Positions 1-64,000 of a DNA stretch of 64,000 bases are shown one piece after another (position 1 is the first letter of the stretch; each line of letters begins with the position of its first letter). The notes under the pieces are model-generated. The model did not search any database and was not told where the DNA came from. It saw only the letters and a program-made list of their open reading frames with translations. Origin of the DNA: an uncultured archaeon. GTDB lineage: Archaea > Altiarchaeota > Altiarchaeia > JAFGQM01. The position numbers and the translations under genes were made by a program. Location: assembly GCA_964619365.1 (NCBI GenBank), contig CAZUDQ010000002.1, positions 32,001 to 96,000 on the forward strand. The letters run 5' to 3'.

Positions 1-235
1 GACGCGTGACTGTGCCCTCATTTGTTAAGGCCACCGCAATCTTATCCTCCTGATAAGTGTTTATCGCGTCTGAACTAAGCTTAAAACAAACTTTAAGGTC
101 ACCTGATTGCATACACTCACCCTCAATTGCCTGTGTTATTATCCCAGCAACAACAATTGCCACAACAACAATCACAATAATGAGCGAAAGCGTGCCGATA
201 TTTTTCCACTTTACTCGTTTTATCGCATGGGTCAT
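1..235 (-). CDS. Partial (runs off the window start) membrane-anchored hypothetical protein
   Basis: Not in the ORF track. ATG at 235 overlaps the TGA of the upstream gene (ATGA). Reads MTHAIKRVKWKNIGTLSLIIVIVVVAIVVAGII... with no stop before base 1. Confidence 0.7.
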   Translation of the reverse strand, partial: MTHAIKRVKWKNIGTLSLIIVIVVVAIVVAGIITQAIEGECMQSGDLKVCFKLSSDAINTYQEDKIAVALTNEGTVTR

Positions 236-1128
236 TCTTCATTAGTTGTCACATAACTTACAATAAGTTTGCCTTCTGCAGTCGAATTAAGATAGCGCGA
301 ATCAGAAATTTTGGCAGTAAGGGTATAAGTCCCTTCAACTGTGTCTGGGGACGTTTGTACGCCTAAGAACGGCTCGCGTATCTCCCCAGGCAACATATCC
401 CCGATATCTATGACTACAGTTTCACTTTCAAAGGTGGGGTCAGTGCCTTGCGGGTCTGTGAAAAATATTCCAGAGCCTTCAGGAGCGTTTGCGACAAGTA
501 CAATATCCTCTATCATCTCGTTATGTGTATTTACGACTTCTACCCTTAGGCCTGCGCTACCCCCAGGGGGCGTTCCAAATTCTGGAACAACAGACGCGCT
601 CATCTGTAGGTCAATATGCACAAGTTCCCAGGTTTCTTCATTAGTCTCTACTCCGTTGGCGATTATTACTCCGATTACAGCAATGACCGCAATGACGATA
701 AGTATAAGGAAGATACCATTAGATCCTATGGATTCAAGCACCTTTTTTTCTGCACTCTTTATTTCGATTTCCTCGATTTCAACAGGGTCGCTGCTAAGCG
801 ATTTGTCGTTTGCCCGCGTTTTATCATATGCTTCTTGCTTTTGGAGGGTACGTATAAGGGGCTTTTCCTTTATCTGGAGGATTTTAGCATCCATCAGCCT
901 AATTTTTTCCTCGTACTCAAAGATTTTGTCCTGGGCTTCCTTTTCCCCTATCTTCTTTTTGTAAAACGAAATCTTGATATGCTCAATTGTCTTCATGAGA
1001 CGCAGGCGTTCTGCTTCAAGCTCACTAAGTTTTTGTTCAAGGCGATGCCGGTGTCTGCCTGAAGTCAGCATCAAAAAAGCCACAAAAAGGGCCGAACACA
1101 CAAGGACGATTGTAAGGATGATATCCAT
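232..1128 (-). CDS. Hypothetical membrane protein: TM, coiled coil, TM, Ig-like extracellular domain
   Basis: Two hydrophobic segments, a heptad-rich region and a beta-rich C-terminus (LRVEVVN...IGDMLPGE...GTYTLTAKI). Confidence 0.65.
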   Translation of the reverse strand: MDIILTIVLVCSALFVAFLMLTSGRHRHRLEQKLSELEAERLRLMKTIEHIKISFYKKKIGEKEAQDKIFEYEEKIRLMDAKILQIKEKPLIRTLQKQEAYDKTRANDKSLSSDPVEIEEIEIKSAEKKVLESIGSNGIFLILIVIAVIAVIGVIIANGVETNEETWELVHIDLQMSASVVPEFGTPPGGSAGLRVEVVNTHNEMIEDIVLVANAPEGSGIFFTDPQGTDPTFESETVVIDIGDMLPGEIREPFLGVQTSPDTVEGTYTLTAKISDSRYLNSTAEGKLIVSYVTTNEE

Positions 1129-1186
1129 TATATAATTTTAAGGGCGCAGATGATAAAAAAGAATCTCTAAAGGATTAAAAGAATCG

Positions 1187-1417
1187 CTATATAAGGACTT
1201 CCTGGAAAAGAAGGGCTATTGCTATAAGCATGATACCCCCAGAAAGTCCGATTACATTCCTTTCAACCATACCCCATAGCGATAGTACGGCTCCAATCAT
1301 AAGGAAAACAGGTGGAAGGACTTCCATCTGATCACCGACAAAAAACATAAATGCAAGTATCAGTATGAAAAAAGCTATAAGCACCTCGTAAACATAACCT
1401 TCACCTCTTTTGTTCAT
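1187..1417 (-). CDS. Small 3-TM hypothetical protein
   Basis: Hydrophobic ORF. ATG (MNKRGE) at 1417 preferred over the TTG at 1426. Confidence 0.55.
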   Translation of the reverse strand: MNKRGEGYVYEVLIAFFILILAFMFFVGDQMEVLPPVFLMIGAVLSLWGMVERNVIGLSGGIMLIAIALLFQEVLI

Positions 1418-1452
1418 TCTTAACAAAGTTAATTAGTTAAGACTAAAAAACC

Positions 1453-2595
1453 TTACTTTAGAATGCCCTTCACTTTTGACATGCGGTTAAAGGCGGTTTT
1501 TAGGTCGTCAACACTGGCATTCCCATAGCTTATCCTTATGCATTCGCGCCCTTTTGGACCAAAGGGAGAACCAGGAACCGTTCCCACGCCGTTTTCAAGG
1601 AAAGATTCTGCGAGTGCAACGTCGTCCTTGCCCTCAAAATACGGGAAAACATAAAATGCGCCTTTGGGAGTTTTGCAGTCACAGTCAAATTCTGCCAGAC
1701 GCTCCATTGAGTAATCTCTGCGCTTTTTGAACTCAGCAACCATCTCTTCCTGCGCCTTTTTTGCCTCTTCAGTAAATGCCGCAAGCGCGCCATACTGGGC
1801 GAATGTCACCGGGTTTGAAACAGACTGCTGCTGTAAGACATTGATTTTTTCTATTATGTCAAACTCAGGACAGGCGACATAACCAAGGCGCCACCCGGTC
1901 ATGGAAAAAGGCTTTGAGAATGCATTTACAGTTAGTGTCTTTTCGTATTCTGAGCCAGGACTCCAGTGTTCTGCATCATATCTTATCGCATCATAACATT
2001 CATCAGATATAATCCACATATCATTTGCCCGGGCGATTTTGACTATGTCCTTTAGAATTTTTTTAGGATATACGGCCCCTGTCGGATTGTTCGGACTGTT
2101 TAAAACTAAGATTTTTGCGTGGGAGGAATCAAGGGCGGAGAGGAACTCATCATCAGGAATAAAGCCGTTTTCATGCGAAAGCGGCAGCCAGGAGACTTCG
2201 CCTTCTGCAAGCTTGACCATGCTCTCATAACTTACCCATGACGGATCTGGAAGCGCGACTTTGTCCCCTTTATCAATCATAACCTGGAAAATCTCATAAA
2301 GGATGTGTTTTGCGCCCATCCCGATAACAATCTTTTCAGCATCAATCTCCTTTATCTGGTTTTCGGCAGTGAGCTTATCTGCAATCTTCTCTCTTAGTTC
2401 AGGCAGCCCTTTTGAGGCATCATAATGATGCTTTCCTTCCTTTAATGCCTTTATTGCCGCATCAACTATGCACTTGGGGGTGTCAAAACCAGGGCGTCCC
2501 AGCGTTAAGTTTATAGTACCTTCCTTTTTTGCGAGCGTAGAATACCTAAATGTCGCAGAAGGTGGAACGTCAAGGATTCGTTTTGCAAATTTCAT
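1453..2595 (-). CDS. aspC: PLP-dependent class I/II aminotransferase (aspartate aminotransferase family)
   Basis: NSPNNPTG, SDECY and FSKPFSMTGWRLG motifs. Confidence 0.9.
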   Translation of the reverse strand: MKFAKRILDVPPSATFRYSTLAKKEGTINLTLGRPGFDTPKCIVDAAIKALKEGKHHYDASKGLPELREKIADKLTAENQIKEIDAEKIVIGMGAKHILYEIFQVMIDKGDKVALPDPSWVSYESMVKLAEGEVSWLPLSHENGFIPDDEFLSALDSSHAKILVLNSPNNPTGAVYPKKILKDIVKIARANDMWIISDECYDAIRYDAEHWSPGSEYEKTLTVNAFSKPFSMTGWRLGYVACPEFDIIEKINVLQQQSVSNPVTFAQYGALAAFTEEAKKAQEEMVAEFKKRRDYSMERLAEFDCDCKTPKGAFYVFPYFEGKDDVALAESFLENGVGTVPGSPFGPKGRECIRISYGNASVDDLKTAFNRMSKVKGILK

Positions 2596-2762
2596 CTCGT
2601 TGTTACCTCAAACTCTACAAGGGGAATTCTTGGCAAGGGTCAATAAAAATGAGCCTCTTTCTTAGGTATTTTAACAGATATTCTTGCGCATTAATACATG
2701 TTCTAAAACACATGCTTCTAAACAAATATGTTTAAAAATAAAGAAAACAGTAAGGAGGACGC

Positions 2763-3386
2763 TTACTCAAAGCGCGCGGCGACTTTACCGCGCAGCTTCT
2801 CAGCACCCTTACCTTTGTTTCTAAGTCCTCTGCCTTTCTTGCCTGCAGGAGTTTTCCCCCTGAATGCCCTGCCAGAGTGCTTATTAGAACAAATCCAGTT
2901 GATTTCCTTGCATGACTTGACATGAGGGTTTGATGTATCGACAAGAATTACTTCAAAGTATTTGTATTGTCCGTCTTCCCAGGCCCAGTACGATGCCAGG
3001 ACTTCACAGTTCGGGAATTTCCTTGATGCACGCTCTTCAGCCAGAACCTGCTTGCTCTTGTCAAGGATTGCATAATCATATTCTTTTGAGGGCTTACGTC
3101 CACCTGAGGTCTGGCGACGCTTTCTCCCACCTTTTCCAACACGTACGATACAAGCGACAAAACCTGGTTTGTCTTTATATCCCAATTCACGTGCGCGCCA
3201 AGTCTTAAGGGGCTTATCCTCTTTTGTTATGACGTCTCCATGACGGAAAACGCGGCATCTTTCTATCCAAACGCCCCTAAGCTCTGCTATAAGCTCTTTA
3301 TACTGTGCAGGGTTTGTCTTCTTTAAAGCCAAGACCGACTTTCTTTTTTTCGGCTCGATTGCCGTTAAGAATTTTTTCTCATCCAT
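2763..3386 (-). CDS. rpl15e: 50S ribosomal protein L15e
   Basis: RARELGYKDKPG, AEERASRK, SYWAWEDG.YKYFEVILVD and RAFRGKT motifs. ATG at 3386 (MDEKK). Confidence 0.95.
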   Translation of the reverse strand: MDEKKFLTAIEPKKRKSVLALKKTNPAQYKELIAELRGVWIERCRVFRHGDVITKEDKPLKTWRARELGYKDKPGFVACIVRVGKGGRKRRQTSGGRKPSKEYDYAILDKSKQVLAEERASRKFPNCEVLASYWAWEDGQYKYFEVILVDTSNPHVKSCKEINWICSNKHSGRAFRGKTPAGKKGRGLRNKGKGAEKLRGKVAARFE

Positions 3387-3510
3387 TGTTATTTTTTCTT
3401 TTGGTTCGAATCTGCAAATAATTGCAAGATTCACATTCCATACGGATTTGCTTTATTCTTTATCTTAAAGAGATAGAGCGCTAAGTTTGAGCTAAGGAGT
3501 ATAAAAGCCT

Positions 3511-4908
3511 TTAGTCGCTTTCGACTATTATATTGTCGCCCTTTTTGCGGATTCGCGCCTTTGCAAAGAAGCGTTTCTTGCTCATTATGCCTTCAAGTTC
3601 GCCACCGCTTACAACGACTTTGGTGACTTCGCCTATTTCTTTGCCTTCTGCGTCAAGAATCTTTTTCCCCGCATATTTCTTTTCAAGCGACTCCTTTTTT
3701 GAGATATAGTCAAAGAAGATAATCTTTAGGAGATAATGAGTCACAAGGAGTGCGACCATGCTCACAAGCAAGGATATCAAAAGAGTCTGAACTGGATTCT
3801 TTGAAAGTGCGCTATCATAAAGCCCTTCAACAACAGCGTCAGGCTGTAGGTAAATCACCGACCAGTATATCGGCTGGGCCAGATAGGCAAGAAGTATCGC
3901 AAGGATGATAAGATAAATGTATTTTCTCATACCCAGGTAATTCTTTCTTAGGAAATTGTGTATCATAAAGCCCATTGCGGCTATTACAAGAGCCGCAAGC
4001 ATTAAGTCAAGTGCTGAAAAGTCGCTTCCTGAGCTTGAAAACAAAAAGAAGTTGAGTGCTATTGCAGGCTGAGTTGTAAGAACATCCCCAACGCTCGCCG
4101 GAGCATTAAAAGTCCCTGGCATTTGCATCACACCTAGATTCTCCTGAACCTGCAGGTAACCCGTGACTATTCCAAGCATGAATACTGCAATTGCAACAGC
4201 GTTAAATACCTTGTAGATATTGCCCTTGTTTATCATGGACTCGCCCACCTCATGGATTCCCGAGAAAAGCTGTTTGTCGTACCCGAATCCTTTTGCAAGA
4301 AGGTAAACACCGGCAAGAGCAAGTATTATTTCAAGTATCGGGAAGCCAAGCCATGACAAAAACACTATTGTGAAGATTAAAAGACCTGGCAGGCCAAAAA
4401 TCATCTTTGCCTGATGCGGGTTCTCACTTACTCTGTGGAAGAAATCCTGTAATTTTGAATATGCACTTTCAAGGCCGCGCGCGGCTTTCACATTGACACT
4501 TTTTACAGAGAGAATTTTAACCTCGCTTTGAATTACTGGGAGTATTTCGGCGTCCTCGACCCCGTCTGTTACAAAGACAACACCTTTTGGCTTGAATTTA
4601 TCAAGAACCCGTGAGAGCTGGTCTCCAAGCTTCCTATCACTTTTTACACCGACATCAATGTCGCCTGTCAGGGTCACGACCTCGACATCATTGTATTCCC
4701 TTTCGCATTCGCGTTTTGTCTTAACTGCCGCAAAAATAGCATTCGAGTCTGTGTCTTCGGGGTCTGATAAGGCAAGGCGCCGTGCCGCCTCCAGATTGGC
4801 TTCTTCGCCGATTATCGGTCCTGAGACTCCCGCTTTGACGCCAAGGTCATCATCACGGTCTATGCAAAGGACAAGGACGCATCCCTCCTTTGTTTTGACT
4901 AATGCCAT
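3511..4908 (-). CDS. DUF373-family archaeal membrane protein with C-terminal PRC-barrel-like domain
   Basis: LVLCIDRDDDLG, DPEDTDSN and VTDGVED motifs, multiple TMs, and a GKKILDAEGKEIGEV tail. Confidence 0.8.
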   Translation of the reverse strand: MALVKTKEGCVLVLCIDRDDDLGVKAGVSGPIIGEEANLEAARRLALSDPEDTDSNAIFAAVKTKRECEREYNDVEVVTLTGDIDVGVKSDRKLGDQLSRVLDKFKPKGVVFVTDGVEDAEILPVIQSEVKILSVKSVNVKAARGLESAYSKLQDFFHRVSENPHQAKMIFGLPGLLIFTIVFLSWLGFPILEIILALAGVYLLAKGFGYDKQLFSGIHEVGESMINKGNIYKVFNAVAIAVFMLGIVTGYLQVQENLGVMQMPGTFNAPASVGDVLTTQPAIALNFFLFSSSGSDFSALDLMLAALVIAAMGFMIHNFLRKNYLGMRKYIYLIILAILLAYLAQPIYWSVIYLQPDAVVEGLYDSALSKNPVQTLLISLLVSMVALLVTHYLLKIIFFDYISKKESLEKKYAGKKILDAEGKEIGEVTKVVVSGGELEGIMSKKRFFAKARIRKKGDNIIVESD

Positions 4909-5020
4909 CTTTTATGCGCAATAATACTACCTACCTATTTTAAGTTATTGCAGTTAAAAAGCTGGCAATTAACCTCGTCCCTTTTTAAGTCTTTACGCTT
5001 AATTTTAACATAGGTTAAGA

Positions 5021-6052
5021 ATGGCAAGTGATAAGAGTTCAGGATACGCTAAAATTCGCCCCCCAACTAGCCAATCGGCAGACAGGGCGCGCGATGATGC
5101 CAATAAGATTATAATCCAGGGTCAAAAGCGCCCGATAACTCCGATGCAGATATTCGCATCATTCCTTCTTGCCGTTGTCATATACCTCTTTTTCAATTAC
5201 AGTTATGGGTTTACAGTGGTAACTTCTGCCTCCATTGCCATACTTTTCCTCCTCCTTTGCATATTCTCCTTTAGTGCTGTAGTCTTCCTTGAGACTTATG
5301 AGCGCGCAGTCGTACAGAGATTCGGAAAGTATGACAGGACCGCAGGACCTGGATGGACCGTAATTATTCCCGGAGTCGAGATATACAATGTTGTAGATAT
5401 CAGAGTCAAGACTCTTGATCTTTTGGGTTATGAGGCGATAACAAAAGATAACATAAGGCTGTACCTTGATGTGGTTGTCTATGCAAAGATAATAGATTCC
5501 TTTAAAGCGGTTCTTGAAGTCAAGAACGTAAACACTGCAATTCTTACATTCCTTCGCTCAATTACAAGAGAAACTGTCGGTAACTTGACAGCCGAAGAAG
5601 TGATATCAAACATCGCCAAAGTCAACGAGCTTTTAATCGGCGAGCGCGATCGTTTGAAAAAAGAATGGGGAGTTGACTTAATTTCAGTCGAAATACAGGA
5701 GATAACCCTTCCTGCAGAAGTCCAAGACAGCATGCACGACCTGCGGGCAGCAGAATACCAAAGACAAGTTGTCGAGCAAAAGGCCTTTGCAAGAGAAGCA
5801 CTCATCAACGCTATTGGCCGCGCTGCATCAAAGCTTGATAATCCAGCCCTTTCATATATGTACCTTGAGGCTATGAAGCAGGTTGCAGATGGCAAAGCTA
5901 CAAAGTTAATCTTCCCGATGGAGTTAACTCGCCTTGCAGAGTCTGTATCAAAAAACTTTGGCGAGGACAAGGACAAATTCCTGGCTGATATGATGAAGGC
6001 TTATCAGGAGACTGTTGCTAAGGACATGCCAAGCAAGCTTCCTAAGAAATAA
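5021..6052 (+). CDS. SPFH/band-7 (stomatin/prohibitin) family protein
   Basis: YERAVVQRFG, GPGW, ITKDN and WGVDLISVEIQEI motifs. Confidence 0.9.
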   Translation: MASDKSSGYAKIRPPTSQSADRARDDANKIIIQGQKRPITPMQIFASFLLAVVIYLFFNYSYGFTVVTSASIAILFLLLCIFSFSAVVFLETYERAVVQRFGKYDRTAGPGWTVIIPGVEIYNVVDIRVKTLDLLGYEAITKDNIRLYLDVVVYAKIIDSFKAVLEVKNVNTAILTFLRSITRETVGNLTAEEVISNIAKVNELLIGERDRLKKEWGVDLISVEIQEITLPAEVQDSMHDLRAAEYQRQVVEQKAFAREALINAIGRAASKLDNPALSYMYLEAMKQVADGKATKLIFPMELTRLAESVSKNFGEDKDKFLADMMKAYQETVAKDMPSKLPKK

Positions 6053-6084
6053 GCTTTAGCTCTTTTAAGCTATTTTTCTCTTAT

Positions 6085-7026
6085 TTATTCTTCAAGGGCT
6101 AGTGCCAGCCCTGAGACCTCTTTTAGATCCACAAGCTTCCCTTCAGAAATGATTGGTACTGGGAGTAGTTTGTTTTCAGGAGCTTCCCTTAGACTCACAC
6201 CACGCGGAGTGTCTTTCCAAAGCCTGCGCTCATCAAGTGAGGCAAAGAGTTCTTTTGCTTTTTTAGATTGGCTGCACGCAAGATTCTTTAGCTCAAAGTC
6301 GCCCATCAAAAGGAGCTCATTTAACTCTATTTGACCTTTGAGCTCTGATATGGCCTCAATAAGCATGGCATCGGCGATTTTTACGGTGTGATGGAAGTAG
6401 ACAGCCGAATGCATCTGGCGCCGTCCGACAAGAAGAGCTTCAAGGGCAATCACCCCCTTTTTCTCAAAGGCAATGCCAGCATTATCCAGTCTCATAGCAC
6501 TTATTATCCTGTCAGTATCGATTATCCCGTAAGCAACGCCGGTATAAAGGGCATCGCGTAGGAGGTAATCCATACGGTCGGCATCAATGGATGAGCTTAT
6601 TATTGCGCCTTTGCCTTTCCCTGAAAGGAACGAATCAATCTCATTTAATGAAAATCCTGAATCCTTTATTGCATCACCCAGTTCCCCGTTTAGCAAGAGC
6701 TTTAGATTATCCTCATGGTTGCAGGAAAAAAGGTTTTCAAGGGAATGGCTAAAGGGGAGGTGTCCGGCATCGTGGATTAGAGCCGCCACTCTTGCAGGAG
6801 TCTCTTCAATCCCCACTTGCTCTGCCATTTTCCCAGCAAGGTGCATAGTCCCAAGGGAATGTTCAAATCTCGTGTGATTGGCACCCGGATAGACAAGAGA
6901 ACAGAAGGAAAGCTGCTTTATGCGCCTTAGCCTTTGCATCTGGGGCGTATCGATTATTGCAGTTTCCTCAGGGGACGCTGTGATGTCTTTATGAACTGGA
7001 TCCCTAATAATCTTTGGCCCTTCCAT
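6085..7026 (-). CDS. HD-domain phosphohydrolase (SAMHD1/YdhJ-like dNTPase family)
   Basis: IRDPVH, QRLRRIKQL, HTRFEHSLG, HDAGHLPFSH and DADRMDY motifs. Confidence 0.9.
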   Translation of the reverse strand: MEGPKIIRDPVHKDITASPEETAIIDTPQMQRLRRIKQLSFCSLVYPGANHTRFEHSLGTMHLAGKMAEQVGIEETPARVAALIHDAGHLPFSHSLENLFSCNHEDNLKLLLNGELGDAIKDSGFSLNEIDSFLSGKGKGAIISSSIDADRMDYLLRDALYTGVAYGIIDTDRIISAMRLDNAGIAFEKKGVIALEALLVGRRQMHSAVYFHHTVKIADAMLIEAISELKGQIELNELLLMGDFELKNLACSQSKKAKELFASLDERRLWKDTPRGVSLREAPENKLLPVPIISEGKLVDLKEVSGLALALEE

Positions 7027-7067
7027 TTTTATATTATTTTTATTACTGGAAACATAAATAGAAGACT

Positions 7068-7817
7068 ATGGTAAAGCTCACTCGTAAGAAAACTGGTATT
7101 GAAGGCCTCGACATGCTTCTTCCAAAAGGTGTGCCCTCGAATCATCTTATACTTGTTTCTGGACAGGCCGGTGCCGGAAAGTCCATAATGTCTATGCAAT
7201 TCCTTGTGGCAGGAGTTCAGGAACTGGGTGAGAAAGGACTTTTTATAAGTTTTGAGCAAACTCGCGATGATATCGTTGCACAAGCCGAAAACTTTAAATG
7301 GAATATGAACAAGTTAGAAAAAGAAGGCAAGATAAAGATAATGACATTCAATCCCAATAAAGACCATGTTCTAGATATGCTTAAACATATTGACGAAGTC
7401 ATAAAGACTTTTAAACCGGATCGCATAGTCGTTGATTCTATCACCACCTATTCCATATATGCTGAAACCCTGACCTTCTTTGACACCCTGATGAACTATG
7501 GTCTCAAAAAAGAGAACTTACACCTTGCACCCTCGCCAAGATCCGTATCGAGGAAGGCGATAACAGACATCCTCACAAAGATAAAATCCTATAATCTACT
7601 TGCATTTATAATCTCAGAACTCCCTGAAAACTCAGAATATCTCTCCCGCGACACGATTTCAGAGTTTTTTTGTGATGGCGTTATACTCTTAAAACATGTG
7701 CCAATAGGGGACTCTCTTAACCGGAGCATAGAAGTCAGGAAGATGAGGCAGGTGCGGATGCGTGAAGGCTCTCGTTCCTATAACATAACAAAAAAAGGAA
7801 TAGTTATCGAAATATAA
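7068..7817 (+). CDS. Single-domain KaiC/RecA-superfamily ATPase
   Basis: TGIEGLD, Walker A GQAGAGKS, SFEQ, VVDSI, DGVILL and KMR motifs. Confidence 0.9.
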   Translation: MVKLTRKKTGIEGLDMLLPKGVPSNHLILVSGQAGAGKSIMSMQFLVAGVQELGEKGLFISFEQTRDDIVAQAENFKWNMNKLEKEGKIKIMTFNPNKDHVLDMLKHIDEVIKTFKPDRIVVDSITTYSIYAETLTFFDTLMNYGLKKENLHLAPSPRSVSRKAITDILTKIKSYNLLAFIISELPENSEYLSRDTISEFFCDGVILLKHVPIGDSLNRSIEVRKMRQVRMREGSRSYNITKKGIVIEI

Positions 7818-7818
7818 T

Positions 7819-8946
7819 ATGGATGCCAAAGACAATGTCGTTCGGTTCTACATAAAAAATTATGTTATACCAAGAGCACTCATCTTTGATAAGCCCGGTT
7901 TTGTTGATTTCAGGATATCAGGCAAGACATCAGTATTTGCCCGCCAGATTCTTATGCCCGAAGACCTTTTTGTGGAGTTTGAAAAGTCTATGATTGATAA
8001 GTTCGGAGAGGCTGGCGCCCAGGCGGTTTATTCTGTTGGAAAACGCTTTGGATACAGCTTTGCACAACTGGGTCGTTTTGAGAACATAAAGGAGCACCCT
8101 GGCAACAAAGTCAAGAAATGGATTGGAATTGCCAGTAAATTCGTAGAAGGGACTTATGCAGGCAGGATAGACCAAAAGGTCTCTGTTGAAGAAAAAACAG
8201 TCGATTACAAGCTTAAAAATTTTGTTATCTGCCGGAAACTGGGCTATGATTACCTATTTGCCACAGGGGGAGCGGCAGGGGTGATAGCATGGCTACTTCA
8301 GGATCCGAAGATAGAAGGCTATATGTATAACAGTAAGTCAAAGGGCGAAGAAAATGTTTGCAATGTCTTGTGTGCGACGCCTGCAACAATAAAAAACAAA
8401 TTAAAACAGAACGCATATTCTGAAACAAAAGTAGGGGATTTATACCAAGACCCAATGCAATATGAGGCACTTAACAAAGAAGTCGAGATACAGCAGAAAA
8501 AATCATTCCAGACTTTCTTAGACGCCCGCATATTCAGTTATAAAAAAGGCATAATTTCTCATGATGATGAGCGTTTCTTCCTTCTTGAAGTCACTGGCAT
8601 GTATCTTTTAGAGCTTGCGATGAAAGATGAGAAAATGAAAAAGACTCTATTTGATTCTGCATTTTCCGTCGGGCAAAAAATGTTTGGAGATTCGAACATG
8701 GTGGGCATAACTGAATTTTTGGCTGCCCTTGGATGGGGCGAAGTTACTATAATACCCTCTTCTAATAAAATCAGGGTTGTAATAAAACATTTCCCCTGGA
8801 CAAGATATTACAAAGATGTAGAGTATCTTTTAATAAGAGGTCTCCTTTCAGGAATGCTTTCCCGCATAAAAAAGAAAGACATATTACTCAAAAAACCAAA
8901 AGCTGACCTCAATTCAGGTTTTTTAACACTCTTGTTCGAAAATTAA
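7819..8946 (+). CDS. Tandem V4R-like (hydrocarbon/small-ligand binding) domain protein
   Basis: Two similar halves (GAQAVYSVGKRFG...; KTLFDSAFSVGQKM...LAALGWG...RGLLSGML) resembling V4R folds. Confidence 0.6.
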   Translation: MDAKDNVVRFYIKNYVIPRALIFDKPGFVDFRISGKTSVFARQILMPEDLFVEFEKSMIDKFGEAGAQAVYSVGKRFGYSFAQLGRFENIKEHPGNKVKKWIGIASKFVEGTYAGRIDQKVSVEEKTVDYKLKNFVICRKLGYDYLFATGGAAGVIAWLLQDPKIEGYMYNSKSKGEENVCNVLCATPATIKNKLKQNAYSETKVGDLYQDPMQYEALNKEVEIQQKKSFQTFLDARIFSYKKGIISHDDERFFLLEVTGMYLLELAMKDEKMKKTLFDSAFSVGQKMFGDSNMVGITEFLAALGWGEVTIIPSSNKIRVVIKHFPWTRYYKDVEYLLIRGLLSGMLSRIKKKDILLKKPKADLNSGFLTLLFEN

Positions 8947-8966
8947 CCCGTATTAAAGGACAAATA

Positions 8967-9752
8967 ATGATAAGAATCGGCCCAGTCGAAAAGAAAGTCT
9001 ATGAGCTTAGGGCAGACCACCCCGTTGTAATCCCGCAGATAGACCCGAGTAGCCTTGAACTTGATAAAGTCAAATCTTTGCTTAAAGAGATTAAAGCCAT
9101 GGGCATTGATGTAGTTGCAATGGGTGGCAGCATAGTTGATAGGGATTCCTGCAACGAAGTAATTGATGTTGCCGTTAAAGACTTTGACCTTTCAGTTATC
9201 ACTTACCTAACTCAAACAGATCTTGCATCCCTAAATAATTATCCAGGTAAGACTGCAGTGTACTGGATGAGTGTACTGAATTCAGAGAATATGTTTTATC
9301 TAAGGGATGTTCTTGTGATGAGTTCAGTCATGCTTAAGAAAAAAGGTTCAGAAGCAATACCTACAGCATATGTTTTTGACGATCGCGGCCCGCTAAAGAC
9401 AGCAACTTGGCTTTCAAGAGCAACACACGTTCCGCGCGAAAAGCCCACAATAAGTTTATCTCTTGCCGTGCATGCTCAAAACTGCGGATTTAGATTTTAC
9501 ATAATGGCAGGAGGTTCAGGTGCAGAGATTCCACCTCCCGAATCCCACGTAGCTTTATTATCAAAAGAAACTGATTTGTTTATAATGCCTACAAGTGGAA
9601 TCAAAAATGTAAGCCACGCAGAAGATATGTTTAAAGCTAATGCGGATGCCATACACATAGGTAATCTTTTGGAGCAAAAAGATGGTATTGACCATTTGTC
9701 ACAGATAGTCAAAGCCTCAAAGAAATATCCTGGCAAGGACTTCTTGCCATAA
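8967..9752 (+). CDS. Divergent group II GGGP synthase/PcrB-family TIM-barrel prenyltransferase
   Basis: IDP, MGGS, MSVLNS, VPREKP, GSGA, GIK and ADAIHIGN align with GGGPS. The FPG, YLEAG and GGG motifs are altered. Confidence 0.8.
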   Translation: MIRIGPVEKKVYELRADHPVVIPQIDPSSLELDKVKSLLKEIKAMGIDVVAMGGSIVDRDSCNEVIDVAVKDFDLSVITYLTQTDLASLNNYPGKTAVYWMSVLNSENMFYLRDVLVMSSVMLKKKGSEAIPTAYVFDDRGPLKTATWLSRATHVPREKPTISLSLAVHAQNCGFRFYIMAGGSGAEIPPPESHVALLSKETDLFIMPTSGIKNVSHAEDMFKANADAIHIGNLLEQKDGIDHLSQIVKASKKYPGKDFLP

Positions 9753-9781
9753 TCCAAAAACACCCCCCAAAGCAAAATATT

Positions 9782-10507
9782 ATGGCCCACGAAGATAAGG
9801 ACCTAATCGAAAAAATCAAAGAACTGGACTATTTTATCTTTGATTTTGACGGAACATTATACCCCGGTCTTTTATTATCTGAACTCGTCTTTGATTTTTT
9901 AAAAGATTACGGCCTTAAGAATCCTAGCGAACAGTGGCGCTATGACGAGTTGGATTCAATATTCAAAAATCGTGACCTTTATTCTTTTGATGAGTTATGT
10001 AATCGCTCAGCCTTATTGCTTAAAGACGTAGAGCGCGATGAATTACTAAAAAAGCTACCTTTATTCATGGATAAGTGCTATCCCAGTAGTCTTGAACTCA
10101 TAGCCCTCCTTAGACAAATGGGTAAAAAATGTTTTTTAAGCTCCTTAACCATTAAAGAAATTGCATCGGCCGCAAAAGCCAAATATAGCTTTGACGGCTG
10201 TGTTTTTAGGGATTTGGACCAAGTCAAAGTAGATGGCAAAACTCTTTTTACAGGCAAGTACACCAAATCCAATTTGGATTTAGGTAATTATAAGATTGGA
10301 ACAATCGAGGCATTTGGACTCAAGTCCAAGAAATTTCTTATGGCAGGAAATGCTATAGAAGATAAGTGCCTACTCATAGAATCAGAAATCTCTGTAGGGG
10401 TAAATCCTCAAAAAGAACTTAAGGAGGGTATGGTCTTCGATGTCTTTTTAAGTGACCAAAAAGACCCATGGGAAACTCTGGTTGATAATCTTAAAAAAAG
10501 CCTTTAA
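9782..10507 (+). CDS. HAD-superfamily phosphatase (SerB/IB-like)
   Basis: FDFDGTL motif I, LFTGK, GNAIED motif IV variant and VGVNP. Confidence 0.75.
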   Translation: MAHEDKDLIEKIKELDYFIFDFDGTLYPGLLLSELVFDFLKDYGLKNPSEQWRYDELDSIFKNRDLYSFDELCNRSALLLKDVERDELLKKLPLFMDKCYPSSLELIALLRQMGKKCFLSSLTIKEIASAAKAKYSFDGCVFRDLDQVKVDGKTLFTGKYTKSNLDLGNYKIGTIEAFGLKSKKFLMAGNAIEDKCLLIESEISVGVNPQKELKEGMVFDVFLSDQKDPWETLVDNLKKSL

Positions 10508-11223
10508 ATATCTATTACAATACCCTTGCCTTTTTCTATGCGGAAATCAACTGGCTTTAGGTCATGGTCAGTTGCACGCATCTTTGTTATAATAAGTATC
10601 CTCTTATCAAGAGTCTCAATCTTTGAAAGGGCAATTACACCATCAACGACAAATTCTTCAACACCGTGGCGTGAATAGCCTTCTGTCCCAGATACTATTT
10701 CATCAAGAAGGAGTGATGTAAGTTCATTTTCCTGCAAGAGGTAATTAAGTTCGATTATCGCGTTTCTTACTTTGTTCTGGTCAGACTCAAGTAATACGTC
10801 AAGACTTGGAAGTGCGTCAACGACAACACGCTTTGCCCCGATGTTTCTTGCCGTCATAATAAGGTTCTGAACAAGGTGGTTAACATCAAAGTTTTCAGGT
10901 GAAAGAGTGAATTTTTCATCGGATTCAAGACCAAGGCGCACAAGGGAAGCATCGATTATTGCAATCTTGCCCTCTTTTTCAAGCTCAGTTATATCAAGAC
11001 CAAGTTCTTTTAATTCCGCACGGATGTTCTTTGGCTTTTCTTCAAGAGTGAGATATACTCCCGGTTCGCCGTTTTTTGCGCCGTGGATGAGATATGTCAT
11101 TGCAAGAATTGTTTTTCCACATCCACTGCCTCCTGCCAAAAGAACTGTGCGACCTCTGGGAATGCCGCCTTTAAGGAGCGTGTCAAGCTCTGCGATACCA
11201 GTCTCCGCTCGATTAACTGCCAT
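10504..11223 (-). CDS. Single-domain KaiC/RecA-superfamily ATPase
   Basis: TGIAELD, GGSGCGKT, TLEE, VVDAL, VEEFVVDGVI and KMR motifs. Confidence 0.9.
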   Translation of the reverse strand: MAVNRAETGIAELDTLLKGGIPRGRTVLLAGGSGCGKTILAMTYLIHGAKNGEPGVYLTLEEKPKNIRAELKELGLDITELEKEGKIAIIDASLVRLGLESDEKFTLSPENFDVNHLVQNLIMTARNIGAKRVVVDALPSLDVLLESDQNKVRNAIIELNYLLQENELTSLLLDEIVSGTEGYSRHGVEEFVVDGVIALSKIETLDKRILIITKMRATDHDLKPVDFRIEKGKGIVIDI

Positions 11224-11318
11224 TTTTGGGGTTGGTCATATTTTTAACCTCTTATATTAGTGTACGCAATATAAAAATCTTTTTATCGAAGAAACCTTCA
11301 AAGAATGCGAAAAATAAG

Positions 11319-12020
11319 ATGGATGGAGCAAAGATAGCAAAAAAAACCGCAGCAGACGCAGCATGCAAGAAAGTCACAGATGGGATGAATGTAGGACTTG
11401 GTACTGGTTCAACGGCCGAGTGGGCGATAAAACGCCTTGGGAGGATGATGCAAAGTGGCATTAAACTCACATGCGTCCCTTCTTCTATTGCAACCCAAAA
11501 GCTTGCAGAGGACTGTGGGCTTACAGTGATTCCTTTTGAAGAGTTCGTCAAAGCGCCCTTTGCTCTTGATGTCTGTATTGACGGGGCAGACAGGATAGAC
11601 CCATACTTCAGGCTGACAAAAGGGGGTGGAGGAGCTCACACCCGCGAAAAGCTTGTTGCAAAGAACGCTGAGCTTTTTTGTTGTGTTGGCGACCCTTCAA
11701 AACTCTGCGACTCCCTAATCGGGGCGTTCCCACTTCCAGTTGAAGTACAAATGGATGCTTTGGAGGACACAATTCTTGCACTTTCAGAGTATGGTGAACC
11801 CAGCCAGAGAATAAAGGGTGAAGCTGCGCTTATCACAGATAACAGCAATTACATTGTTGACCTCAAACTTTCAGAAGGAGACCCAAGCGCACTTGAGGAT
11901 GAGATTAATTCCATTCCAGGCGTTGTTGATAACGGTTTTTTTACAAAAAGACGCCCAGAACTGGTATTTATCGGCAAGAGCGACGGGTCATGTGATATCT
12001 TAGATTCTCCTGAAAAATAG
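11319..12020 (+). CDS. rpiA: Ribose-5-phosphate isomerase A
   Basis: GLGTGST, IDGAD, KGGGGAHTREK and IPGVVDNG motifs. ATG at 11319. Confidence 0.95.
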   Translation: MDGAKIAKKTAADAACKKVTDGMNVGLGTGSTAEWAIKRLGRMMQSGIKLTCVPSSIATQKLAEDCGLTVIPFEEFVKAPFALDVCIDGADRIDPYFRLTKGGGGAHTREKLVAKNAELFCCVGDPSKLCDSLIGAFPLPVEVQMDALEDTILALSEYGEPSQRIKGEAALITDNSNYIVDLKLSEGDPSALEDEINSIPGVVDNGFFTKRRPELVFIGKSDGSCDILDSPEK

Positions 12021-12081
12021 GGTTTCTAAACTAGCTTTTTTAAGGCTTCTACAGTAGTAATAAAAGGTATAATCCCTGTAA

Positions 12082-15000
12082 ATGGTCTCAAAAGTAGCAG
12101 TAGTGTTAAGCTTAGCAGTACTTATTATAGCTTTTGCATTCTCCCTTAGCATCTTAAGTCCATTTGAAGAAAGCTTCAACTCATTACAATCGCCCCAAGG
12201 CCTTGCGATAGGGAATGATGACCTATTCGAGTACTTTATTACACCCCCAGAGGCAAACGATACTGAAAACGAAACTGGTAATGGGGATGGACAAGCAGTA
12301 GAGCCAAAATCCGAGAGCGTTTTCCCGCAAATTGAGTTTGTCCCACCGACACCTGATAACGGAACAACTACAACTGACACAAATGCCAGTATAAACGTAA
12401 GCATTACTGAAGAGAATTTAGCCAATGTCAGCTTTAACTGGAGCGGAAGCGACTATTCCCTATATGATGATTCACTCGTCCTGATGATGAATTTTGACAA
12501 TATCAGCTCATTAGGCGAGAATTCAAGCTATGTTGTTGATATGAGTGAGTATGGCAATAACGGTACTGTCAATGGCTCAACCTGGACTTCAAATGGCAGG
12601 TATGGTGGAGCGTATGAATTTGATGGCAATGGTTATTTTATGAATTCAAGTTATATTGAGATTGCCGATTCAAATAGCTTAGATTTAGGAAATGAAATAA
12701 CAGTTTCTACATGGATTAAATTTTATGATTATAATTTTGGGCCATATATTATAACTAAAAGGGATTCTGGTGCTGCTGTAGATAATCATTATGGAATTTA
12801 TTTAAAAAATGAGACCGAAGGAGAAATGACCCCTAAATTTACATGCGGAAATGGGACTCATAGAAATAGTGTTTCTGCCTCTAATGGAAGATTATCCGAG
12901 TTAAATCATTGGTATCATCTTGTTGGAATAAAGGATGATGAATCAATTAGGATATATGTTGACGGTGAATTTGTTGGTTCCAACACTGAACTAAAAAATA
13001 GAAGTGGGGCTATTGTTGATAATGATACTATGGTTACTGGGTGGTCTAATGATGTTCCATTAAGACTTGGTGCATTATATTATTCAAGTCTTGGGGTAAG
13101 TAGATATGGTTTCAATGGTTCAATTGATGAAGTAAGGATCTATAACCAAAGTCTGTCTGCTAATGAAGTAAGATTATTATATGAGTCAAATCTAAAGAAA
13201 ATGGATCCTGATTCCTGGGAACTTTATGTTAACAAGACAAATTTAACTTCTGGAACATATCATTATGTGGCTACTGCTACTGATTCAAGCGGGAATAGCA
13301 ATAGTACGGAGATGAGGTTGTTGACCATTGATAATGTTGCAGATACTATTGCCCCCAATGTGTCAATTAGTTATCCTGTTGGGTATGGGGCTTATGTTAG
13401 TGTTGCATCATTTAATTATACTTCAAGTGAAGCGGGAAGCTGCTGGTATAGTTTGAATGATAGTTCTAATTCAACAGCAGTTGTTGCTAATAATAGTTTT
13501 GCTGGATTGAATTTAGAGGATGGAGATTATAATCTGACTATTTATTGTAATGATAGTTCTGGTAATGTAGGAAGTAATAATTTGAGTTTTGTTGTTGGAG
13601 ATTATTATGGTGCTGACGAAGTTAATAAGTTGTTGGCGAGTGATATTCAATTAAATGATGCTTTTGGTGCTTCTGTCTCAATTTCAGGAGATTATGCAAT
13701 TATAGGAGCCTCTAATGAAGATGAAGGAGGTAATGGTGCTGGTGCAGCCTATATTTTTAATAAAAATTCTAGTGGGACTTGGAATGAAATTCAAAAAATT
13801 CGTTCAAGTGATAATAAAGGCGGAGATACTTTTGGTACTTCTGTTTCAATTTCAGGAGATTATGCAATAGTTGGAGCATTTTATGAAGATAATTCTACTG
13901 GTTCTGTTTATGTTTTCAAGAAAAATTCTAGTGGATTGTTTGAGGAGGTAAGTGAATTAAGAGCAAGTGATGCACAAGAGGGACCTCGTTTTGGTCATTC
14001 AATTTCTCTTTCTGGTGATTGTGCAATACTTGGAGCCGTTTGGGATGATACTAATGGTAATCGTTCTGGTGCAGCTTATATATTTAAGAAAAATTCTAGT
14101 GGTGGTTTTGAGGAAGTTAATAAAATAATAGCTAGTGATGGACAAGCTTATGATTATTTTAGTAATTCAATTTCTCTTTCTGGTGATTATGCAATAGTTG
14201 GAGCATCTGGGGAAGATGCTAATGGTGCTGGTGCTGGTGCAGCTTATATATTTAAGAAAAATTCCACAGGACAATTTGAAGAAATTCAGAAGATTTTGTC
14301 AAGTGATATTGCAGGTGGTGATGCTTTTGGTAATTCAGTTTCAATTTCAGGAGATTATGCAATAGTAGGGGCTCTTACTGAAGATCCTGAATCACTTTAC
14401 AATGCTGGAGCAGCTTATATTTTTAAGAAGAATTCTAGTGGACAGTTTGAAGAAGTAGATAAAATTCAGGCAAGCGATAAAGAAACGATTGATAATTTTG
14501 GGCGGTCAGTTTCCATTAGTGGAGATTATGCAGTTGTTGGGTCTATTTATGAAGATACTGGTGGAAATAATTCTGGAGCAGCTTATATTTTTAAGAAGAA
14601 TAGTAGTAGTGGATTTGAAGAAATTCATAAAATTACTGCTAGTGATGGACAAGCTCATGATTATTTTAGTAATTCTATTTTTATTTCTGGAGAGTATGCA
14701 ATTGTTGGAGCAAGTAATGAGAATTCTTCTGGTGCTGCTTATATGTTTAGATTGAATGAGAGTGTTGCTGATACAACTGCCCCTTTGATTACATTTATCA
14801 CTGAGAATAATACCCAGATATATGCTTCAAGTATTTTGATTGAAGCTAATGTTACTGATGACAGCCAGACATATACGTTCCTGAATGATTCTTCCCTAGT
14901 TGGTTATTGGACTGCTGAGAATGGTGCTAATGACAGCTCTATATATAATAATAGTGGGAATTTTGTTAATGATACTTCAATCACTTCTTCAGGTAAGTTT

Positions 15001-18000
15001 GGAAGTGCATTCAGTTTTGATGGTAATGGTGATTATATAAATACTTCTATAGAGATTCCAGCCGAGAATTTTTCATTTTCCATGTGGTTCTATATGTTAG
15101 ATAATGCAACATCAAGAAATGCTTCTATTAATTTATTATCATCTGATGGGTTTGTGGTATATCAACATCCTGAAAATGATTTGATTTATTTTTATTCAGT
15201 TGGTGCAAGATATATTATTTGGTATCCAGAAATTAATAAGTGGCATCATTTAGCTTGTTCAATTAATTCTGCAGGGAATGCGATAGATAATTATGATGCT
15301 AATTGTTACGCTGATGGTATTTTAAGAAGCCTTAATCAGGATGGTTATTTAAATTCATCAACATATTTGAAGATTTCTTATTCTAGTGCTGCGAACCATT
15401 CTATTAATGGTTCTGTTGATGAATTTATGATTTTTAATAGGAGTTTGAGTTCAAGTGAGATTAGTGCACTATATAATGCAACTGCACAGAACTTCAATAC
15501 TACTGTTGATTTGGTTGTTGGAAATAATATAATTAATTTGGTTGCAAAAGATACTTATGCTAATGTTGTTAGTGAGCAAGTTGTTGTTGAGCGGACCCCT
15601 ACTGCATCTGAGAATGCGTTTGTTTCAACTTGGAATACTTCAGCTGTTTCAAATGTTTCAAGTAATGCATCACAAGTAATGTTGCCGTTAGAAGCTACGG
15701 GAAATTACGAGTTTACAGTTTATTGGGGAGATGGTACTGATGATTATATAACAACATATAATCAAGCAGAAGTAAATCATACTTATGCAACTGAAGGTCT
15801 TTATAATATCTCAATTGATGGAACAATTGTTGGTTGGAGATTTAATAATGTTGGAGATAAGTTGAAGATAACAGATATTTCCAATTGGGGAAGTTTGAAT
15901 GTGGGAAATAATAATGGTTATTTCTATGGTTGTGCTAATTTGGATGCAAGTGCGATTGATGCTTTGAATTTGAGTGGGACAACGATTTTGACCTCTATGT
16001 TTAGAAATAGTAGTTTTAATGGGAGTATTGGTAATTGGGATACTTCTAGTGTTACAAATACTGACTGGATGTTTTTCTACGCTAGTAATTTTAACCAAAA
16101 CATAAGTGATTGGAATACTTCTAAGGTTACAAATATGTTTTATATGTTGGGTGGTGCAAGTAGTTTTAATCAACCAGTAAATACATGGGATGTTTCTAGT
16201 GTTACTAATATGGGATATATGTTTTCTTATATGGATTCATTTAACCAAGACATAAGCAACTGGGATGTTTCTTCTGTTACTTCCATGTATCGTATGTTTC
16301 TTAATGCTGACAATTTTAATCAACCTTTAGATAATTGGGATACATCTAGTGTTACTGATATGGAAAGGATGTTTCAGAATGCAGATAGTTTCAACCAAGA
16401 TATTGGAAGTTGGGATACATCAAAGGTTACTAATATGAATTCTATGTTCTATGGTGCTTTAAACTTTAATCAGCCATTAAATAATTGGGATACTTCTAGT
16501 GTTACGTCTATGAACTATATGTTTAGAGATGGTAATTTGTTTAATCAAAATATTAGTAATTGGAATGTTTCTAATGTAGAATACATGGATTATATGTTTT
16601 ATTCTTGTCCATCTTTTGATCAAAATATTGGTAGTTGGAATGTTTCTAATGTAATAAATATGGATAATATGTTTAATGGTTCAACTCTATCTACTGAAAA
16701 CTATGATGATTTATTATCTGGTTGGTCAAATTTACATAGTTTGCAAGAAAATATTGAATTTCATGCTGGTAATTCAACTTATACAAATTCCGCAGCTAAG
16801 GCCATATTAATTGATAATTATAATTGGACTATTACTGATGGAGGATATTTGGATATAGTTGTTCCCAATATTACATTTATCACTGAGAATAATACCCAGA
16901 CATCCGCTTCAAGTATTTTGATTGAAGCTAATGTTACTGATGACAGCCAGACATATACGTTCCTGAATGATTCTTCCCTAGTTGGTTATTGGACTGCTGA
17001 GAATGGTGCTAATGACAGCTCTATATACAATAATAATGGAACATTTAATGGTAATGCTTCTGTTACAAGTTCTGGTAAGTTTGGCAGTGCATTTGAGTTT
17101 GATGGTGATGGGGATTACATTGAATCATCTGAAAATGGCTCACTAAATATTGGTAGAGATCAACTTACAATTTCTTCTTGGGTTAAATTAAATAATTTTA
17201 TAGATGGCCGTAGTTTTATTGTTGAAAGGAGATTTGAAACTGCCGACCTATACAGCTTATACGTACAGAATAATTCTGCCATTAGTTTTAATATGGAACG
17301 GGGACCTTCACCAACAGGTATTATTAGTAATCCAGATATTTTTTCACTTAACGAATGGCATCATATTTTAGGAACTTATGATGGCGCATCAATTAAAATT
17401 TATTTAGATGGTAGTCTAATTCAGGAAAATTCATCCTCTGGAAATATTGATAATAGTTCAGGAACTTTCAGAATAGGTACAAATGATGGAGCTAGATTTT
17501 GGAATGGTTCTATCGATGAAGTAATGGTTTTCAATCGTTCGTTATCTTCTTCAGAAGTTAAAGCATTATACAATGCAACTGCACAGGACTTTAATGCTAC
17601 TGTTGATTTGGTTTCCGGTAATAATTCTGTTCAGTTGGTTGCTGTTGATACTGAATATAATGTTGCTAGGGAAAGTATTAATGTTGAGAGAAATGATAGT
17701 ACTGCTCCTTCAATTACATTTATAACAGCTAATAATACCCAGACATCCGCTTCAAGTATTTTGATTGAAGCTAATGTTACTGATGACAGCCAGACATATA
17801 CGTTCCTGAATGATTCTTCATTAGTTGCTTATTGGACTGCTGAGAATGGTGCTAATGACAGCTCTATATATAATAATAGTGGAACATTTAATGGTAATGC
17901 TTCTGTTACAAGTTCTGGCAAGTTTGGAAGTGCATTTGAGTTTGATGGTGATGGGGATTATGTGGATGTTGGAAATTCACAAACATTAAATCAAGCGACT

Positions 18001-21000
18001 CTTTCCTTATGGTTTTATAGAAATTCAAGTAAAGATAATTTTCAAATGATGTATACTGGCTATTCCCTTTCAGAGTTAGAATTATCTTTCTATATAGATA
18101 CTCTAAGAGCTTATGTGAATAATAGTTATGTTTTCTATAATAATGCTTATTCATTAAATACTTGGTTTCATGCAGTTTTAACTTTTAATTCAACTAATCA
18201 AACACTTTATGTAAATGGTGTTCCAGTTGCAAGCAGAATTCCAATTGGAGTTGTGTCTGCATCTGCCAAAACTATTGGTGGAAGGAAATGGAATTATTCC
18301 TTTAATGGTTCTATTGATGAGGTTATGATTTTTAATAGGAGTTTGAGTGCTAATGAAGTTAGTGCTTTGTATAATGCAACTGCTCAAAACTTCAATACTA
18401 CTGTTGATTTGGTTTATGGTGATAATGCTGTTCAGTTAGTTGCTGTTGATACTGAGTATAATGTTGCCAGAGAAAGTATCAATATTGATAGGATAGTATA
18501 TAATATCACAAATTGTGTTGAGTTGCAGGCAATGGGTTATAATTTGTCAGGAAATTATGTGTTGGCGAATAATATTGATTGTTCTGATACTGCTAATTGG
18601 AATAGTGGTGCTGGTTTTGATCCAATCGGTGATTCGTCAAATTATTTTACAGGTGGTCTTGATGGACAAGGATATAATATAAGTTATCTTTACATAAATC
18701 GTTCTGATGTGGGTTATGGAGGACTTTTTGGATATGTTAGTTCTGGTGAGATAAATAATTTAGGTTTGATTTCGGTTAATGTTACAGGGTTTAATCAGAC
18801 AGGTGCTTTTGCTGGCTGGTTCGGGGGCTCAGTAATAAATAATTCTTATGTTACTGGGAGTGTTTTTGGAGGGGTAACTGCTGTTGGTGGATTTTTTGGA
18901 ATAATACATAGTTCAACAATTTTAAATTCTTATTCAATAGTTGATGTAAGTGGTGTTCATGATCATATAGGAGGTCTTGCAGGACAAATGATTGGTTCAG
19001 TTGTTAATAATTCTTATGTGAATGGAAACATAAAGGGGAGTAGTACATATATTGGTGGAATTGGAGGTAGTTTATGGGATGCAACAATTTCAAATTCCTA
19101 TTTTGTCGGAAATGTTACTGGAACCAATTTAGTGGGTGGTATAGTTGGGGGAATGATTGGCATTGGTAGTTCAACCAAGAACTGTTATTCTACTGGCAAT
19201 ATAACTGTTACTGGTGGAAGTGGAGTTGGAGCTATTACGGGATACTTGAATGGTGCAGGAGAGACTATCATAAATTCATACTGGTTGAATAATACTGGAG
19301 ATGATGTAGTTTCTTGTTATCCTGGAGGGAATGAGAATTGTACTGCGGTGACAAGTGAAATTTATTTCTTTTCGGTTTCGAATTCTCCTATTTCAGCATG
19401 GCAGTTCCCGCCGTGGGATTCTTTTTGTGATGGAGTAGGATACCAACCATTGGCATGGCAAAATATATCAACTGAGACAGAATGTTTGGGATATTCTACA
19501 ATAACACCACAGATTAGTTTTGTGAACCCTACTCCCGATAATGGAACAAATACTACTAATAATTCTGTTGAGATTAATGTTTCCATTACTGAAGAGAATT
19601 TAGCCAATGTCAGCTTCGACTGGGCACTAGGTCCAAGAGATGGACTTGTTCTTGATTTGAATTTTGATGATGGGAGTTTGGTTGATGAATCAGGGCAGGG
19701 GAATGATGGAGTAAATAATGGTTCTATCTATACTCCAGATGGAAAGATTATGGGTGCTAGAGAATTTGATGGTGAAAATGATTATGTTAATGCTGGAAAT
19801 GATACATCTTTAGATATAAGAGATCAAATAACTTTAGGAGCTTGGATTAAGTTAAATGAATTAACTAATAATTCAGCCGTAAACATTATTTTAAATAAAG
19901 ATTGGGCTGATTATGAAATTGGAATTGCAGCTAATTCTACTGGAGTATCAGTTTATAACTTTGCGTGGTATTTAGGTGGTGTTTCATCTGGATGGCATGA
20001 TGGTGGAGGACCAATTAATATAAATGAATGGACCTCTGTTATGTTAACGTATAATGGTGAACAAGTTAGAACTTATATTAATGGAGTATTAACTAATAGC
20101 TATGAATATAATGGAAGTATTTATTATCCTGGACTTGATTGTGATTTGAAGATAGGAGCAAGATCACGGCCAGACTCCTGTGAGGAGAGTGGAAGTTATT
20201 TCAACGGTTCTATTGATGAAGTAAAAGTATATAATCGGTCGTTAAGTTCTACTGAGATTACTGAGTTGTATCATTCTAGTAGGGCTAAATTTATGGATGA
20301 TAGTTTAGTTTTGATGATGAATTTTGACAATATCAGCTCATTAGGCGAGAATTCAAGCTATGTTGTTGACATGAGTGAGTACGGGAATGATGGCGTCGTT
20401 AATGGTTCTACTTGGACCCCAAATGGTAATTATGGCGGAGCTTATGAGTTTGATGGAGAGAATGATTATATTAACCTGACATCGGCTGTCTTGGAAACAA
20501 CTAATGATTCTCATGAGATTACTTTGCTTGCATGGATAAAACCTAATGATTATGGTGATCCTGATTCAAATCAAAGCTATATTATTAGCCAATATATATA
20601 TCCTAATAGTGACAGATTCTTATGGGGATTCGATGGTAAGAAGATAAGATATTTTGTTGGAGGAAATCAGAGTTTAGGAAATACGAATATTACATTAGGA
20701 GTTTGGCAGATGATTGCTTCAACTAAGTTATCTAATGGTACAGTCAAGCATTATTATAATGGAATATATGATGGTAAAGGTGTTGTGCAAGGAAAGTATC
20801 AAGATACAGAGACAATCATAGGTGGTGGACATGTATACGCTGGTGTTTATGCATTCAATGGTTTAATTGATGAACCAAGGATTTATAATAGAAGTCTTAG
20901 CGCAAATGAAATTCAGTTATTATACGAGTCAAATCTAAAGAAAATTGATCCTGATTCCTGGGAACTTTATGTTAATAAGACTAATTTAACCGTTGGAGAC

Positions 21001-24000
21001 TATTCTTATTCTGCAAGCGCATGTGATTCGAGCGATAATTGCAACTCAACTGAAACAAGATACCTAACTATTGAATCAGAATACGCACCTACATTCCAAG
21101 GCAATCTTGACTTAAATAACGACGGATATCTGGACATAGTTTTCTCTAACTGGAGAAATGAAACGTCTTACAACATCAATAGTACCATATACTATGGTAG
21201 CGCAACTGGATTTAGGATAAATGATACTGGTGAACTTCCTACAATGGGGGCAGTTGGTAATTCCATTGCCGACTTAAATAACGACGGATACTTAGACATA
21301 GTTTTCTCTAACTGGAAAAATGATAGCACCTATAACATAAACAGCACCATCTATTACGGAACCGTTGCAGGATTTGATGCCGATAACAAGGCTGAACTGC
21401 CCACTCACGGCGCACAAGGGAACTCCATTGCCGACCTGAACAATGATGGTTATTTAGACGTAGTTTTCTCTAATTATTTCAATGGGGTATCTTACGACAT
21501 CAACAGCACCATCTATTATGGGAGCGCAACAGGATTTGGTACCAACAACACCAAGGGCCTGCCAACAAACCACGCAATAGGAAATTCCATTGCCGACCTG
21601 AATAACGACGGATACTTTGACATAGTGTTTTCCAACTCTGGCGAGTCAAGTGTTATATATTACGGAAGCGCAACAGGATTTGATGCTGATAATAAAACAG
21701 AGTTATTAACCCATGCCGCGACTGGAAATTCCATTGCCGACCTAGATAATGACGGGTACCTGGATATTGTGTTTTCCAATAATGGCGAAGGTGGGGACCG
21801 CAACATCAACAGTACGATCTACTACGGAAGCGCTGCAGGATTTGATGCCAACAATACGAAAGGATTACTAACACACGGAGCATATACAAATTCCATTGCC
21901 GACTTAAATAACGACGGATACCTAGATATCATATTCTCAAATTATCATAATAACACAGGTCGCAACATCAACAGTACGGTGTATTATGGGGGTGTTAGCG
22001 GGTTTAACATTAACAACAAAACAGAGTTACCAACACACGGAGCAAATGGCAATTCTGTTGCTGACCTAAACAACGACGGATACTTAGACATAGTGTTTTC
22101 CAACACATATAACGATACTGATTTTAACATCAACAGCACCATCTATTACGGAAGTGTAACAGGATTTAACACCAACAATACTGGGGGCTTACCTACAATA
22201 GGTGCTTCGGGGGTTTCAGTTGTCGTCGGACAAGTAGCTTCAGCAAATACGGCATATGGGACGACGCTTGGCGCAACGCTGATTCCTGATTTTAGGTTGG
22301 CAAAGAACTCCAGTTTAAGCGATTTTATTGACCTTGACATATTCTTCAACGATAAGAATGGGGACGAACTTACGATTTTGGCATACAAAGATGGCGCACT
22401 TTACTCTGACTCAAGCGTGCAGCTGCTTATCGATAATACAACACACAAATTAAGTATAATCCCTGCCACAGATTATGCTGGGACAATAACTGGCATCTAT
22501 TTTGTCGCAAGCGATGGGCAGTACAATGTCAGCAGTAACAATGTAAGTGTGATTGTGCTAGGTAATGACACCCAGGCGCCACAAATCGACTTCGTCCCGC
22601 CGACGCCCGATAACGGGACTGTCACAGCAAATACCTCAGTACTGATAAACGTCAGCATCAACGATACAGGCCTTGCAAACGTCACATTTGACTGGAACGA
22701 CAGCGAAGAAGTCTGTTCAATATACTCCCAGGACATAAGCAATTACTCTTGCACCGATTATCATGACTCTTCTTTGGTTCTTGCTATGAACTTTGATAAT
22801 TCAAGTGACCTAACGGATTTATCGGGTCATGGAAATGACGGAATCAATAACGGAGCTACATGGACTCCTGATGGGAAGTATGGCGGAGCAAGAAGCTTTG
22901 ATGGGTTAAATGATTCCGTCTACATCGATTCTTTTGACATTGGAAATTCAATTGGAAAAACAAGTTGTGCATGGATATATCCATTATCTTTTAGAGTAAA
23001 TAGTCTAATCGGAATCATAGCAGGGCCAAGCAGTTATACTGTTAATGTCCCCTGGATGAGATTATATAATGGTTACATGTTTAATAGAATTTGGAATAGT
23101 ACTCATGCGTTTAGCAAGGAATACTCATCTATAGAAGCTCTGAAACTTAATTCTTGGTCGCATCTTTGTGTGGTTTGGCAAGGCAATGGTCCAAATCAAA
23201 ATTTAAGTATGCTTTATTACATCAATGGAGGTCTTGATAAGAACATTACTTCAAACATAAAAGATACGGATGGATATGTCGGAATGGCTTATGGGGATGT
23301 CAGAATAGGTTCTGATCCCGTATATGCTTCGAGATTTTTCAATGGTTCTATCGATGAGATTAGAATTTACAACAGGATGTTATCCTCTGATGAAATTAAC
23401 TTATTATATGAATCCAGGTTAGTAAAGTATTCTGATTGGAACCTTCTAGTAAATAAAACTAATTTATCGGTTGGCAACTATACTTATTCTGCAAGCGCTT
23501 GCGACATTTATAATAATTGCAATTCTACGGGAATTAATACTCTTGAAATAATTTCTACAAGCTTCACAGCAGGTTTTAGCGTGACCCCTTCAAGCATCTC
23601 GGAAACAGGAACTGCAATATGGAATTTAACGCTAAACAATCTTGAGACATCAAACCTCACTGTGGAAATCTCACCCTCTTGGACATCAGCATATAATACG
23701 ACTGTAAGCGTTCTTTCAAACTACTCGCGTGCGTGGAGCCAGGGCGTTTCCTGCCCGACAACATCAGTCACAAGAAGCGTCACTTTGACCGAGGGTAGCT
23801 CGTCAAAACAAAAATCAGCGATAGTATCAGTCTCCTGCCCCTCATCAACTTGCTCAAAAGACTGGTCATGCGGAGAATGGAGCGAATGTGTTGATGGGGC
23901 ACAGACGCGTGACTGTTCTTGCGCGTGCCCAAAAGACTCACAGTGCAATGGCGACCACGCAACAGAACAAGAATGCGACGCGTGCGAGGGTGTGACCTGC

Positions 24001-24909
24001 GAAGATGACGGCAATCCATGCACGAGCGTTGCGTGTTTTGAAGGGGATTGTGTAATCGAGCTGTTATCAGGAAACTCCTGTGGGGACTCTGGCGACCCAT
24101 GTATTGACCTTATCTGCCAGGAAGGGGTGTGCACAGAGACTCCGACAACAAACGCGTGTGATGACGGTGATGTCTGCACAGAAGGCGACAGGTGTTCAGG
24201 CGGAGTTTGTACTCCTGGGGAATTTGTCTGTGATTGTAAGGTTGCAAGTGATTGCCCGCAGGAAGAATGCTTTATTGCAGATTGCATCGCAGGAAAGTGC
24301 AAGTTCACATATGATGAGACTTGCAAAAAAGAAAAAGATGAATGTGACGCCGACTGGATTTGTGAAGACTGGTCAGAATGCAGCGGAGGCCTCAAGACTC
24401 GCATGTGCGAGTGTTCCTGTGAAAATGGGAATTGCCGTGGCGATGGACAAATGGTCGACACTTGCGAAATCAATGCTACGGAAGGTGGATTAGAAATCGT
24501 AGTTGGCGACGGCTTTGTAGGCGATGACATAAATGTCTCGATATATGACGAATACGGCAATCCCGTTGACGGCGCGACAATACAGTTCATCGCACCCGAC
24601 GGGCGCATACTCTCTTATGAGGAAGGCTTTAAGCTCTATGGGGAAGGCAAGTGGGCTGTCATGGTAGACAAGACTGGATATGCTGGAAACTATGAACTCT
24701 TTGATGTAGAGACTAAAAGCGGAACGAGTGAATCGGGAGTAGCAGGAGTCCTTGGTTCTGTTGCAGACGCAGTAGGCGGCTTTTTTGACTGGATTGCGCA
24801 GTCAGCCGCGCGTTCCGCATTACTCCCCGTCACAGTAATAATTGCGGCAATATTAATGATTATGTTTGTGCTAAAAAAGAATTATTCTCACAAGATAAAG
24901 GGACGTTAA
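12082..24909 (+). CDS. Giant 4275-aa surface adhesin: signal/TM, 7 LamG domains in Ig-like frames, 7x FG-GAP propeller, BspA/DUF285 repeats, GLUG-like region, 7x VCBS/FG-GAP propeller, TSP1-like and Cys-rich repeats, C-terminal TM
   Basis: Repeated FDG.D...FNGSIDEV.I(Y/F)[13 protein letters not shown]-like x7, [26 protein letters not shown]-like x7, WSEC...TR.C and CDDG.PCT motifs, with hydrophobic termini. Confidence 0.85.
12402..20985 (+). repeat. Second intragenic repeat family (12402-12434/19584-19616; 12482-12551/20312-20381; about 13174-13240/20917-20985)
   Basis: Near-identical DNA blocks encoding [35 protein letters not shown] and [21 protein letters not shown]. Confidence 0.85.
14788..17960 (+). 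repeat. Three near-identical intragenic DNA repeats (starts 14788, 16870, 17713) encoding Ig/LamG junctions
   Basis: ATTACATTTAT...GACAGCTCTATATA is shared by all three. Copies 2 and 3 match over about 248 bp at an offset of 843 bp. Confidence 0.9.
24390..24415 (+). repeat. Palindromic element copy 1 (in-frame inside the giant CDS)
   Basis: CCTCAAGACTCGCATGTGCGAGTGTT, identical to 33883-33908. Confidence 0.9.
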
Positions 24910-24911
24910 GC

Positions 24912-25679
24912 TTACAATCCCGGCAATTCCCTAAGGTCGTTTATAATATAATCTGGGACAAACTGCGAGCTTTTGGCTTCTTCTTTTGTTGTTTCACCCG
25001 TTAAGACAAGAGCTGTTTTCATTCCGGCACGTATTCCCGCAGCAATATCGGTTGGAAGCTTATCTCCAACCATCAGGCATCCCTCAGGATTAAGTCCCAA
25101 GACCTCGGCAGTTATCTCCATTATCTTTGCCGAAGGCTTTCCAAGGATGGTTGCTTTTTTGCCAGACGCTGCTTCAAGGGCCACAACAAAAGCGCCAGTT
25201 CCTGGAAGTTTTCTTCCTTCCTTAAGGTAAGTGACATCCGGCGCGCATCCTATAAGCTCAGCACCATCAAGAAGGTTTGAGAGCGCATTTGCGACCTTAT
25301 CATAAGTAAGTGTCTCATCAAGTCCACAGACGACAAAATCTGACCCAGAATCGACTATCTCGTGTCCACAGGACTTAAGCTCGTGCACAAGGGCGCCTTT
25401 TCCCATGGCGTGGATTTTAGACGGGCCTTTGAGGTCAAGGATATATCTTCCTGCAGCATAAGAAGATACGATTATCTGTGAAATATCTGCAGTTATGCCA
25501 AAATTTCCTAATCTTTTTTGGTAATCCTCTCTTGATTTTGATGCATTGTTTGTGACAAAAGCAAGCTTTCCCCCGCTAGTTATTATCTGATTTATCGTCT
25601 CTTTTGCGTGAGGTATGGGGTCGTCCCCATCCCAGATGACTCCATCCATATCAAAAGCGTATCCTTGTATTTCCATCAT
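24912..25679 (-). CDS. HAD-IIA (NagD-like) phosphatase
   Basis: FDMDGVIW, VTNNAS, LGKPS, MVGDKLPTDI and LVLTG motifs. Confidence 0.9.
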   Translation of the reverse strand: MMEIQGYAFDMDGVIWDGDDPIPHAKETINQIITSGGKLAFVTNNASKSREDYQKRLGNFGITADISQIIVSSYAAGRYILDLKGPSKIHAMGKGALVHELKSCGHEIVDSGSDFVVCGLDETLTYDKVANALSNLLDGAELIGCAPDVTYLKEGRKLPGTGAFVVALEAASGKKATILGKPSAKIMEITAEVLGLNPEGCLMVGDKLPTDIAAGIRAGMKTALVLTGETTKEEAKSSQFVPDYIINDLRELPGL

Positions 25680-26764
25680 TGTTCTGTTTTGTAGGCTCTT
25701 CCCTTAGCACAAAGATATGCCGCAAAGCTTTCAGGCAGGTTTATGCTGTCCCCTTCTTTAAACGCACCAAATTTTTCTCCCCCAAAACGAATTCCAGGGG
25801 TATTAAGTGCAAATTCAATTCCAGTTTCGCTTTTTCCAAACGGGGAACATTCATCAAGCGGGTAAAAATCATCAAGGTTTTTTATCACTTTTGCCAGAAG
25901 CAGGCTTCCGCCGTGGATGGTGTTTGCCATACGTATCATGTGCGAAGGGTCTGTTGTAACCTTAGAGTCAAGTGGTATCTGAACCCCCCCCTTTGCAGCA
26001 AGCTTTCGTATCTTTGCAAGGCCCCAGCCTTTGGGAAAGGCGTCCCAGTTGCCCTTTTTTAGTTGTTCGCTTAAATTTTCCTTATTACCTATGTCTGATT
26101 TAGACACTTCCTTAATGGCTGCAGCACATATTCTTTTTCCGAGGCTGCCTGACTCATAAGACGGCCCGATAAAAGAGCCTTTTTCCTCGAATATTAGTTC
26201 GGGTATTGTTCCTGTCCCGAGATATGCGCAGATTTCCTTTCGCCCAGATTCGTTTAGCTCTGCAACCTTTTCGTTCCCTATCCTTGCGTGATAACCACGC
26301 GATCCGGAGAAATTAAGACTAATTTCCTCCTTAGTAAACCCAAAATCCTCTTGAAGAAATTCATAAAGTTTTGTAATCTCTTCCTTTAGCGCGAGGAAGC
26401 AGTCTTCACAGCACCACGACGCGTCGTGCTTATGCTTTAGATTAAGATCCCCAACATCAATATCGAATATAAGGTCTGTTCCCAGCCTGACTTTTTCACT
26501 CATCTGCTCGTTACCTGGAAACTCGTAGCGTGAAAGAGAATGGTTCACATGCGCCGGCGCCTCGGTTTTTAGGTAATTAAGAAGCTCGTATTCGTTTGGA
26601 AATGCTCTGTGCCTGAATGTGACCTTTTTTGTAAGTGAGCCAAAACCAAACTCACGCTTGCTTAAATGGCATGGACTGTATTCTAGCCTCTTTTGATTCC
26701 CATAATAATCTGTTATGAGCCTCTTTAGCCAGAGTCTTGTCTTTAGGACGCGCGAATTATCCAT
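25676..26764 (-). CDS. priS: DNA primase small (catalytic) subunit
   Basis: REFGF, DLIFDID, FSGSRGYH and DSKVTTD...R motifs. Confidence 0.92.
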   Translation of the reverse strand: MDNSRVLKTRLWLKRLITDYYGNQKRLEYSPCHLSKREFGFGSLTKKVTFRHRAFPNEYELLNYLKTEAPAHVNHSLSRYEFPGNEQMSEKVRLGTDLIFDIDVGDLNLKHKHDASWCCEDCFLALKEEITKLYEFLQEDFGFTKEEISLNFSGSRGYHARIGNEKVAELNESGRKEICAYLGTGTIPELIFEEKGSFIGPSYESGSLGKRICAAAIKEVSKSDIGNKENLSEQLKKGNWDAFPKGWGLAKIRKLAAKGGVQIPLDSKVTTDPSHMIRMANTIHGGSLLLAKVIKNLDDFYPLDECSPFGKSETGIEFALNTPGIRFGGEKFGAFKEGDSINLPESFAAYLCAKGRAYKTEQ

Positions 26765-27713
26765 TTTTTACCTCCGGAGCCTTCTTTTTTCTAAATGCGT
26801 TTTTGATGTAATTTGCCTCAGGATGTCCCTTTTCACATTTTCCCGTACAAAGTCCGTAAGACTTTATAGTCTTGCACGCAGGACATGTGTATTTTCTTTG
26901 GAGGGCAAACCTTACCTGAGTCTCAGTCATCTTCTCGTTAAACTTTGGCGAGCGACGGTAAATGTCGATTATCCCTGCATTATCAAGGCCAAGGCCGATT
27001 AAGAATGTAACAAGAACAAAGTTTGCATTGTGGTTTGACTTTCCCGATTCAAGCGAGATTATTATATCTTTTATACATGGAGGCAGTGCGTCTTCCTTAA
27101 GACTCTTAATCTTTGGCGTTGTCCTCTTTTTTACCTTGCTTTTGGGAATGGCCTCCCCCTTTATCTCATTTGCGGCAGAGATGATTTCTTTTGGCAGGTC
27201 CTTTGGAGTGGGTATACTTTTTAGTATGTCATTTTCTATTGCCTGCCCAATCATCGTGCAGAGGTCTTCTTTTCTTATGGCAATAAAACCTTTTTTCAGG
27301 CGGGTGCGTATAAGGGGTTTACTTGTCCCCTCTTTTTTGTAAAGAAGATAATCTGTGAAATGGACAAGCACAGGGTCATTTTCTATTTTAACATCCATCC
27401 CAAAATCATCACGCGCCATTCGCACAAGGATGGTTAGCGATTCAGAGTTTAATTCGTCTTTCCAGAATTTTGCCTTCCTTTCAGCATAACTTTTGTTAAG
27501 CTCGTTGTTTTCAATCACCCCAAGAAGTATCTTTGCAAGGGTAAATGACACCACTTCAGTCTTGCTGCCTGCTTTTGCGATGCTTTTCCCACAAACATCG
27601 TCCTGAGCGCGCTTAAGGCAGTCAAAGATAAAAGGGTCTTTTGTTTCAAAAGAAATACTTGTCTGCCTAAGCTTTTCCCGTTCTTTTTTCTCAAATGGGT
27701 ATGGCCTAGGCAT
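26757..27713 (-). CDS. priL: DNA primase large subunit
   Basis: LPPCI, PKFNEKMT and YTCPACKTIKSYGLC Fe-S cysteine pattern. Adjacent to priS and PCNA. Confidence 0.88.
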   Translation of the reverse strand: MPRPYPFEKKEREKLRQTSISFETKDPFIFDCLKRAQDDVCGKSIAKAGSKTEVVSFTLAKILLGVIENNELNKSYAERKAKFWKDELNSESLTILVRMARDDFGMDVKIENDPVLVHFTDYLLYKKEGTSKPLIRTRLKKGFIAIRKEDLCTMIGQAIENDILKSIPTPKDLPKEIISAANEIKGEAIPKSKVKKRTTPKIKSLKEDALPPCIKDIIISLESGKSNHNANFVLVTFLIGLGLDNAGIIDIYRRSPKFNEKMTETQVRFALQRKYTCPACKTIKSYGLCTGKCEKGHPEANYIKNAFRKKKAPEVKNG

Positions 27714-27745
27714 CTCTAAATAAAGAAAATACTCAAGAAAGGCAA

Positions 27746-28480
27746 CTACATGTTTTCAATCCTTGGCGCCAGGAAATAACCGATTTTTCCTTCACCCACA
27801 GGGTATGTAAGTTCAAGAGGGTTATCCTTTTTTAGCTTAAGCTCAAGTACTGTCGAAGAATCTGTGTTCCTGACCATGTTCTTTAGGTATTCTAAAGGGA
27901 ACATCGCGCGTGCCGGGGCTTTTGCCTGTATCTCAAGGAGGTTTTCCTTTGGTATTGAGACCTCAGCCTTCCCGCTTTCGCTTTCTGCAACTATCGAAAT
28001 CCCACTCTCACTTGCGTCAAAGACTACATAGTTTCCGACAAGCTCAACGTCAGCGAGTACCTCTTTTATCTCTGTTGCAGGTACTTTGATTGTGACGTCA
28101 AACTCAATCTTTGGCTTGTTTGGGTGTGATGTCGCGTCAAGAAGTGGCAAGAGGAATTTTCTTGTGGCCTTTCCACCGAAGATTACTTCAAGCTTGTTTC
28201 CTTTTAGCTCAAGGGTTATTTCATCATCAGGGCGCGCACGGCGCATGACTTTTGAGAGTTCTGAGAAGTCTATCCCCAAATTGCTTGATTCCTCCACATC
28301 ATAAGTCTTAAATGCAGACTTTGCCATTTCAAAATCAACCATTGCAATCTGGCTTGGGTCCATAGCCTTTAGAACCATTTTCTCCCCGCTGAATTCAAAT
28401 GTGCCCTCGTCAATTAGCGCTGCAATCGCGTCGATACTCCTTTTCCATGAGTTGGCATCAGATATTGTTAATTTAAGCAT
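27746..28480 (-). CDS. pcn: DNA polymerase sliding clamp PCNA
   Basis: AMDPSQIAMV and FLAPRIE motifs. Confidence 0.96.
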   Translation of the reverse strand: MLKLTISDANSWKRSIDAIAALIDEGTFEFSGEKMVLKAMDPSQIAMVDFEMAKSAFKTYDVEESSNLGIDFSELSKVMRRARPDDEITLELKGNKLEVIFGGKATRKFLLPLLDATSHPNKPKIEFDVTIKVPATEIKEVLADVELVGNYVVFDASESGISIVAESESGKAEVSIPKENLLEIQAKAPARAMFPLEYLKNMVRNTDSSTVLELKLKKDNPLELTYPVGEGKIGYFLAPRIENM

Positions 28481-28547
28481 TTTCCTTTTTCCACCCTATT
28501 TCTATTAGTATAGTGCCCTATTTAATGCCTTTGAAAATAAAAAGGAA

Positions 28548-29180
28548 CTAGACAAATGTTCCTGACAATACAGAACTAAGACCATATTTTGTCACAAAGA
28601 AAAGTACAATTGAAAGGGTTATCATTATCGGGATGTATTTTATTCCTGATTTATCCTTTCCACTAAGAACTTGCCCAAGGACTATCGAGCCGCTAAATGG
28701 GGGACAATAAGCGCCAAAACAAAATACATTTCCATGAACCCCTGGGTGATATCAGAGCTGCTTTTTACAGGCATGCTACCTCCAAGGGAACCAAAGTCAA
28801 TATCTGGTATCGAGTCCCCAACACCATGCATCGTGACGTTTATTAAGTAATCAGATATGCCAAAAAGTATCGGGGCTCCAAAACCAATGACCATAAAAAT
28901 GAATATGGCATACATTAGGACGTTTGAGCGCATCTCCTTTTTTAGGAGGTCTTGATCCCGAAAGATGTCAGATATGTTCTCAAGTATGCCTGCTAGCTGT
29001 CCTCCAGAGTTTATACCAGTAACAATCAGGTCTATTGCGCGGTCAAGGTTTTCTGATTTTATCTTGTGCGCCCTCCTTTTATACTGAGATATCTGGTTTA
29101 GGTACATGAAGAAAAAGACTAGCACAATACTAAAGTAAAGTCCAAAAGTAAGGCTACAAAGAAACAAAAGAAATAGTTCG
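28548..29180 (-). pseudogene. Degraded TadC/FlaJ (type II secretion F) pilus platform gene
   Basis: SGGQLAGILENIS...YAIFIF...GAPILFG, then a frameshift near 28700 continuing as FSGSIVLGQVLSGKDKSGIKYIPIMITLSIVLFF...FV* (stop 28548). No in-frame ATG at the 5' end and an apparent internal deletion. Confidence 0.75.
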
Positions 29181-29182
29181 CA

Positions 29183-29572
29183 TTAAACTAGTTTTCTTGC
29201 GTCAGCAATTATCTCTTCATGGTCAAAGGCAAGCTTTGGCAAATCGTCTAAGGAAAACCACTCTATATCCTGCGCGTCGTCTCCTGCTCCTTCTTTTCTT
29301 TTGTCTATAACTTCGACCAGATAAGCATCAGAAATAGTGTTTCCTCGTGGATCGCGCCCAGGTTTTGAGTATGTACCAGTGAATTTTACTATTTTACCTA
29401 AGATTCCAGCCTCCTCAAAAAGTTCCCTGATGCAGGCATCTTTTGAATCCTCACCAGGCTCTAAAAAACCCCCTGGAAGTGCCCAAAAACCCTTAAACGG
29501 ATCATTTTTTCTCTTGATCAAAAGAATGTTTCTTCCTTCAATCAAAACGGCATCAGCAGTTCTTGCGCACAT
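29183..29572 (-). CDS. Nudix hydrolase (ADP-ribose pyrophosphatase/MutT-like)
   Basis: WALPGG...RELFEEAG, RDPRG, AGDDA and LAFDH motifs. ATG at 29572. Confidence 0.9.
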   Translation of the reverse strand: MCARTADAVLIEGRNILLIKRKNDPFKGFWALPGGFLEPGEDSKDACIRELFEEAGILGKIVKFTGTYSKPGRDPRGNTISDAYLVEVIDKRKEGAGDDAQDIEWFSLDDLPKLAFDHEEIIADARKLV

Positions 29573-29580
29573 TTTAAATT

Positions 29581-30519
29581 TTAACAGTTTGGATGATTTT
29601 TTGTCCACCAGCAACGAGTGGAACATGCATTACCCGTTGCATAGTTCATTGCACAGACAAGACCAAGTTTGACATATCCTAAGGCAGGTATGCTGACCTT
29701 AGCTCTCCCCTCAATCATACTTTCATGGACTGGGTAGGAGACAATCGGGGCGATACATCCACCGTAGTCTATAAGACACTGGTCTTCCTTGTGATTGTTG
29801 TCGCCTTTTGTGAAAAATAACCTGTATCTATTTGCATTTTCACTCATTTCAGGAAAACTGCTTAACAGATCCTCTCTTGAATAGAGTTCATTTAATGCGT
29901 TAAGTTCATACCTAGAGCCGCATGGCGTCATTATGGCATTTCCGTCAAAGCTTACTGCTCCTTGGGTGCTTGCACTCTTGTCTGAAATGTCTGCTATGCC
30001 AACGACTCTGTGGATTATTGGTTCCCCCCCACCATAAAGCGCACCTTGCCAGCAGCCTGATACCTTTTGGAATACTATGACGTCACCTACGACAATATCC
30101 TTTGCAGAGTCGCCAGTAACGACTGCTATATCTCCGATATATATACCACCTGATTGTGGGATATTTGAACTTGTCAGGTTATTTTGTTCCAGCCACATGT
30201 TCCAGCCATCGTGGTGCTCCATAGACTCTGATTCGATTACAACAACCGGGAAACCTGTTCCAAAAGCCACGCCTAAGACCTGAATTATGAGCCACGCACA
30301 AAATACTGCAAAAAGAAAATCAAATATGTCCCCTGCAACACCAGGGATATGCTTTTCCTTTGCAGTTTTTATCTTCTTGTGCTGCTTTTTTACAAAATGA
30401 TATGCCTTTTTGTGAGGTGCTTTAGCTACAGGCTCTTTTGGCTCATTACCCTTTTTAGAGGATTTTTGTGAAGGCTTAGAATCGTTTGATTCGTCCCAGG
30501 AAATCCCCCCCAATGGCAT
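29581..30519 (-). CDS. Signal peptidase I (S26, Sec11-like) with Cys-rich insertions
   Basis: VIESESM (Ser), VGDVIVF, IIHRVV (His) and TKGDNN motifs. Confidence 0.8.
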   Translation of the reverse strand: MPLGGISWDESNDSKPSQKSSKKGNEPKEPVAKAPHKKAYHFVKKQHKKIKTAKEKHIPGVAGDIFDFLFAVFCAWLIIQVLGVAFGTGFPVVVIESESMEHHDGWNMWLEQNNLTSSNIPQSGGIYIGDIAVVTGDSAKDIVVGDVIVFQKVSGCWQGALYGGGEPIIHRVVGIADISDKSASTQGAVSFDGNAIMTPCGSRYELNALNELYSREDLLSSFPEMSENANRYRLFFTKGDNNHKEDQCLIDYGGCIAPIVSYPVHESMIEGRAKVSIPALGYVKLGLVCAMNYATGNACSTRCWWTKNHPNC

Positions 30520-30533
30520 TATTATATAGGAAT

Positions 30534-30863
30534 TTATTTGACTTTCTTAAACGCCGCCGAAATTTCCTTTGCGTCCTTCGAGATCTTCACAAGAGCTTTC
30601 TTAAATGAGGCTTCAGGGGTTTTACTATGTATGTTCAGCACAAAGTCAGGGCTTATTGGAAGCTTACTCTCAAGCGGAGGTTTTTTACCGCTTTTTACAG
30701 CCTCTTTATCCCCAATTAACGGATGCGGCATGGTGTATGATGCGAATTTGACATCTTTGTCTGCGTCAAGCGCTGAACAAAGCACGTTCATAATGCCATG
30801 GTCTGCACCAAGTATTTCAATACTGATTTTGTCCTTTGTCTTTTCGACGACTATTGATTCCAT
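30534..30863 (-). CDS. rpoL: RNA polymerase subunit L (Rpo11)
   Basis: GADHGIMNVL and VKFASYTMPHPL motifs. Downstream of csl4, as is usual in archaea. Confidence 0.85.
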   Translation of the reverse strand: MESIVVEKTKDKISIEILGADHGIMNVLCSALDADKDVKFASYTMPHPLIGDKEAVKSGKKPPLESKLPISPDFVLNIHSKTPEASFKKALVKISKDAKEISAAFKKVK

Positions 30864-30871
30864 TTTGGCAA

Positions 30872-31420
30872 TTATTCTTCCTTGTAAAGGTAGTCTGTTG
30901 ACGTTTTTCTTTGTTCGATTTTATTACAGGTTGTACAACTGAGCTTTCCTTCCTTCTCCTTTAAGAGTCCCCTGCATTTTGAGCAGTATCCCTCGATAAC
31001 TCCTAAGTTTGGTGCTTTAGTTGTCATCACCACATCATTTGGAAGCACCTGAGAGACCTCGGCCTTTACTATGTCGCCGACCTTAAACTCATCTGCTGCA
31101 GATTCTGTGTATCCTGACGCGATATCCATCACACGTACAACACCCAGTCTTTCTGAAGGGAGTCCTCTTTGTTTTCCGACAATCTTTAATATTTTTAATA
31201 TGGCGATTTTCTCTCTTGTTGATTCAACGGTAGTTATAACAACATCTCCACGCTCAAGTTCAAAGATTTCGGTTACTGGCTCGACATAAGCCTCGTCTCC
31301 ATCTTCCCTTAGCGTGCCGGTTAGGCATGCGTAAGTTTTTCCGCCATCCTTATATAATCCTGGTCCCGCGAGTTTTTCGGTTTTAACCTTTTCACCCGGC
31401 ACGACAAATATTTCTTTCAT
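30872..31420 (-). CDS. csl4: Exosome RNA-binding protein Csl4
   Basis: VVPGE, S1 domain FKVGDIVKAEV, LGVI and C-terminal zinc ribbon CSKC...CTTC...RK. Confidence 0.9.
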   Translation of the reverse strand: MKEIFVVPGEKVKTEKLAGPGLYKDGGKTYACLTGTLREDGDEAYVEPVTEIFELERGDVVITTVESTREKIAILKILKIVGKQRGLPSERLGVVRVMDIASGYTESAADEFKVGDIVKAEVSQVLPNDVVMTTKAPNLGVIEGYCSKCRGLLKEKEGKLSCTTCNKIEQRKTSTDYLYKEE

Positions 31421-31566
31421 TTTAGAAGTGTTTTCCGCCCAAACGGCTGGTAACTAGTTAATTAGCCTATTTTGATGTAATTCCTATTTAAATAAAGCAA
31501 GTCGGCCGTTCATATTTAAATATCCCTAAATGTTAGATAAGTCGATTTTTAACCCTATTAAAAAAG

Positions 31567-32100
31567 ATGGAAACTAAACAAATGTATATAATTGGCGTAA
31601 TCGTAGCAATAATTGTTATTGCAGTTGTTGCAATACTTCTAATGGGTAGTTCTGACAAAGGAACCTCAACAGTTCCAGTTAGTAACATATCCGATGAACT
31701 AGGTCCGGGCCCAGCAATGCCTGGCAGCGATAGAGACGAGCATGGGTGCATACCTTCTGCAGGATACTCATGGTGCGAAAGCCTGGGTGAGTGTATCAGG
31801 CCATGGGAAACTGACTGCCCCGCGATGGGATCAGGTCCACAGATAGTAGGTAACGACGCAGACGAGCATGGATGTATAGCCTCTGCAGGTTATACTTGGT
31901 GCGAAAGCCTTAGCGAGTGTATCAGGTCGTGGGAAACTGACTGCCCAGATTTAGGTCCAGGTCCAGTAGTAGGTAACGACAAAGATGAGCATGGATGCAT
32001 ACCTTCTGCAGGTTACTCATGGTGCGAGACCCTTGGTGAGTGTATCAGGCCTTGGGAGACAGACTGCCCATTACTTGGAGCAGGTCCAGAGCTAGATTAA
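31567..32100 (+). CDS. Membrane-anchored protein with three G.D.DEHGC..SAGY.WC....CIR.WE repeats
   Basis: N-terminal TM followed by three Cys-rich repeats. Confidence 0.8.
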   Translation: METKQMYIIGVIVAIIVIAVVAILLMGSSDKGTSTVPVSNISDELGPGPAMPGSDRDEHGCIPSAGYSWCESLGECIRPWETDCPAMGSGPQIVGNDADEHGCIASAGYTWCESLSECIRSWETDCPDLGPGPVVGNDKDEHGCIPSAGYSWCETLGECIRPWETDCPLLGAGPELD

Positions 32101-32121
32101 GAATAAAATAGAATTTAAAAA

Positions 32122-32994
32122 ATGGAAACCAAACAGATGTACCTCATAGTCGGAGTTGTGGTGGTAATCGTGATTATCGCTGCTGCAGTCCTTTTGATGG
32201 GAGGTTCAGAAGATAAGAAAACAACAATCCCCGCGGGAATTGCAGAGAACATCTCAGACATGATGGGTCCAGGTCCAGTAATGCCTGGCAGCGATAGAGA
32301 CGAGCATGGGTGCATACCCTCTGCAGGATACAGCTGGTGTGAAGGTTTAGGTGAGTGCATACGAACTTGGGAAACCTATTGTCCAGGTGAGTCACCTGTA
32401 GAGTCTGCAATGGAAGCCATGTGTGATGACACGGACGTTGGCGCAGTGTATAAATGCGGTGATTTCTACAGAGTTGTTTCAATGATGCCTGGAGCTGGCT
32501 CAACAATCTATATGGCAAATGGCACACGCCTCCAGTGTCCGCTTGTAGCGCCTGACTCAATGTCAGAGGACTGCAGGATGTACATAATGGGCTCAAATTG
32601 CATAGAAACAGACCTTTGTACCGGTGAGATGGTAGTTCCTGGAAGTGCTGACGTCATGGTAGGTAACGACTCAGACGAGCACGGCTGCAAAGCCTCAGCA
32701 GGATACACCTGGTGCCCGATAACTGATAAGTGTATCAGACCATGGGAAGAAGCTTGCGGAGACGCAGAGTGTCTTGGAATGTCAGCATCTGATGCGATGC
32801 AGATTGCAATGGCTTCAGATTGTGAGTCCTCAACAAACGGGACGCTTACTGCCGTTGCACTCTGTAACAACATAACAAGAACCTTCCAAATCAAGATGGA
32901 TTCTCCAAAAGAGAATTGTGGTCTTGGATGTTATGTCTATGTTGACAACAGTACGGCAGTCGCGAACTGGATGTGTACAGGTCTTTTAATGTGA
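32122..32994 (+). CDS. Paralog with two DEHGC repeats plus other Cys-rich domains
   Basis: Same METKQMY start and TM. Shares a DNA block with the upstream gene (31717-31767 vs 32281-32331). Confidence 0.8.
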   Translation: METKQMYLIVGVVVVIVIIAAAVLLMGGSEDKKTTIPAGIAENISDMMGPGPVMPGSDRDEHGCIPSAGYSWCEGLGECIRTWETYCPGESPVESAMEAMCDDTDVGAVYKCGDFYRVVSMMPGAGSTIYMANGTRLQCPLVAPDSMSEDCRMYIMGSNCIETDLCTGEMVVPGSADVMVGNDSDEHGCKASAGYTWCPITDKCIRPWEEACGDAECLGMSASDAMQIAMASDCESSTNGTLTAVALCNNITRTFQIKMDSPKENCGLGCYVYVDNSTAVANWMCTGLLM

Positions 32995-33036
32995 GGGTAA
33001 AACCTCACTCTTTTCTTTATTTTTAATTTTATTTTT
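32991..33036 (+). terminator. Hairpin plus T-tract terminator
   Basis: GTGAGG-gtaaaa-CCTCAC followed by T-rich runs at the gene end. Confidence 0.5.
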
Positions 33037-33104
33037 ACTCCGCCCAATAGCGCAGAATTTTAACACTCAATGCATTTTTCATATATTCACACAAATAACT
33101 TACA

Positions 33105-33797
33105 ATGAAAACAATAGGACTTATCGGTGGAATGAGTTGGGAGTCTTCACTTGACTATTACAGGATTATGAATGAAACAATTGCAGAACAATTGGGCGGA
33201 CTTCATTCGGCAAAGTGTATACTTTATTCTCTTGATTTTGAGGAAATCGGAAAATTACAAAACGAGGGAGATTGGGACGCAATGGCAAGAATCCTCATCG
33301 ATGCGGCCAAAAAACTTGAAACCGCAGGCGCAGATACTGTCCTGATTTGTACAAACACCATGCATAAACTTGCAAATAACGTACAAGACGAAATCGATAT
33401 CCCTTTATTGCATATTGCAGATGTGACTGCAAAGAGCGTTCAAAAGAAAGGATTTAAAAAAGTAGGTTTATTGGGTACAAAATTTACTATGGAAGATTCT
33501 TTTTATACAGACATCCTCACTGGGAAATATGGACTCGAAGTCGTTATTCCTGATGACGAAGAACGCCAAATGGTTCACGATGTAATCTTCAATGAACTCT
33601 GTGTCGGCCAGATTAAAGCCTCATCAAAAGAAAAATTTATTAAAGTAATCGACAACTTGGCTAAAAACGGCGCGCAAGGCGTAATACTTGGATGCACAGA
33701 AATACCCAGTTTAATAAAACAGGAAGATTCTAAACTCCCTGTGTTTGATACGACTACAATCCATGCAAAAGCCGCAGTAGACTTTGCATTGGAATAA
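33105..33797 (+). CDS. Aspartate/glutamate racemase family (YgeA/RacX-like)
   Basis: IGLIGGMSWES, CTNTMH and LGCTEI motifs. Confidence 0.92.
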   Translation: MKTIGLIGGMSWESSLDYYRIMNETIAEQLGGLHSAKCILYSLDFEEIGKLQNEGDWDAMARILIDAAKKLETAGADTVLICTNTMHKLANNVQDEIDIPLLHIADVTAKSVQKKGFKKVGLLGTKFTMEDSFYTDILTGKYGLEVVIPDDEERQMVHDVIFNELCVGQIKASSKEKFIKVIDNLAKNGAQGVILGCTEIPSLIKQEDSKLPVFDTTTIHAKAAVDFALE

Positions 33798-33882
33798 ACA
33801 AACCAAAAAGTCAAACCAAACAATTTTAAGTTAATGTAATATTAATCCAGTTAGTGCGAGATAAGCTAATAATGAGCATAAA

Positions 33883-33913
33883 CCTCAAGACTCGCATGTG
33901 CGAGTGTTGAATG
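33883..33913 (+). repeat. Palindromic element copy 2 (intergenic, between convergent genes)
   Basis: CCTCAAGACTCGCATGTGCGAGTGTTGAATG. Confidence 0.9.
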
Positions 33914-33956
33914 AGTAGACTCTCTTTTATTGTTTTTTACTAACATCCACCTTGGG

Positions 33957-35540
33957 TTATTCTTTCTTAGAATTCCACGCCCCGATAATATCAATATCAT
34001 CCCCACCTGGTTTGGTGTCGCGCGCTTTTATCTTGACTTTCATGGGGAAACGTATCGCAGCACCGGTGATTATTGCCTCACCGCGCCCAAGGGCTGGTAA
34101 ATCCCGTATTATGTCTTCAGTAACAGATTCGGCGCTCTTTCTTATGAAGTCTTGATCAAGCGGGTTTACAATGCGCATTATAATCTGGGTTCCTGCCTGA
34201 GAAAGGACGTCCTGGTCAAGGCGTGAGGGCCGCTGGGATATCATACAAAGGCCTATCCCGAACTTTCGCCCTTCCCTTGCTATCCGCCTTAGGATATTTC
34301 GTGAGACGACCTCACGATCAAAGTCTCGTGGAATAAAATTATGGGCCTCTTCAATTACAAATAGACAGGGCACGTCAAGAGATTCTCCCGAGTAGCCGTT
34401 TAGGTGGTTCATGCGGGAGTAAAAGAGTTTTCGCCCAATTGCCGATGCGACAATCTCCTTAATTGAATCTGGCACCCCCGAAAGGTCAATAACTGTTGCC
34501 TGGTTTGTGCGCACAAGTTCTGTTATTGGAGTTTCCTTATCAGAGACAAGACCTGAGCGGCTTAAGGAGTCAAGCCTTCTGATAAGAGCGTTTATTGTTG
34601 ATACATGAGCCTTTTTTGCAAGGCGCTCAAGGCTTGCGCTAAGGTCTGAAGCCATAAGGTCTTCTCCCTCAGTCTCTTTTTGGACTCCTTTCTTTTCAAG
34701 GGTCATTGAAAGGACCTCAATCATGTCCTTAAGAGTATAATCGCGTTTTTTCTTGCGGCACACCTCAATTATGGCGTAAAGCAAGTCTCTTTGAGAATCA
34801 GTTGTCCCCGCACTCATTGCAGAGATGTCTTCAGCACTCAATGCGTTTGCCTTGATTTTCAGGCGCACTTTTGCGATTTTTCCGACACCAAAGACCTTTA
34901 CCTTATCATGGATGTCTGACTTGCTGCCATCGCTTTTAAAGCCAAGGTACTTGTATTCTCCGTGTGGGTCAAGGATTAGTATTGCTCCACCTTTCTTTAA
35001 GAGTTCTTCGATTATGACACCACCAGTGTATGATTTGCCAGCCCCAGTCATAGCAAGTATTGCAGAGTGCGTCGAGACAAGCTTATTGGCGTCAAGCGGG
35101 ACGCTGACATCAGGACGTGCATCAACGCTTCCTACAGGGATTGCAACGCGCGAATCGATTTTAAGCAGGGACTCTATTGTTTCGTTTTTGGCCAGGTAAA
35201 CTGGCGCTCCAGGCCTTAACCCCGACTTTAAGATGCTTAAGGAGTCCCCGCCGTTAAGATGACCCAGTATATCGACTATTCCCACAAGGTATTCTCCGTC
35301 TTCGATTCCATAGGAACTGACAAATTCACCCATGGCGCTCTCGCGGGCAAACTCGTCTGGAAGAAGCTGGTTTGAGGCGGTAAGCTCTTTTACAATACCG
35401 ATTACCTCTTTTCCGGAAACAGGTTCTATTGCAGAGATGAACTCATCCTTTTTTACATTCTCCTCACCATTTTCCGACACTGCAAACATGAAGCGCTTAA
35501 GCGTCGTTGTCCCGATTATTCTTCCTATCTCTTTTTCCAT
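33957..35540 (-). CDS. herA: HerA-like helicase/ATPase (HAS barrel plus DUF87)
   Basis: HSAILAMTGAGKS, DPHGEY, IEEAHNF, REGRKFG and SQRPS motifs. Confidence 0.85.
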   Translation of the reverse strand: MEKEIGRIIGTTTLKRFMFAVSENGEENVKKDEFISAIEPVSGKEVIGIVKELTASNQLLPDEFARESAMGEFVSSYGIEDGEYLVGIVDILGHLNGGDSLSILKSGLRPGAPVYLAKNETIESLLKIDSRVAIPVGSVDARPDVSVPLDANKLVSTHSAILAMTGAGKSYTGGVIIEELLKKGGAILILDPHGEYKYLGFKSDGSKSDIHDKVKVFGVGKIAKVRLKIKANALSAEDISAMSAGTTDSQRDLLYAIIEVCRKKKRDYTLKDMIEVLSMTLEKKGVQKETEGEDLMASDLSASLERLAKKAHVSTINALIRRLDSLSRSGLVSDKETPITELVRTNQATVIDLSGVPDSIKEIVASAIGRKLFYSRMNHLNGYSGESLDVPCLFVIEEAHNFIPRDFDREVVSRNILRRIAREGRKFGIGLCMISQRPSRLDQDVLSQAGTQIIMRIVNPLDQDFIRKSAESVTEDIIRDLPALGRGEAIITGAAIRFPMKVKIKARDTKPGGDDIDIIGAWNSKKE

Positions 35541-35634
35541 CCCGTAAAAACTTTAGAAAAGGGAACTTAAGAGCGGTCTGGGCCTGCTCCCTAATTCATC
35601 TGGTATTTTATGCTCGCGCGTCTAAAAAACGCAA

Positions 35635-36342
35635 ATGGAAATCCTCACAGAAAATACTAAAGTTATGGCCAAAGTTATGACCAAAGTTAAGATTTGCGGC
35701 CTGACTTCTCCCGAAGATGCTCTTGCGGCTCAGGAGGCGGGTGCAGACTTCCTGGGTTTTGTCAATGCGGAAAACTCAAAACGCTTCTTAACAGAAGACG
35801 AGATATCAATGATAATAGCTGAGATAACACCAAAAGTGCCAAGCGTCCTTGTCTGCCATTCACTGGATACTTCAGACATATTAAACAGGTTTTTTGCGTC
35901 ATCCTGTGACATACTCCAACAGCATGCTCCGCTTCACCCTTTTGAATACGAGGAGCTAAAAAATCAGGTTCCGACACTGATTTCAAATGTTTCTATCCCA
36001 TCTGAGCTTCATGGCGATATTCCAGATTACCTTATTGAGCGTGTCTCTTTATTGTCGCAGTACTCTGATTACATTCTTTTTGATACCAAAGTCCAAACAC
36101 AAAACAGTACTGAAATAGGGGGTACTGGAAAGACATATGACTGGGATATCGCAGTAGAGCTTGCTGAGTACGCCGAAGTGCCTGTAATGATTGCAGGAGG
36201 ACTTAACCCTCTAAATGTTTCAGATGCAATATCCAAGATTAAGCCCTTTGGGGTGGATGTGGCTTCAGGAGTTGAATCGGCACCGGGAGTGAAGGATTAC
36301 AGTCTAATCAAAGAATTCGTCCGAGCCGCAAAATCAGCTTAA
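35635..36342 (+). CDS. trpF: Phosphoribosylanthranilate isomerase
   Basis: KVKICGLT, GGTGKTYDW, IAGGLNP and GVDVASGVE motifs. The true start may be a downstream ATG (MAK or MTK). Confidence 0.92.
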   Translation: MEILTENTKVMAKVMTKVKICGLTSPEDALAAQEAGADFLGFVNAENSKRFLTEDEISMIIAEITPKVPSVLVCHSLDTSDILNRFFASSCDILQQHAPLHPFEYEELKNQVPTLISNVSIPSELHGDIPDYLIERVSLLSQYSDYILFDTKVQTQNSTEIGGTGKTYDWDIAVELAEYAEVPVMIAGGLNPLNVSDAISKIKPFGVDVASGVESAPGVKDYSLIKEFVRAAKSA

Positions 36343-36776
36343 ATCTCTTTTAGGAGGAACCACTTATCGCACTTTGCGCCGGCTGAAAGCATCTTTTCCT
36401 TGACTTCTTCATCAACGACATAACATGTCCTTATCTCGTTTCCAGCAGGGCTGGAGTTGACGTTTCCTATAGTGCTCCAGTTCGTGGGAAGCGTGCTTAG
36501 CGTTTTTGGAGCGGGCCAAAGAAGTACAAGACCCGAGACGATTATGATAAGCCCGATTATTACCACAGCCGAAGCAATCATCGACCAATTGCGCGCAGGT
36601 TTTCTCTGAGTCCTTCTAACAGTCCTTTTGCGGTCTACCTGCGCTATGATGTTATGGATGTCCTCATCATTGTAACCAGACTCAACCATCGCCATGCGAA
36701 GAGATTCAAGACTGCGTCCGTCACTCATGCCTTCTTCGACAGTTTCTGCAAGACGTAAGGTCTCTTTTTCATCCAT
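36339..36776 (-). CDS. Hypothetical single-TM protein
   Basis: Helical N-terminus (SLESLRMAMVESGY), TM and short extracellular tail. Confidence 0.6.
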   Translation of the reverse strand: MDEKETLRLAETVEEGMSDGRSLESLRMAMVESGYNDEDIHNIIAQVDRKRTVRRTQRKPARNWSMIASAVVIIGLIIIVSGLVLLWPAPKTLSTLPTNWSTIGNVNSSPAGNEIRTCYVVDEEVKEKMLSAGAKCDKWFLLKEI

Positions 36777-36827
36777 AGTATTCTAATTGATGAGCGTTTT
36801 TTTATTTTTAGACTAATACCTGTATTT

Positions 36828-38030
36828 CTAAGTACTAAGAAGAAATTCTTCGACCCCCGAACAGTCTATTGTCCAGTTGCCGACATCTTCAGGCCAGGGC
36901 TTGGTGCAATCAGAGCATGTGGCTTCAAAGATATACCAGCCGTCCCCTGCGTCAAGTCCAACAGTCATATGGTCATAAGCGTCATCATAGGGCTCGCTTG
37001 CGTCTGCTATGCAAAGTTCTGCGTTACTGACTCCTGCGCGGTTCATCATTGAAATCATGAGTATTGACATATCATCACAATCGCCTTTCCCTGAGAGTAG
37101 CGTGTATGCGGGAGGCATTGGCCAGTCGTTATACCAGCTGGGGTCAAAATTGTATTTGACATTTTTCCTTACAAATTCCAGAATTGCAAATGCGCGCTCT
37201 TCTTCAGTCATGAGGTCACTTACTAAGGAATCTGTAACATAGACTACAGTCTCGTCAAGCGGGTCAACATTGTAAAAATAAGTGTAATAGCCACTCTCAC
37301 TAAGCTCTGATGCAAAATCGTTTCTTAGCTGATATAACTCAGAAAGGCCTAGGAGAAAATTGGCTTCGGACTCCCCGGAGCCTATCGTCTTTTCATAATA
37401 AAAGTCTGGATATTCAGTCTTTGTCCTATAAACATAGTAGAATGCCGTGTTAAGTTCATTTACGAAATTTTCAAATTCAGTTTTTATGCCGGTTACGTCT
37501 CCCGCGTCAAGACCTTTTCCAAGGTGGTAGAAAGCATCAAGAAGAGAGTCCATCATCGGAGGCTGCAGCTTTCTTGCTTCAAGCTCTTTAAGTTCGGCAG
37601 GAGCAAGCCCTGACTTATCTATGCGGTCAAGTGCCTGCGAGTAAGCAAGCGATTGAGTTTTACAGGACATAGAGCTGTTCATGACCTCCTTATAATCCTC
37701 TTTTGTTATGGCGATTTCAACACCATTAAAACAAGTCTCAAAATCCTCTGCACGAGTCTTTGCTTCTAAAAACGGGTCTTGAGCCTCTACTACACCTGCA
37801 GTTAAATTCGTTGGGGCAGTTGTATTATTTGTTTTTGAGGGTAAGTTAAGGATTACTACTAGGGTGATGAGGGCTATTACTGTAATTGCAACAATTGCCA
37901 GGATAAGAACAGTCTTTGGATTCTTACTTTCCTTTGGCGTGGCCGGGACCACAGACTTTAATGGCGCACCACAATTAGCACAGAAGTTTTCAGTGTCCGC
38001 ATTTTCCGTGCCACATTTACTACATTTCAT
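36828..38030 (-). CDS. Zinc ribbon - TM - transglutaminase-like cysteine-protease-fold protein
   Basis: MKCSKCG...FCANCG, TM, GKGDCDD, DHMTV and FEAT motifs. ATG at 38030. Confidence 0.8.
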   Translation of the reverse strand: MKCSKCGTENADTENFCANCGAPLKSVVPATPKESKNPKTVLILAIVAITVIALITLVVILNLPSKTNNTTAPTNLTAGVVEAQDPFLEAKTRAEDFETCFNGVEIAITKEDYKEVMNSSMSCKTQSLAYSQALDRIDKSGLAPAELKELEARKLQPPMMDSLLDAFYHLGKGLDAGDVTGIKTEFENFVNELNTAFYYVYRTKTEYPDFYYEKTIGSGESEANFLLGLSELYQLRNDFASELSESGYYTYFYNVDPLDETVVYVTDSLVSDLMTEEERAFAILEFVRKNVKYNFDPSWYNDWPMPPAYTLLSGKGDCDDMSILMISMMNRAGVSNAELCIADASEPYDDAYDHMTVGLDAGDGWYIFEATCSDCTKPWPEDVGNWTIDCSGVEEFLLST

Positions 38031-38144
38031 TGTTCCCTTATTTTTGTTTTGTAGGATAAAAGAGTTTGCTTGAGTTTGAACTAAGTATTTTTGGGCCAAT
38101 CATAAATAAGTCCCTTTTATTTTCCTAACCATTATTTTAGGGCA

Positions 38145-38693
38145 ATGAATATTCTTACAAAGATAGAGGCGCTGATGTTTGCGTTCCTTTTATGTGCGCT
38201 TGTAGGGTCCATTATAAATCCCCTGTTCTATATCGCCTCATTTGCGTTCTTCGCACTTCAAGTCCCAATCTTCCTCGGCGACTTAAAAAAAGAGTACCCG
38301 GAGGACTACAAAAAATACATAGGGGTTTTTGTCCTGTATGAAATAATCTTACTTTCCGTGTTTCTCTTCCTTAGCACAGTCACGATATCAATCGGGACGG
38401 TATCAGCCATCCTTGACGCACTTGTAATCCTTGTCGCCCTAATCATATTCCTCTTTGCAACACGAATGTTCTTTTCCAGAAAGTATTGCTTCGGGACGGT
38501 GATTTCAAAGTCATCTGGGGGTTATGTTGCAGTCAGGGTGGAGTCAGACCTTCTGTCTAAAGTGTCCGGTGCAGAATACGCGGTATCAGATCCCCGTGGC
38601 ATCAAAGCAAAAGCAGGAGCGAGAGTAAAGCTTCTTTTAAGGAAAAGCGGGGGCTCAAGCCATCCTGTTGAGATAATCGAAGAATTAAAATAA
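38145..38693 (+). CDS. Membrane protein, DUF2101-like (pilus-locus associated)
   Basis: Four TMs, then RKYCFGTV...AVRVESDL...G.RVKL...PVEII. Confidence 0.55.
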   Translation: MNILTKIEALMFAFLLCALVGSIINPLFYIASFAFFALQVPIFLGDLKKEYPEDYKKYIGVFVLYEIILLSVFLFLSTVTISIGTVSAILDALVILVALIIFLFATRMFFSRKYCFGTVISKSSGGYVAVRVESDLLSKVSGAEYAVSDPRGIKAKAGARVKLLLRKSGGSSHPVEIIEELK

Positions 38694-38700
38694 ATTTAAA

Positions 38701-39051
38701 ATGAATCTTTTTTGCAAAAACAAAAAAAAGGAGGGGTCTTGTGTGATTTCTAAGGTCCTTTATGACGAGATAAAGCGTTCAGGGAACATCTACACAATTG
38801 AAAATTCCCTGTCGTGTACTGATTTCTATATGGTTACTCAGGTTCCAGAACCTTTCATAAGGACTGCAGAACTTGACAAGAAGGCAGAAGAGGACGCCAA
38901 ATGCATCTCTTTGAAAAGAGCTGTTAACATAACTGAGGCAAAGGAACTTGTCGCGGCAAAGAGCTTAGGGGCAAAGCTTGCCATATCAGCTAAGCAACTT
39001 TGGTTGCAAAAGGCGGCAAAAGCTGAAAAAGTCAATATCGAGACAATGTAA
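38701..39051 (+). CDS. Hypothetical protein, possibly degenerate PIN-like
   Basis: ISKVLYDEI...EAKELVAAKSLGAKL...LQKAAKAEKV spacing resembles PIN, but the acidic residues are incomplete. Confidence 0.4.
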   Translation: MNLFCKNKKKEGSCVISKVLYDEIKRSGNIYTIENSLSCTDFYMVTQVPEPFIRTAELDKKAEEDAKCISLKRAVNITEAKELVAAKSLGAKLAISAKQLWLQKAAKAEKVNIETM

Positions 39052-39062
39052 GAAATTTTGAA

Positions 39063-39935
39063 ATGGATATCTTTTTTGCAGACCTTGCGCTTTTTACATG
39101 TGCCCTTGCATTTTCATTTTGTGCTGCGTATTACGATCTTAAAACAGGCGAGATACCAGATAAGTTCACAATAGGGCTTTTTTGTGCTGCAATAGGAATG
39201 AGAGCGATTTTTGCGCTGTTCCTCTGGGATATAGCATATTTTATCGATGGACTTGCCGTGGGCGCAATATTCTTTGCCCTAGGTGCTGGGTTCTTTTACA
39301 TTGGCGGTTGGGGTGGCGGCGATGCCAAGCTTCTTTCAGGGATTGGCGCGGCTCTTGGCGGTCTTTTTGCGCCTTCTTTAATCTCAATGCCAATTAAGGT
39401 GTGGCCAGAGTTTGTAGGTTTCCTTTTCTGTCTCGGCCTTGTTGCGATATTCTATTCCATAACATACTCTCTTATACTCTCATTAAAGAAGCCTGAAGTC
39501 TTCTCTATCATGGGAAAAACAATCCATGAAAGGAAAATAGAACTCTTTGCCCTTCTCATCGCGTCCTGCGTTCTAGTGGTGTTATTCTTCCCGATAAAAC
39601 CTATTCTTGGCCTTATGGGTGCGTTACCTATAGTATTTTACCTGCTTTTAGTCTTCTCAAGAGCAGTAGAAGCTGTCGCCCTGCAAAAGGAAATCTCAAT
39701 AGAAGCTCTTCGCGAGGGGGATATGGTAGTCGAAGATCTTATAATCGGCAAAAAGGTCGTATTCTCAAAAAGAGACATGGATGGGATATCAGAAAAAGTC
39801 TTAGAACAGGTACAAAAAGCAAAAAACAAGCCAAAGACAATAATAATAAAATGGGGCATAAGATTTGGCCCCGCATTTCCACTGGCATTGTTCCTAATCC
39901 CCTTTTGGGACAAGCTTGTATTTGGAACTATTTAA
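39063..39935 (+). CDS. Prepilin/preflagellin peptidase (A24, FlaK/PibD/EppA family)
   Basis: YYDLKTGEIPD, WGGGDAKL, LREGDM and IRFGPAF motifs. Confidence 0.9.
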   Translation: MDIFFADLALFTCALAFSFCAAYYDLKTGEIPDKFTIGLFCAAIGMRAIFALFLWDIAYFIDGLAVGAIFFALGAGFFYIGGWGGGDAKLLSGIGAALGGLFAPSLISMPIKVWPEFVGFLFCLGLVAIFYSITYSLILSLKKPEVFSIMGKTIHERKIELFALLIASCVLVVLFFPIKPILGLMGALPIVFYLLLVFSRAVEAVALQKEISIEALREGDMVVEDLIIGKKVVFSKRDMDGISEKVLEQVQKAKNKPKTIIIKWGIRFGPAFPLALFLIPFWDKLVFGTI

Positions 39936-39963
39936 AAAAACAAGCCTTAAGGGACTGCATTGA

Positions 39964-40281
39964 TTACTCGCCGCCAAGTGCCTTTAAGAGTCCTGCGTTG
40001 AGTTTCTTTCCACCCATGGCAACATCCATCCCGGTTGCTTCAGGGGTCTCCGGACTTTCTTCAATATCGCGTTTTATGGCTTCAACAATGTTATCCATCT
40101 CATGTTCTGAAACCTTCAGGCGTCCAAGAACGTAAAGATAGGCTTCTACAAGACCCTCAATGTCAAGAATCTTCTTTTCTCTTTGCTGGATAAGCTCGCG
40201 AACATAAAGGTCTACAAGCTTATATGCCGTGTCATGTTCCCAGTCTGCTTCGCAGCACGTATCGTCTGTTTTTTTTGCCAT
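39964..40281 (-). CDS. Hypothetical protein
   Basis: 105-aa ORF tightly coupled to the dCMP deaminase gene. Confidence 0.6.
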   Translation of the reverse strand: MAKKTDDTCCEADWEHDTAYKLVDLYVRELIQQREKKILDIEGLVEAYLYVLGRLKVSEHEMDNIVEAIKRDIEESPETPEATGMDVAMGGKKLNAGLLKALGGE

Positions 40282-40282
40282 T

Positions 40283-40834
40283 TTAGTCTTTATTGAATTC
40301 TAGTGTTATCTCTTTTGTCTTTGGTTCAAGCTTCCTTAGTTTTACCCCAGTCATCTTAAACATCCTTTTTGAAGCCTTGACGCTTTCGGTTTCTGCGTAT
40401 TTATCAGAAATGTAGACAATTTCAGCTATTCCCGACTGGATAAGGACTTTTGCGCATTCATTGCACGGAAAAAGCGCGACATAAAGGGTAGACCCTTTAA
40501 GGCTCTTTGAGGAGTTAAGGACTGCGTTTACTTCAGCGTGGACGACATAAGGGTATTTGGTGTCATTGACGCACGCTGCCTCGCGTGCCCAGGGAAGTTC
40601 GTCATCCGAGCAGCCCACAGGAAAACCGTTATACCCGATTCCGACAATCCGTTTGTTCTCATCAACGATGCAGGCACCCACTCTTGTACTCGGGTCTTTT
40701 GAGCGCTCGGCAGAAAGAAGGGCGATTCCCATAAAATACTCATCCCAGGGCAGATAGTCTTTTCTCTTGCCACCGTTGTTTTTTCCTTCAGCCTCGTCAA
40801 GGAACTCAATGTCGGGGTGTTGCGCATTCATCAC
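40283..40834 (-). CDS. dCMP deaminase
   Basis: PWDEYFM, RSKDP, GYNG, HAEVNA and FPCNECAK motifs. Confidence 0.93.
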   Translation of the reverse strand: MMNAQHPDIEFLDEAEGKNNGGKRKDYLPWDEYFMGIALLSAERSKDPSTRVGACIVDENKRIVGIGYNGFPVGCSDDELPWAREAACVNDTKYPYVVHAEVNAVLNSSKSLKGSTLYVALFPCNECAKVLIQSGIAEIVYISDKYAETESVKASKRMFKMTGVKLRKLEPKTKEITLEFNKD

Positions 40835-40871
40835 TAATTTAATTAATCAAAATAGAAAAATAGAAGAGATA

Positions 40872-41429
40872 ATGAAAACTTGTATAATTGTGGGGATATC
40901 GGGCTCTTCTGCCTGTGGCAAGGGAACTGCCGCGAGTTACATAGAGGAAGAATATTCTGCCAAAAGGCTGATATTCTCAAACATACTTTCAGATATCCTG
41001 TTGCGTCTTGGACTCCCGCGCATCCGTGAGAACTATCAGGCCCTTGGAAAGAGCCTTAGGGAGAATCTTGGAAAGGATGTCATCGTAAACGCCATGCAAA
41101 GTGATATCGAGAAGACAAACGCCAAGCTTCTTCTTCTTGACGGCCTTAGATATTCAAATGAAGCCGACCTCTTGGAGTCTTATCCCAAGCATTATCTTAT
41201 CTATATTGATGCACCAAGCGAGCTTAGGCACACGCGCGCTCAGAAAAGAGGGCAAAAAGGCGAAGATATTATGTCTCTTGAAGACTTTAAGAAGCGTGAG
41301 CTTGCGGCAACTGAAAAAGGCCTTGTGGAATTAAAGTCGCGCGCTGACTTTGTAATCGAGAATACAGGTTCAGGCGCCCAGTTAAAAGAAAAGATAAAAG
41401 AGGTCATGGATTCTGTAATCCATGAGTAA
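40872..41429 (+). CDS. P-loop nucleotide/dephospho-CoA kinase-like protein
   Basis: VGISGSSACGKGT, DGLRYSNE, IDAP..LR..R and ADFVIEN motifs. ATG at 40872. Confidence 0.8.
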   Translation: MKTCIIVGISGSSACGKGTAASYIEEEYSAKRLIFSNILSDILLRLGLPRIRENYQALGKSLRENLGKDVIVNAMQSDIEKTNAKLLLLDGLRYSNEADLLESYPKHYLIYIDAPSELRHTRAQKRGQKGEDIMSLEDFKKRELAATEKGLVELKSRADFVIENTGSGAQLKEKIKEVMDSVIHE

Positions 41430-41442
41430 AACAGCGTCCATG

Positions 41443-41470
41443 CATTCAACACTCGCACATGCGAGTCTTG
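41443..41470 (-). repeat. Palindromic element copy 3 (inverted relative to copies 1 and 2)
   Basis: CATTCAACACTCGCACATGCGAGTCTTG is the exact reverse complement of 33886-33913. Confidence 0.9.
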
Positions 41471-41728
41471 CTTAAATCCCTCTAAATACACAATCTAGAC
41501 TTATCGTGGGAGGATAATTTTATCCACATATAACTATTTATACCCCCTCCTCAAAATTACTTGCTAAAGAATTCTCTTTGGGGGAGATTAATCCTTATAA
41601 CAATTTAGTTTATCCAACAGCTTCAAACGCCAATTTGATTGAAACTACAGAATATGGTTCGGGAGGTTTTTCAGAAATTAGTAATATGAGAGTAAATGCT
41701 GTAGGTACAAGACCCGCTTTATAATAGA

Positions 41729-42193
41729 ATGGAAAAAGGAAAATACAAAATAGGTAAAAAACTAGGACTAGTAATTGCCCTTATACTAGCATGTGCGTTA
41801 TCAATCTTAATTTTAATCTTATGTATGTCGGATGATATTACCAGGCATATAGATCCAAATTCATCCTCCAAAGGTGATTCTGAGTCTGAAGAAAAAATGT
41901 ATTGTCCGACATATGAAACACTTGTAAAAGCATTAGAGCCTTTGGGCAAAGGGGTGATCGTACACTCCGCAGGTATGGTTATGAGAAATGGGACAACAAT
42001 GTGTACCAATGTCGCAACGTATAATCTAACTCCTGAGGAATTTAGGTGCGGTAAACGGACGTTTTATTATACACCCTATTTTCCAGAGCTAGTTTCATGT
42101 GAAACTGAATTTGATTTTCCTAATTGCATAGAGGATTGTGAGCACTTTGAAAAGTTATACCTTTCAGAGGGCGGATTCACCTTACCCCTTTGA
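41729..42193 (+). CDS. Hypothetical membrane-anchored Cys-containing protein in an AT-rich patch
   Basis: N-terminal TM, no recognisable family. Confidence 0.55.
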   Translation: MEKGKYKIGKKLGLVIALILACALSILILILCMSDDITRHIDPNSSSKGDSESEEKMYCPTYETLVKALEPLGKGVIVHSAGMVMRNGTTMCTNVATYNLTPEEFRCGKRTFYYTPYFPELVSCETEFDFPNCIEDCEHFEKLYLSEGGFTLPL

Positions 42194-42302
42194 AACTTTA
42201 ATAGTTGTGGATATTGGATAAATATCAAGACTTTATGGGCAAAGCCTACAGTAACTGGAAAGGTTAAACCAAAGTATATAAGAAAGTTAAAATCTAAATA
42301 AA

Positions 42303-42545
42303 ATGGTGGATAAAAAGATAGTAAGAAAGTTACTCAATAAGTGGGATCCACTTGGAGTATACCCTGAGGATGGAGGACCTACTGATGAGTACGATTGTTT
42401 GTTAGACCCAATAATTTCTATACTGTCTAATAAAAATCCTAAAAAAGACCTCATTAAATTCTTGGAAAAAAATCTAAGAGAGCATATGGGTCTCAATCCT
42501 AATGAATGTGATGTGGTGCAATTCGTAGAAAATTTAATGAAGTGA
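42303..42545 (+). CDS. Small protein, DUF1871/YugE-like
   Basis: WDPLG....P.DEYD motif. Confidence 0.6.
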   Translation: MVDKKIVRKLLNKWDPLGVYPEDGGPTDEYDCLLDPIISILSNKNPKKDLIKFLEKNLREHMGLNPNECDVVQFVENLMK

Positions 42546-42605
42546 GTGTATTAATAATGAAACACGCGCCTAGATTTTGGATCTCCGTAGTCCTTATCGC
42601 CTAGG

Positions 42606-43496
42606 TTATGACCTATAGAACTTAGCGGCAGTTTCAGGCGAGACTGTGATTATATAAGATCCTTCGCCAAGTTCATACCCTGCGTGCGTTGCAACCCTTG
42701 GAAGTATCTCAAGATGGAAATGCCCCCATTTATGTGGGGAATGATGAACCACAAAATTATAGCAAGGCCCAAACTCCTTACTTAGTTTCATCAGGACTTT
42801 TTTTAGAACAGAGCAAAAGTCCAGTGCTTCTTCAGAGTTTAAATCAGAGAAATTGCCGACGTGTCTTTTTGGCATAAGCCAAATCTCATAAGGAAAGCGC
42901 GGCGCGTTTGCAGTCATTGCAATAGTGTTTTTCGTATCGATTGCGATTCGCGCCTTTTCTACCCCTCTGGTTTCATCGCACCATGCGCAGTGACCCGTCT
43001 TTTCAAAATAATCCTTTGATGCCTTGTTTTCCTGGCTGGCTATTGTAGGAACCTGATTGCTTGCAAGTATCTGGGTATGCGAATGTGCAAAGGAAGCTCC
43101 AGCCTCTTTTCCCGCATTCTTAAAAATCGAGACATACTTAAACTTTTTCTCAAGTGCCTTCCTGCGCTTTTCATACATATTAAAAACTTCTAGAATCTCA
43201 GGTGGATGTAATTCTTCTAGTTCTTGCCTGTGTTTTCTTGTTTCGACAATTATCTCATGTTCCCCTTCAGGCTTTTTAAGTGCCGGGAATTTATTTCTAA
43301 AAACACGTATTTTCCAGTCGCCATCCTTTGGATACGCATCAATTGTGGGTGGAGTGAATTCCTCAAAACCCGGGCAGAAGTAGCATGTTTTTTTATCCTC
43401 TTTGGTTTCAGTTTTGAACTGATGCGGGCGCTTTCCCCTAGTCTCTGATATTATGGAATATCGGTCCAGTAAAAAGTCCTTTCTTATCTGCGCCAT
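42606..43496 (-). CDS. galT: Galactose-1-phosphate uridylyltransferase family (GalT-like)
   Basis: RGKRP, CYFCPG, NKFPAL, GASFAHSHTQ and HFHLEI motifs. Confidence 0.85.
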   Translation of the reverse strand: MAQIRKDFLLDRYSIISETRGKRPHQFKTETKEDKKTCYFCPGFEEFTPPTIDAYPKDGDWKIRVFRNKFPALKKPEGEHEIIVETRKHRQELEELHPPEILEVFNMYEKRRKALEKKFKYVSIFKNAGKEAGASFAHSHTQILASNQVPTIASQENKASKDYFEKTGHCAWCDETRGVEKARIAIDTKNTIAMTANAPRFPYEIWLMPKRHVGNFSDLNSEEALDFCSVLKKVLMKLSKEFGPCYNFVVHHSPHKWGHFHLEILPRVATHAGYELGEGSYIITVSPETAAKFYRS

Positions 43497-43568
43497 CGGT
43501 TAATTTACCCCTTTGTGAAGAAAAAATGGCCAGGCTCAGGTTTTTAATACCCTAGTCGTAAATCAATT

Positions 43569-45425
43569 ATGATAAAACCAAAGGCAGATTTTCTTATAGA
43601 GAGCGCATATGAGGTAGTAAACCCTATAGGTGGCCTTTACACAGTCCTTACCACAAAGGCCGCTGAAATGGTGAAATACTATGGCGATAACTATTATGCC
43701 ATGGGCCCGTATTACTCAAGATATGCAAAAGTCGATTTTGAGGAAACTGAGGCACCGCCTGATTTGGTAACAGCTTTTGACGAACTTAAGGATAAAGGTA
43801 TAATCTGTCACTATGGTAGGTGGCTTCTCCCTAGCAGGCCAAAAGCAATACTCGTGGATTTTAAAGGCCGCATGAAAGACTTAAAGGATATAAAAGCGAG
43901 AATATTTGAGGAATATGGGGTAGTCTCAGACAAGTGTGGCAAGGAGTATAACAAACGCTTTGTCCTTTCAGATTCAGTAAGCAAGGTAATCGAAAGACTC
44001 CTTAAGACCCAGACTTTTAAAGGAAATGGTGTACTCCACCAGCATATTTCAGGCTCGCCAGGAATTGCTCTTTTAGATGCCAAGAAGAATAAATGGAAGA
44101 TAGGTCTTGTCGCAACCGCTCATTCAACACGCCTCGGGCGCGATATTGCCATGAGCAACGAAGACCTTGTAGAGGAGATTCGGACCCAGCTGAAAAAAGA
44201 TAAGCATGTTGACCACAAACGAGAATATAATTATGGTGGGGAAACTGTAACCGAACATCAACTAGAGCGGGCATGCGCAAAGGCTTCAGACGTCTTTACC
44301 GCAGTCAGCGATATTACAAGCAGGGAGTGTGGTTACATACTTGAAAGAAAAGCAGATGTGGTGCTGCCAAACGGCATAAACTGCGAGAAATATCCGACAA
44401 TTGAAGAAAGGGCGCTTTTGCACAAAAAATCAAAGGAGAAAATATGGCGATTCCTTGAAGCATATTTCCTGCCATATTACCCGATTGATGTGGGAAACTC
44501 GCTTTTGCTTTTCACATCAGGGCGCTATGAATTTCACAATAAGGGCTTTGACACACTAATCCATTCGCTTGGATGGTTAAATAAGATACTAAAAGAAGAA
44601 GGATATCCAAAGAATATCTTCGTTTTCTTTTTTATATTCGATAGAGGCGTCAGGAAATACAACTATGAACTCTTAGAGAATTTGTCTAAATACGAACATA
44701 TAGAAAGTTTTGTCGACGAAAACATCCAGGACATTGAAAAAAGGGCGATAAGCATGCTTGTGCACGGAGACGAGCTAGACAAAAAGGAGCTTTTTGACAA
44801 AGAGTTTATAATGGAAGGAAAAAAACTGATGAACAAGTTCAAGAAGCCTGAACATAGGCGCCCACCCATATGTGCGTTACGCATGGGCAGAAACGATGTT
44901 ATTTGTAATACTCTTAACCACGAAGATCTTTTGAATAGGGAAGAAGACAAGATAAAAGTAATAGTTTATCCGACACGGATAACTGTTGATGACGGCCTTT
45001 TATCCATGCCCTATTATGATGTGATGGCCGGAATGCACCTTGGTGTCTTCCCGTCTTATTATGAGCCCTGGGGGTACACACCGCTTGAGGCTGCCGCGTA
45101 TTCAGTCATGTCCATAACAACAGACCTTGCTGGCTTTGGGAAGTTTGTCCAGAAGAACACAGACCAAAGGAAAAAACCGGGAATCATCGTCCTAAAAAGG
45201 GACGGCAGGACCCATGAGCAAGAAGTAATCGAATTAAAGAACGCATTACATTGGTTCTCAGGCTTAGAACGTTCAAAAAGAGTTGAAAAGAAGATAAATG
45301 CCAAGGAAATCTCGCAACTGGCCGACTGGAAGGACTTCGCAGAGTACTACATAGAAGCGCACAATATGGCGCTTCAAAAATCCAAAGGAAGAGAACCAGT
45401 CATAAAGGCAGAGCAGGACTCGTAA
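43569..45425 (+). CDS. Glycogen synthase, GT3 (eukaryote/Bacteroidetes-type)
   Basis: YEVVNPIGGLYTV, SGRYEFHNKG and GVFPSYYEPWGYTPLE motifs. Confidence 0.9.
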   Translation: MIKPKADFLIESAYEVVNPIGGLYTVLTTKAAEMVKYYGDNYYAMGPYYSRYAKVDFEETEAPPDLVTAFDELKDKGIICHYGRWLLPSRPKAILVDFKGRMKDLKDIKARIFEEYGVVSDKCGKEYNKRFVLSDSVSKVIERLLKTQTFKGNGVLHQHISGSPGIALLDAKKNKWKIGLVATAHSTRLGRDIAMSNEDLVEEIRTQLKKDKHVDHKREYNYGGETVTEHQLERACAKASDVFTAVSDITSRECGYILERKADVVLPNGINCEKYPTIEERALLHKKSKEKIWRFLEAYFLPYYPIDVGNSLLLFTSGRYEFHNKGFDTLIHSLGWLNKILKEEGYPKNIFVFFFIFDRGVRKYNYELLENLSKYEHIESFVDENIQDIEKRAISMLVHGDELDKKELFDKEFIMEGKKLMNKFKKPEHRRPPICALRMGRNDVICNTLNHEDLLNREEDKIKVIVYPTRITVDDGLLSMPYYDVMAGMHLGVFPSYYEPWGYTPLEAAAYSVMSITTDLAGFGKFVQKNTDQRKKPGIIVLKRDGRTHEQEVIELKNALHWFSGLERSKRVEKKINAKEISQLADWKDFAEYYIEAHNMALQKSKGREPVIKAEQDS

Positions 45426-45435
45426 CTCTAGTTCG

Positions 45436-47034
45436 TTAAAGGACTTTTCCCATGTAAGGCCCGACTCTTTTGTATCCGTGTTTTCGGTAATAGTCTCGCG
45501 CGCCGATTCCTGAGATTACATTTATCTTGTCAAGGCCCCATTCTTCCTTAGAAATCTTCTCGGCTTTAGAAAGAAGTTCGGCACCATAACCCCTGTGCTG
45601 CCATTTAGACCCTGCTTTTTCCCCTAAGCGTGCCATTGAGCCATAAACATGAAGCTCCCTGATTCCCGCAGCTCCAATCATCTCCTTTCTGTGTACTTCA
45701 TCGCTTGGCAGGCGTAGTCTAAGGAAGCCTACAAGAAGGTCGTTTTCTGTTTCTTCAAAGGAGATGAAAGTTTCTTTTCCGCCTGATGCCTCGTAATCAA
45801 CACGCTTAAGTTCTATTGCATCGGGGTTCGGTGTGATTTTCTCTTTTGCCGTCTTTATTCCGATTTCACGGCAGCGGATGCAGGCGCAAGAGTCGCCATG
45901 CGCTTTCATTTCCGTTTCCACAAGCTCTCGTAAGTTTGATTTTTTGACACCATCAACCACAAAATTCACAGGTATGTCCCGCTGGATTCTTATGATGCGG
46001 CACCACTCCGGGACTATTTTTTTTATTTCGGCAAGAACCTTAACTGCGTCTTCAGTAGAGTAAGGCTTAAACTCGCCCCGCTTCCACATCTCATAGAGTT
46101 TTGTCCCTTTGATTACAAGGCAGGGGTAGAACTTAAGGAGGTCAGGCTTAAATCGCGGGTCTGAAAAAAGCTCGCGAAACATCGCCACATCCTGTTGTTT
46201 TTCAGCGAACAAACCGGGCATCATCTGGTAGCACACTTTAAGAAGAGAGTCGCGGCAAAGCTGGGTTGCGTGCGTTACCTCTTCAATCCCATGTCCGCGC
46301 TCTACAAGCTTATAAACCTCATCACTCAAGGTCTGGACGCCAAGTTCGACTTTTGTCCCCCCAAGCCTTAGCATCTCGTCAATTTCCTTTTCAAAGGCAT
46401 AATCCGGGCGTGTCTCAAAGGTCATTCCGATACATCTAACTTTCGCCTTTTCGTTTTCTTCCTGAATCTTGATTAGGCTGGCATCAGAACTGGAAATTGA
46501 TTTAGGATAGTCGTTCATCGCCCTTAGACATTCCCCCACAAAATACTCCTGGTATTCTGTTTCAAGAGATGGGAGTGTCCCACCCATAGTTATTAGTTCG
46601 CATTTGTCGATTGGGTGGCCTATTGTGTCAAGTTGCTCAAGCCGTGCGTGCACTTGCTTGTAGGGATCATACCCATGCATGACTGCGCGTCTTGCGGCAG
46701 GCTCCTTTCCAGTGTAAGACTGCGGGACATCTAAATCGAGACCGCCGGGGCAGTATATGCATTTGCCGTGCGGGCACTTGTGGGGTTTTGTCATAGCAGC
46801 AATTACAGCGACGCCTGAAGCCGTTCTTGTAGGCTTTTTTTGAAGAAGAAAAAGGACGCTTGGAATCTCTTCTTTTGTTGCAAAAAAGAGTACGTCAGAA
46901 TTCCTTGGCATTGAAGAGAGGCCAAATTGCGCCGCAAGGAATGCTTTTTCTCGGGAAAGGTCTTTTTCGTCCTTGATACTACCATCACGAATCCCCTCGA
47001 TTATCTTTCTTGCAAGTTTTTCTGGCGCTGCCAT
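45436..47034 (-). CDS. elp3: tRNA uridine(34) acetyltransferase Elp3 (radical SAM plus GNAT)
   Basis: CPHGKCIYCPGG, ETRPD, RIQRDIP, RELHVYG and QHRGYG motifs. Confidence 0.95.
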   Translation of the reverse strand: MAAPEKLARKIIEGIRDGSIKDEKDLSREKAFLAAQFGLSSMPRNSDVLFFATKEEIPSVLFLLQKKPTRTASGVAVIAAMTKPHKCPHGKCIYCPGGLDLDVPQSYTGKEPAARRAVMHGYDPYKQVHARLEQLDTIGHPIDKCELITMGGTLPSLETEYQEYFVGECLRAMNDYPKSISSSDASLIKIQEENEKAKVRCIGMTFETRPDYAFEKEIDEMLRLGGTKVELGVQTLSDEVYKLVERGHGIEEVTHATQLCRDSLLKVCYQMMPGLFAEKQQDVAMFRELFSDPRFKPDLLKFYPCLVIKGTKLYEMWKRGEFKPYSTEDAVKVLAEIKKIVPEWCRIIRIQRDIPVNFVVDGVKKSNLRELVETEMKAHGDSCACIRCREIGIKTAKEKITPNPDAIELKRVDYEASGGKETFISFEETENDLLVGFLRLRLPSDEVHRKEMIGAAGIRELHVYGSMARLGEKAGSKWQHRGYGAELLSKAEKISKEEWGLDKINVISGIGARDYYRKHGYKRVGPYMGKVL

Positions 47035-47041
47035 AGTAAAT

Positions 47042-47617
47042 TTATTCTATTTTCTTTAGAAGAGCCGCCATGTTTTTCCCGAGGTTCCTTGAAGTCTCCT
47101 GCCCGTCCTTGTCATCCTTTGTCTCACCCAAAGCGTGACCCACACCTATTCCTCCAAAGTGTGCTGTTGGGGCAGAGTCCCCGACGACAATTCCTCCGTG
47201 AAGAGTAAACCAGCGTTGTATTGTAGCAACAACATATTCTTGTCCCCCGTTTCTTGAGGCTCCAACGGCAATTGCCCCGCCAACTTTTCCTGCTAGTTGG
47301 AAGCCCTGACGCCTAAGTGGGACGCTTCTTTCAAAAAGCATAGAAATGCGACTTGACACGTTTGAAAAATATGTTGGACTACCAATTATTATCCCACCAG
47401 CTTCTGTTAACATAGGTATGATTTCATCCATATCATCCCTTTGAACACAGGATGGACCAGTACTACACGCACCACATGCTTTACAGGGATTGATGTCCTT
47501 AGTTGAAAGGTTAAGGAACTTTGTCTCAAAACCCTCCTTTTCGCATTCTTCAAGGGCCGCTTTTACAAGCACGTCAGTATTCCCATTAAGCCTTCCGCCA
47601 GATATTCCAAGAATCAT
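47042..47617 (-). CDS. Iron-sulfur flavoprotein/flavodoxin family
   Basis: R..GNT, CKACGAC....C, GSPTYF and RNGGQE motifs. Confidence 0.88.
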   Translation of the reverse strand: MILGISGGRLNGNTDVLVKAALEECEKEGFETKFLNLSTKDINPCKACGACSTGPSCVQRDDMDEIIPMLTEAGGIIIGSPTYFSNVSSRISMLFERSVPLRRQGFQLAGKVGGAIAVGASRNGGQEYVVATIQRWFTLHGGIVVGDSAPTAHFGGIGVGHALGETKDDKDGQETSRNLGKNMAALLKKIE

Positions 47618-47644
47618 TTTAATCAAGAATTTAAAGCTATTTTT

Positions 47645-48748
47645 CTAAAGAAGAGTCCGCGGGATTTCTCCCGCCCTTAAACCAAGGTCTGCTACAGTGA
47701 GAGCCGCCATGGCCTCAACTACGGGCACCGCGCGCGGCACGATACAGGGGTCATGTCTGCCTTCAATCTTAATCTTTGCCTCTTTCATCTTCCCCAAATC
47801 AACAGTCTTTTGTTCCTTTGATATGGATGCTGTCGGCCTGAATGCCACTCTTGCAACAATCGGCATGCCGTTTGTTATGCCTCCAGTTATCCCGCCGGCG
47901 TTATTGGTCTTTGTAACAATAGCGTCATCAACAAGGTCAATTTCATCATTAAACTCACTCCCGCGCATGACAGTTGAGGAAAATCCAGCTCCGATTTCAA
48001 CGCCTTTAACGCCGGGAATTGACATTAGTGCTCCTGCAAGCTCTGAGTTCATTTTACCGAAGACAGGTTCGCCAAGTCCTGCGGGGCATCCAAGGATGAC
48101 AAGTTCAACAATCCCGCCAAGGCTGTCAAGCTCTTCTTTTGCAAGAAGGATTTCTTTTTCCATTAACCCTGCGGCTTTCCTGTCAAGGCAGCGCACGCTG
48201 TTTCCATAGACCGCCTTTTTGGCTTTTACAACGTCACTCACATCAAGGCTTTTAGCCTCAATGTTTCCAATAGATTTTGTGTAAGTGAGAACATGACAGT
48301 TAAGGACTTCAGAGAGTATCTTTTTGGCAACAGCTCCACCTGCAACGCGGCCTATTGTTTCCCGCGCACTTGAACGTCCTCCGCCGCGCCAGTCGCGCAC
48401 GCCGAATTTCACCTGCCAGGCAAGATCTGCGTGACCTGGTCGTGGAGTGTCTATTATTGCTTTATATTTTGAAGAATCAGCGTCTTTATTCCTGACAAGC
48501 ATCCCGATTGGAGTCCCCATTGTAATACCCTCAAATACGCCTGAAAGTATCTCGATTTTGTCCTCTTCGTTTCGTGAGGTAGTAATATCGCTTTGACCTG
48601 GGCGGCGTCGGTCAAGGTCCCTTTGGATTTCTTTTTCGTTTAGTTCCAGGCCAGATGGCACACCGTCAAGCACACAACCTACCGAAGTCCCATGGCTTTC
48701 ACCCCACGTACTAAGGGTGAGCGCTTCACCAAAGCTGTTTTTTTTCAT
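47645..48748 (-). CDS. aroC: Chorismate synthase
   Basis: GESHG, RRRPGQS, PRPGHAD, RSSARET and GRHDPC motifs. Confidence 0.97.
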   Translation of the reverse strand: MKKNSFGEALTLSTWGESHGTSVGCVLDGVPSGLELNEKEIQRDLDRRRPGQSDITTSRNEEDKIEILSGVFEGITMGTPIGMLVRNKDADSSKYKAIIDTPRPGHADLAWQVKFGVRDWRGGGRSSARETIGRVAGGAVAKKILSEVLNCHVLTYTKSIGNIEAKSLDVSDVVKAKKAVYGNSVRCLDRKAAGLMEKEILLAKEELDSLGGIVELVILGCPAGLGEPVFGKMNSELAGALMSIPGVKGVEIGAGFSSTVMRGSEFNDEIDLVDDAIVTKTNNAGGITGGITNGMPIVARVAFRPTASISKEQKTVDLGKMKEAKIKIEGRHDPCIVPRAVPVVEAMAALTVADLGLRAGEIPRTLL

Positions 48749-48863
48749 TGCCTTGTATTTTGAAGCTGGAAAAAGAAAAGAAAAGAATTTTTAGATTAAG
48801 TTTTTTTATAACCGGTTTCTAAATTCTAGCATTTAATTTTTGAAGAATCATTCAGACAAGTAA

Positions 48864-50219
<1,356 letters not shown>

Positions 50220-50239
50220 TTCCCTTTTTTTCTTATTTT

Positions 50240-51046
50240 TTAATCCATTGAGCGCTTCATCAAAGACTCAAAGAGACCTTCAGGCAAGAATCGCTTAAGG
50301 AGGATAAGCCTATTTGCCGATGCGGGAACTGGATAGCGCGCCTTTGGGTTCTTTTTTGTTGCAGCACTTAGGATTGCCTTAGCGACAACATCTGGTCCAG
50401 CGCATTTTTCATATTCTTTTTCCAGATATTTCTCAACGCCTTTTGCGCCTTTTTCATAATCTTTAGTCTTGATATTATCAAGAAGCGACTTTCTGGCAAT
50501 AGAGTCCCAGTTTGTCTTTACCTGTCCTGGTTCAACCAATACCACTTTTATCCCGAAGGGCTCGACTTCAAGGCGCATAGCATCACTTAAAGCTTCAATC
50601 GCGTATTTTGATGCAGAGTACCAGCCGTGGAATGGCGCGCTCAACCTCCCTGCAATAGATGAAACGTTTATTATTCGCCCACCCTCATGTTTTCTCATTA
50701 TGGGAAGGACTAATTGTGCAAGAGCCATAGCCCCAAAAACATTGACTTCAAACTCAGATTTAGCGTCTTTTTCATCAACGTCTTCTATTGCCCCAAGTTC
50801 GCCGTATCCTGCGTTATTGATTAGAATGTCTAGTCTTCCTTGTTCCTTTAGAATCTTAGCTATGGCGCTTTTCCTGCTTGCTTTATTCGCGACATCAAGG
50901 TTTAAGGGACTGCAGGCCGGAGGTACGTTTTTGTCTATTGCGTGTCTTGAGGCGGCATAAACTATAAAGCCGTTTTTTGAAAGGATGTCTGATGTCGCGT
51001 ATCCTATGCCCGAAGTCGCGCCTGTGACTAGAGCTACTTTATCCAA
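50240..51046 (-). CDS. Short-chain dehydrogenase/reductase
   Basis: TGATSGIG, NNAG and YSASK motifs. Confidence 0.9.
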   Translation of the reverse strand: MDKVALVTGATSGIGYATSDILSKNGFIVYAASRHAIDKNVPPACSPLNLDVANKASRKSAIAKILKEQGRLDILINNAGYGELGAIEDVDEKDAKSEFEVNVFGAMALAQLVLPIMRKHEGGRIINVSSIAGRLSAPFHGWYSASKYAIEALSDAMRLEVEPFGIKVVLVEPGQVKTNWDSIARKSLLDNIKTKDYEKGAKGVEKYLEKEYEKCAGPDVVAKAILSAATKKNPKARYPVPASANRLILLKRFLPEGLFESLMKRSMD

Positions 51047-51594
51047 TTTAATATCTTTGGAGGGTTTCTTGTTCCCTTGCTTTCCTTTGCGGGATAACCG
51101 AGCATGACAATGCCCAAAACATCGTTTTCCTTAGGCATGCCGATCTTTTCTAGAAGTGGTGCATCGGCACCTACTGCTTCGCCAAATCCACCCCAACAAG
51201 AACCTAGTCCTAAATCATATGCTTTTAAAAACATATTTTCTATCGCAAGTGCGACATCCTTGATATTGATTTCGCGCATCATGCCTTCTGCTTTTTTGCA
51301 GGTGACAAGGATAAGGGCTGGCGCTCTGTAAAAGATAGTGTCTTCTTTTGAGGTAAAATACCCAGAGTAGTTTTCCATGCCCGGGGCATTAAGGAGCGTC
51401 TTTTTAGCAGAGTCGCTAATCTCTTTTATAAGCTCAGGGTTTTCTATAATAATAAACTCCCATGGCTGTGAATTAAGGCCGCATGGTGCCCAGATGCCCG
51501 CATCGATAATGACATCAATCTTTTCCTTTTCAACCTTTTTGTCAAGGTACGCCCTTACCGAGCGCCTTTCCTTTATTGCCTTGTCAAGTTCCAT
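51034..51594 (-). CDS. Nitroreductase family protein
   Basis: RRSVRAY, APCGLNSQPW and GLGSCW motifs. Confidence 0.9.
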   Translation of the reverse strand: MELDKAIKERRSVRAYLDKKVEKEKIDVIIDAGIWAPCGLNSQPWEFIIIENPELIKEISDSAKKTLLNAPGMENYSGYFTSKEDTIFYRAPALILVTCKKAEGMMREINIKDVALAIENMFLKAYDLGLGSCWGGFGEAVGADAPLLEKIGMPKENDVLGIVMLGYPAKESKGTRNPPKILNWIK

Positions 51595-51659
51595 TTTTTA
51601 TTGCGTATTTTTATTAGGCTAGAGTTTATATTACTAGAATAGGCAGTTAACCAATTAAA

Positions 51660-52349
51660 ATGGTTTCAAAAAACATAGACAGGGTTTCTACAGGGGTAAA
51701 AGGACTTGACGAACTAATTGAAGGTGGAGTGCCAAAAGGGTCTGTTATACTAGTATCAGGAGCGCCTGGTGCCGGGAAGACAATCTTAGGGATGCAGTTC
51801 CTCGAAGCGGGTCTGAAAAAAGGGACAAAATGCGCTTATGTCACAATCGAAGAGCGCCCGGAAAAGATTGTTGAACAAGCCGAGCAGTTCGGGTTTTTCA
51901 AAAAAGCTCCTGAGATGCTTTCAGCAAAAGATGTTAAATACGATATCGGCTGGAAAAAACCTGACGCGATAGAAGAGAAGATAAAACTTGTCCTTGAGAA
52001 ATTAAAGCAAAAGAAGGTAGAACTTGTCGTAATCGATTCAATCAGCTCGCTTTCACTTGAGGATGGAATCCTTGCTAGAAGGTTATCGCGCCAGCTTATT
52101 GAAGGACTATACAACATTGGGGTTACTGCAATGATTACTGGGGAAGCCTTAGACGGGGATTATCCTGATGCAGTGACGCCGTTTTTGGTGGACGGAGTTA
52201 TCTTAATAAAAAAGATCGAAGCATTAGACAAAAGATCGATAAGCGTGTCAAAGATGAGACAGACTTCAATGACTCTAAAACCACAAACCTTGTCGATAAA
52301 GAAAGGAACAGGTCTTATTGTAGAGAAAGAAATGAAGCAAATTTTGTAA
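51660..52349 (+). CDS. Single-domain KaiC/RecA-superfamily ATPase
   Basis: STGVKGLD, GAPGAGKT, TIEE, VIDSI, DGVI and KMR motifs. Confidence 0.9.
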   Translation: MVSKNIDRVSTGVKGLDELIEGGVPKGSVILVSGAPGAGKTILGMQFLEAGLKKGTKCAYVTIEERPEKIVEQAEQFGFFKKAPEMLSAKDVKYDIGWKKPDAIEEKIKLVLEKLKQKKVELVVIDSISSLSLEDGILARRLSRQLIEGLYNIGVTAMITGEALDGDYPDAVTPFLVDGVILIKKIEALDKRSISVSKMRQTSMTLKPQTLSIKKGTGLIVEKEMKQIL

Positions 52350-52392
52350 GATATATAGTTTAATAAAACACATTCCACGATATCCCCTTAAA

Positions 52393-52980
52393 ATGAATAT
52401 GTATCTGTTGTTTGCAGTCTTCGCATTTTTAGGGGCAGCTATAAAATACGTGGATCAAGCCTATGATACAGGAATTTTTAATAAGAAAGTAGCATTAATT
52501 TTAGCTGCCATAAGTGGCATTCTAATGGGGTATGTCATTACCCAGGATAGCATCGCAGGCATGTTAGTTCTTTCGTTTGTTATCTTCGCGATAGCTTCAA
52601 GAAAAGTAGACAATAAAGCATTTATTCTAACCGCAGCGTTTACACTAATTATACCCCTCATTGCAATTCTTTATGGCCAAACAGTAACAATAGACTGGTT
52701 AATATTTTTAGTGTTCATAGTTTCTGGAATTATTGATGAAGAAGGTAATCGTAGATCCTACAAAGGGAGGCTTCCAGAACCTATTGCAATATTCTTTAGG
52801 TATCGCATGTTCATGAAAGTAACGGTTTTCCTAATGGCGGCCTTAGGTTTTTATGGATTTGAATACTTTATAGCCTTTATACTATTTGATTTAACATATC
52901 TAATCATAGATATATACAGCAAAAAGTTACTTAAGGTACACTACTCCAAAAAATGGCCTCAAACGAAACTAAAATCCTAA
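52393..52980 (+). CDS. Uncharacterised multi-TM protein with polar motifs (KYVDQAYD, KVDN, IDEEGN)
   Basis: About 6-7 TMs with Asp-containing loops. Confidence 0.65.
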   Translation: MNMYLLFAVFAFLGAAIKYVDQAYDTGIFNKKVALILAAISGILMGYVITQDSIAGMLVLSFVIFAIASRKVDNKAFILTAAFTLIIPLIAILYGQTVTIDWLIFLVFIVSGIIDEEGNRRSYKGRLPEPIAIFFRYRMFMKVTVFLMAALGFYGFEYFIAFILFDLTYLIIDIYSKKLLKVHYSKKWPQTKLKS

Positions 52981-53333
52981 CAATACTTGAAGAGAATCTG
53001 TTAAGTTTAGATGATATACTAGCATGTATGGTTGCTAGAAAAGGTATGGAAGGGGTTGTCCCACCCATGGAAAAATTTAAAATAAATGACATGGGCGTTT
53101 GGCAGGTACTCCAAAAGACCATGGACGATTTTTTTACTGTTATAGAGGCTTATTCGGAGTACGGTCTTGACAAAGTATATTTTGAATTAGGTAATTATGA
53201 TGTCATGTTTTATATTCTACCAAAAACAAATGTTGCCCTTGTTGCAATAGTGCCCGCGCTTTCTAATAGGGGTTTATTGGAAGTTGAATTAGAAAATGCC
53301 CGAATCAAGATAATAAATACGTTAGATGACTGA
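52953..53333 (+). CDS. Roadblock/LAMTOR2-like small protein
   Basis: 126 aa with the alpha-beta-beta-alpha-beta-beta-beta-alpha pattern (ILACMVARKG...LVAIV...NRGLLEVELE). Confidence 0.6.
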   Translation: MASNETKILTILEENLLSLDDILACMVARKGMEGVVPPMEKFKINDMGVWQVLQKTMDDFFTVIEAYSEYGLDKVYFELGNYDVMFYILPKTNVALVAIVPALSNRGLLEVELENARIKIINTLDD

Positions 53334-54654
53334 AAAGTTCAAGATAGGCATTGGAGTGTCTCAGGAACATGATTCGTTAAGAGCAGGGGAAGATGCGATT
53401 TCAAGGTCATTGAAAAATTTAGGGACAAAACCAAATTTAGTTTTATTATTTGCCACAATCAATTATAAAAAATCCGGCGGATTCCAAAAATTGTTAGACG
53501 GAGTTTGGAAAAAATTAGATGACAAAACAAGATTAGTTGGGAGCACAGTAACGGGGTTCATAGTTCCAGAAGGATGTTTTACTAATGGAGTTATAGCATA
53601 TTCTATTTCTTATTCACAGATGGATGTCGCCATAGCAATTGGTAAAAATACAAAGAAAAATCCTCAAATGGCAGGGAAAAAATGTGCAGAAGCTCTTAAA
53701 AAAGAACTTTTGAATTCAAAATACTCCAATGGATTTGTGTTCGAGTTTATTTCCTCCAATACGGTTGTACAAATGCCAGGCATAAAAGGTAAACGAGTTA
53801 TAAGAGCTAGTAATAATACTCTCAATTACGTCTTAGATATATTCTCCAGCAAACTTTTTGGTTTTATAAATGCAGTTCTCCAAAAAGGTTCTGGGAAAGA
53901 GGAAGATGTATTCGGGAGTTTTAGTGAAAAACTGTCCAATTTTAACATTATTGGAGGTTCTTCTGTTGATGATCTAAGAATGATTGAAAATTATCAGTTC
54001 TATAACCAGGAAGTTGTTACAAATTCTATAGTTGCAGCGGCCATAAAGTCAGACCTAAACACGAAGTTAAATAGCACCCAAGGCATTCAAGAAACTCCAA
54101 TAAAATTAAATGTTAAATTAAGGGCCGGGGGCAGGACAATTCATAAAATCAACGGGAAACCTGCAATAAAAGAATTTTTAAATTTAATGGGATGGCCCAA
54201 AGAGGTGTTGGATGAGAAAAAATTACTGAGACATACCTTTTTTTTCCCACTTGGTGAGTACAGAGACAATATATTATATCCTCATGTAATTGGATGGATT
54301 GTTGGAAATGACATATTGTGTGGTTACAAGATAGATTCAACGGAGTTAAGAGTTATGTCCTCATCAGGTAAAGATATTATAAACTCAGTAGATCAAAATC
54401 TTTCAGTTTTTGATAGCGATAAGGTACTAGCCGGAATGATATGTTCATGTGCAACCAGGTTGGATTCACTAGGTGGTGGCGTATTCGAGATTAGACGAAA
54501 ATTATTGGAATTTTTTGGTGAAAACCCATTTTTGCTAGTGTATCTTGGTGGAGAAGATATCAATTCAGAAGAACAAACAAAACATGCGTATGAAAATTTC
54601 AATGTTATGGTTTTAGAAAAACCTGATACTAATGAGAATTTCAATGGACAGTAA
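53326..54654 (+). CDS. FIST N plus FIST C sensory domain protein
   Basis: LVGSTVTG, IIGGSSVD, IHKINGKPA, FPLG, CSCATR and YLGGE motifs. Confidence 0.85.
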   Translation: MTEKFKIGIGVSQEHDSLRAGEDAISRSLKNLGTKPNLVLLFATINYKKSGGFQKLLDGVWKKLDDKTRLVGSTVTGFIVPEGCFTNGVIAYSISYSQMDVAIAIGKNTKKNPQMAGKKCAEALKKELLNSKYSNGFVFEFISSNTVVQMPGIKGKRVIRASNNTLNYVLDIFSSKLFGFINAVLQKGSGKEEDVFGSFSEKLSNFNIIGGSSVDDLRMIENYQFYNQEVVTNSIVAAAIKSDLNTKLNSTQGIQETPIKLNVKLRAGGRTIHKINGKPAIKEFLNLMGWPKEVLDEKKLLRHTFFFPLGEYRDNILYPHVIGWIVGNDILCGYKIDSTELRVMSSSGKDIINSVDQNLSVFDSDKVLAGMICSCATRLDSLGGGVFEIRRKLLEFFGENPFLLVYLGGEDINSEEQTKHAYENFNVMVLEKPDTNENFNGQ

Positions 54655-54659
54655 TACAA

Positions 54660-55826
54660 CTAATTGAGATTTATTAATTTTTGGTTTAAAACATCCCGTA
54701 CCTCTTCTATCTCCAATTTAAGTGAATTTTTAAGCTCTTTAGATCCTATTAAGTTTGAAAAAAGCCCAAAATTTAGAAGCGCGGCTTTTTTTGAATCCTG
54801 CAACATATTTATTTTAAGCATAAGATTAGCCATTTCCTTAGAATATTCTAATTCTTCACCTAAACTTTCATTAAGTCTAGTTATATATTCAGTTAATTCA
54901 CCTGAACCTAGGATAAACTCCGATGCCACTTCTCCCGCAATATTTCCTGCAATAATACCTGGAAGATTGCCCTCAAAGAATGGTTTTATGTTATGATTTG
55001 CGGAGTCCCCAACCAACAAGATGTTATTTTCCATAATTTTTTTATTTTGGGTTAGGGTTACGCCCCCACTACGATCAACGAATGCACTGGCCGATAAAAT
55101 TAAATTCTTTATTTTATTGCTTTGCAAAAAAATATCAAAAGACCTCAGTGCATTTTCCCTAGAACTTACTGAAACCACTCCAATTAGTGCCCTTTTGTTA
55201 TCAATTGGAAAAAGAAATGGATAATCATAAGGAGTCTCCTCATTAAAATACATATAATCAAATTCTGGAGCGTCCAAAGAGATTCCAACATATTCCCTAC
55301 AAACTACGTATGCAACAGTTTTTTTGTTTTGTGGGAATATATTTTCAAAAACTGAGGAATTGACTCCATCCGCCCCGATTATCACCTTAGGTTTTAGTGA
55401 AAATTCATCTTTATAATGACGTATAACTGCCACGGGGTGAGATGTATTGCCATCTTTTATTGAAACGAGTTCATGGCCAGTCAACACCTTAGTACCAGCT
55501 TCCTTTGCCTCTTTTGTAATGTGTTCTAGAAAACCTTTTTTATTGATGCTTAATCCACCCCAGTAGTCCCCAGATAACTCTACAAAAAAATCATCAAGAG
55601 AAAATCGTAGTCCCCTAATTTCTCGAGAAATAAACTTTTTTGGGATTTTAAATGGAAGTTTCCCCATTAAATAGTTGCTAAAACCCTCTCCACATTGAAT
55701 GAAATTTCCGATTTCATCCTTTTTTTCGATTAGGATTGTATTTGCGCCACCTAATGCGGCACTTCTAGCTGCTGCAACACCCGCAGGTCCAGCACCCACC
55801 ACTAAAACATCGCAGTCGTAATCCAT
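54660..55826 (-). CDS. Divergent geranylgeranyl reductase-family FAD oxidoreductase
   Basis: VVGAGPAG, IEKK.EIG..IQCGEG, IGADGVNS and LVGDSA motifs. The YxWxFP motif reads YPFLFP. Confidence 0.8.
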   Translation of the reverse strand: MDYDCDVLVVGAGPAGVAAARSAALGGANTILIEKKDEIGNFIQCGEGFSNYLMGKLPFKIPKKFISREIRGLRFSLDDFFVELSGDYWGGLSINKKGFLEHITKEAKEAGTKVLTGHELVSIKDGNTSHPVAVIRHYKDEFSLKPKVIIGADGVNSSVFENIFPQNKKTVAYVVCREYVGISLDAPEFDYMYFNEETPYDYPFLFPIDNKRALIGVVSVSSRENALRSFDIFLQSNKIKNLILSASAFVDRSGGVTLTQNKKIMENNILLVGDSANHNIKPFFEGNLPGIIAGNIAGEVASEFILGSGELTEYITRLNESLGEELEYSKEMANLMLKINMLQDSKKAALLNFGLFSNLIGSKELKNSLKLEIEEVRDVLNQKLINLN

Positions 55827-55860
55827 ATCTATTTATACAATCCTAGACTAAAAATACATT

Positions 55861-56664
55861 ATGAACCCCACGAATGAATTCTTCACGAACGAAGAAGAAT
55901 TTAACAAATTTTTGGGCATGACTGATCACTATAAAAGTCTTCAGGATAAAGTTGTTAGGCTGGTCAATCCCAAGTCAGGCCAAGTTATAATCGAAGTGGG
56001 TTGCGGGACTGGTTCGACCGCAATAACTCTAGCAAAGAAATGCTCAGAAGCACAGATAATAGCTGTAGACAATAGGGTTGAGGTAATCAAGGAAGCAGAG
56101 CGTATAGCAAAACGGGAAGGTGTAAAGAATATAGATTTTGTAGAACTTGATATGGCAGACATAGGCAACTTTATTCGAAAACACAATATAAACCCTAACA
56201 CCATGTTATTCTTATATTCGTTTCATCACATCCCAGATCCAATATCTAATAAAATAAAGGTAGCAAAAGATATTTTTGATTCCTGCCCAAATGGTACTAA
56301 AGTAATTATCGGCGATGGACTAGTTCCAGTATCTCATACTAACAAAAAATATTCTCAGGAAGTCTTTAAACAAGAAAAGCCGCGTCCCCACCAAACCTAT
56401 CTATCAGTTTTTTGGGAACAATATATTAAAAATCTTGAGTCAGGAATCGCAGATGAAGACTGCATTAAAGATGCGGTCAATATTGCTAAAGAATCTGAAG
56501 AAATGGAAAGGTCCTTTGCAGATATGATAGCAAACAGAGATGGTGAGTTTTTGTTATCTCTAGACGAGTTTAAAAAAGTTTGGACGGACGCAGGTTTTAA
56601 TATTCAAGTATGTGAGGCGATTAATTCTCTTGGAGAAACAATTGCGATTTGTATTAAGGAGTAA
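55861..56664 (+). CDS. Class I SAM-dependent methyltransferase
   Basis: IEVGCGTG, AVD, LDMAD and YSFHHIPD motifs. Confidence 0.85.
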   Translation: MNPTNEFFTNEEEFNKFLGMTDHYKSLQDKVVRLVNPKSGQVIIEVGCGTGSTAITLAKKCSEAQIIAVDNRVEVIKEAERIAKREGVKNIDFVELDMADIGNFIRKHNINPNTMLFLYSFHHIPDPISNKIKVAKDIFDSCPNGTKVIIGDGLVPVSHTNKKYSQEVFKQEKPRPHQTYLSVFWEQYIKNLESGIADEDCIKDAVNIAKESEEMERSFADMIANRDGEFLLSLDEFKKVWTDAGFNIQVCEAINSLGETIAICIKE

Positions 56665-56724
56665 TATATATCAAAGAATATTAACTTATAATTCAATTAA
56701 CAATCCCACATGCTGATTTGTTAT

Positions 56725-57096
56725 CTATGAAGGAATCAGAACAAGCTTCTCAGCCCCGTTTCTCCTAAAATCCCGCACAAGTTCATTTATCTGCGCTCCG
56801 TCTCCAGCCAGAACAAAAAGTTCTGTGCAACGCCCGTCAGCAAGATGTGTGTGAACTTGTGTCTCGATAAGGTCCTCAAAAACGTGCTTGATTTTAGTTA
56901 GCGCCTCCTCTTTTTCCTTTTTGTGTGCCATTATAAGAACGCATTTGGTCTCACCTTCAAGTTTTTCCTGTTTAGTCTCAAGGAGTGCCCGAAGCCCGGT
57001 GCGGAATACATCAGAGCGCGACTTGTAACCGTCGCTTGCAAGAAGCTCATCAACCTTTTTTAGCTCATCACTTTTAATCGAGATTGTTGTTATCAT
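56725..57096 (-). CDS. nikR: NikR-family ribbon-helix-helix metal regulator
   Basis: TISI, GYKSRSDVFR, QVHTHL...CTELFVLAG motifs. Confidence 0.8.
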   Translation of the reverse strand: MITTISIKSDELKKVDELLASDGYKSRSDVFRTGLRALLETKQEKLEGETKCVLIMAHKKEKEEALTKIKHVFEDLIETQVHTHLADGRCTELFVLAGDGAQINELVRDFRRNGAEKLVLIPS

Positions 57097-57128
57097 TTTA
57101 TTAAGTTTAGGGGCTTTTAGCTTAAAAG

Positions 57129-57156
57129 TTATTAACTATTTTATATAAGTTAATAA
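57129..57156. promoter_or_regulatory. Putative NikR-type operator overlapping the TATA box of the znuA promoter
   Basis: TTATTAACT-N10-AGTTAATAA perfect inverted repeat (equivalent to 6-16-6 geometry) with TTATATAA in the centre. Confidence 0.6.
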
Positions 57157-57168
57157 TATAGACTAGCC

Positions 57169-58083
57169 ATGAAAAACAAGCTTCCATTTATTGTTGCCAT
57201 ACTTGTCCTTGCTATGGCACTAAGCATCTCACTTTTTGTCGGAGTCCCAACATATCAGTCCAAATTTCAAAATAAGACAGTTGTTGAGAGTAAACTTGGA
57301 ATTCTTGTAACAATCCCGCCCCAAGAGCAGTTTGTAAAGCGCATTGGAGGCGATAAAGTAGAGGTGACCGTCCTTGTCCCTGCAGGTGCAAGTCCCCATA
57401 CTTACGAGCCAACACCCCAACAGATGACAAAGGCAGCTGGTGCCGACATGTATGCTAAAGTCGGCTCAGGCGTTGAGTTTGAGCTTTCCTGGGCCGGCAA
57501 ACTCGCAGAACTGAATCCTGACATGCTAATTGTCGATTCTTCAAAAGGAGTGATTATTCTTCAGACTGGTGAAGAAGACGAGGAAGACGAAGGCCAGCAT
57601 GAAAGCGGGGACCCACATATATGGAACTCGATTAAAAACGCAAAAATCATGGTTCAAAATGTCTACGACGGACTCGTACAAATAGACCCGCAAAACACAG
57701 ATTATTACAAGGCAAACCTTGATTCTTACTTAACTGAGCTTGATTCCTTAGACAAAAACATCTCAAGCTCCTTAGAAGAAAAGAAGAATAATTACGTTAT
57801 GGTCTACCACGACGCCTGGAACTACCTTGCAAACGATTATGATCTAAATCTCATTTCAATTGAGACTCAAGGAAAAGAGCCAACGCCACAAGGAATTGCG
57901 GCTTTAATCGACCAGGCAAAAAAAGACAATATCACAATAATCTTTGCGTCCCCGGAGTTTAGCACGCAAAGTGCAGAGACAATCGCAAATGAAATCGGAG
58001 GAAGTGTCGCATTAGTCAGCCCCTTGGAAGCTGACTACGTCTCAAATATGGCACGGGTAGCTGAAGCATTCGCAGAGGCATAA
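57169..58083 (+). CDS. znuA: Zn/Mn ABC transporter substrate-binding protein
   Basis: ASPHTYEP, DPHIW, VYHDAW and GKEPT motifs. Confidence 0.88.
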   Translation: MKNKLPFIVAILVLAMALSISLFVGVPTYQSKFQNKTVVESKLGILVTIPPQEQFVKRIGGDKVEVTVLVPAGASPHTYEPTPQQMTKAAGADMYAKVGSGVEFELSWAGKLAELNPDMLIVDSSKGVIILQTGEEDEEDEGQHESGDPHIWNSIKNAKIMVQNVYDGLVQIDPQNTDYYKANLDSYLTELDSLDKNISSSLEEKKNNYVMVYHDAWNYLANDYDLNLISIETQGKEPTPQGIAALIDQAKKDNITIIFASPEFSTQSAETIANEIGGSVALVSPLEADYVSNMARVAEAFAEA

Positions 58084-58090
58084 ACCACAA

Positions 58091-58840
58091 ATGGAAAAAC
58101 TAATCGAACTTAAAGGCATTTCTTTTAACATAGGCCAGACTGAGGTCTTAAAAGATGTTAATTTCTCAATAGGTCCGCGCGACTTTACTGCGGTAATTGG
58201 CCCAAACGGTGGTGGGAAAACGACGCTATTAAAAGTGATATTAGGTCTCATAACACCTGATTCGGGTTCAGTAAAAGTAATGGGGAAAAAGCCTAAAGAA
58301 GGGCGAAACGAGATTGGGTATCTCCCGCAGCACAGCGAGTTTGACTGGCAGTTTCCAATTGATGTAAAAAGCGTTGTTATGATGGGACGCTATCAGGGTC
58401 TTTTTAAGAGATATTCCAAAGAGGACTACGAAATCGCAGAGTCTTCCTTAGACAAAGTCGGGATGCTAAAGTTCAAAGACCGCCAGATAGGGGAGCTTTC
58501 AGGAGGCGAGCTTCAAAGAGTCCTTCTTGCGCGCGCTCTTGCAAGAAAGCCAAAGCTGTTACTCCTTGATGAACCTACGGCAAGTGTTGATCCAGGTATG
58601 CAAAAGTCGTTTTATTCACTTCTTGAAAAGTTGCACAATGACCTTGCGATAATACTTGTGACTCACGATGTGGGGGCTGTCTCAAGCTATGTTGAGGATG
58701 TTGCCTGCATGAATAAGGAGCTTATCTACCATGGTAAGGTTCATAGTATGGGTGATTCTCTAGCAAAGACTTACAAGTGTCCGGTAGATTTAATCGCCCA
58801 TGGCGCTCCTCATAGGGTATTTGAAAAACACAAAAGATGA
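58091..58840 (+). CDS. znuC: Zn/Mn ABC transporter ATPase
   Basis: [18 protein letters not shown] and VTHD motifs. Confidence 0.9.
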
Positions 58841-59637
58841 TTGACATATTTGCTTATGAGTTCATGAGAAACGCGTTTCTTGCAGCATTCCTTGTCAGTG
58901 TTGCCTGCGGGGTTGTAGGCGTCTATGTTTATGTAAAAAGAATTGTCTTTATTAGCGGAGGTATCGCCCACAGTGCATTTGGAGGTCTTGGGATAGGATA
59001 TTTCTTAGGAGTAAACCCGGTCTTTGCGGCAATGCCATTTGGAATACTTTCAGCTATTGCAATAGGCTTAATCTCGCTTAATAAGAAAATCAGCGAGGAC
59101 AGCGCTATCGGCATGCTTTGGAGCCTTGGAATGGCAATTGGTGCGATATTTATCTTCCTGACGCCAGGCTTTGCCCCGGATTTATTTGGTTATCTTTTTG
59201 GAAACATCCTAACAGTCCCATTTTCAGATATCATTTTAATGGCAGTCCTAGATGTCATTATAATAGTCTCAGTAATTGTCTTTTACAAGGAGTTTATGTA
59301 CATTTGTTTTGACCCTGAGTTTGCCTTGATTGTCGGTGTCCCTTCAAAGCTCTTTTACTTACTTTTACTTTGTCTAGTCGCACTTAGCATAGTGGTTCTT
59401 ATCAGCATGGTGGGAATTGTTTTAGTAATTGCTCTTCTTACAATGCCTGCGATGATTGCAAAGCAGTTTACAGACAAGCTTAATGTAATGATGTTTCTTT
59501 CAACAATATGCGGGCTTATAGCTGGCATTTTAGGACTGATTACGTCTTTTTACTTAAATCTTCCTTCGGGCCCGACAATCGTTTTGCTTTTAGCGCTGGG
59601 CTTTTTAATTGCCTTGATATTTAAGAAATTAAGATAA
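58837..59637 (+). CDS. znuB: Zn/Mn ABC transporter permease
   Basis: [15 protein letters not shown] and PSGPTIV motifs. Confidence 0.9.
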
Positions 59638-59770
59638 CGATTTTTTGATATTTTCTATTATCTCTGAGAATGCCCCATTATACCGCTTTGTAATCTCAGA
59701 TACAGGTTTCATTTTGACAGTTTAGTGGATTTACCCACATCATCGTTACCACTCACAATCGCTACTTTGT
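59629..59770 (-). pseudogene. Remnant of a MinD/ParA-type P-loop ATPase gene
   Basis: NKVAIVSGNDDVGKST (decayed IAIxSGKGGVGKST), then [27 protein letters not shown]. Lies immediately downstream of the NifX-like gene. Confidence 0.5.
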
Positions 59771-60100
59771 TTTTTCCAGTTTATTATCTATGAATTTGTT
59801 TATTACTTCCTTAACAATTCCATTTCCAATAAAAGTCTCCACTCCAGACTGGGAAAGGATATCAATAGCACGCGGGCCGATTTTTGAATAAATAACAAAA
59901 TCAGTTCCAGCATTGACGATAATTTGTGCCGTTGATATTCCCACGCCACCTGAACTCATGAGTTCTGTATTCTCAATTACTTCAAAGCCATCAATTTTTT
60001 TATCGTTTACATTGACTATGAGAAAATAAGGACATCTCCCAAAACTATCATGAATTTCGGATGAAAGGTCTTTTCCCGTACTGGGTACTGCTATTTTCAT
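59762..60100 (-). CDS. NifB/NifX-family (FeMo-cofactor-binding fold) protein
   Basis: MKIAVPS, SFGRCPYFLIV, GGVGI and IGPRA motifs. ATG at 60100. Confidence 0.88.
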   Translation of the reverse strand: MKIAVPSTGKDLSSEIHDSFGRCPYFLIVNVNDKKIDGFEVIENTELMSSGGVGISTAQIIVNAGTDFVIYSKIGPRAIDILSQSGVETFIGNGIVKEVINKFIDNKLEKTK

Positions 60101-60101
60101 T

Positions 60102-60251
60102 TTAGATGCGTCTTCTTCCGCGACCAAAGCCAGCGCCCCGTACAATTGGGGTTACAGCTTTATTTTCATTATCCTGCGGCGGACAGTTGCCTAAGCCGCG
60201 TCCAGTTCTTGTTCCTTTTCCGTCAGGTCCTGTTCCGTCTCCTCTTGGCAT
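60102..60251 (-). CDS. DUF5320-like small Gly/Arg-rich protein (49 aa, not in the ORF track)
   Basis: MPRGDGTGPDGKGTRTGRGLGNC...GFGRGRRRI*, located between the DUF134 and NifX-like genes. Confidence 0.8.
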   Translation of the reverse strand: MPRGDGTGPDGKGTRTGRGLGNCPPQDNENKAVTPIVRGAGFGRGRRRI

Positions 60252-60257
60252 TTTGTT

Positions 60258-60560
60258 TTACTCCTTTTTTATTTCAATTGCTTTTCCATTTATTATAGCA
60301 TCAGCGATTTTTTCTCTTGCATCATGAAGACTTCGTGCAAGGGTTCTTCTTGAGACGCCCATCTTTGTTGCAGCGTCTTCCTGTTCTAAACTCTCTTTAT
60401 CAATAAGCCTTATAACCTCAAGCTCTTCATGGGTCAAAAAGACAATTTCAAGCTCGTTCATAGGAACACCTAAAGGTTTAAAGTAGTTAGCAATAGGTTC
60501 AATAGCTATTCTTCTACGCATCCTTGGTCGCCCCCGACCTCTACCACAACCACGTCTCAT
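60258..60560 (-). CDS. DUF134 family HTH protein
   Basis: RPRMRRRI, YFKPLG, EELEVIRLID, MGVSRRT and AREKIADAI motifs. Confidence 0.9.
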   Translation of the reverse strand: MRRGCGRGRGRPRMRRRIAIEPIANYFKPLGVPMNELEIVFLTHEELEVIRLIDKESLEQEDAATKMGVSRRTLARSLHDAREKIADAIINGKAIEIKKE

Positions 60561-60590
60561 TGCTTATTATTGAAGTAGCATCTATATAAA

Positions 60591-60604
60591 TGCCCATATG
60601 GGCA
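60591..60604. promoter_or_regulatory. Perfect 14-bp palindrome next to the DUF134 TATA box (candidate operator)
   Basis: TGCCCATATGGGCA directly abutting TTTATATAGA (minus strand, 60581-60590). Confidence 0.5.
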
Positions 60605-60639
60605 ATATTATTTTTATATATGGTATACCTAAGTATACT

Positions 60640-60879
60640 GTGAATATAACGACGGTCAAAGTAGGATTAAAAACAAAGAGTGCTCTTGATTCCTTTAAAC
60701 AGTATAAAAACGAGAGTTATGATGAGGTTATCAATAAGCTGATTTATGTGGCAAAGAACGTAAATTCCCAACCTGAGTTAAGCAAGCAAACAATTGTCGA
60801 AATAGAAACGGCAAGAGCAAGAATAAAAGCCGGCGATTTTTACACAGAAGCAGACATGGCCAAGAAGCTTGGACTTTAA
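60640..60879 (+). CDS. Antitoxin (RHH-like) of a RelE module
   Basis: ITTVKV...NESYDEVINKL...ELS...RIKAGDFYTEAD..KKLGL. GTG at 60640 follows a TATA box and GTATAC-N4-GTATAC. Confidence 0.75.
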   Translation: MNITTVKVGLKTKSALDSFKQYKNESYDEVINKLIYVAKNVNSQPELSKQTIVEIETARARIKAGDFYTEADMAKKLGL

Positions 60880-61137
60880 ATGGGGGTTGAACTAATTTTT
60901 GCTCCTTCCGCATATAAGGAGTTATCTAAATTTAGAAAGGAAATTGCCCAAAGGATATTTAAGAAATGTCAAAAAACCAAAGGAGATCCGCTTGCTTTTT
61001 GGGTTAAGATTACAGATAAGGATTTTTATAAGCTGAGGATCGGAGAGTATAGAGTTATTGCAGATATTAATCTTGAGGATGGGTGCATAGAAGTGATCAA
61101 AGTGGGCCATAGGAAAAACATTTATAAACAAATTTAG
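60880..61137 (+). CDS. relE: RelE/ParE family toxin
   Basis: YKLRIGEYRVI and VGHRKNIY motifs. Confidence 0.9.
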   Translation: MGVELIFAPSAYKELSKFRKEIAQRIFKKCQKTKGDPLAFWVKITDKDFYKLRIGEYRVIADINLEDGCIEVIKVGHRKNIYKQI

Positions 61138-61154
61138 ATTAGCAATTAACCTTA

Positions 61155-61670
61155 TTACATAAGAATACATCTTACAGGAGCGCCTTCGACACCCTTTATT
61201 CTTAGAGGCATACAATAAAGAGTGTATTTTCCTTTCTTTACCTCCTTAAGGTCAAGACCCTCAATGACGATGATGTCCTTAGAGAGTAGCGTTAAGTGGA
61301 CATCCTTAGACCCGATTGTCAGGCACTCGACGCCGACCCCAAAAACCTCCTTTTTGATAAGATACTCAGCTTCGTCTAAGGAGAGTTCTTCCTTCATAAG
61401 GACAAAGTCCCCCCTATTGATATCTACCTCAAAGACATTTTCACAAAATATGGCTGGTGCCTTGATAAGGGCTGGCAGGTCTTCTACATCTTTGGCCCCA
61501 GAGATATAATGGGAAGGCGCGTCAACATGGGTTCCACAGTGAAGGCTCATTTCAATCTTTGAAAGTGCATAGTCGTCCTTTTCAATGGATTTGACCTTAG
61601 TGATTTTAGTCTCCGAGTCGCCAGGATAAACTTCGGTGTCCGGGGATATTTCCCGAGTAATATCAATCAT
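61155..61670 (-). CDS. Cyclase family protein (kynurenine formamidase-like)
   Basis: VYPGD, HCGTHVDAPSH and GAPVR motifs. Confidence 0.88.
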   Translation of the reverse strand: MIDITREISPDTEVYPGDSETKITKVKSIEKDDYALSKIEMSLHCGTHVDAPSHYISGAKDVEDLPALIKAPAIFCENVFEVDINRGDFVLMKEELSLDEAEYLIKKEVFGVGVECLTIGSKDVHLTLLSKDIIVIEGLDLKEVKKGKYTLYCMPLRIKGVEGAPVRCILM

Positions 61671-61801
61671 TTTAAAGTTTTAAGAATATGCTTTAATTAA
61701 GGTAGATACAACTAAAATTCTTTTTAGATTTTTATTCTCACGAAAGCAACATTAGACAAAGCAAGAGTCTTAATGTAAAAAGGCTCTTAAAACTCCCTGC
61801 C

Positions 61802-62683
61802 ATGGATCCCGTATCAATAATATTTGAAATACTTTTCTTTACAGTAATCCCGTTTATCTCAGTCTTTTTCATAGCGTTTCTTTTCCGCATATTTGTAAAG
61901 GAAGATTTTTCGACCTGGATGGGAATAATTATTGGTCTTGCCTTTGTTGGTTTTGACATAGGCATTGTGGGAATCGCTAAGTCTGCAACCCCCATTACCT
62001 TCTTAAAATATCTTGTCATAATGATAATCTCGGCGTGGGCCGCGCGCTTTGGAAACAAGTACGGCAAGGAGTTTCTTAAGCACCAAATCAGGGTGGAAGG
62101 CTACCATATCCTAAAGCGGGGCATCTATAAGGCAAGTGGAAAAAAGTTCATCGAAATAACAATGCCTTCGGCCTCTGAGATTCAGAACATCTACGGCAAA
62201 CGGTCAGTAAGTAATGACCTTAAACGCGAGCTTGGGGGTAGGAAATTTGTCGAACCTGCAGACCTTCCGGTCGAGATTCTTGAAGCAAGGATAAAACGAA
62301 GGCTCATCACTGACTGGCGCATTGGTGATGCTGAAGTCAAGCTAAATGCAATGGGTGTTGTTGTAAAACTTGCAGTATCAGCCAAAAAGTCAAGATTGGG
62401 TGGAAAGCTTCCTGAAGGAAAAGTCCTTTTTTCATTTAAACCTGAAAGCGTCCCATTCGAGCTTTGTTATGGCGACCGCGTTGATGTATTCATCGATAAT
62501 ATCATAGTCCGTGAGGCAGAAGTCCTGAATGTCGAAGATGGTGCAGCCCTTGTCACGCTCCCAATAGCAGATGCCGAGCTTCTTGCGGCAAAGATAGGAA
62601 AAGGCATGCGTCCAGCAGTAATAGCTCTTCCCATCCAAACAATCCGGCAAAGGTCTCAAGACAAAAAAGAGAATAAGAAATAA
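61802..62683 (+). CDS. Membrane protein resembling the core of haloarchaeal TrkA-C-associated proteins
   Basis: Three TMs, then a PADLPVEILEARIKRRL.TDW.IG...GDRVDV pattern. No TrkA-C domain is visible. Confidence 0.45.
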   Translation: MDPVSIIFEILFFTVIPFISVFFIAFLFRIFVKEDFSTWMGIIIGLAFVGFDIGIVGIAKSATPITFLKYLVIMIISAWAARFGNKYGKEFLKHQIRVEGYHILKRGIYKASGKKFIEITMPSASEIQNIYGKRSVSNDLKRELGGRKFVEPADLPVEILEARIKRRLITDWRIGDAEVKLNAMGVVVKLAVSAKKSRLGGKLPEGKVLFSFKPESVPFELCYGDRVDVFIDNIIVREAEVLNVEDGAALVTLPIADAELLAAKIGKGMRPAVIALPIQTIRQRSQDKKENKK

Positions 62684-62685
62684 AA

Positions 62686-63987
62686 TTAAAACCCGTAATC
62701 CTTAAACTTGGATTTTATGTCCTCTAAACTATAATCAAGAGTCCAGTCATCGTAATAAAAAAGATCTTCCTCATTTATAACTGCGTGCAATTCGTCAAAG
62801 ACACTTGATGCGCGACCCTGATAAATCCCCGTCTGTGGTTCGAAAAGATATAAATCCTCTAGGTACTCTTCATCGTCAAGCTCAGGGTCTCCACCGGAAG
62901 ATATACCAACTTCACAATGCCCATCACCGTTTTTAAGCTCTCCACAGACCACAAAAATATCCTCGGTGTCTACTCCAGTGATATATTTCCTGTCGCAGCC
63001 AAGCGAGTCGCAGTACCAAGTGGCTTCATCCTGAAGAACTAGCTCATAATCGCTACAGTAGTAATCAACCCGCTCAAGTTCGTCGCGAAGCCATGCCGCG
63101 GCAAATACTGAGTAATCATCGCAGTCGCCTTCCTTGTCATCCCAGAAGTCCTCACAGCTTGATACAAACTGGCTGTCATCGTCACGATCATCATCATCGC
63201 TATAATCAAAACAGGATGCCATGCCTTGCCCCAAGTCAAAAGTATAGACATAACAGCCTGACCCATAACCTATTGAAGGGTCGGCGCAATCGTCGTGTAC
63301 GTCCTCAAGTATGTCTGAAGGGAGATCTGCATTATTTGTCACCCAGTTAAAGAGTGAGATTAGGTCGTCATAGGCATCAGAAACCAAATCATGCAGTTCT
63401 GTAAGCTCTTCTGTTGCATCCTCGAGTTCTTGAGAAGTTATCTGAAGCTTGCCTGAGGCATCAGTATATTTATCCTGCCACTCTTTGATGTCGGCCTCAA
63501 GTGCGGAAATATCTGACTTCAAAGTTGAAAGTTCTCTGTTTAACCCAGATATCTCGCTAGCTTTCTGTGCGATGTTTGTGTCTTTTGCAGAGATTCTTGC
63601 AGTCATTTCAGTCTTATACCCATCAAATTCTGTCTTTACGGCGGACAGTTCGGATTCCAATACTGAAATATCGTTTCTTAAGCCTGCAATAATCCCGTCT
63701 TTATTCCCCAATTCAAGGTACATAAGGGTCGAGACAACTGCGATTATAACAATTAAGGCAATTATAATCATAAAGACTGGTGTTAAGAATGGCAAGTTAA
63801 ATTCCTTTTTGGGTTTTGTTGAATCTTTGCTAAATGGGGGTGTTAGTAAAGACTTGTCGTCTACAGGTTTAAGAGTACTGCTCAGGGGAGTTTTATCTTC
63901 TCCCGACGAATCAAGGATATACCCGCATTTTTTACAAACCGTACGCTTCCCGTGTATGATGTCTCCGCACTTAGGGCACCTTTTCAT
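62686..63987 (-). CDS. Zinc ribbon - TM - coiled coil - transglutaminase-like protein
   Basis: MKRCPKCG...CKKCG, TM, long coiled coil, EGDCDDY, GHCEV and FEPQ motifs. Confidence 0.75.
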   Translation of the reverse strand: MKRCPKCGDIIHGKRTVCKKCGYILDSSGEDKTPLSSTLKPVDDKSLLTPPFSKDSTKPKKEFNLPFLTPVFMIIIALIVIIAVVSTLMYLELGNKDGIIAGLRNDISVLESELSAVKTEFDGYKTEMTARISAKDTNIAQKASEISGLNRELSTLKSDISALEADIKEWQDKYTDASGKLQITSQELEDATEELTELHDLVSDAYDDLISLFNWVTNNADLPSDILEDVHDDCADPSIGYGSGCYVYTFDLGQGMASCFDYSDDDDRDDDSQFVSSCEDFWDDKEGDCDDYSVFAAAWLRDELERVDYYCSDYELVLQDEATWYCDSLGCDRKYITGVDTEDIFVVCGELKNGDGHCEVGISSGGDPELDDEEYLEDLYLFEPQTGIYQGRASSVFDELHAVINEEDLFYYDDWTLDYSLEDIKSKFKDYGF

Positions 63988-64000
63988 TTTTTTTATGTTA

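Follow-up and report, generated by a model that had tools for sequence, protein, structure and literature searches.

A conserved archaeal operon joins a KaiC-like ATPase and a V4R-like protein to an altered PcrB-family protein and a HAD hydrolase, and probably serves a special prenylated lipid

The window, by which we mean the whole stretch of 64,000 nucleotides of archaeal DNA that was analyzed, carries at positions 7068-10507 four genes in one orientation. They encode a KaiC-like ATPase (KaiC1), a 375-aa protein that we refer to as X375, a protein of the PcrB/GGGPS family (PcrB-like), and a HAD hydrolase. The host is a small salt-lake archaeon. The gaps inside the operon are 1, 20, and 29 nt, and the HAD gene shares a 4-nt overlap at its end with a convergent gene for a second KaiC-like ATPase (KaiC2). 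The features are the following.

7027..7067, no strand assigned: intergenic spacer of 41 nt, AT-rich, between a divergent HD-domain gene and KaiC1
7068..7817, + strand: KaiC1, 249 aa (PF06745, 181.8 bits)
7819..8946, + strand: X375, 375 aa, soluble, with remote V4R homology
8967..9752, + strand: PcrB-like protein, 261 aa (PF01884, 61.4 bits vs. a cut-off of 23.9)
9782..10507, + strand: predicted HAD-IB-type phosphatase, 241 aa (PF00702, 24.5 bits vs. a cut-off of 26.4)
10504..11223, - strand: KaiC2, 239 aa (PF06745, 222.6 bits)

The open reading frames of this tight, co-oriented group of four lie exactly where an earlier note on this DNA had placed them, and the Pfam and NCBIfam scores, together with the orthologs, support its identification of a KaiC, an altered GGGPS, and a HAD protein. 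The 41-nt spacer is likely a shared promoter region, and a TATA-like TTTATATTATTTTTATTA can be read directly from the sequence about 25-40 nt 5′ of the KaiC1 ATG.

The operon is conserved in DPANN archaea of the Iainarchaeota/Micrarchaeota type. The window shares the order KaiC, X375, PcrB-like, HAD with the same-genus genome G001, with all six full-length loci of the genome_contigs set, where the flanking genes vary, and with most of 24 metagenome loci. Among 25 loci whose upstream sequence exceeds 300 nt, 24 have the X375 gene immediately 5′ of the PcrB-like one, and among 28 that extend 300 nt or more downstream, 24 have a HAD gene at most 1.25 kb away on that side (directly adjacent in 20). 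The loci are not independent, as L083 is the same as L076 and several come from related metagenomes. The cassette genes frequently overlap, by 4-20 nt. In this gene-neighborhood survey the arrangement recurs in dozens of archaeal genomes, and the linkage on which the earlier note had built its proposal is thus conserved. Because the same order recurs with different flanks, we give practically no credence to a chance adjacency of unrelated genes, which has the dense packing of a small genome as its sole point in favor: the order is kept at 43-63% protein identity despite the changing flanks, and in the 39 X375 loci with at least 1.5 kb of sequence on both sides a prenyltransferase gene is observed within 4 kb in 31, against an expectation of about 2% (an estimate from 3 prenyltransferase genes in 1.2 Mb).

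KaiC1 is a single-domain KaiC-like ATPase of the RecA superfamily, with the Walker A motif G32-x2-G35-x-G37-K38-S39 and the Walker B aspartate D123; G32, G35, G37, K38, and D123 are invariant across 17 module KaiCs. In the tree it falls within a clade (SH-aLRT 99) of six KaiCs encoded directly upstream of PcrB-type 375-aa genes. KaiC2 is also a single-domain KaiC-like ATPase and, judged by the tree, it is the ortholog of a KaiC from a sister genus, encoded at the head of a UbiA-type module there (genome G002; SH-aLRT 97). This convergent gene is present as the earlier note had described, but it is not the conserved "closing" element of the cassette, because its position is shared only with the same-genus G001; KaiC2 is peripheral and lies outside the conserved cassette. 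A second KaiC upstream of the cassette is common (L075, L076, L083, and L096). The same window has another pair of a KaiC and a sensor-domain protein, in that case a FIST protein.

X375 of the window has no Pfam or NCBIfam match at E ≤ 0.01, V4R included, and the Pfam V4R model matches 10 of 18 of its relatives at 14-23 bits, all under the cut-off of 31. A profile built from 18 X375 homologs does match the MopR phenol-sensor domain (5kbe) with an E-value of 7.7e-6, in two pieces, one for each of two V4R/Bet3-like lobes (residues ~1-195 and ~205-375), and the structural neighbors of the X375 model in the ESM Atlas include V4R clusters (TM 0.57). The alignment of one lobe to the other is weak (hhalign P 0.06). 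X375 has GxxxG pairs at G74/G78, G150/G154, and G341/G345, which we compared with the V4R paper (PMC2253512), and 5 of 74 X375 matches carry the JGI label "predicted hydrocarbon binding protein". The earlier description as a tandem V4R protein stands, then, by remote homology, but not at the level of the Pfam cut-off, and we describe the 375-aa family as a putative remote, two-lobed V4R relative. The V4R domain is regarded as a binding module for hydrophobic ligands that signals either in cis or in trans, and Bet3, from the vesicle-tethering complex TRAPP, is among its relatives (PMC2253512). By this kinship X375 probably binds a hydrophobic ligand. All 74 matches are 216-389 aa long and are without fused output domains; a search for longer forms found none, which is weak evidence.

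How is X375 connected to prenyl chemistry beyond the PcrB-like gene? The 74 archaeal X375 loci include a KaiC in 64, a UbiA gene in 47, a PcrB-like gene in 9, and a relative of geranylgeranyl reductase (GGR) in 23. KaiC is present in all of the 39 full-flank loci; in eight of these, the 4 kb around the pair contain no prenyltransferase gene. A class-level survey finds a UbiA-family gene beside X375 in 12 of 15 distant loci. The cassette UbiA genes score 62-105 bits against PF01040 (4 of 4 tested) and the GGR relatives 128-157 bits against TIGR02032 (4 of 4 tested; cut-off 158.8), and both are far under the equivalog cut-offs for DGGGP synthase and DGGGPL reductase. Winged helix-turn-helix (wHTH) regulators of the FilR1 type also recur in X375 loci. 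In the X375 tree, a long branch (length 1.32, SH-aLRT 100) separates the 18 PcrB-linked proteins from all others, and therefore the swap of prenyltransferase type goes with a single deep split. A three-Cys cluster, as in MopR-type V4R domains, is invariant in the UbiA-linked X375 proteins (49/49) and degenerate in the PcrB-linked ones: none of these has a Cys at position 172, and 20 of 26 retain C138, as do 20 of 26 for C181. Because distant relatives adjoin UbiA-type prenyltransferases and GGR relatives, the pair of KaiC and X375 is, by its gene neighborhoods, tied to prenyl-lipid chemistry whichever prenyltransferase family is present. This link to two unrelated families goes beyond what the earlier note had proposed. 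The genome also carries a polyprenyl synthase gene (237 bits) and, outside the cassette, a UbiA gene (131.7 bits) and GGR genes (one of them at 240.9 bits), and so it can supply a prenyl donor.

The PcrB-like protein has group II GGGPS as its closest PDB matches (89 bits), and it scores under the cut-off of every NCBIfam GGGPS model (for instance, 143.5 vs. 247 for NF003198). Its clade comprises 92 clusters at 43-100% identity, after which identity drops to 24-28%, and in the tree a branch with SH-aLRT 100 sets 25 sampled members apart from the other sequences. The protein keeps D26 and G53-G54-S55 on the Mg/diphosphate side, as well as Y135, G183-S184-G185, and G232, while I179-M180-A181 replaces the Y-L-E of GGGPS and T209-S210-G211 replaces G-G-G. 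Six polar residues are new and invariant (Q24, D138, R140, W148, H194, and H230), without exception in 38 aligned diverse members and in 83-87 of 87 sequences of the wider clade. Comparing the active sites of these 87 with 28 canonical GGGPS sequences, D26 and S/T55 are kept in 87/87 and correspond in the alignment to Mt D25 and S54, which ligate Mg-diphosphate in GGGPS according to the active-site description in PMC9385802. The same description has a Tyr and a Glu of GGGPS as strictly conserved and responsible for glycerol-1-phosphate (G1P) specificity and catalysis. In the PcrB-like clade, Mt Y178 has become Ile in 85/87, Mt E180 Ala or Gly in 87/87, and GGG has become T-S-G in 84-87 of 87, in support of the idea of an altered GGGPS. 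Nor is it the genome's sole GGGPS: genomes G000, G001, and G016 each have a PcrB-like gene and a separate canonical-type GGGPS, so that three of the phylum's 61 genomes hold the paralog. On these comparisons, the PcrB-like protein is best described as a second, neofunctionalized copy of the PcrB/GGGPS TIM-barrel prenyltransferase.

The loss of the catalytic Glu could mean that the PcrB-like protein is inactive, or that it is not a prenyltransferase. We find it quite improbable that it is a dead pseudoenzyme, presenting a phosphorylated ligand or a prenyl diphosphate to the V4R-like protein and KaiC and leaving the HAD protein as the sole enzyme. Such a protein could well have lost the proposed catalytic Glu and score under all NCBIfam GGGPS cut-offs, but here the Mg/diphosphate Asp and Ser are invariant, the six new invariant polar residues are typical of a re-tooled active site, MoeO5 is a precedent for the same fold taking another phosphorylated acceptor, and a GGR relative adjoins the PcrB-like gene in 10 of 33 loci.

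The 241-aa HAD protein has motif I as D21-x-D23-G24 and motif IV as G-N-x-x-E-D194, with Asn in place of the first Asp of motif IV; D21, D23, G24, and D194 are invariant in nine orthologs. Its own scores are weak (24.5 bits for PF00702, 21.5 for TIGR01490). Five orthologs all score 36-58 bits against PF12710 (cut-off 27), and four of the five reach 31.6-41.1 bits against PF00702, with L077 at 26.0; one ortholog passes TIGR01490 (113.6 vs. 98.3 bits). We predict a divergent HAD-IB-type phosphatase.

A phosphatase behind a PcrB-family enzyme might also belong to a set of ordinary membrane-lipid isozymes, in which the PcrB-like protein makes geranylgeranylglyceryl phosphate or a longer homolog, the HAD protein yields prenylglycerol, and KaiC and the V4R-like protein merely regulate lipid supply. 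Family membership and the GGGPS structures as top matches would fit, as would the UbiA and GGR partners in other archaea, which are archaeol-building families, and the dephosphorylation of the PcrB product in Bacillales of which PMC9179154 gives an account. We consider this improbable, given that the Tyr and Glu are replaced in all 87 clade members, that the genome keeps another GGGPS, UbiA, and GGR elsewhere, and that the cassette UbiA and GGR relatives are so far under the equivalog cut-offs.

Gene content and order, second-copy status, the altered acceptor site, remote V4R homology, and the prenyltransferase link are direct observations. From these, the reading that we favor, with a probability of roughly 0.55, is that KaiC and its two-lobed V4R-like partner are coupled to, sense, and control a dedicated prenyl-lipid pathway with an acceptor of a non-G1P type; the probable task of the operon is to produce a special prenylated lipid and keep watch on it. 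With its Mg/diphosphate residues intact, the PcrB-like enzyme would still ionize a polyprenyl diphosphate. It would move the chain to a phosphorylated acceptor handled unlike G1P, given that most phosphate-binding loops are retained and that the Tyr and Glu for holding and activating G1P are not. The HAD-IB phosphatase would next strip the phosphate from the prenylated product, and in about a third of related cassettes the GGR relative would saturate the chain. The V4R-like protein may bind the product lipid or the prenyl donor and in this way set the ATPase state of KaiC, or KaiC may instead act on the V4R-like protein, and the pathway would thereby be sensed and controlled by the pair. The chemistry, the ligand, the protein contacts, and the direction of control are what we infer here. 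Weighing against this reading are the sub-threshold V4R and HAD scores, the weak lobe-to-lobe alignment, the degenerate Cys cluster of the PcrB-linked X375 proteins, the lost Glu of the PcrB-like protein, the Asn in motif IV of the HAD protein, and the eight full-flank loci without a nearby prenyltransferase.

The further proposal of the earlier note, in which the product is an autoinducer-like or second-messenger signal that the V4R protein binds and relays to KaiC, draws no support from these analyses. A feedback sensor of a lipid pathway and a lipid hand-off device both fit the same data. For the latter, X375 would not be a sensor, but a carrier or chaperone holding the prenyl donor, acceptor, or product for the prenyltransferase, with a KaiC hexamer spending ATP on loading and unloading X375 or on extracting a membrane lipid, for example in lipid salvage by a host-dependent DPANN cell. 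KaiC and X375 do occur together in 39/39 full-flank loci, with their genes 1 nt apart or overlapping, a spacing that would suit two subunits of one complex; X375 is paired with both the membrane-embedded UbiA and the soluble PcrB-like protein, fitting a membrane-cytosol shuttle, and it is never fused to output domains, while V4R has its kinship with Bet3. Still, we judge this unlikely: no prenyltransferase is nearby in 8 of the 39 loci, the recurrent FilR1-type regulators suit signaling, and KaiC-like ATPases are not known to extract lipids.

Our literature searches found no description of the system that we favor, a prenyl-lipid pathway sensed by KaiC and a V4R-like protein, and no paper joining KaiC, V4R, and prenyltransferases. 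Several known systems resemble parts of it. KaiC-like ATPases are reportedly signaling hubs in archaea, and the operon likewise has a single-domain KaiC-like ATPase beside a (predicted) sensor-domain protein. In the regulators of the MopR type (XylR/DmpR/MopR/PoxR) a V4R sensor domain is fused to an ATPase. The likeness is a module for hydrophobic ligands, predicted in the case of X375, paired with a P-loop ATPase, and the three-Cys cluster is common to this type and the UbiA-linked X375 proteins. The archaeal system, however, has two genes instead of one polypeptide, no DNA-binding domain, a RecA-type KaiC-like ATPase instead of a sigma-54 AAA+ one, two V4R-like lobes, and an archaeal host. 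The bacteriochlorophyll tail involves BchG/ChlG of the UbiA family, the geranylgeranyl reductase BchP/ChlP, and the V4R protein BchJ, so that UbiA, GGR, and V4R families co-occur there as well. The cassette UbiA and GGR relatives have sub-threshold matches, far under the cut-offs, to the ChlG/BchG and BchP-ChlP models, but the archaeal cassettes are without pigment genes and have KaiC added.

For the change of acceptor, the precedent within the same TIM-barrel prenyltransferase family is MoeO5 of moenomycin biosynthesis, for which PMC9385802, where it treats this enzyme, gives 3-phosphoglycerate as the acceptor. None of the seven PDB matches of the PcrB-like protein at E ≤ 0.001 is a MoeO5 chain, so the two are not close relatives, and MoeO5 belongs to a bacterial antibiotic pathway without a KaiC or V4R partner. 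In Bacillales, the heptaprenylglyceryl phosphate synthase PcrB is followed by dephosphorylation and then by acetylation by YvoF. There too, as outlined in PMC9179154, an enzyme of the PcrB/GGGPS family makes a prenyl ether phosphate that is later dephosphorylated. The archaeal cassette differs in that the residues holding and activating G1P are replaced, that the predicted phosphatase is encoded next door without an acetyltransferase, and that the KaiC and V4R-like pair precedes the enzyme.

Our ORF predictions match exactly the gene coordinates of the earlier note, which had proposed these genes as a candidate module for the synthesis and sensing of a prenylated signal. The genes and their flanks are the following.

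6085-7026, - strand: HD-domain gene, the flank before KaiC1
7068-7817, + strand: KaiC1, a KaiC-like ATPase of 249 aa (PF06745, 181.8 bits)
7819-8946, + strand: X375, a protein of 375 aa with no Pfam or NCBIfam name
8967-9752, + strand: PcrB-like, 261 aa (PF01884, 61.4 bits)
9782-10507, + strand: HAD, 241 aa (PF00702, 24.5 bits, cut-off 26.4)
10504-11223, - strand: KaiC2, 239 aa, convergent (PF06745, 222.6 bits)
11226-12020, + strand: ribose-5-phosphate isomerase gene, the flank after KaiC2

The cassette, KaiC1 to HAD, has internal gaps of 1, 20 and 29 nt; the HAD and KaiC2 genes share 4 nt at their 3' ends, and KaiC1 is preceded by a 41-nt AT-rich spacer with a TATA-like run. Rfam, at gathering scores, reports no match between 6000 and 12500. 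The assembly measures 1.2 Mb and is 85% complete. The stretch is present in salt-lake metagenome runs, and no RNA runs containing it are listed. Relatives of the organism (Iainarchaeum, Micrarchaeota, some Altiarchaeota) are labelled as DPANN archaea. Further on in the window, a low-GC stretch (0.32-0.38) at 12082-24909 carries a highly repetitive 4275-aa ORF, rich in N-x-S/T sequons and with a hydrophobic tail at its end; because of these features it resembles a giant surface protein.

Is the linkage conserved in other genomes? The PcrB-like paralogue is found in 3 of 61 genomes of the phylum (the window's own, the same-genus G001, and G016), and X375 adjoins it in each. We extended the survey, scanning with our own HMMs, to 7 further loci on genome contigs and 24 metagenome loci, and the linkage, whose absence would have told against the earlier note, is conserved. 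Where more than 300 nt of upstream sequence is available, X375 lies directly upstream of PcrB-like in 24 of 25 loci; the sole exception (L098) has a HAD fragment there instead. Where the downstream sequence is at least 300 nt long, a HAD gene follows within 1.25 kb in 24 of 28 loci, directly adjacent in 20; as for the misses, L089 and L091 break off within an intervening gene, the HAD of L097 belongs to another subfamily, and L096 has none within 5 kb. KaiC comes directly before X375 in all 8 full genome-derived loci, and upstream of X375 in 12 of 15 by a strict distance count; L080 and L094 also have a KaiC directly upstream, and L097 has a relative of geranylgeranyl reductases (GGR) upstream of X375 and a convergent KaiC downstream. 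The genes flanking the cassette vary, and the composition of the cassette itself is unusually well conserved and specific.

A fifth gene, absent from the window's own cassette, is found in 10 of 33 loci; its product, about 350 aa long, is an FAD enzyme from the relatives of GGR (NF008519 203-233 bits; TIGR02032 128-157 bits, cut-off 158.8). The closest relative of the window cassette belongs to G016 (L030/L075), from another family of the class, and the same-genus copy in G001 (L031) is more distant: identity to the window is 63-64% in G016 vs. 55-56% in G001 for X375, and 57% vs. 51% for PcrB-like. There are hints that the whole cassette may have been laterally transferred. We also observe that proteins of 226-317 aa with no Pfam matches recur beside PcrB-type cassettes (L076, L078, L079, L080, L096); by eye, the copies in L096 and one of those in L076 resemble winged-helix regulators.

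PcrB-like passes the Pfam model PF01884 (61.4 bits vs. a cut-off of 23.9, residues 24-249, spanning the TIM barrel), its nearest solved relatives being the group II geranylgeranylglyceryl phosphate synthases (GGGPS) 4mm1 and 5ndy at 88-89 bits (88.5 for 4mm1), and it falls under all NCBIfam GGGPS cut-offs (NF003198 143.5 vs. 247; TIGR01769 96.6 vs. 161.55; TIGR01768 88.3 vs. 113.25). A search of 5.8 billion protein sequences at E ≤ 1e-10 returns 97 matches, 92 of them at 43-100% identity and the other 5 at 24-28%. In a tree of 25 sequences sampled from the 87 clade members and 28 canonical copies of the same class, a branch with an SH-aLRT of 100 separates the clade from the canonical copies.

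According to a review of the family (PMC9385802), residue D25 and possibly S54 of the reference enzyme (Mt numbering) hold the Mg-diphosphate, the "strictly conserved" Y134, Y178 and E180 provide specificity for glycerol-1-phosphate (G1P) and catalysis, and the G1P phosphate is held in standard phosphate-binding loops. Comparing alignment columns of the 87 clade members and the 28 canonical copies, we observe that the donor-side residues are retained (D26 in 87/87, S/T55 in 87/87), and so is Y135 at the Mt Y134 position (87/87). The Mt Y178 position is I179 in the window and Ile in 85 of 87 members; the Mt E180 position is A181 in the window, with Ala in 79 members and Gly in 8. Thus, of the G1P Tyr/Tyr/Glu triad that the review ascribes to functional GGGPS, only the first Tyr is left. 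In the loops, G-G-G has become T-S-G, and G183-S184-G185 and G232 are kept. Newly conserved in the clade are Q24, D138, R140, W148, H194 and H230 (38/38 aligned members, and 83-87 of 87 in the wider count). W148 aligns with a Trp at which the PDB entries 4mm1 and 5nf1 differ and which is probably the aromatic anchor of the hexamer. These residue counts suggest that the donor side of PcrB-like is preserved and the acceptor side rebuilt, so its product is probably a lipid not yet described. Judged by its sequences, the clade would define a third functional type in the GGGPS/PcrB family.

Nor is PcrB-like the only GGGPS of its genome, an outcome that would have told against the earlier note. Contig 3 carries another PcrB-family gene (PF01884 142.9 bits, 30% identical to the window copy), and the window gene is therefore a second copy. 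The same genome has one UbiA (131.7 bits), a polyprenyl synthase (237 bits), a canonical geranylgeranyl reductase (240.9 bits), and a weak match of the G1P-dehydrogenase type. The contig 3 gene (L001:1432-2208) and the family-f1 copies read L-T-D where other GGGPS have Y-L-E. This "canonical" copy and three others among the 28 of the class thus also lack the Tyr that the review describes as strictly conserved, and have Asp in place of the Glu.

The HAD protein of the window, a candidate phosphatase of HAD subfamily IB, falls short of both models that it approaches (PF00702 24.5 vs. 26.4 bits; TIGR01490 21.5 vs. 98.3). Its orthologues at the same position score 36-58 bits with PF12710 in 5 of 5 scanned, and the one tested with TIGR01490 reaches 113.6 (cut-off 98.3). 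D21, D23, G24 and D194, of the catalytic motifs I and IV, are invariant in 9 orthologues; in 4 of the 9, Asn takes the place of the first Asp of motif IV.

The earlier note called X375 a tandem V4R protein. At the level of Pfam that name fails: the window protein has no match to V4R (PF02830, gathering score 31 bits) at E ≤ 0.01. Among 18 relatives, 10 match at E ≤ 1; seven of these, scanned singly, score 14-23 bits, with the match confined to the Cys-rich end of lobe 1. What stands of the name is remote homology. The only solved family matched by a profile of 18 homologues is the phenol-sensing domain of MopR (5kbe, E 7.7e-6), in two pieces: MopR 15-65 aligns with X375 where its second half begins, and MopR 157-201 where its first half ends. 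Helices with paired glycines (GxxxG) mark the V4R/Bet3 superfamily (PMC2253512), and X375 conserves two such pairs in lobe 1 (G74/G78, G150/G154) and one in lobe 2 (G341/G345). Homology to a solved sensor domain and the paired glycines would together place X375 with V4R. Comparing the two halves with hhalign gives an alignment that is in register and too weak to serve as proof of an internal repeat (P 0.06, probability 0.9%). The predicted ESM Atlas model of X375 itself has a pTM of 0.85, and its structural neighbours in the Atlas include V4R clusters (86-100% of members) at a TM of 0.57 over 294 residues, which we take as a lead only. The JGI name "predicted hydrocarbon binding protein" is attached to 5 of 74 family members. 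We conclude that X375 is a putative two-lobed, remote relative of V4R, outside the family by the Pfam criterion.

The X375 family is small and uniform, with 400 representatives at E ≤ 0.001 among 1.84 billion sequences, nearly all of about 370 aa; a search for fused forms of 701-2000 aa found none, which carries little weight. More distant X375 genes (29-35% identity) are found in 15 loci of the class, and in 12 of them a UbiA-family prenyltransferase sits beside X375. These UbiA neighbours score 62-105 bits with PF01040 in 4 of 4 tested, all far under any equivalog cut-off. Among the remaining three, a UbiE-like methyltransferase occurs in one locus and a BacA polyprenyl-diphosphate phosphatase lies close by in another; the third has nothing of the kind. 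The surroundings of the distant X375 genes also include GGR relatives, MFS transporters and wHTH regulators of the FilR1 type.

How far does this pattern extend? Scanning 185,579 species genomes with 7 UbiA-type X375 queries returns 74 archaeal X375 loci, a count that leaves out three Bacillaceae hits (L196-L198; matches of 41-42 residues, E 6e-5 to 1e-4). By label, the 74 loci divide into Thermoplasmat- (22), Micrarchae- (16), Aenigma- (10), Altiarchae- (7), Iainarchae- (3) and others. A KaiC gene occurs in 64 of them, UbiA in 47, PcrB-like in 9 and a GGR relative in 23. Where the flanks reach 1.5 kb or more on each side (39 loci), we find KaiC in 39 and a prenyltransferase in 31. From these neighbour counts, the constant core is therefore the KaiC and X375 pair, and its usual neighbour is a prenyltransferase of either of two unrelated folds. 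The swap of prenyltransferase coincides with a deep change in X375: in a tree that leaves out fragments under 330 aa, the 18 PcrB-linked proteins form one side of a long branch (SH-aLRT 100). UbiA-linked X375 proteins have three invariant Cys (49/49 each), the cluster which, according to Galperin et al., also occurs in PoxR/MopR-type V4R domains; PcrB-linked proteins have lost the middle Cys and often the other two.

Three individual loci of this kind deserve description. In L043 (G002 contig 80), which is syntenic with the window, the HD-domain gene is 56% identical to that of the window and the KaiC 67% identical to KaiC2; the gene order is KaiC, UbiA-type X375, UbiA, FilR1-type regulators and an MFS transporter. 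In L039 (G056 contig 66), two tandem X375 genes follow KaiC, and the opposite strand carries, about 240 nt away, the gene for a BacA undecaprenyl-diphosphate phosphatase. L147, on a contig labelled Spirochaetes, has the archaeal-type cluster UbiA-UbiA-GGR relative-X375-KaiC, and is probably a mis-binned archaeal contig.

KaiC1 and KaiC2 both pass PF06745. The Walker residues G32, G35, G37, K38 and D123 are invariant across 17 module KaiCs, and the motifs of KaiC1 are intact. The circadian clock KaiC consists of two tandem KaiC domains in about 500 aa; KaiC1, with a single domain in 249 aa and 128 vs. 408 bits for NF006799, is not a clock KaiC. KaiC1 falls in the clade (starred in our tree) of KaiCs that precede PcrB-type X375 genes. 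KaiC2 clusters (SH-aLRT 97) with G001's convergent KaiC and the G002 KaiC that heads a UbiA-type module, a module that lies near an orthologue of the window HD gene. We infer that KaiC2 belongs to, or is left over from, a resident UbiA-type module, and that the cassette from KaiC1 to HAD is a mobile unit.

The window contains a second KaiC module, at 51660-56664, made up as follows.

51660-52349: KaiC-like ATPase, grouping with the KaiCs that precede UbiA-type X375 genes in sister genera
52393-53333: a membrane-looking ORF of 195 aa and an ORF of 126 aa, after this KaiC
53326-54654: FIST-domain protein of 442 aa
54660-55826: geranylgeranyl-reductase-family gene, convergent, after the FIST-domain gene
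55861-56664: UbiE-like methyltransferase, after the geranylgeranyl-reductase-family gene

The 195-aa and 126-aa ORFs were tested as remnants of X375, and this was ruled out.

The reading with the best support is a scheme in four steps. Going by residues and by what is known of these families, PcrB-like would prenylate a phosphorylated acceptor other than G1P, HAD would remove the phosphate, and the reductase, where present, would saturate the chain. Gene order suggests the last step, in which X375 would bind the lipid or a precursor, coupled to the ATPase of KaiC; in the view of PMC2253512, V4R domains bind hydrophobic ligands and act as signalling modules in cis or in trans. The same data fit several roles for the lipid. 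It may be a signal, as the earlier note proposed, a pathway intermediate that is sensed for feedback, or a cargo passed on by an ATP-driven carrier. As for the pair being an obligatory subunit of the enzyme, 8 of the 39 full loci have no prenyltransferase nearby, so a sensor pair fits better.

The four-step scheme can be taken further. The cassette could be a self-contained lipid-signal circuit, in which the re-tooled GGGPS paralogue and the phosphatase would make a small, dedicated amphiphile with a prenyl chain. Its receptor would be the two-lobed V4R-like protein, and the signal would be relayed by the KaiC-like ATPase as a switch. More broadly, pairs of KaiC and double V4R would be prenyl-lipid receptors across Thermoplasmatota and DPANN, the lipids sensed coming from the neighbouring UbiA or PcrB enzymes. 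We regard this extended reading as improbable, at roughly 15%. If true, it would be an archaeal synthase-receptor system for lipid signals, possibly serving DPANN cells in dealings with their hosts.

To our knowledge, archaeal KaiC-like ATPases, numerous as they are, are almost entirely uncharacterised, and stand-alone V4R proteins have no assigned ligands. Here a KaiC and V4R-like pair is tied to one class of chemistry by a gene order conserved in dozens of genomes and with two unrelated prenyltransferase families, and this tie points to a definite class of ligands that can be tested on a sensor linked to KaiC. DPANN archaea are considered dependent on their hosts for lipids, and a prenyl-lipid pathway of this dedicated and controlled kind would be relevant to the way such cells form or sense their membranes.

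Full-text searches turned up no paper joining KaiC, V4R and prenyltransferases, and no description of a DPANN GGGPS paralogue lacking the catalytic Glu; a KaiC-V4R neighbourhood as such may have been mentioned before; excerpts of Coleman et al. 2019 mention the two classical GGGPS groups alone. Behind the cassette stand two known kinds of system, the KaiC-plus-sensor module and the PcrB-type pathway with dephosphorylation. The sigma-54 activators of the XylR/MopR type combine in one polypeptide a V4R sensor, a sigma-54 AAA+ domain and an HTH domain; X375, unlike them, is a stand-alone protein of 375 aa with no other domain. For a change of acceptor such as we propose for PcrB-like, the same fold offers a precedent in MoeO5, which prenylates 3-phosphoglycerate, as described in PMC9385802.
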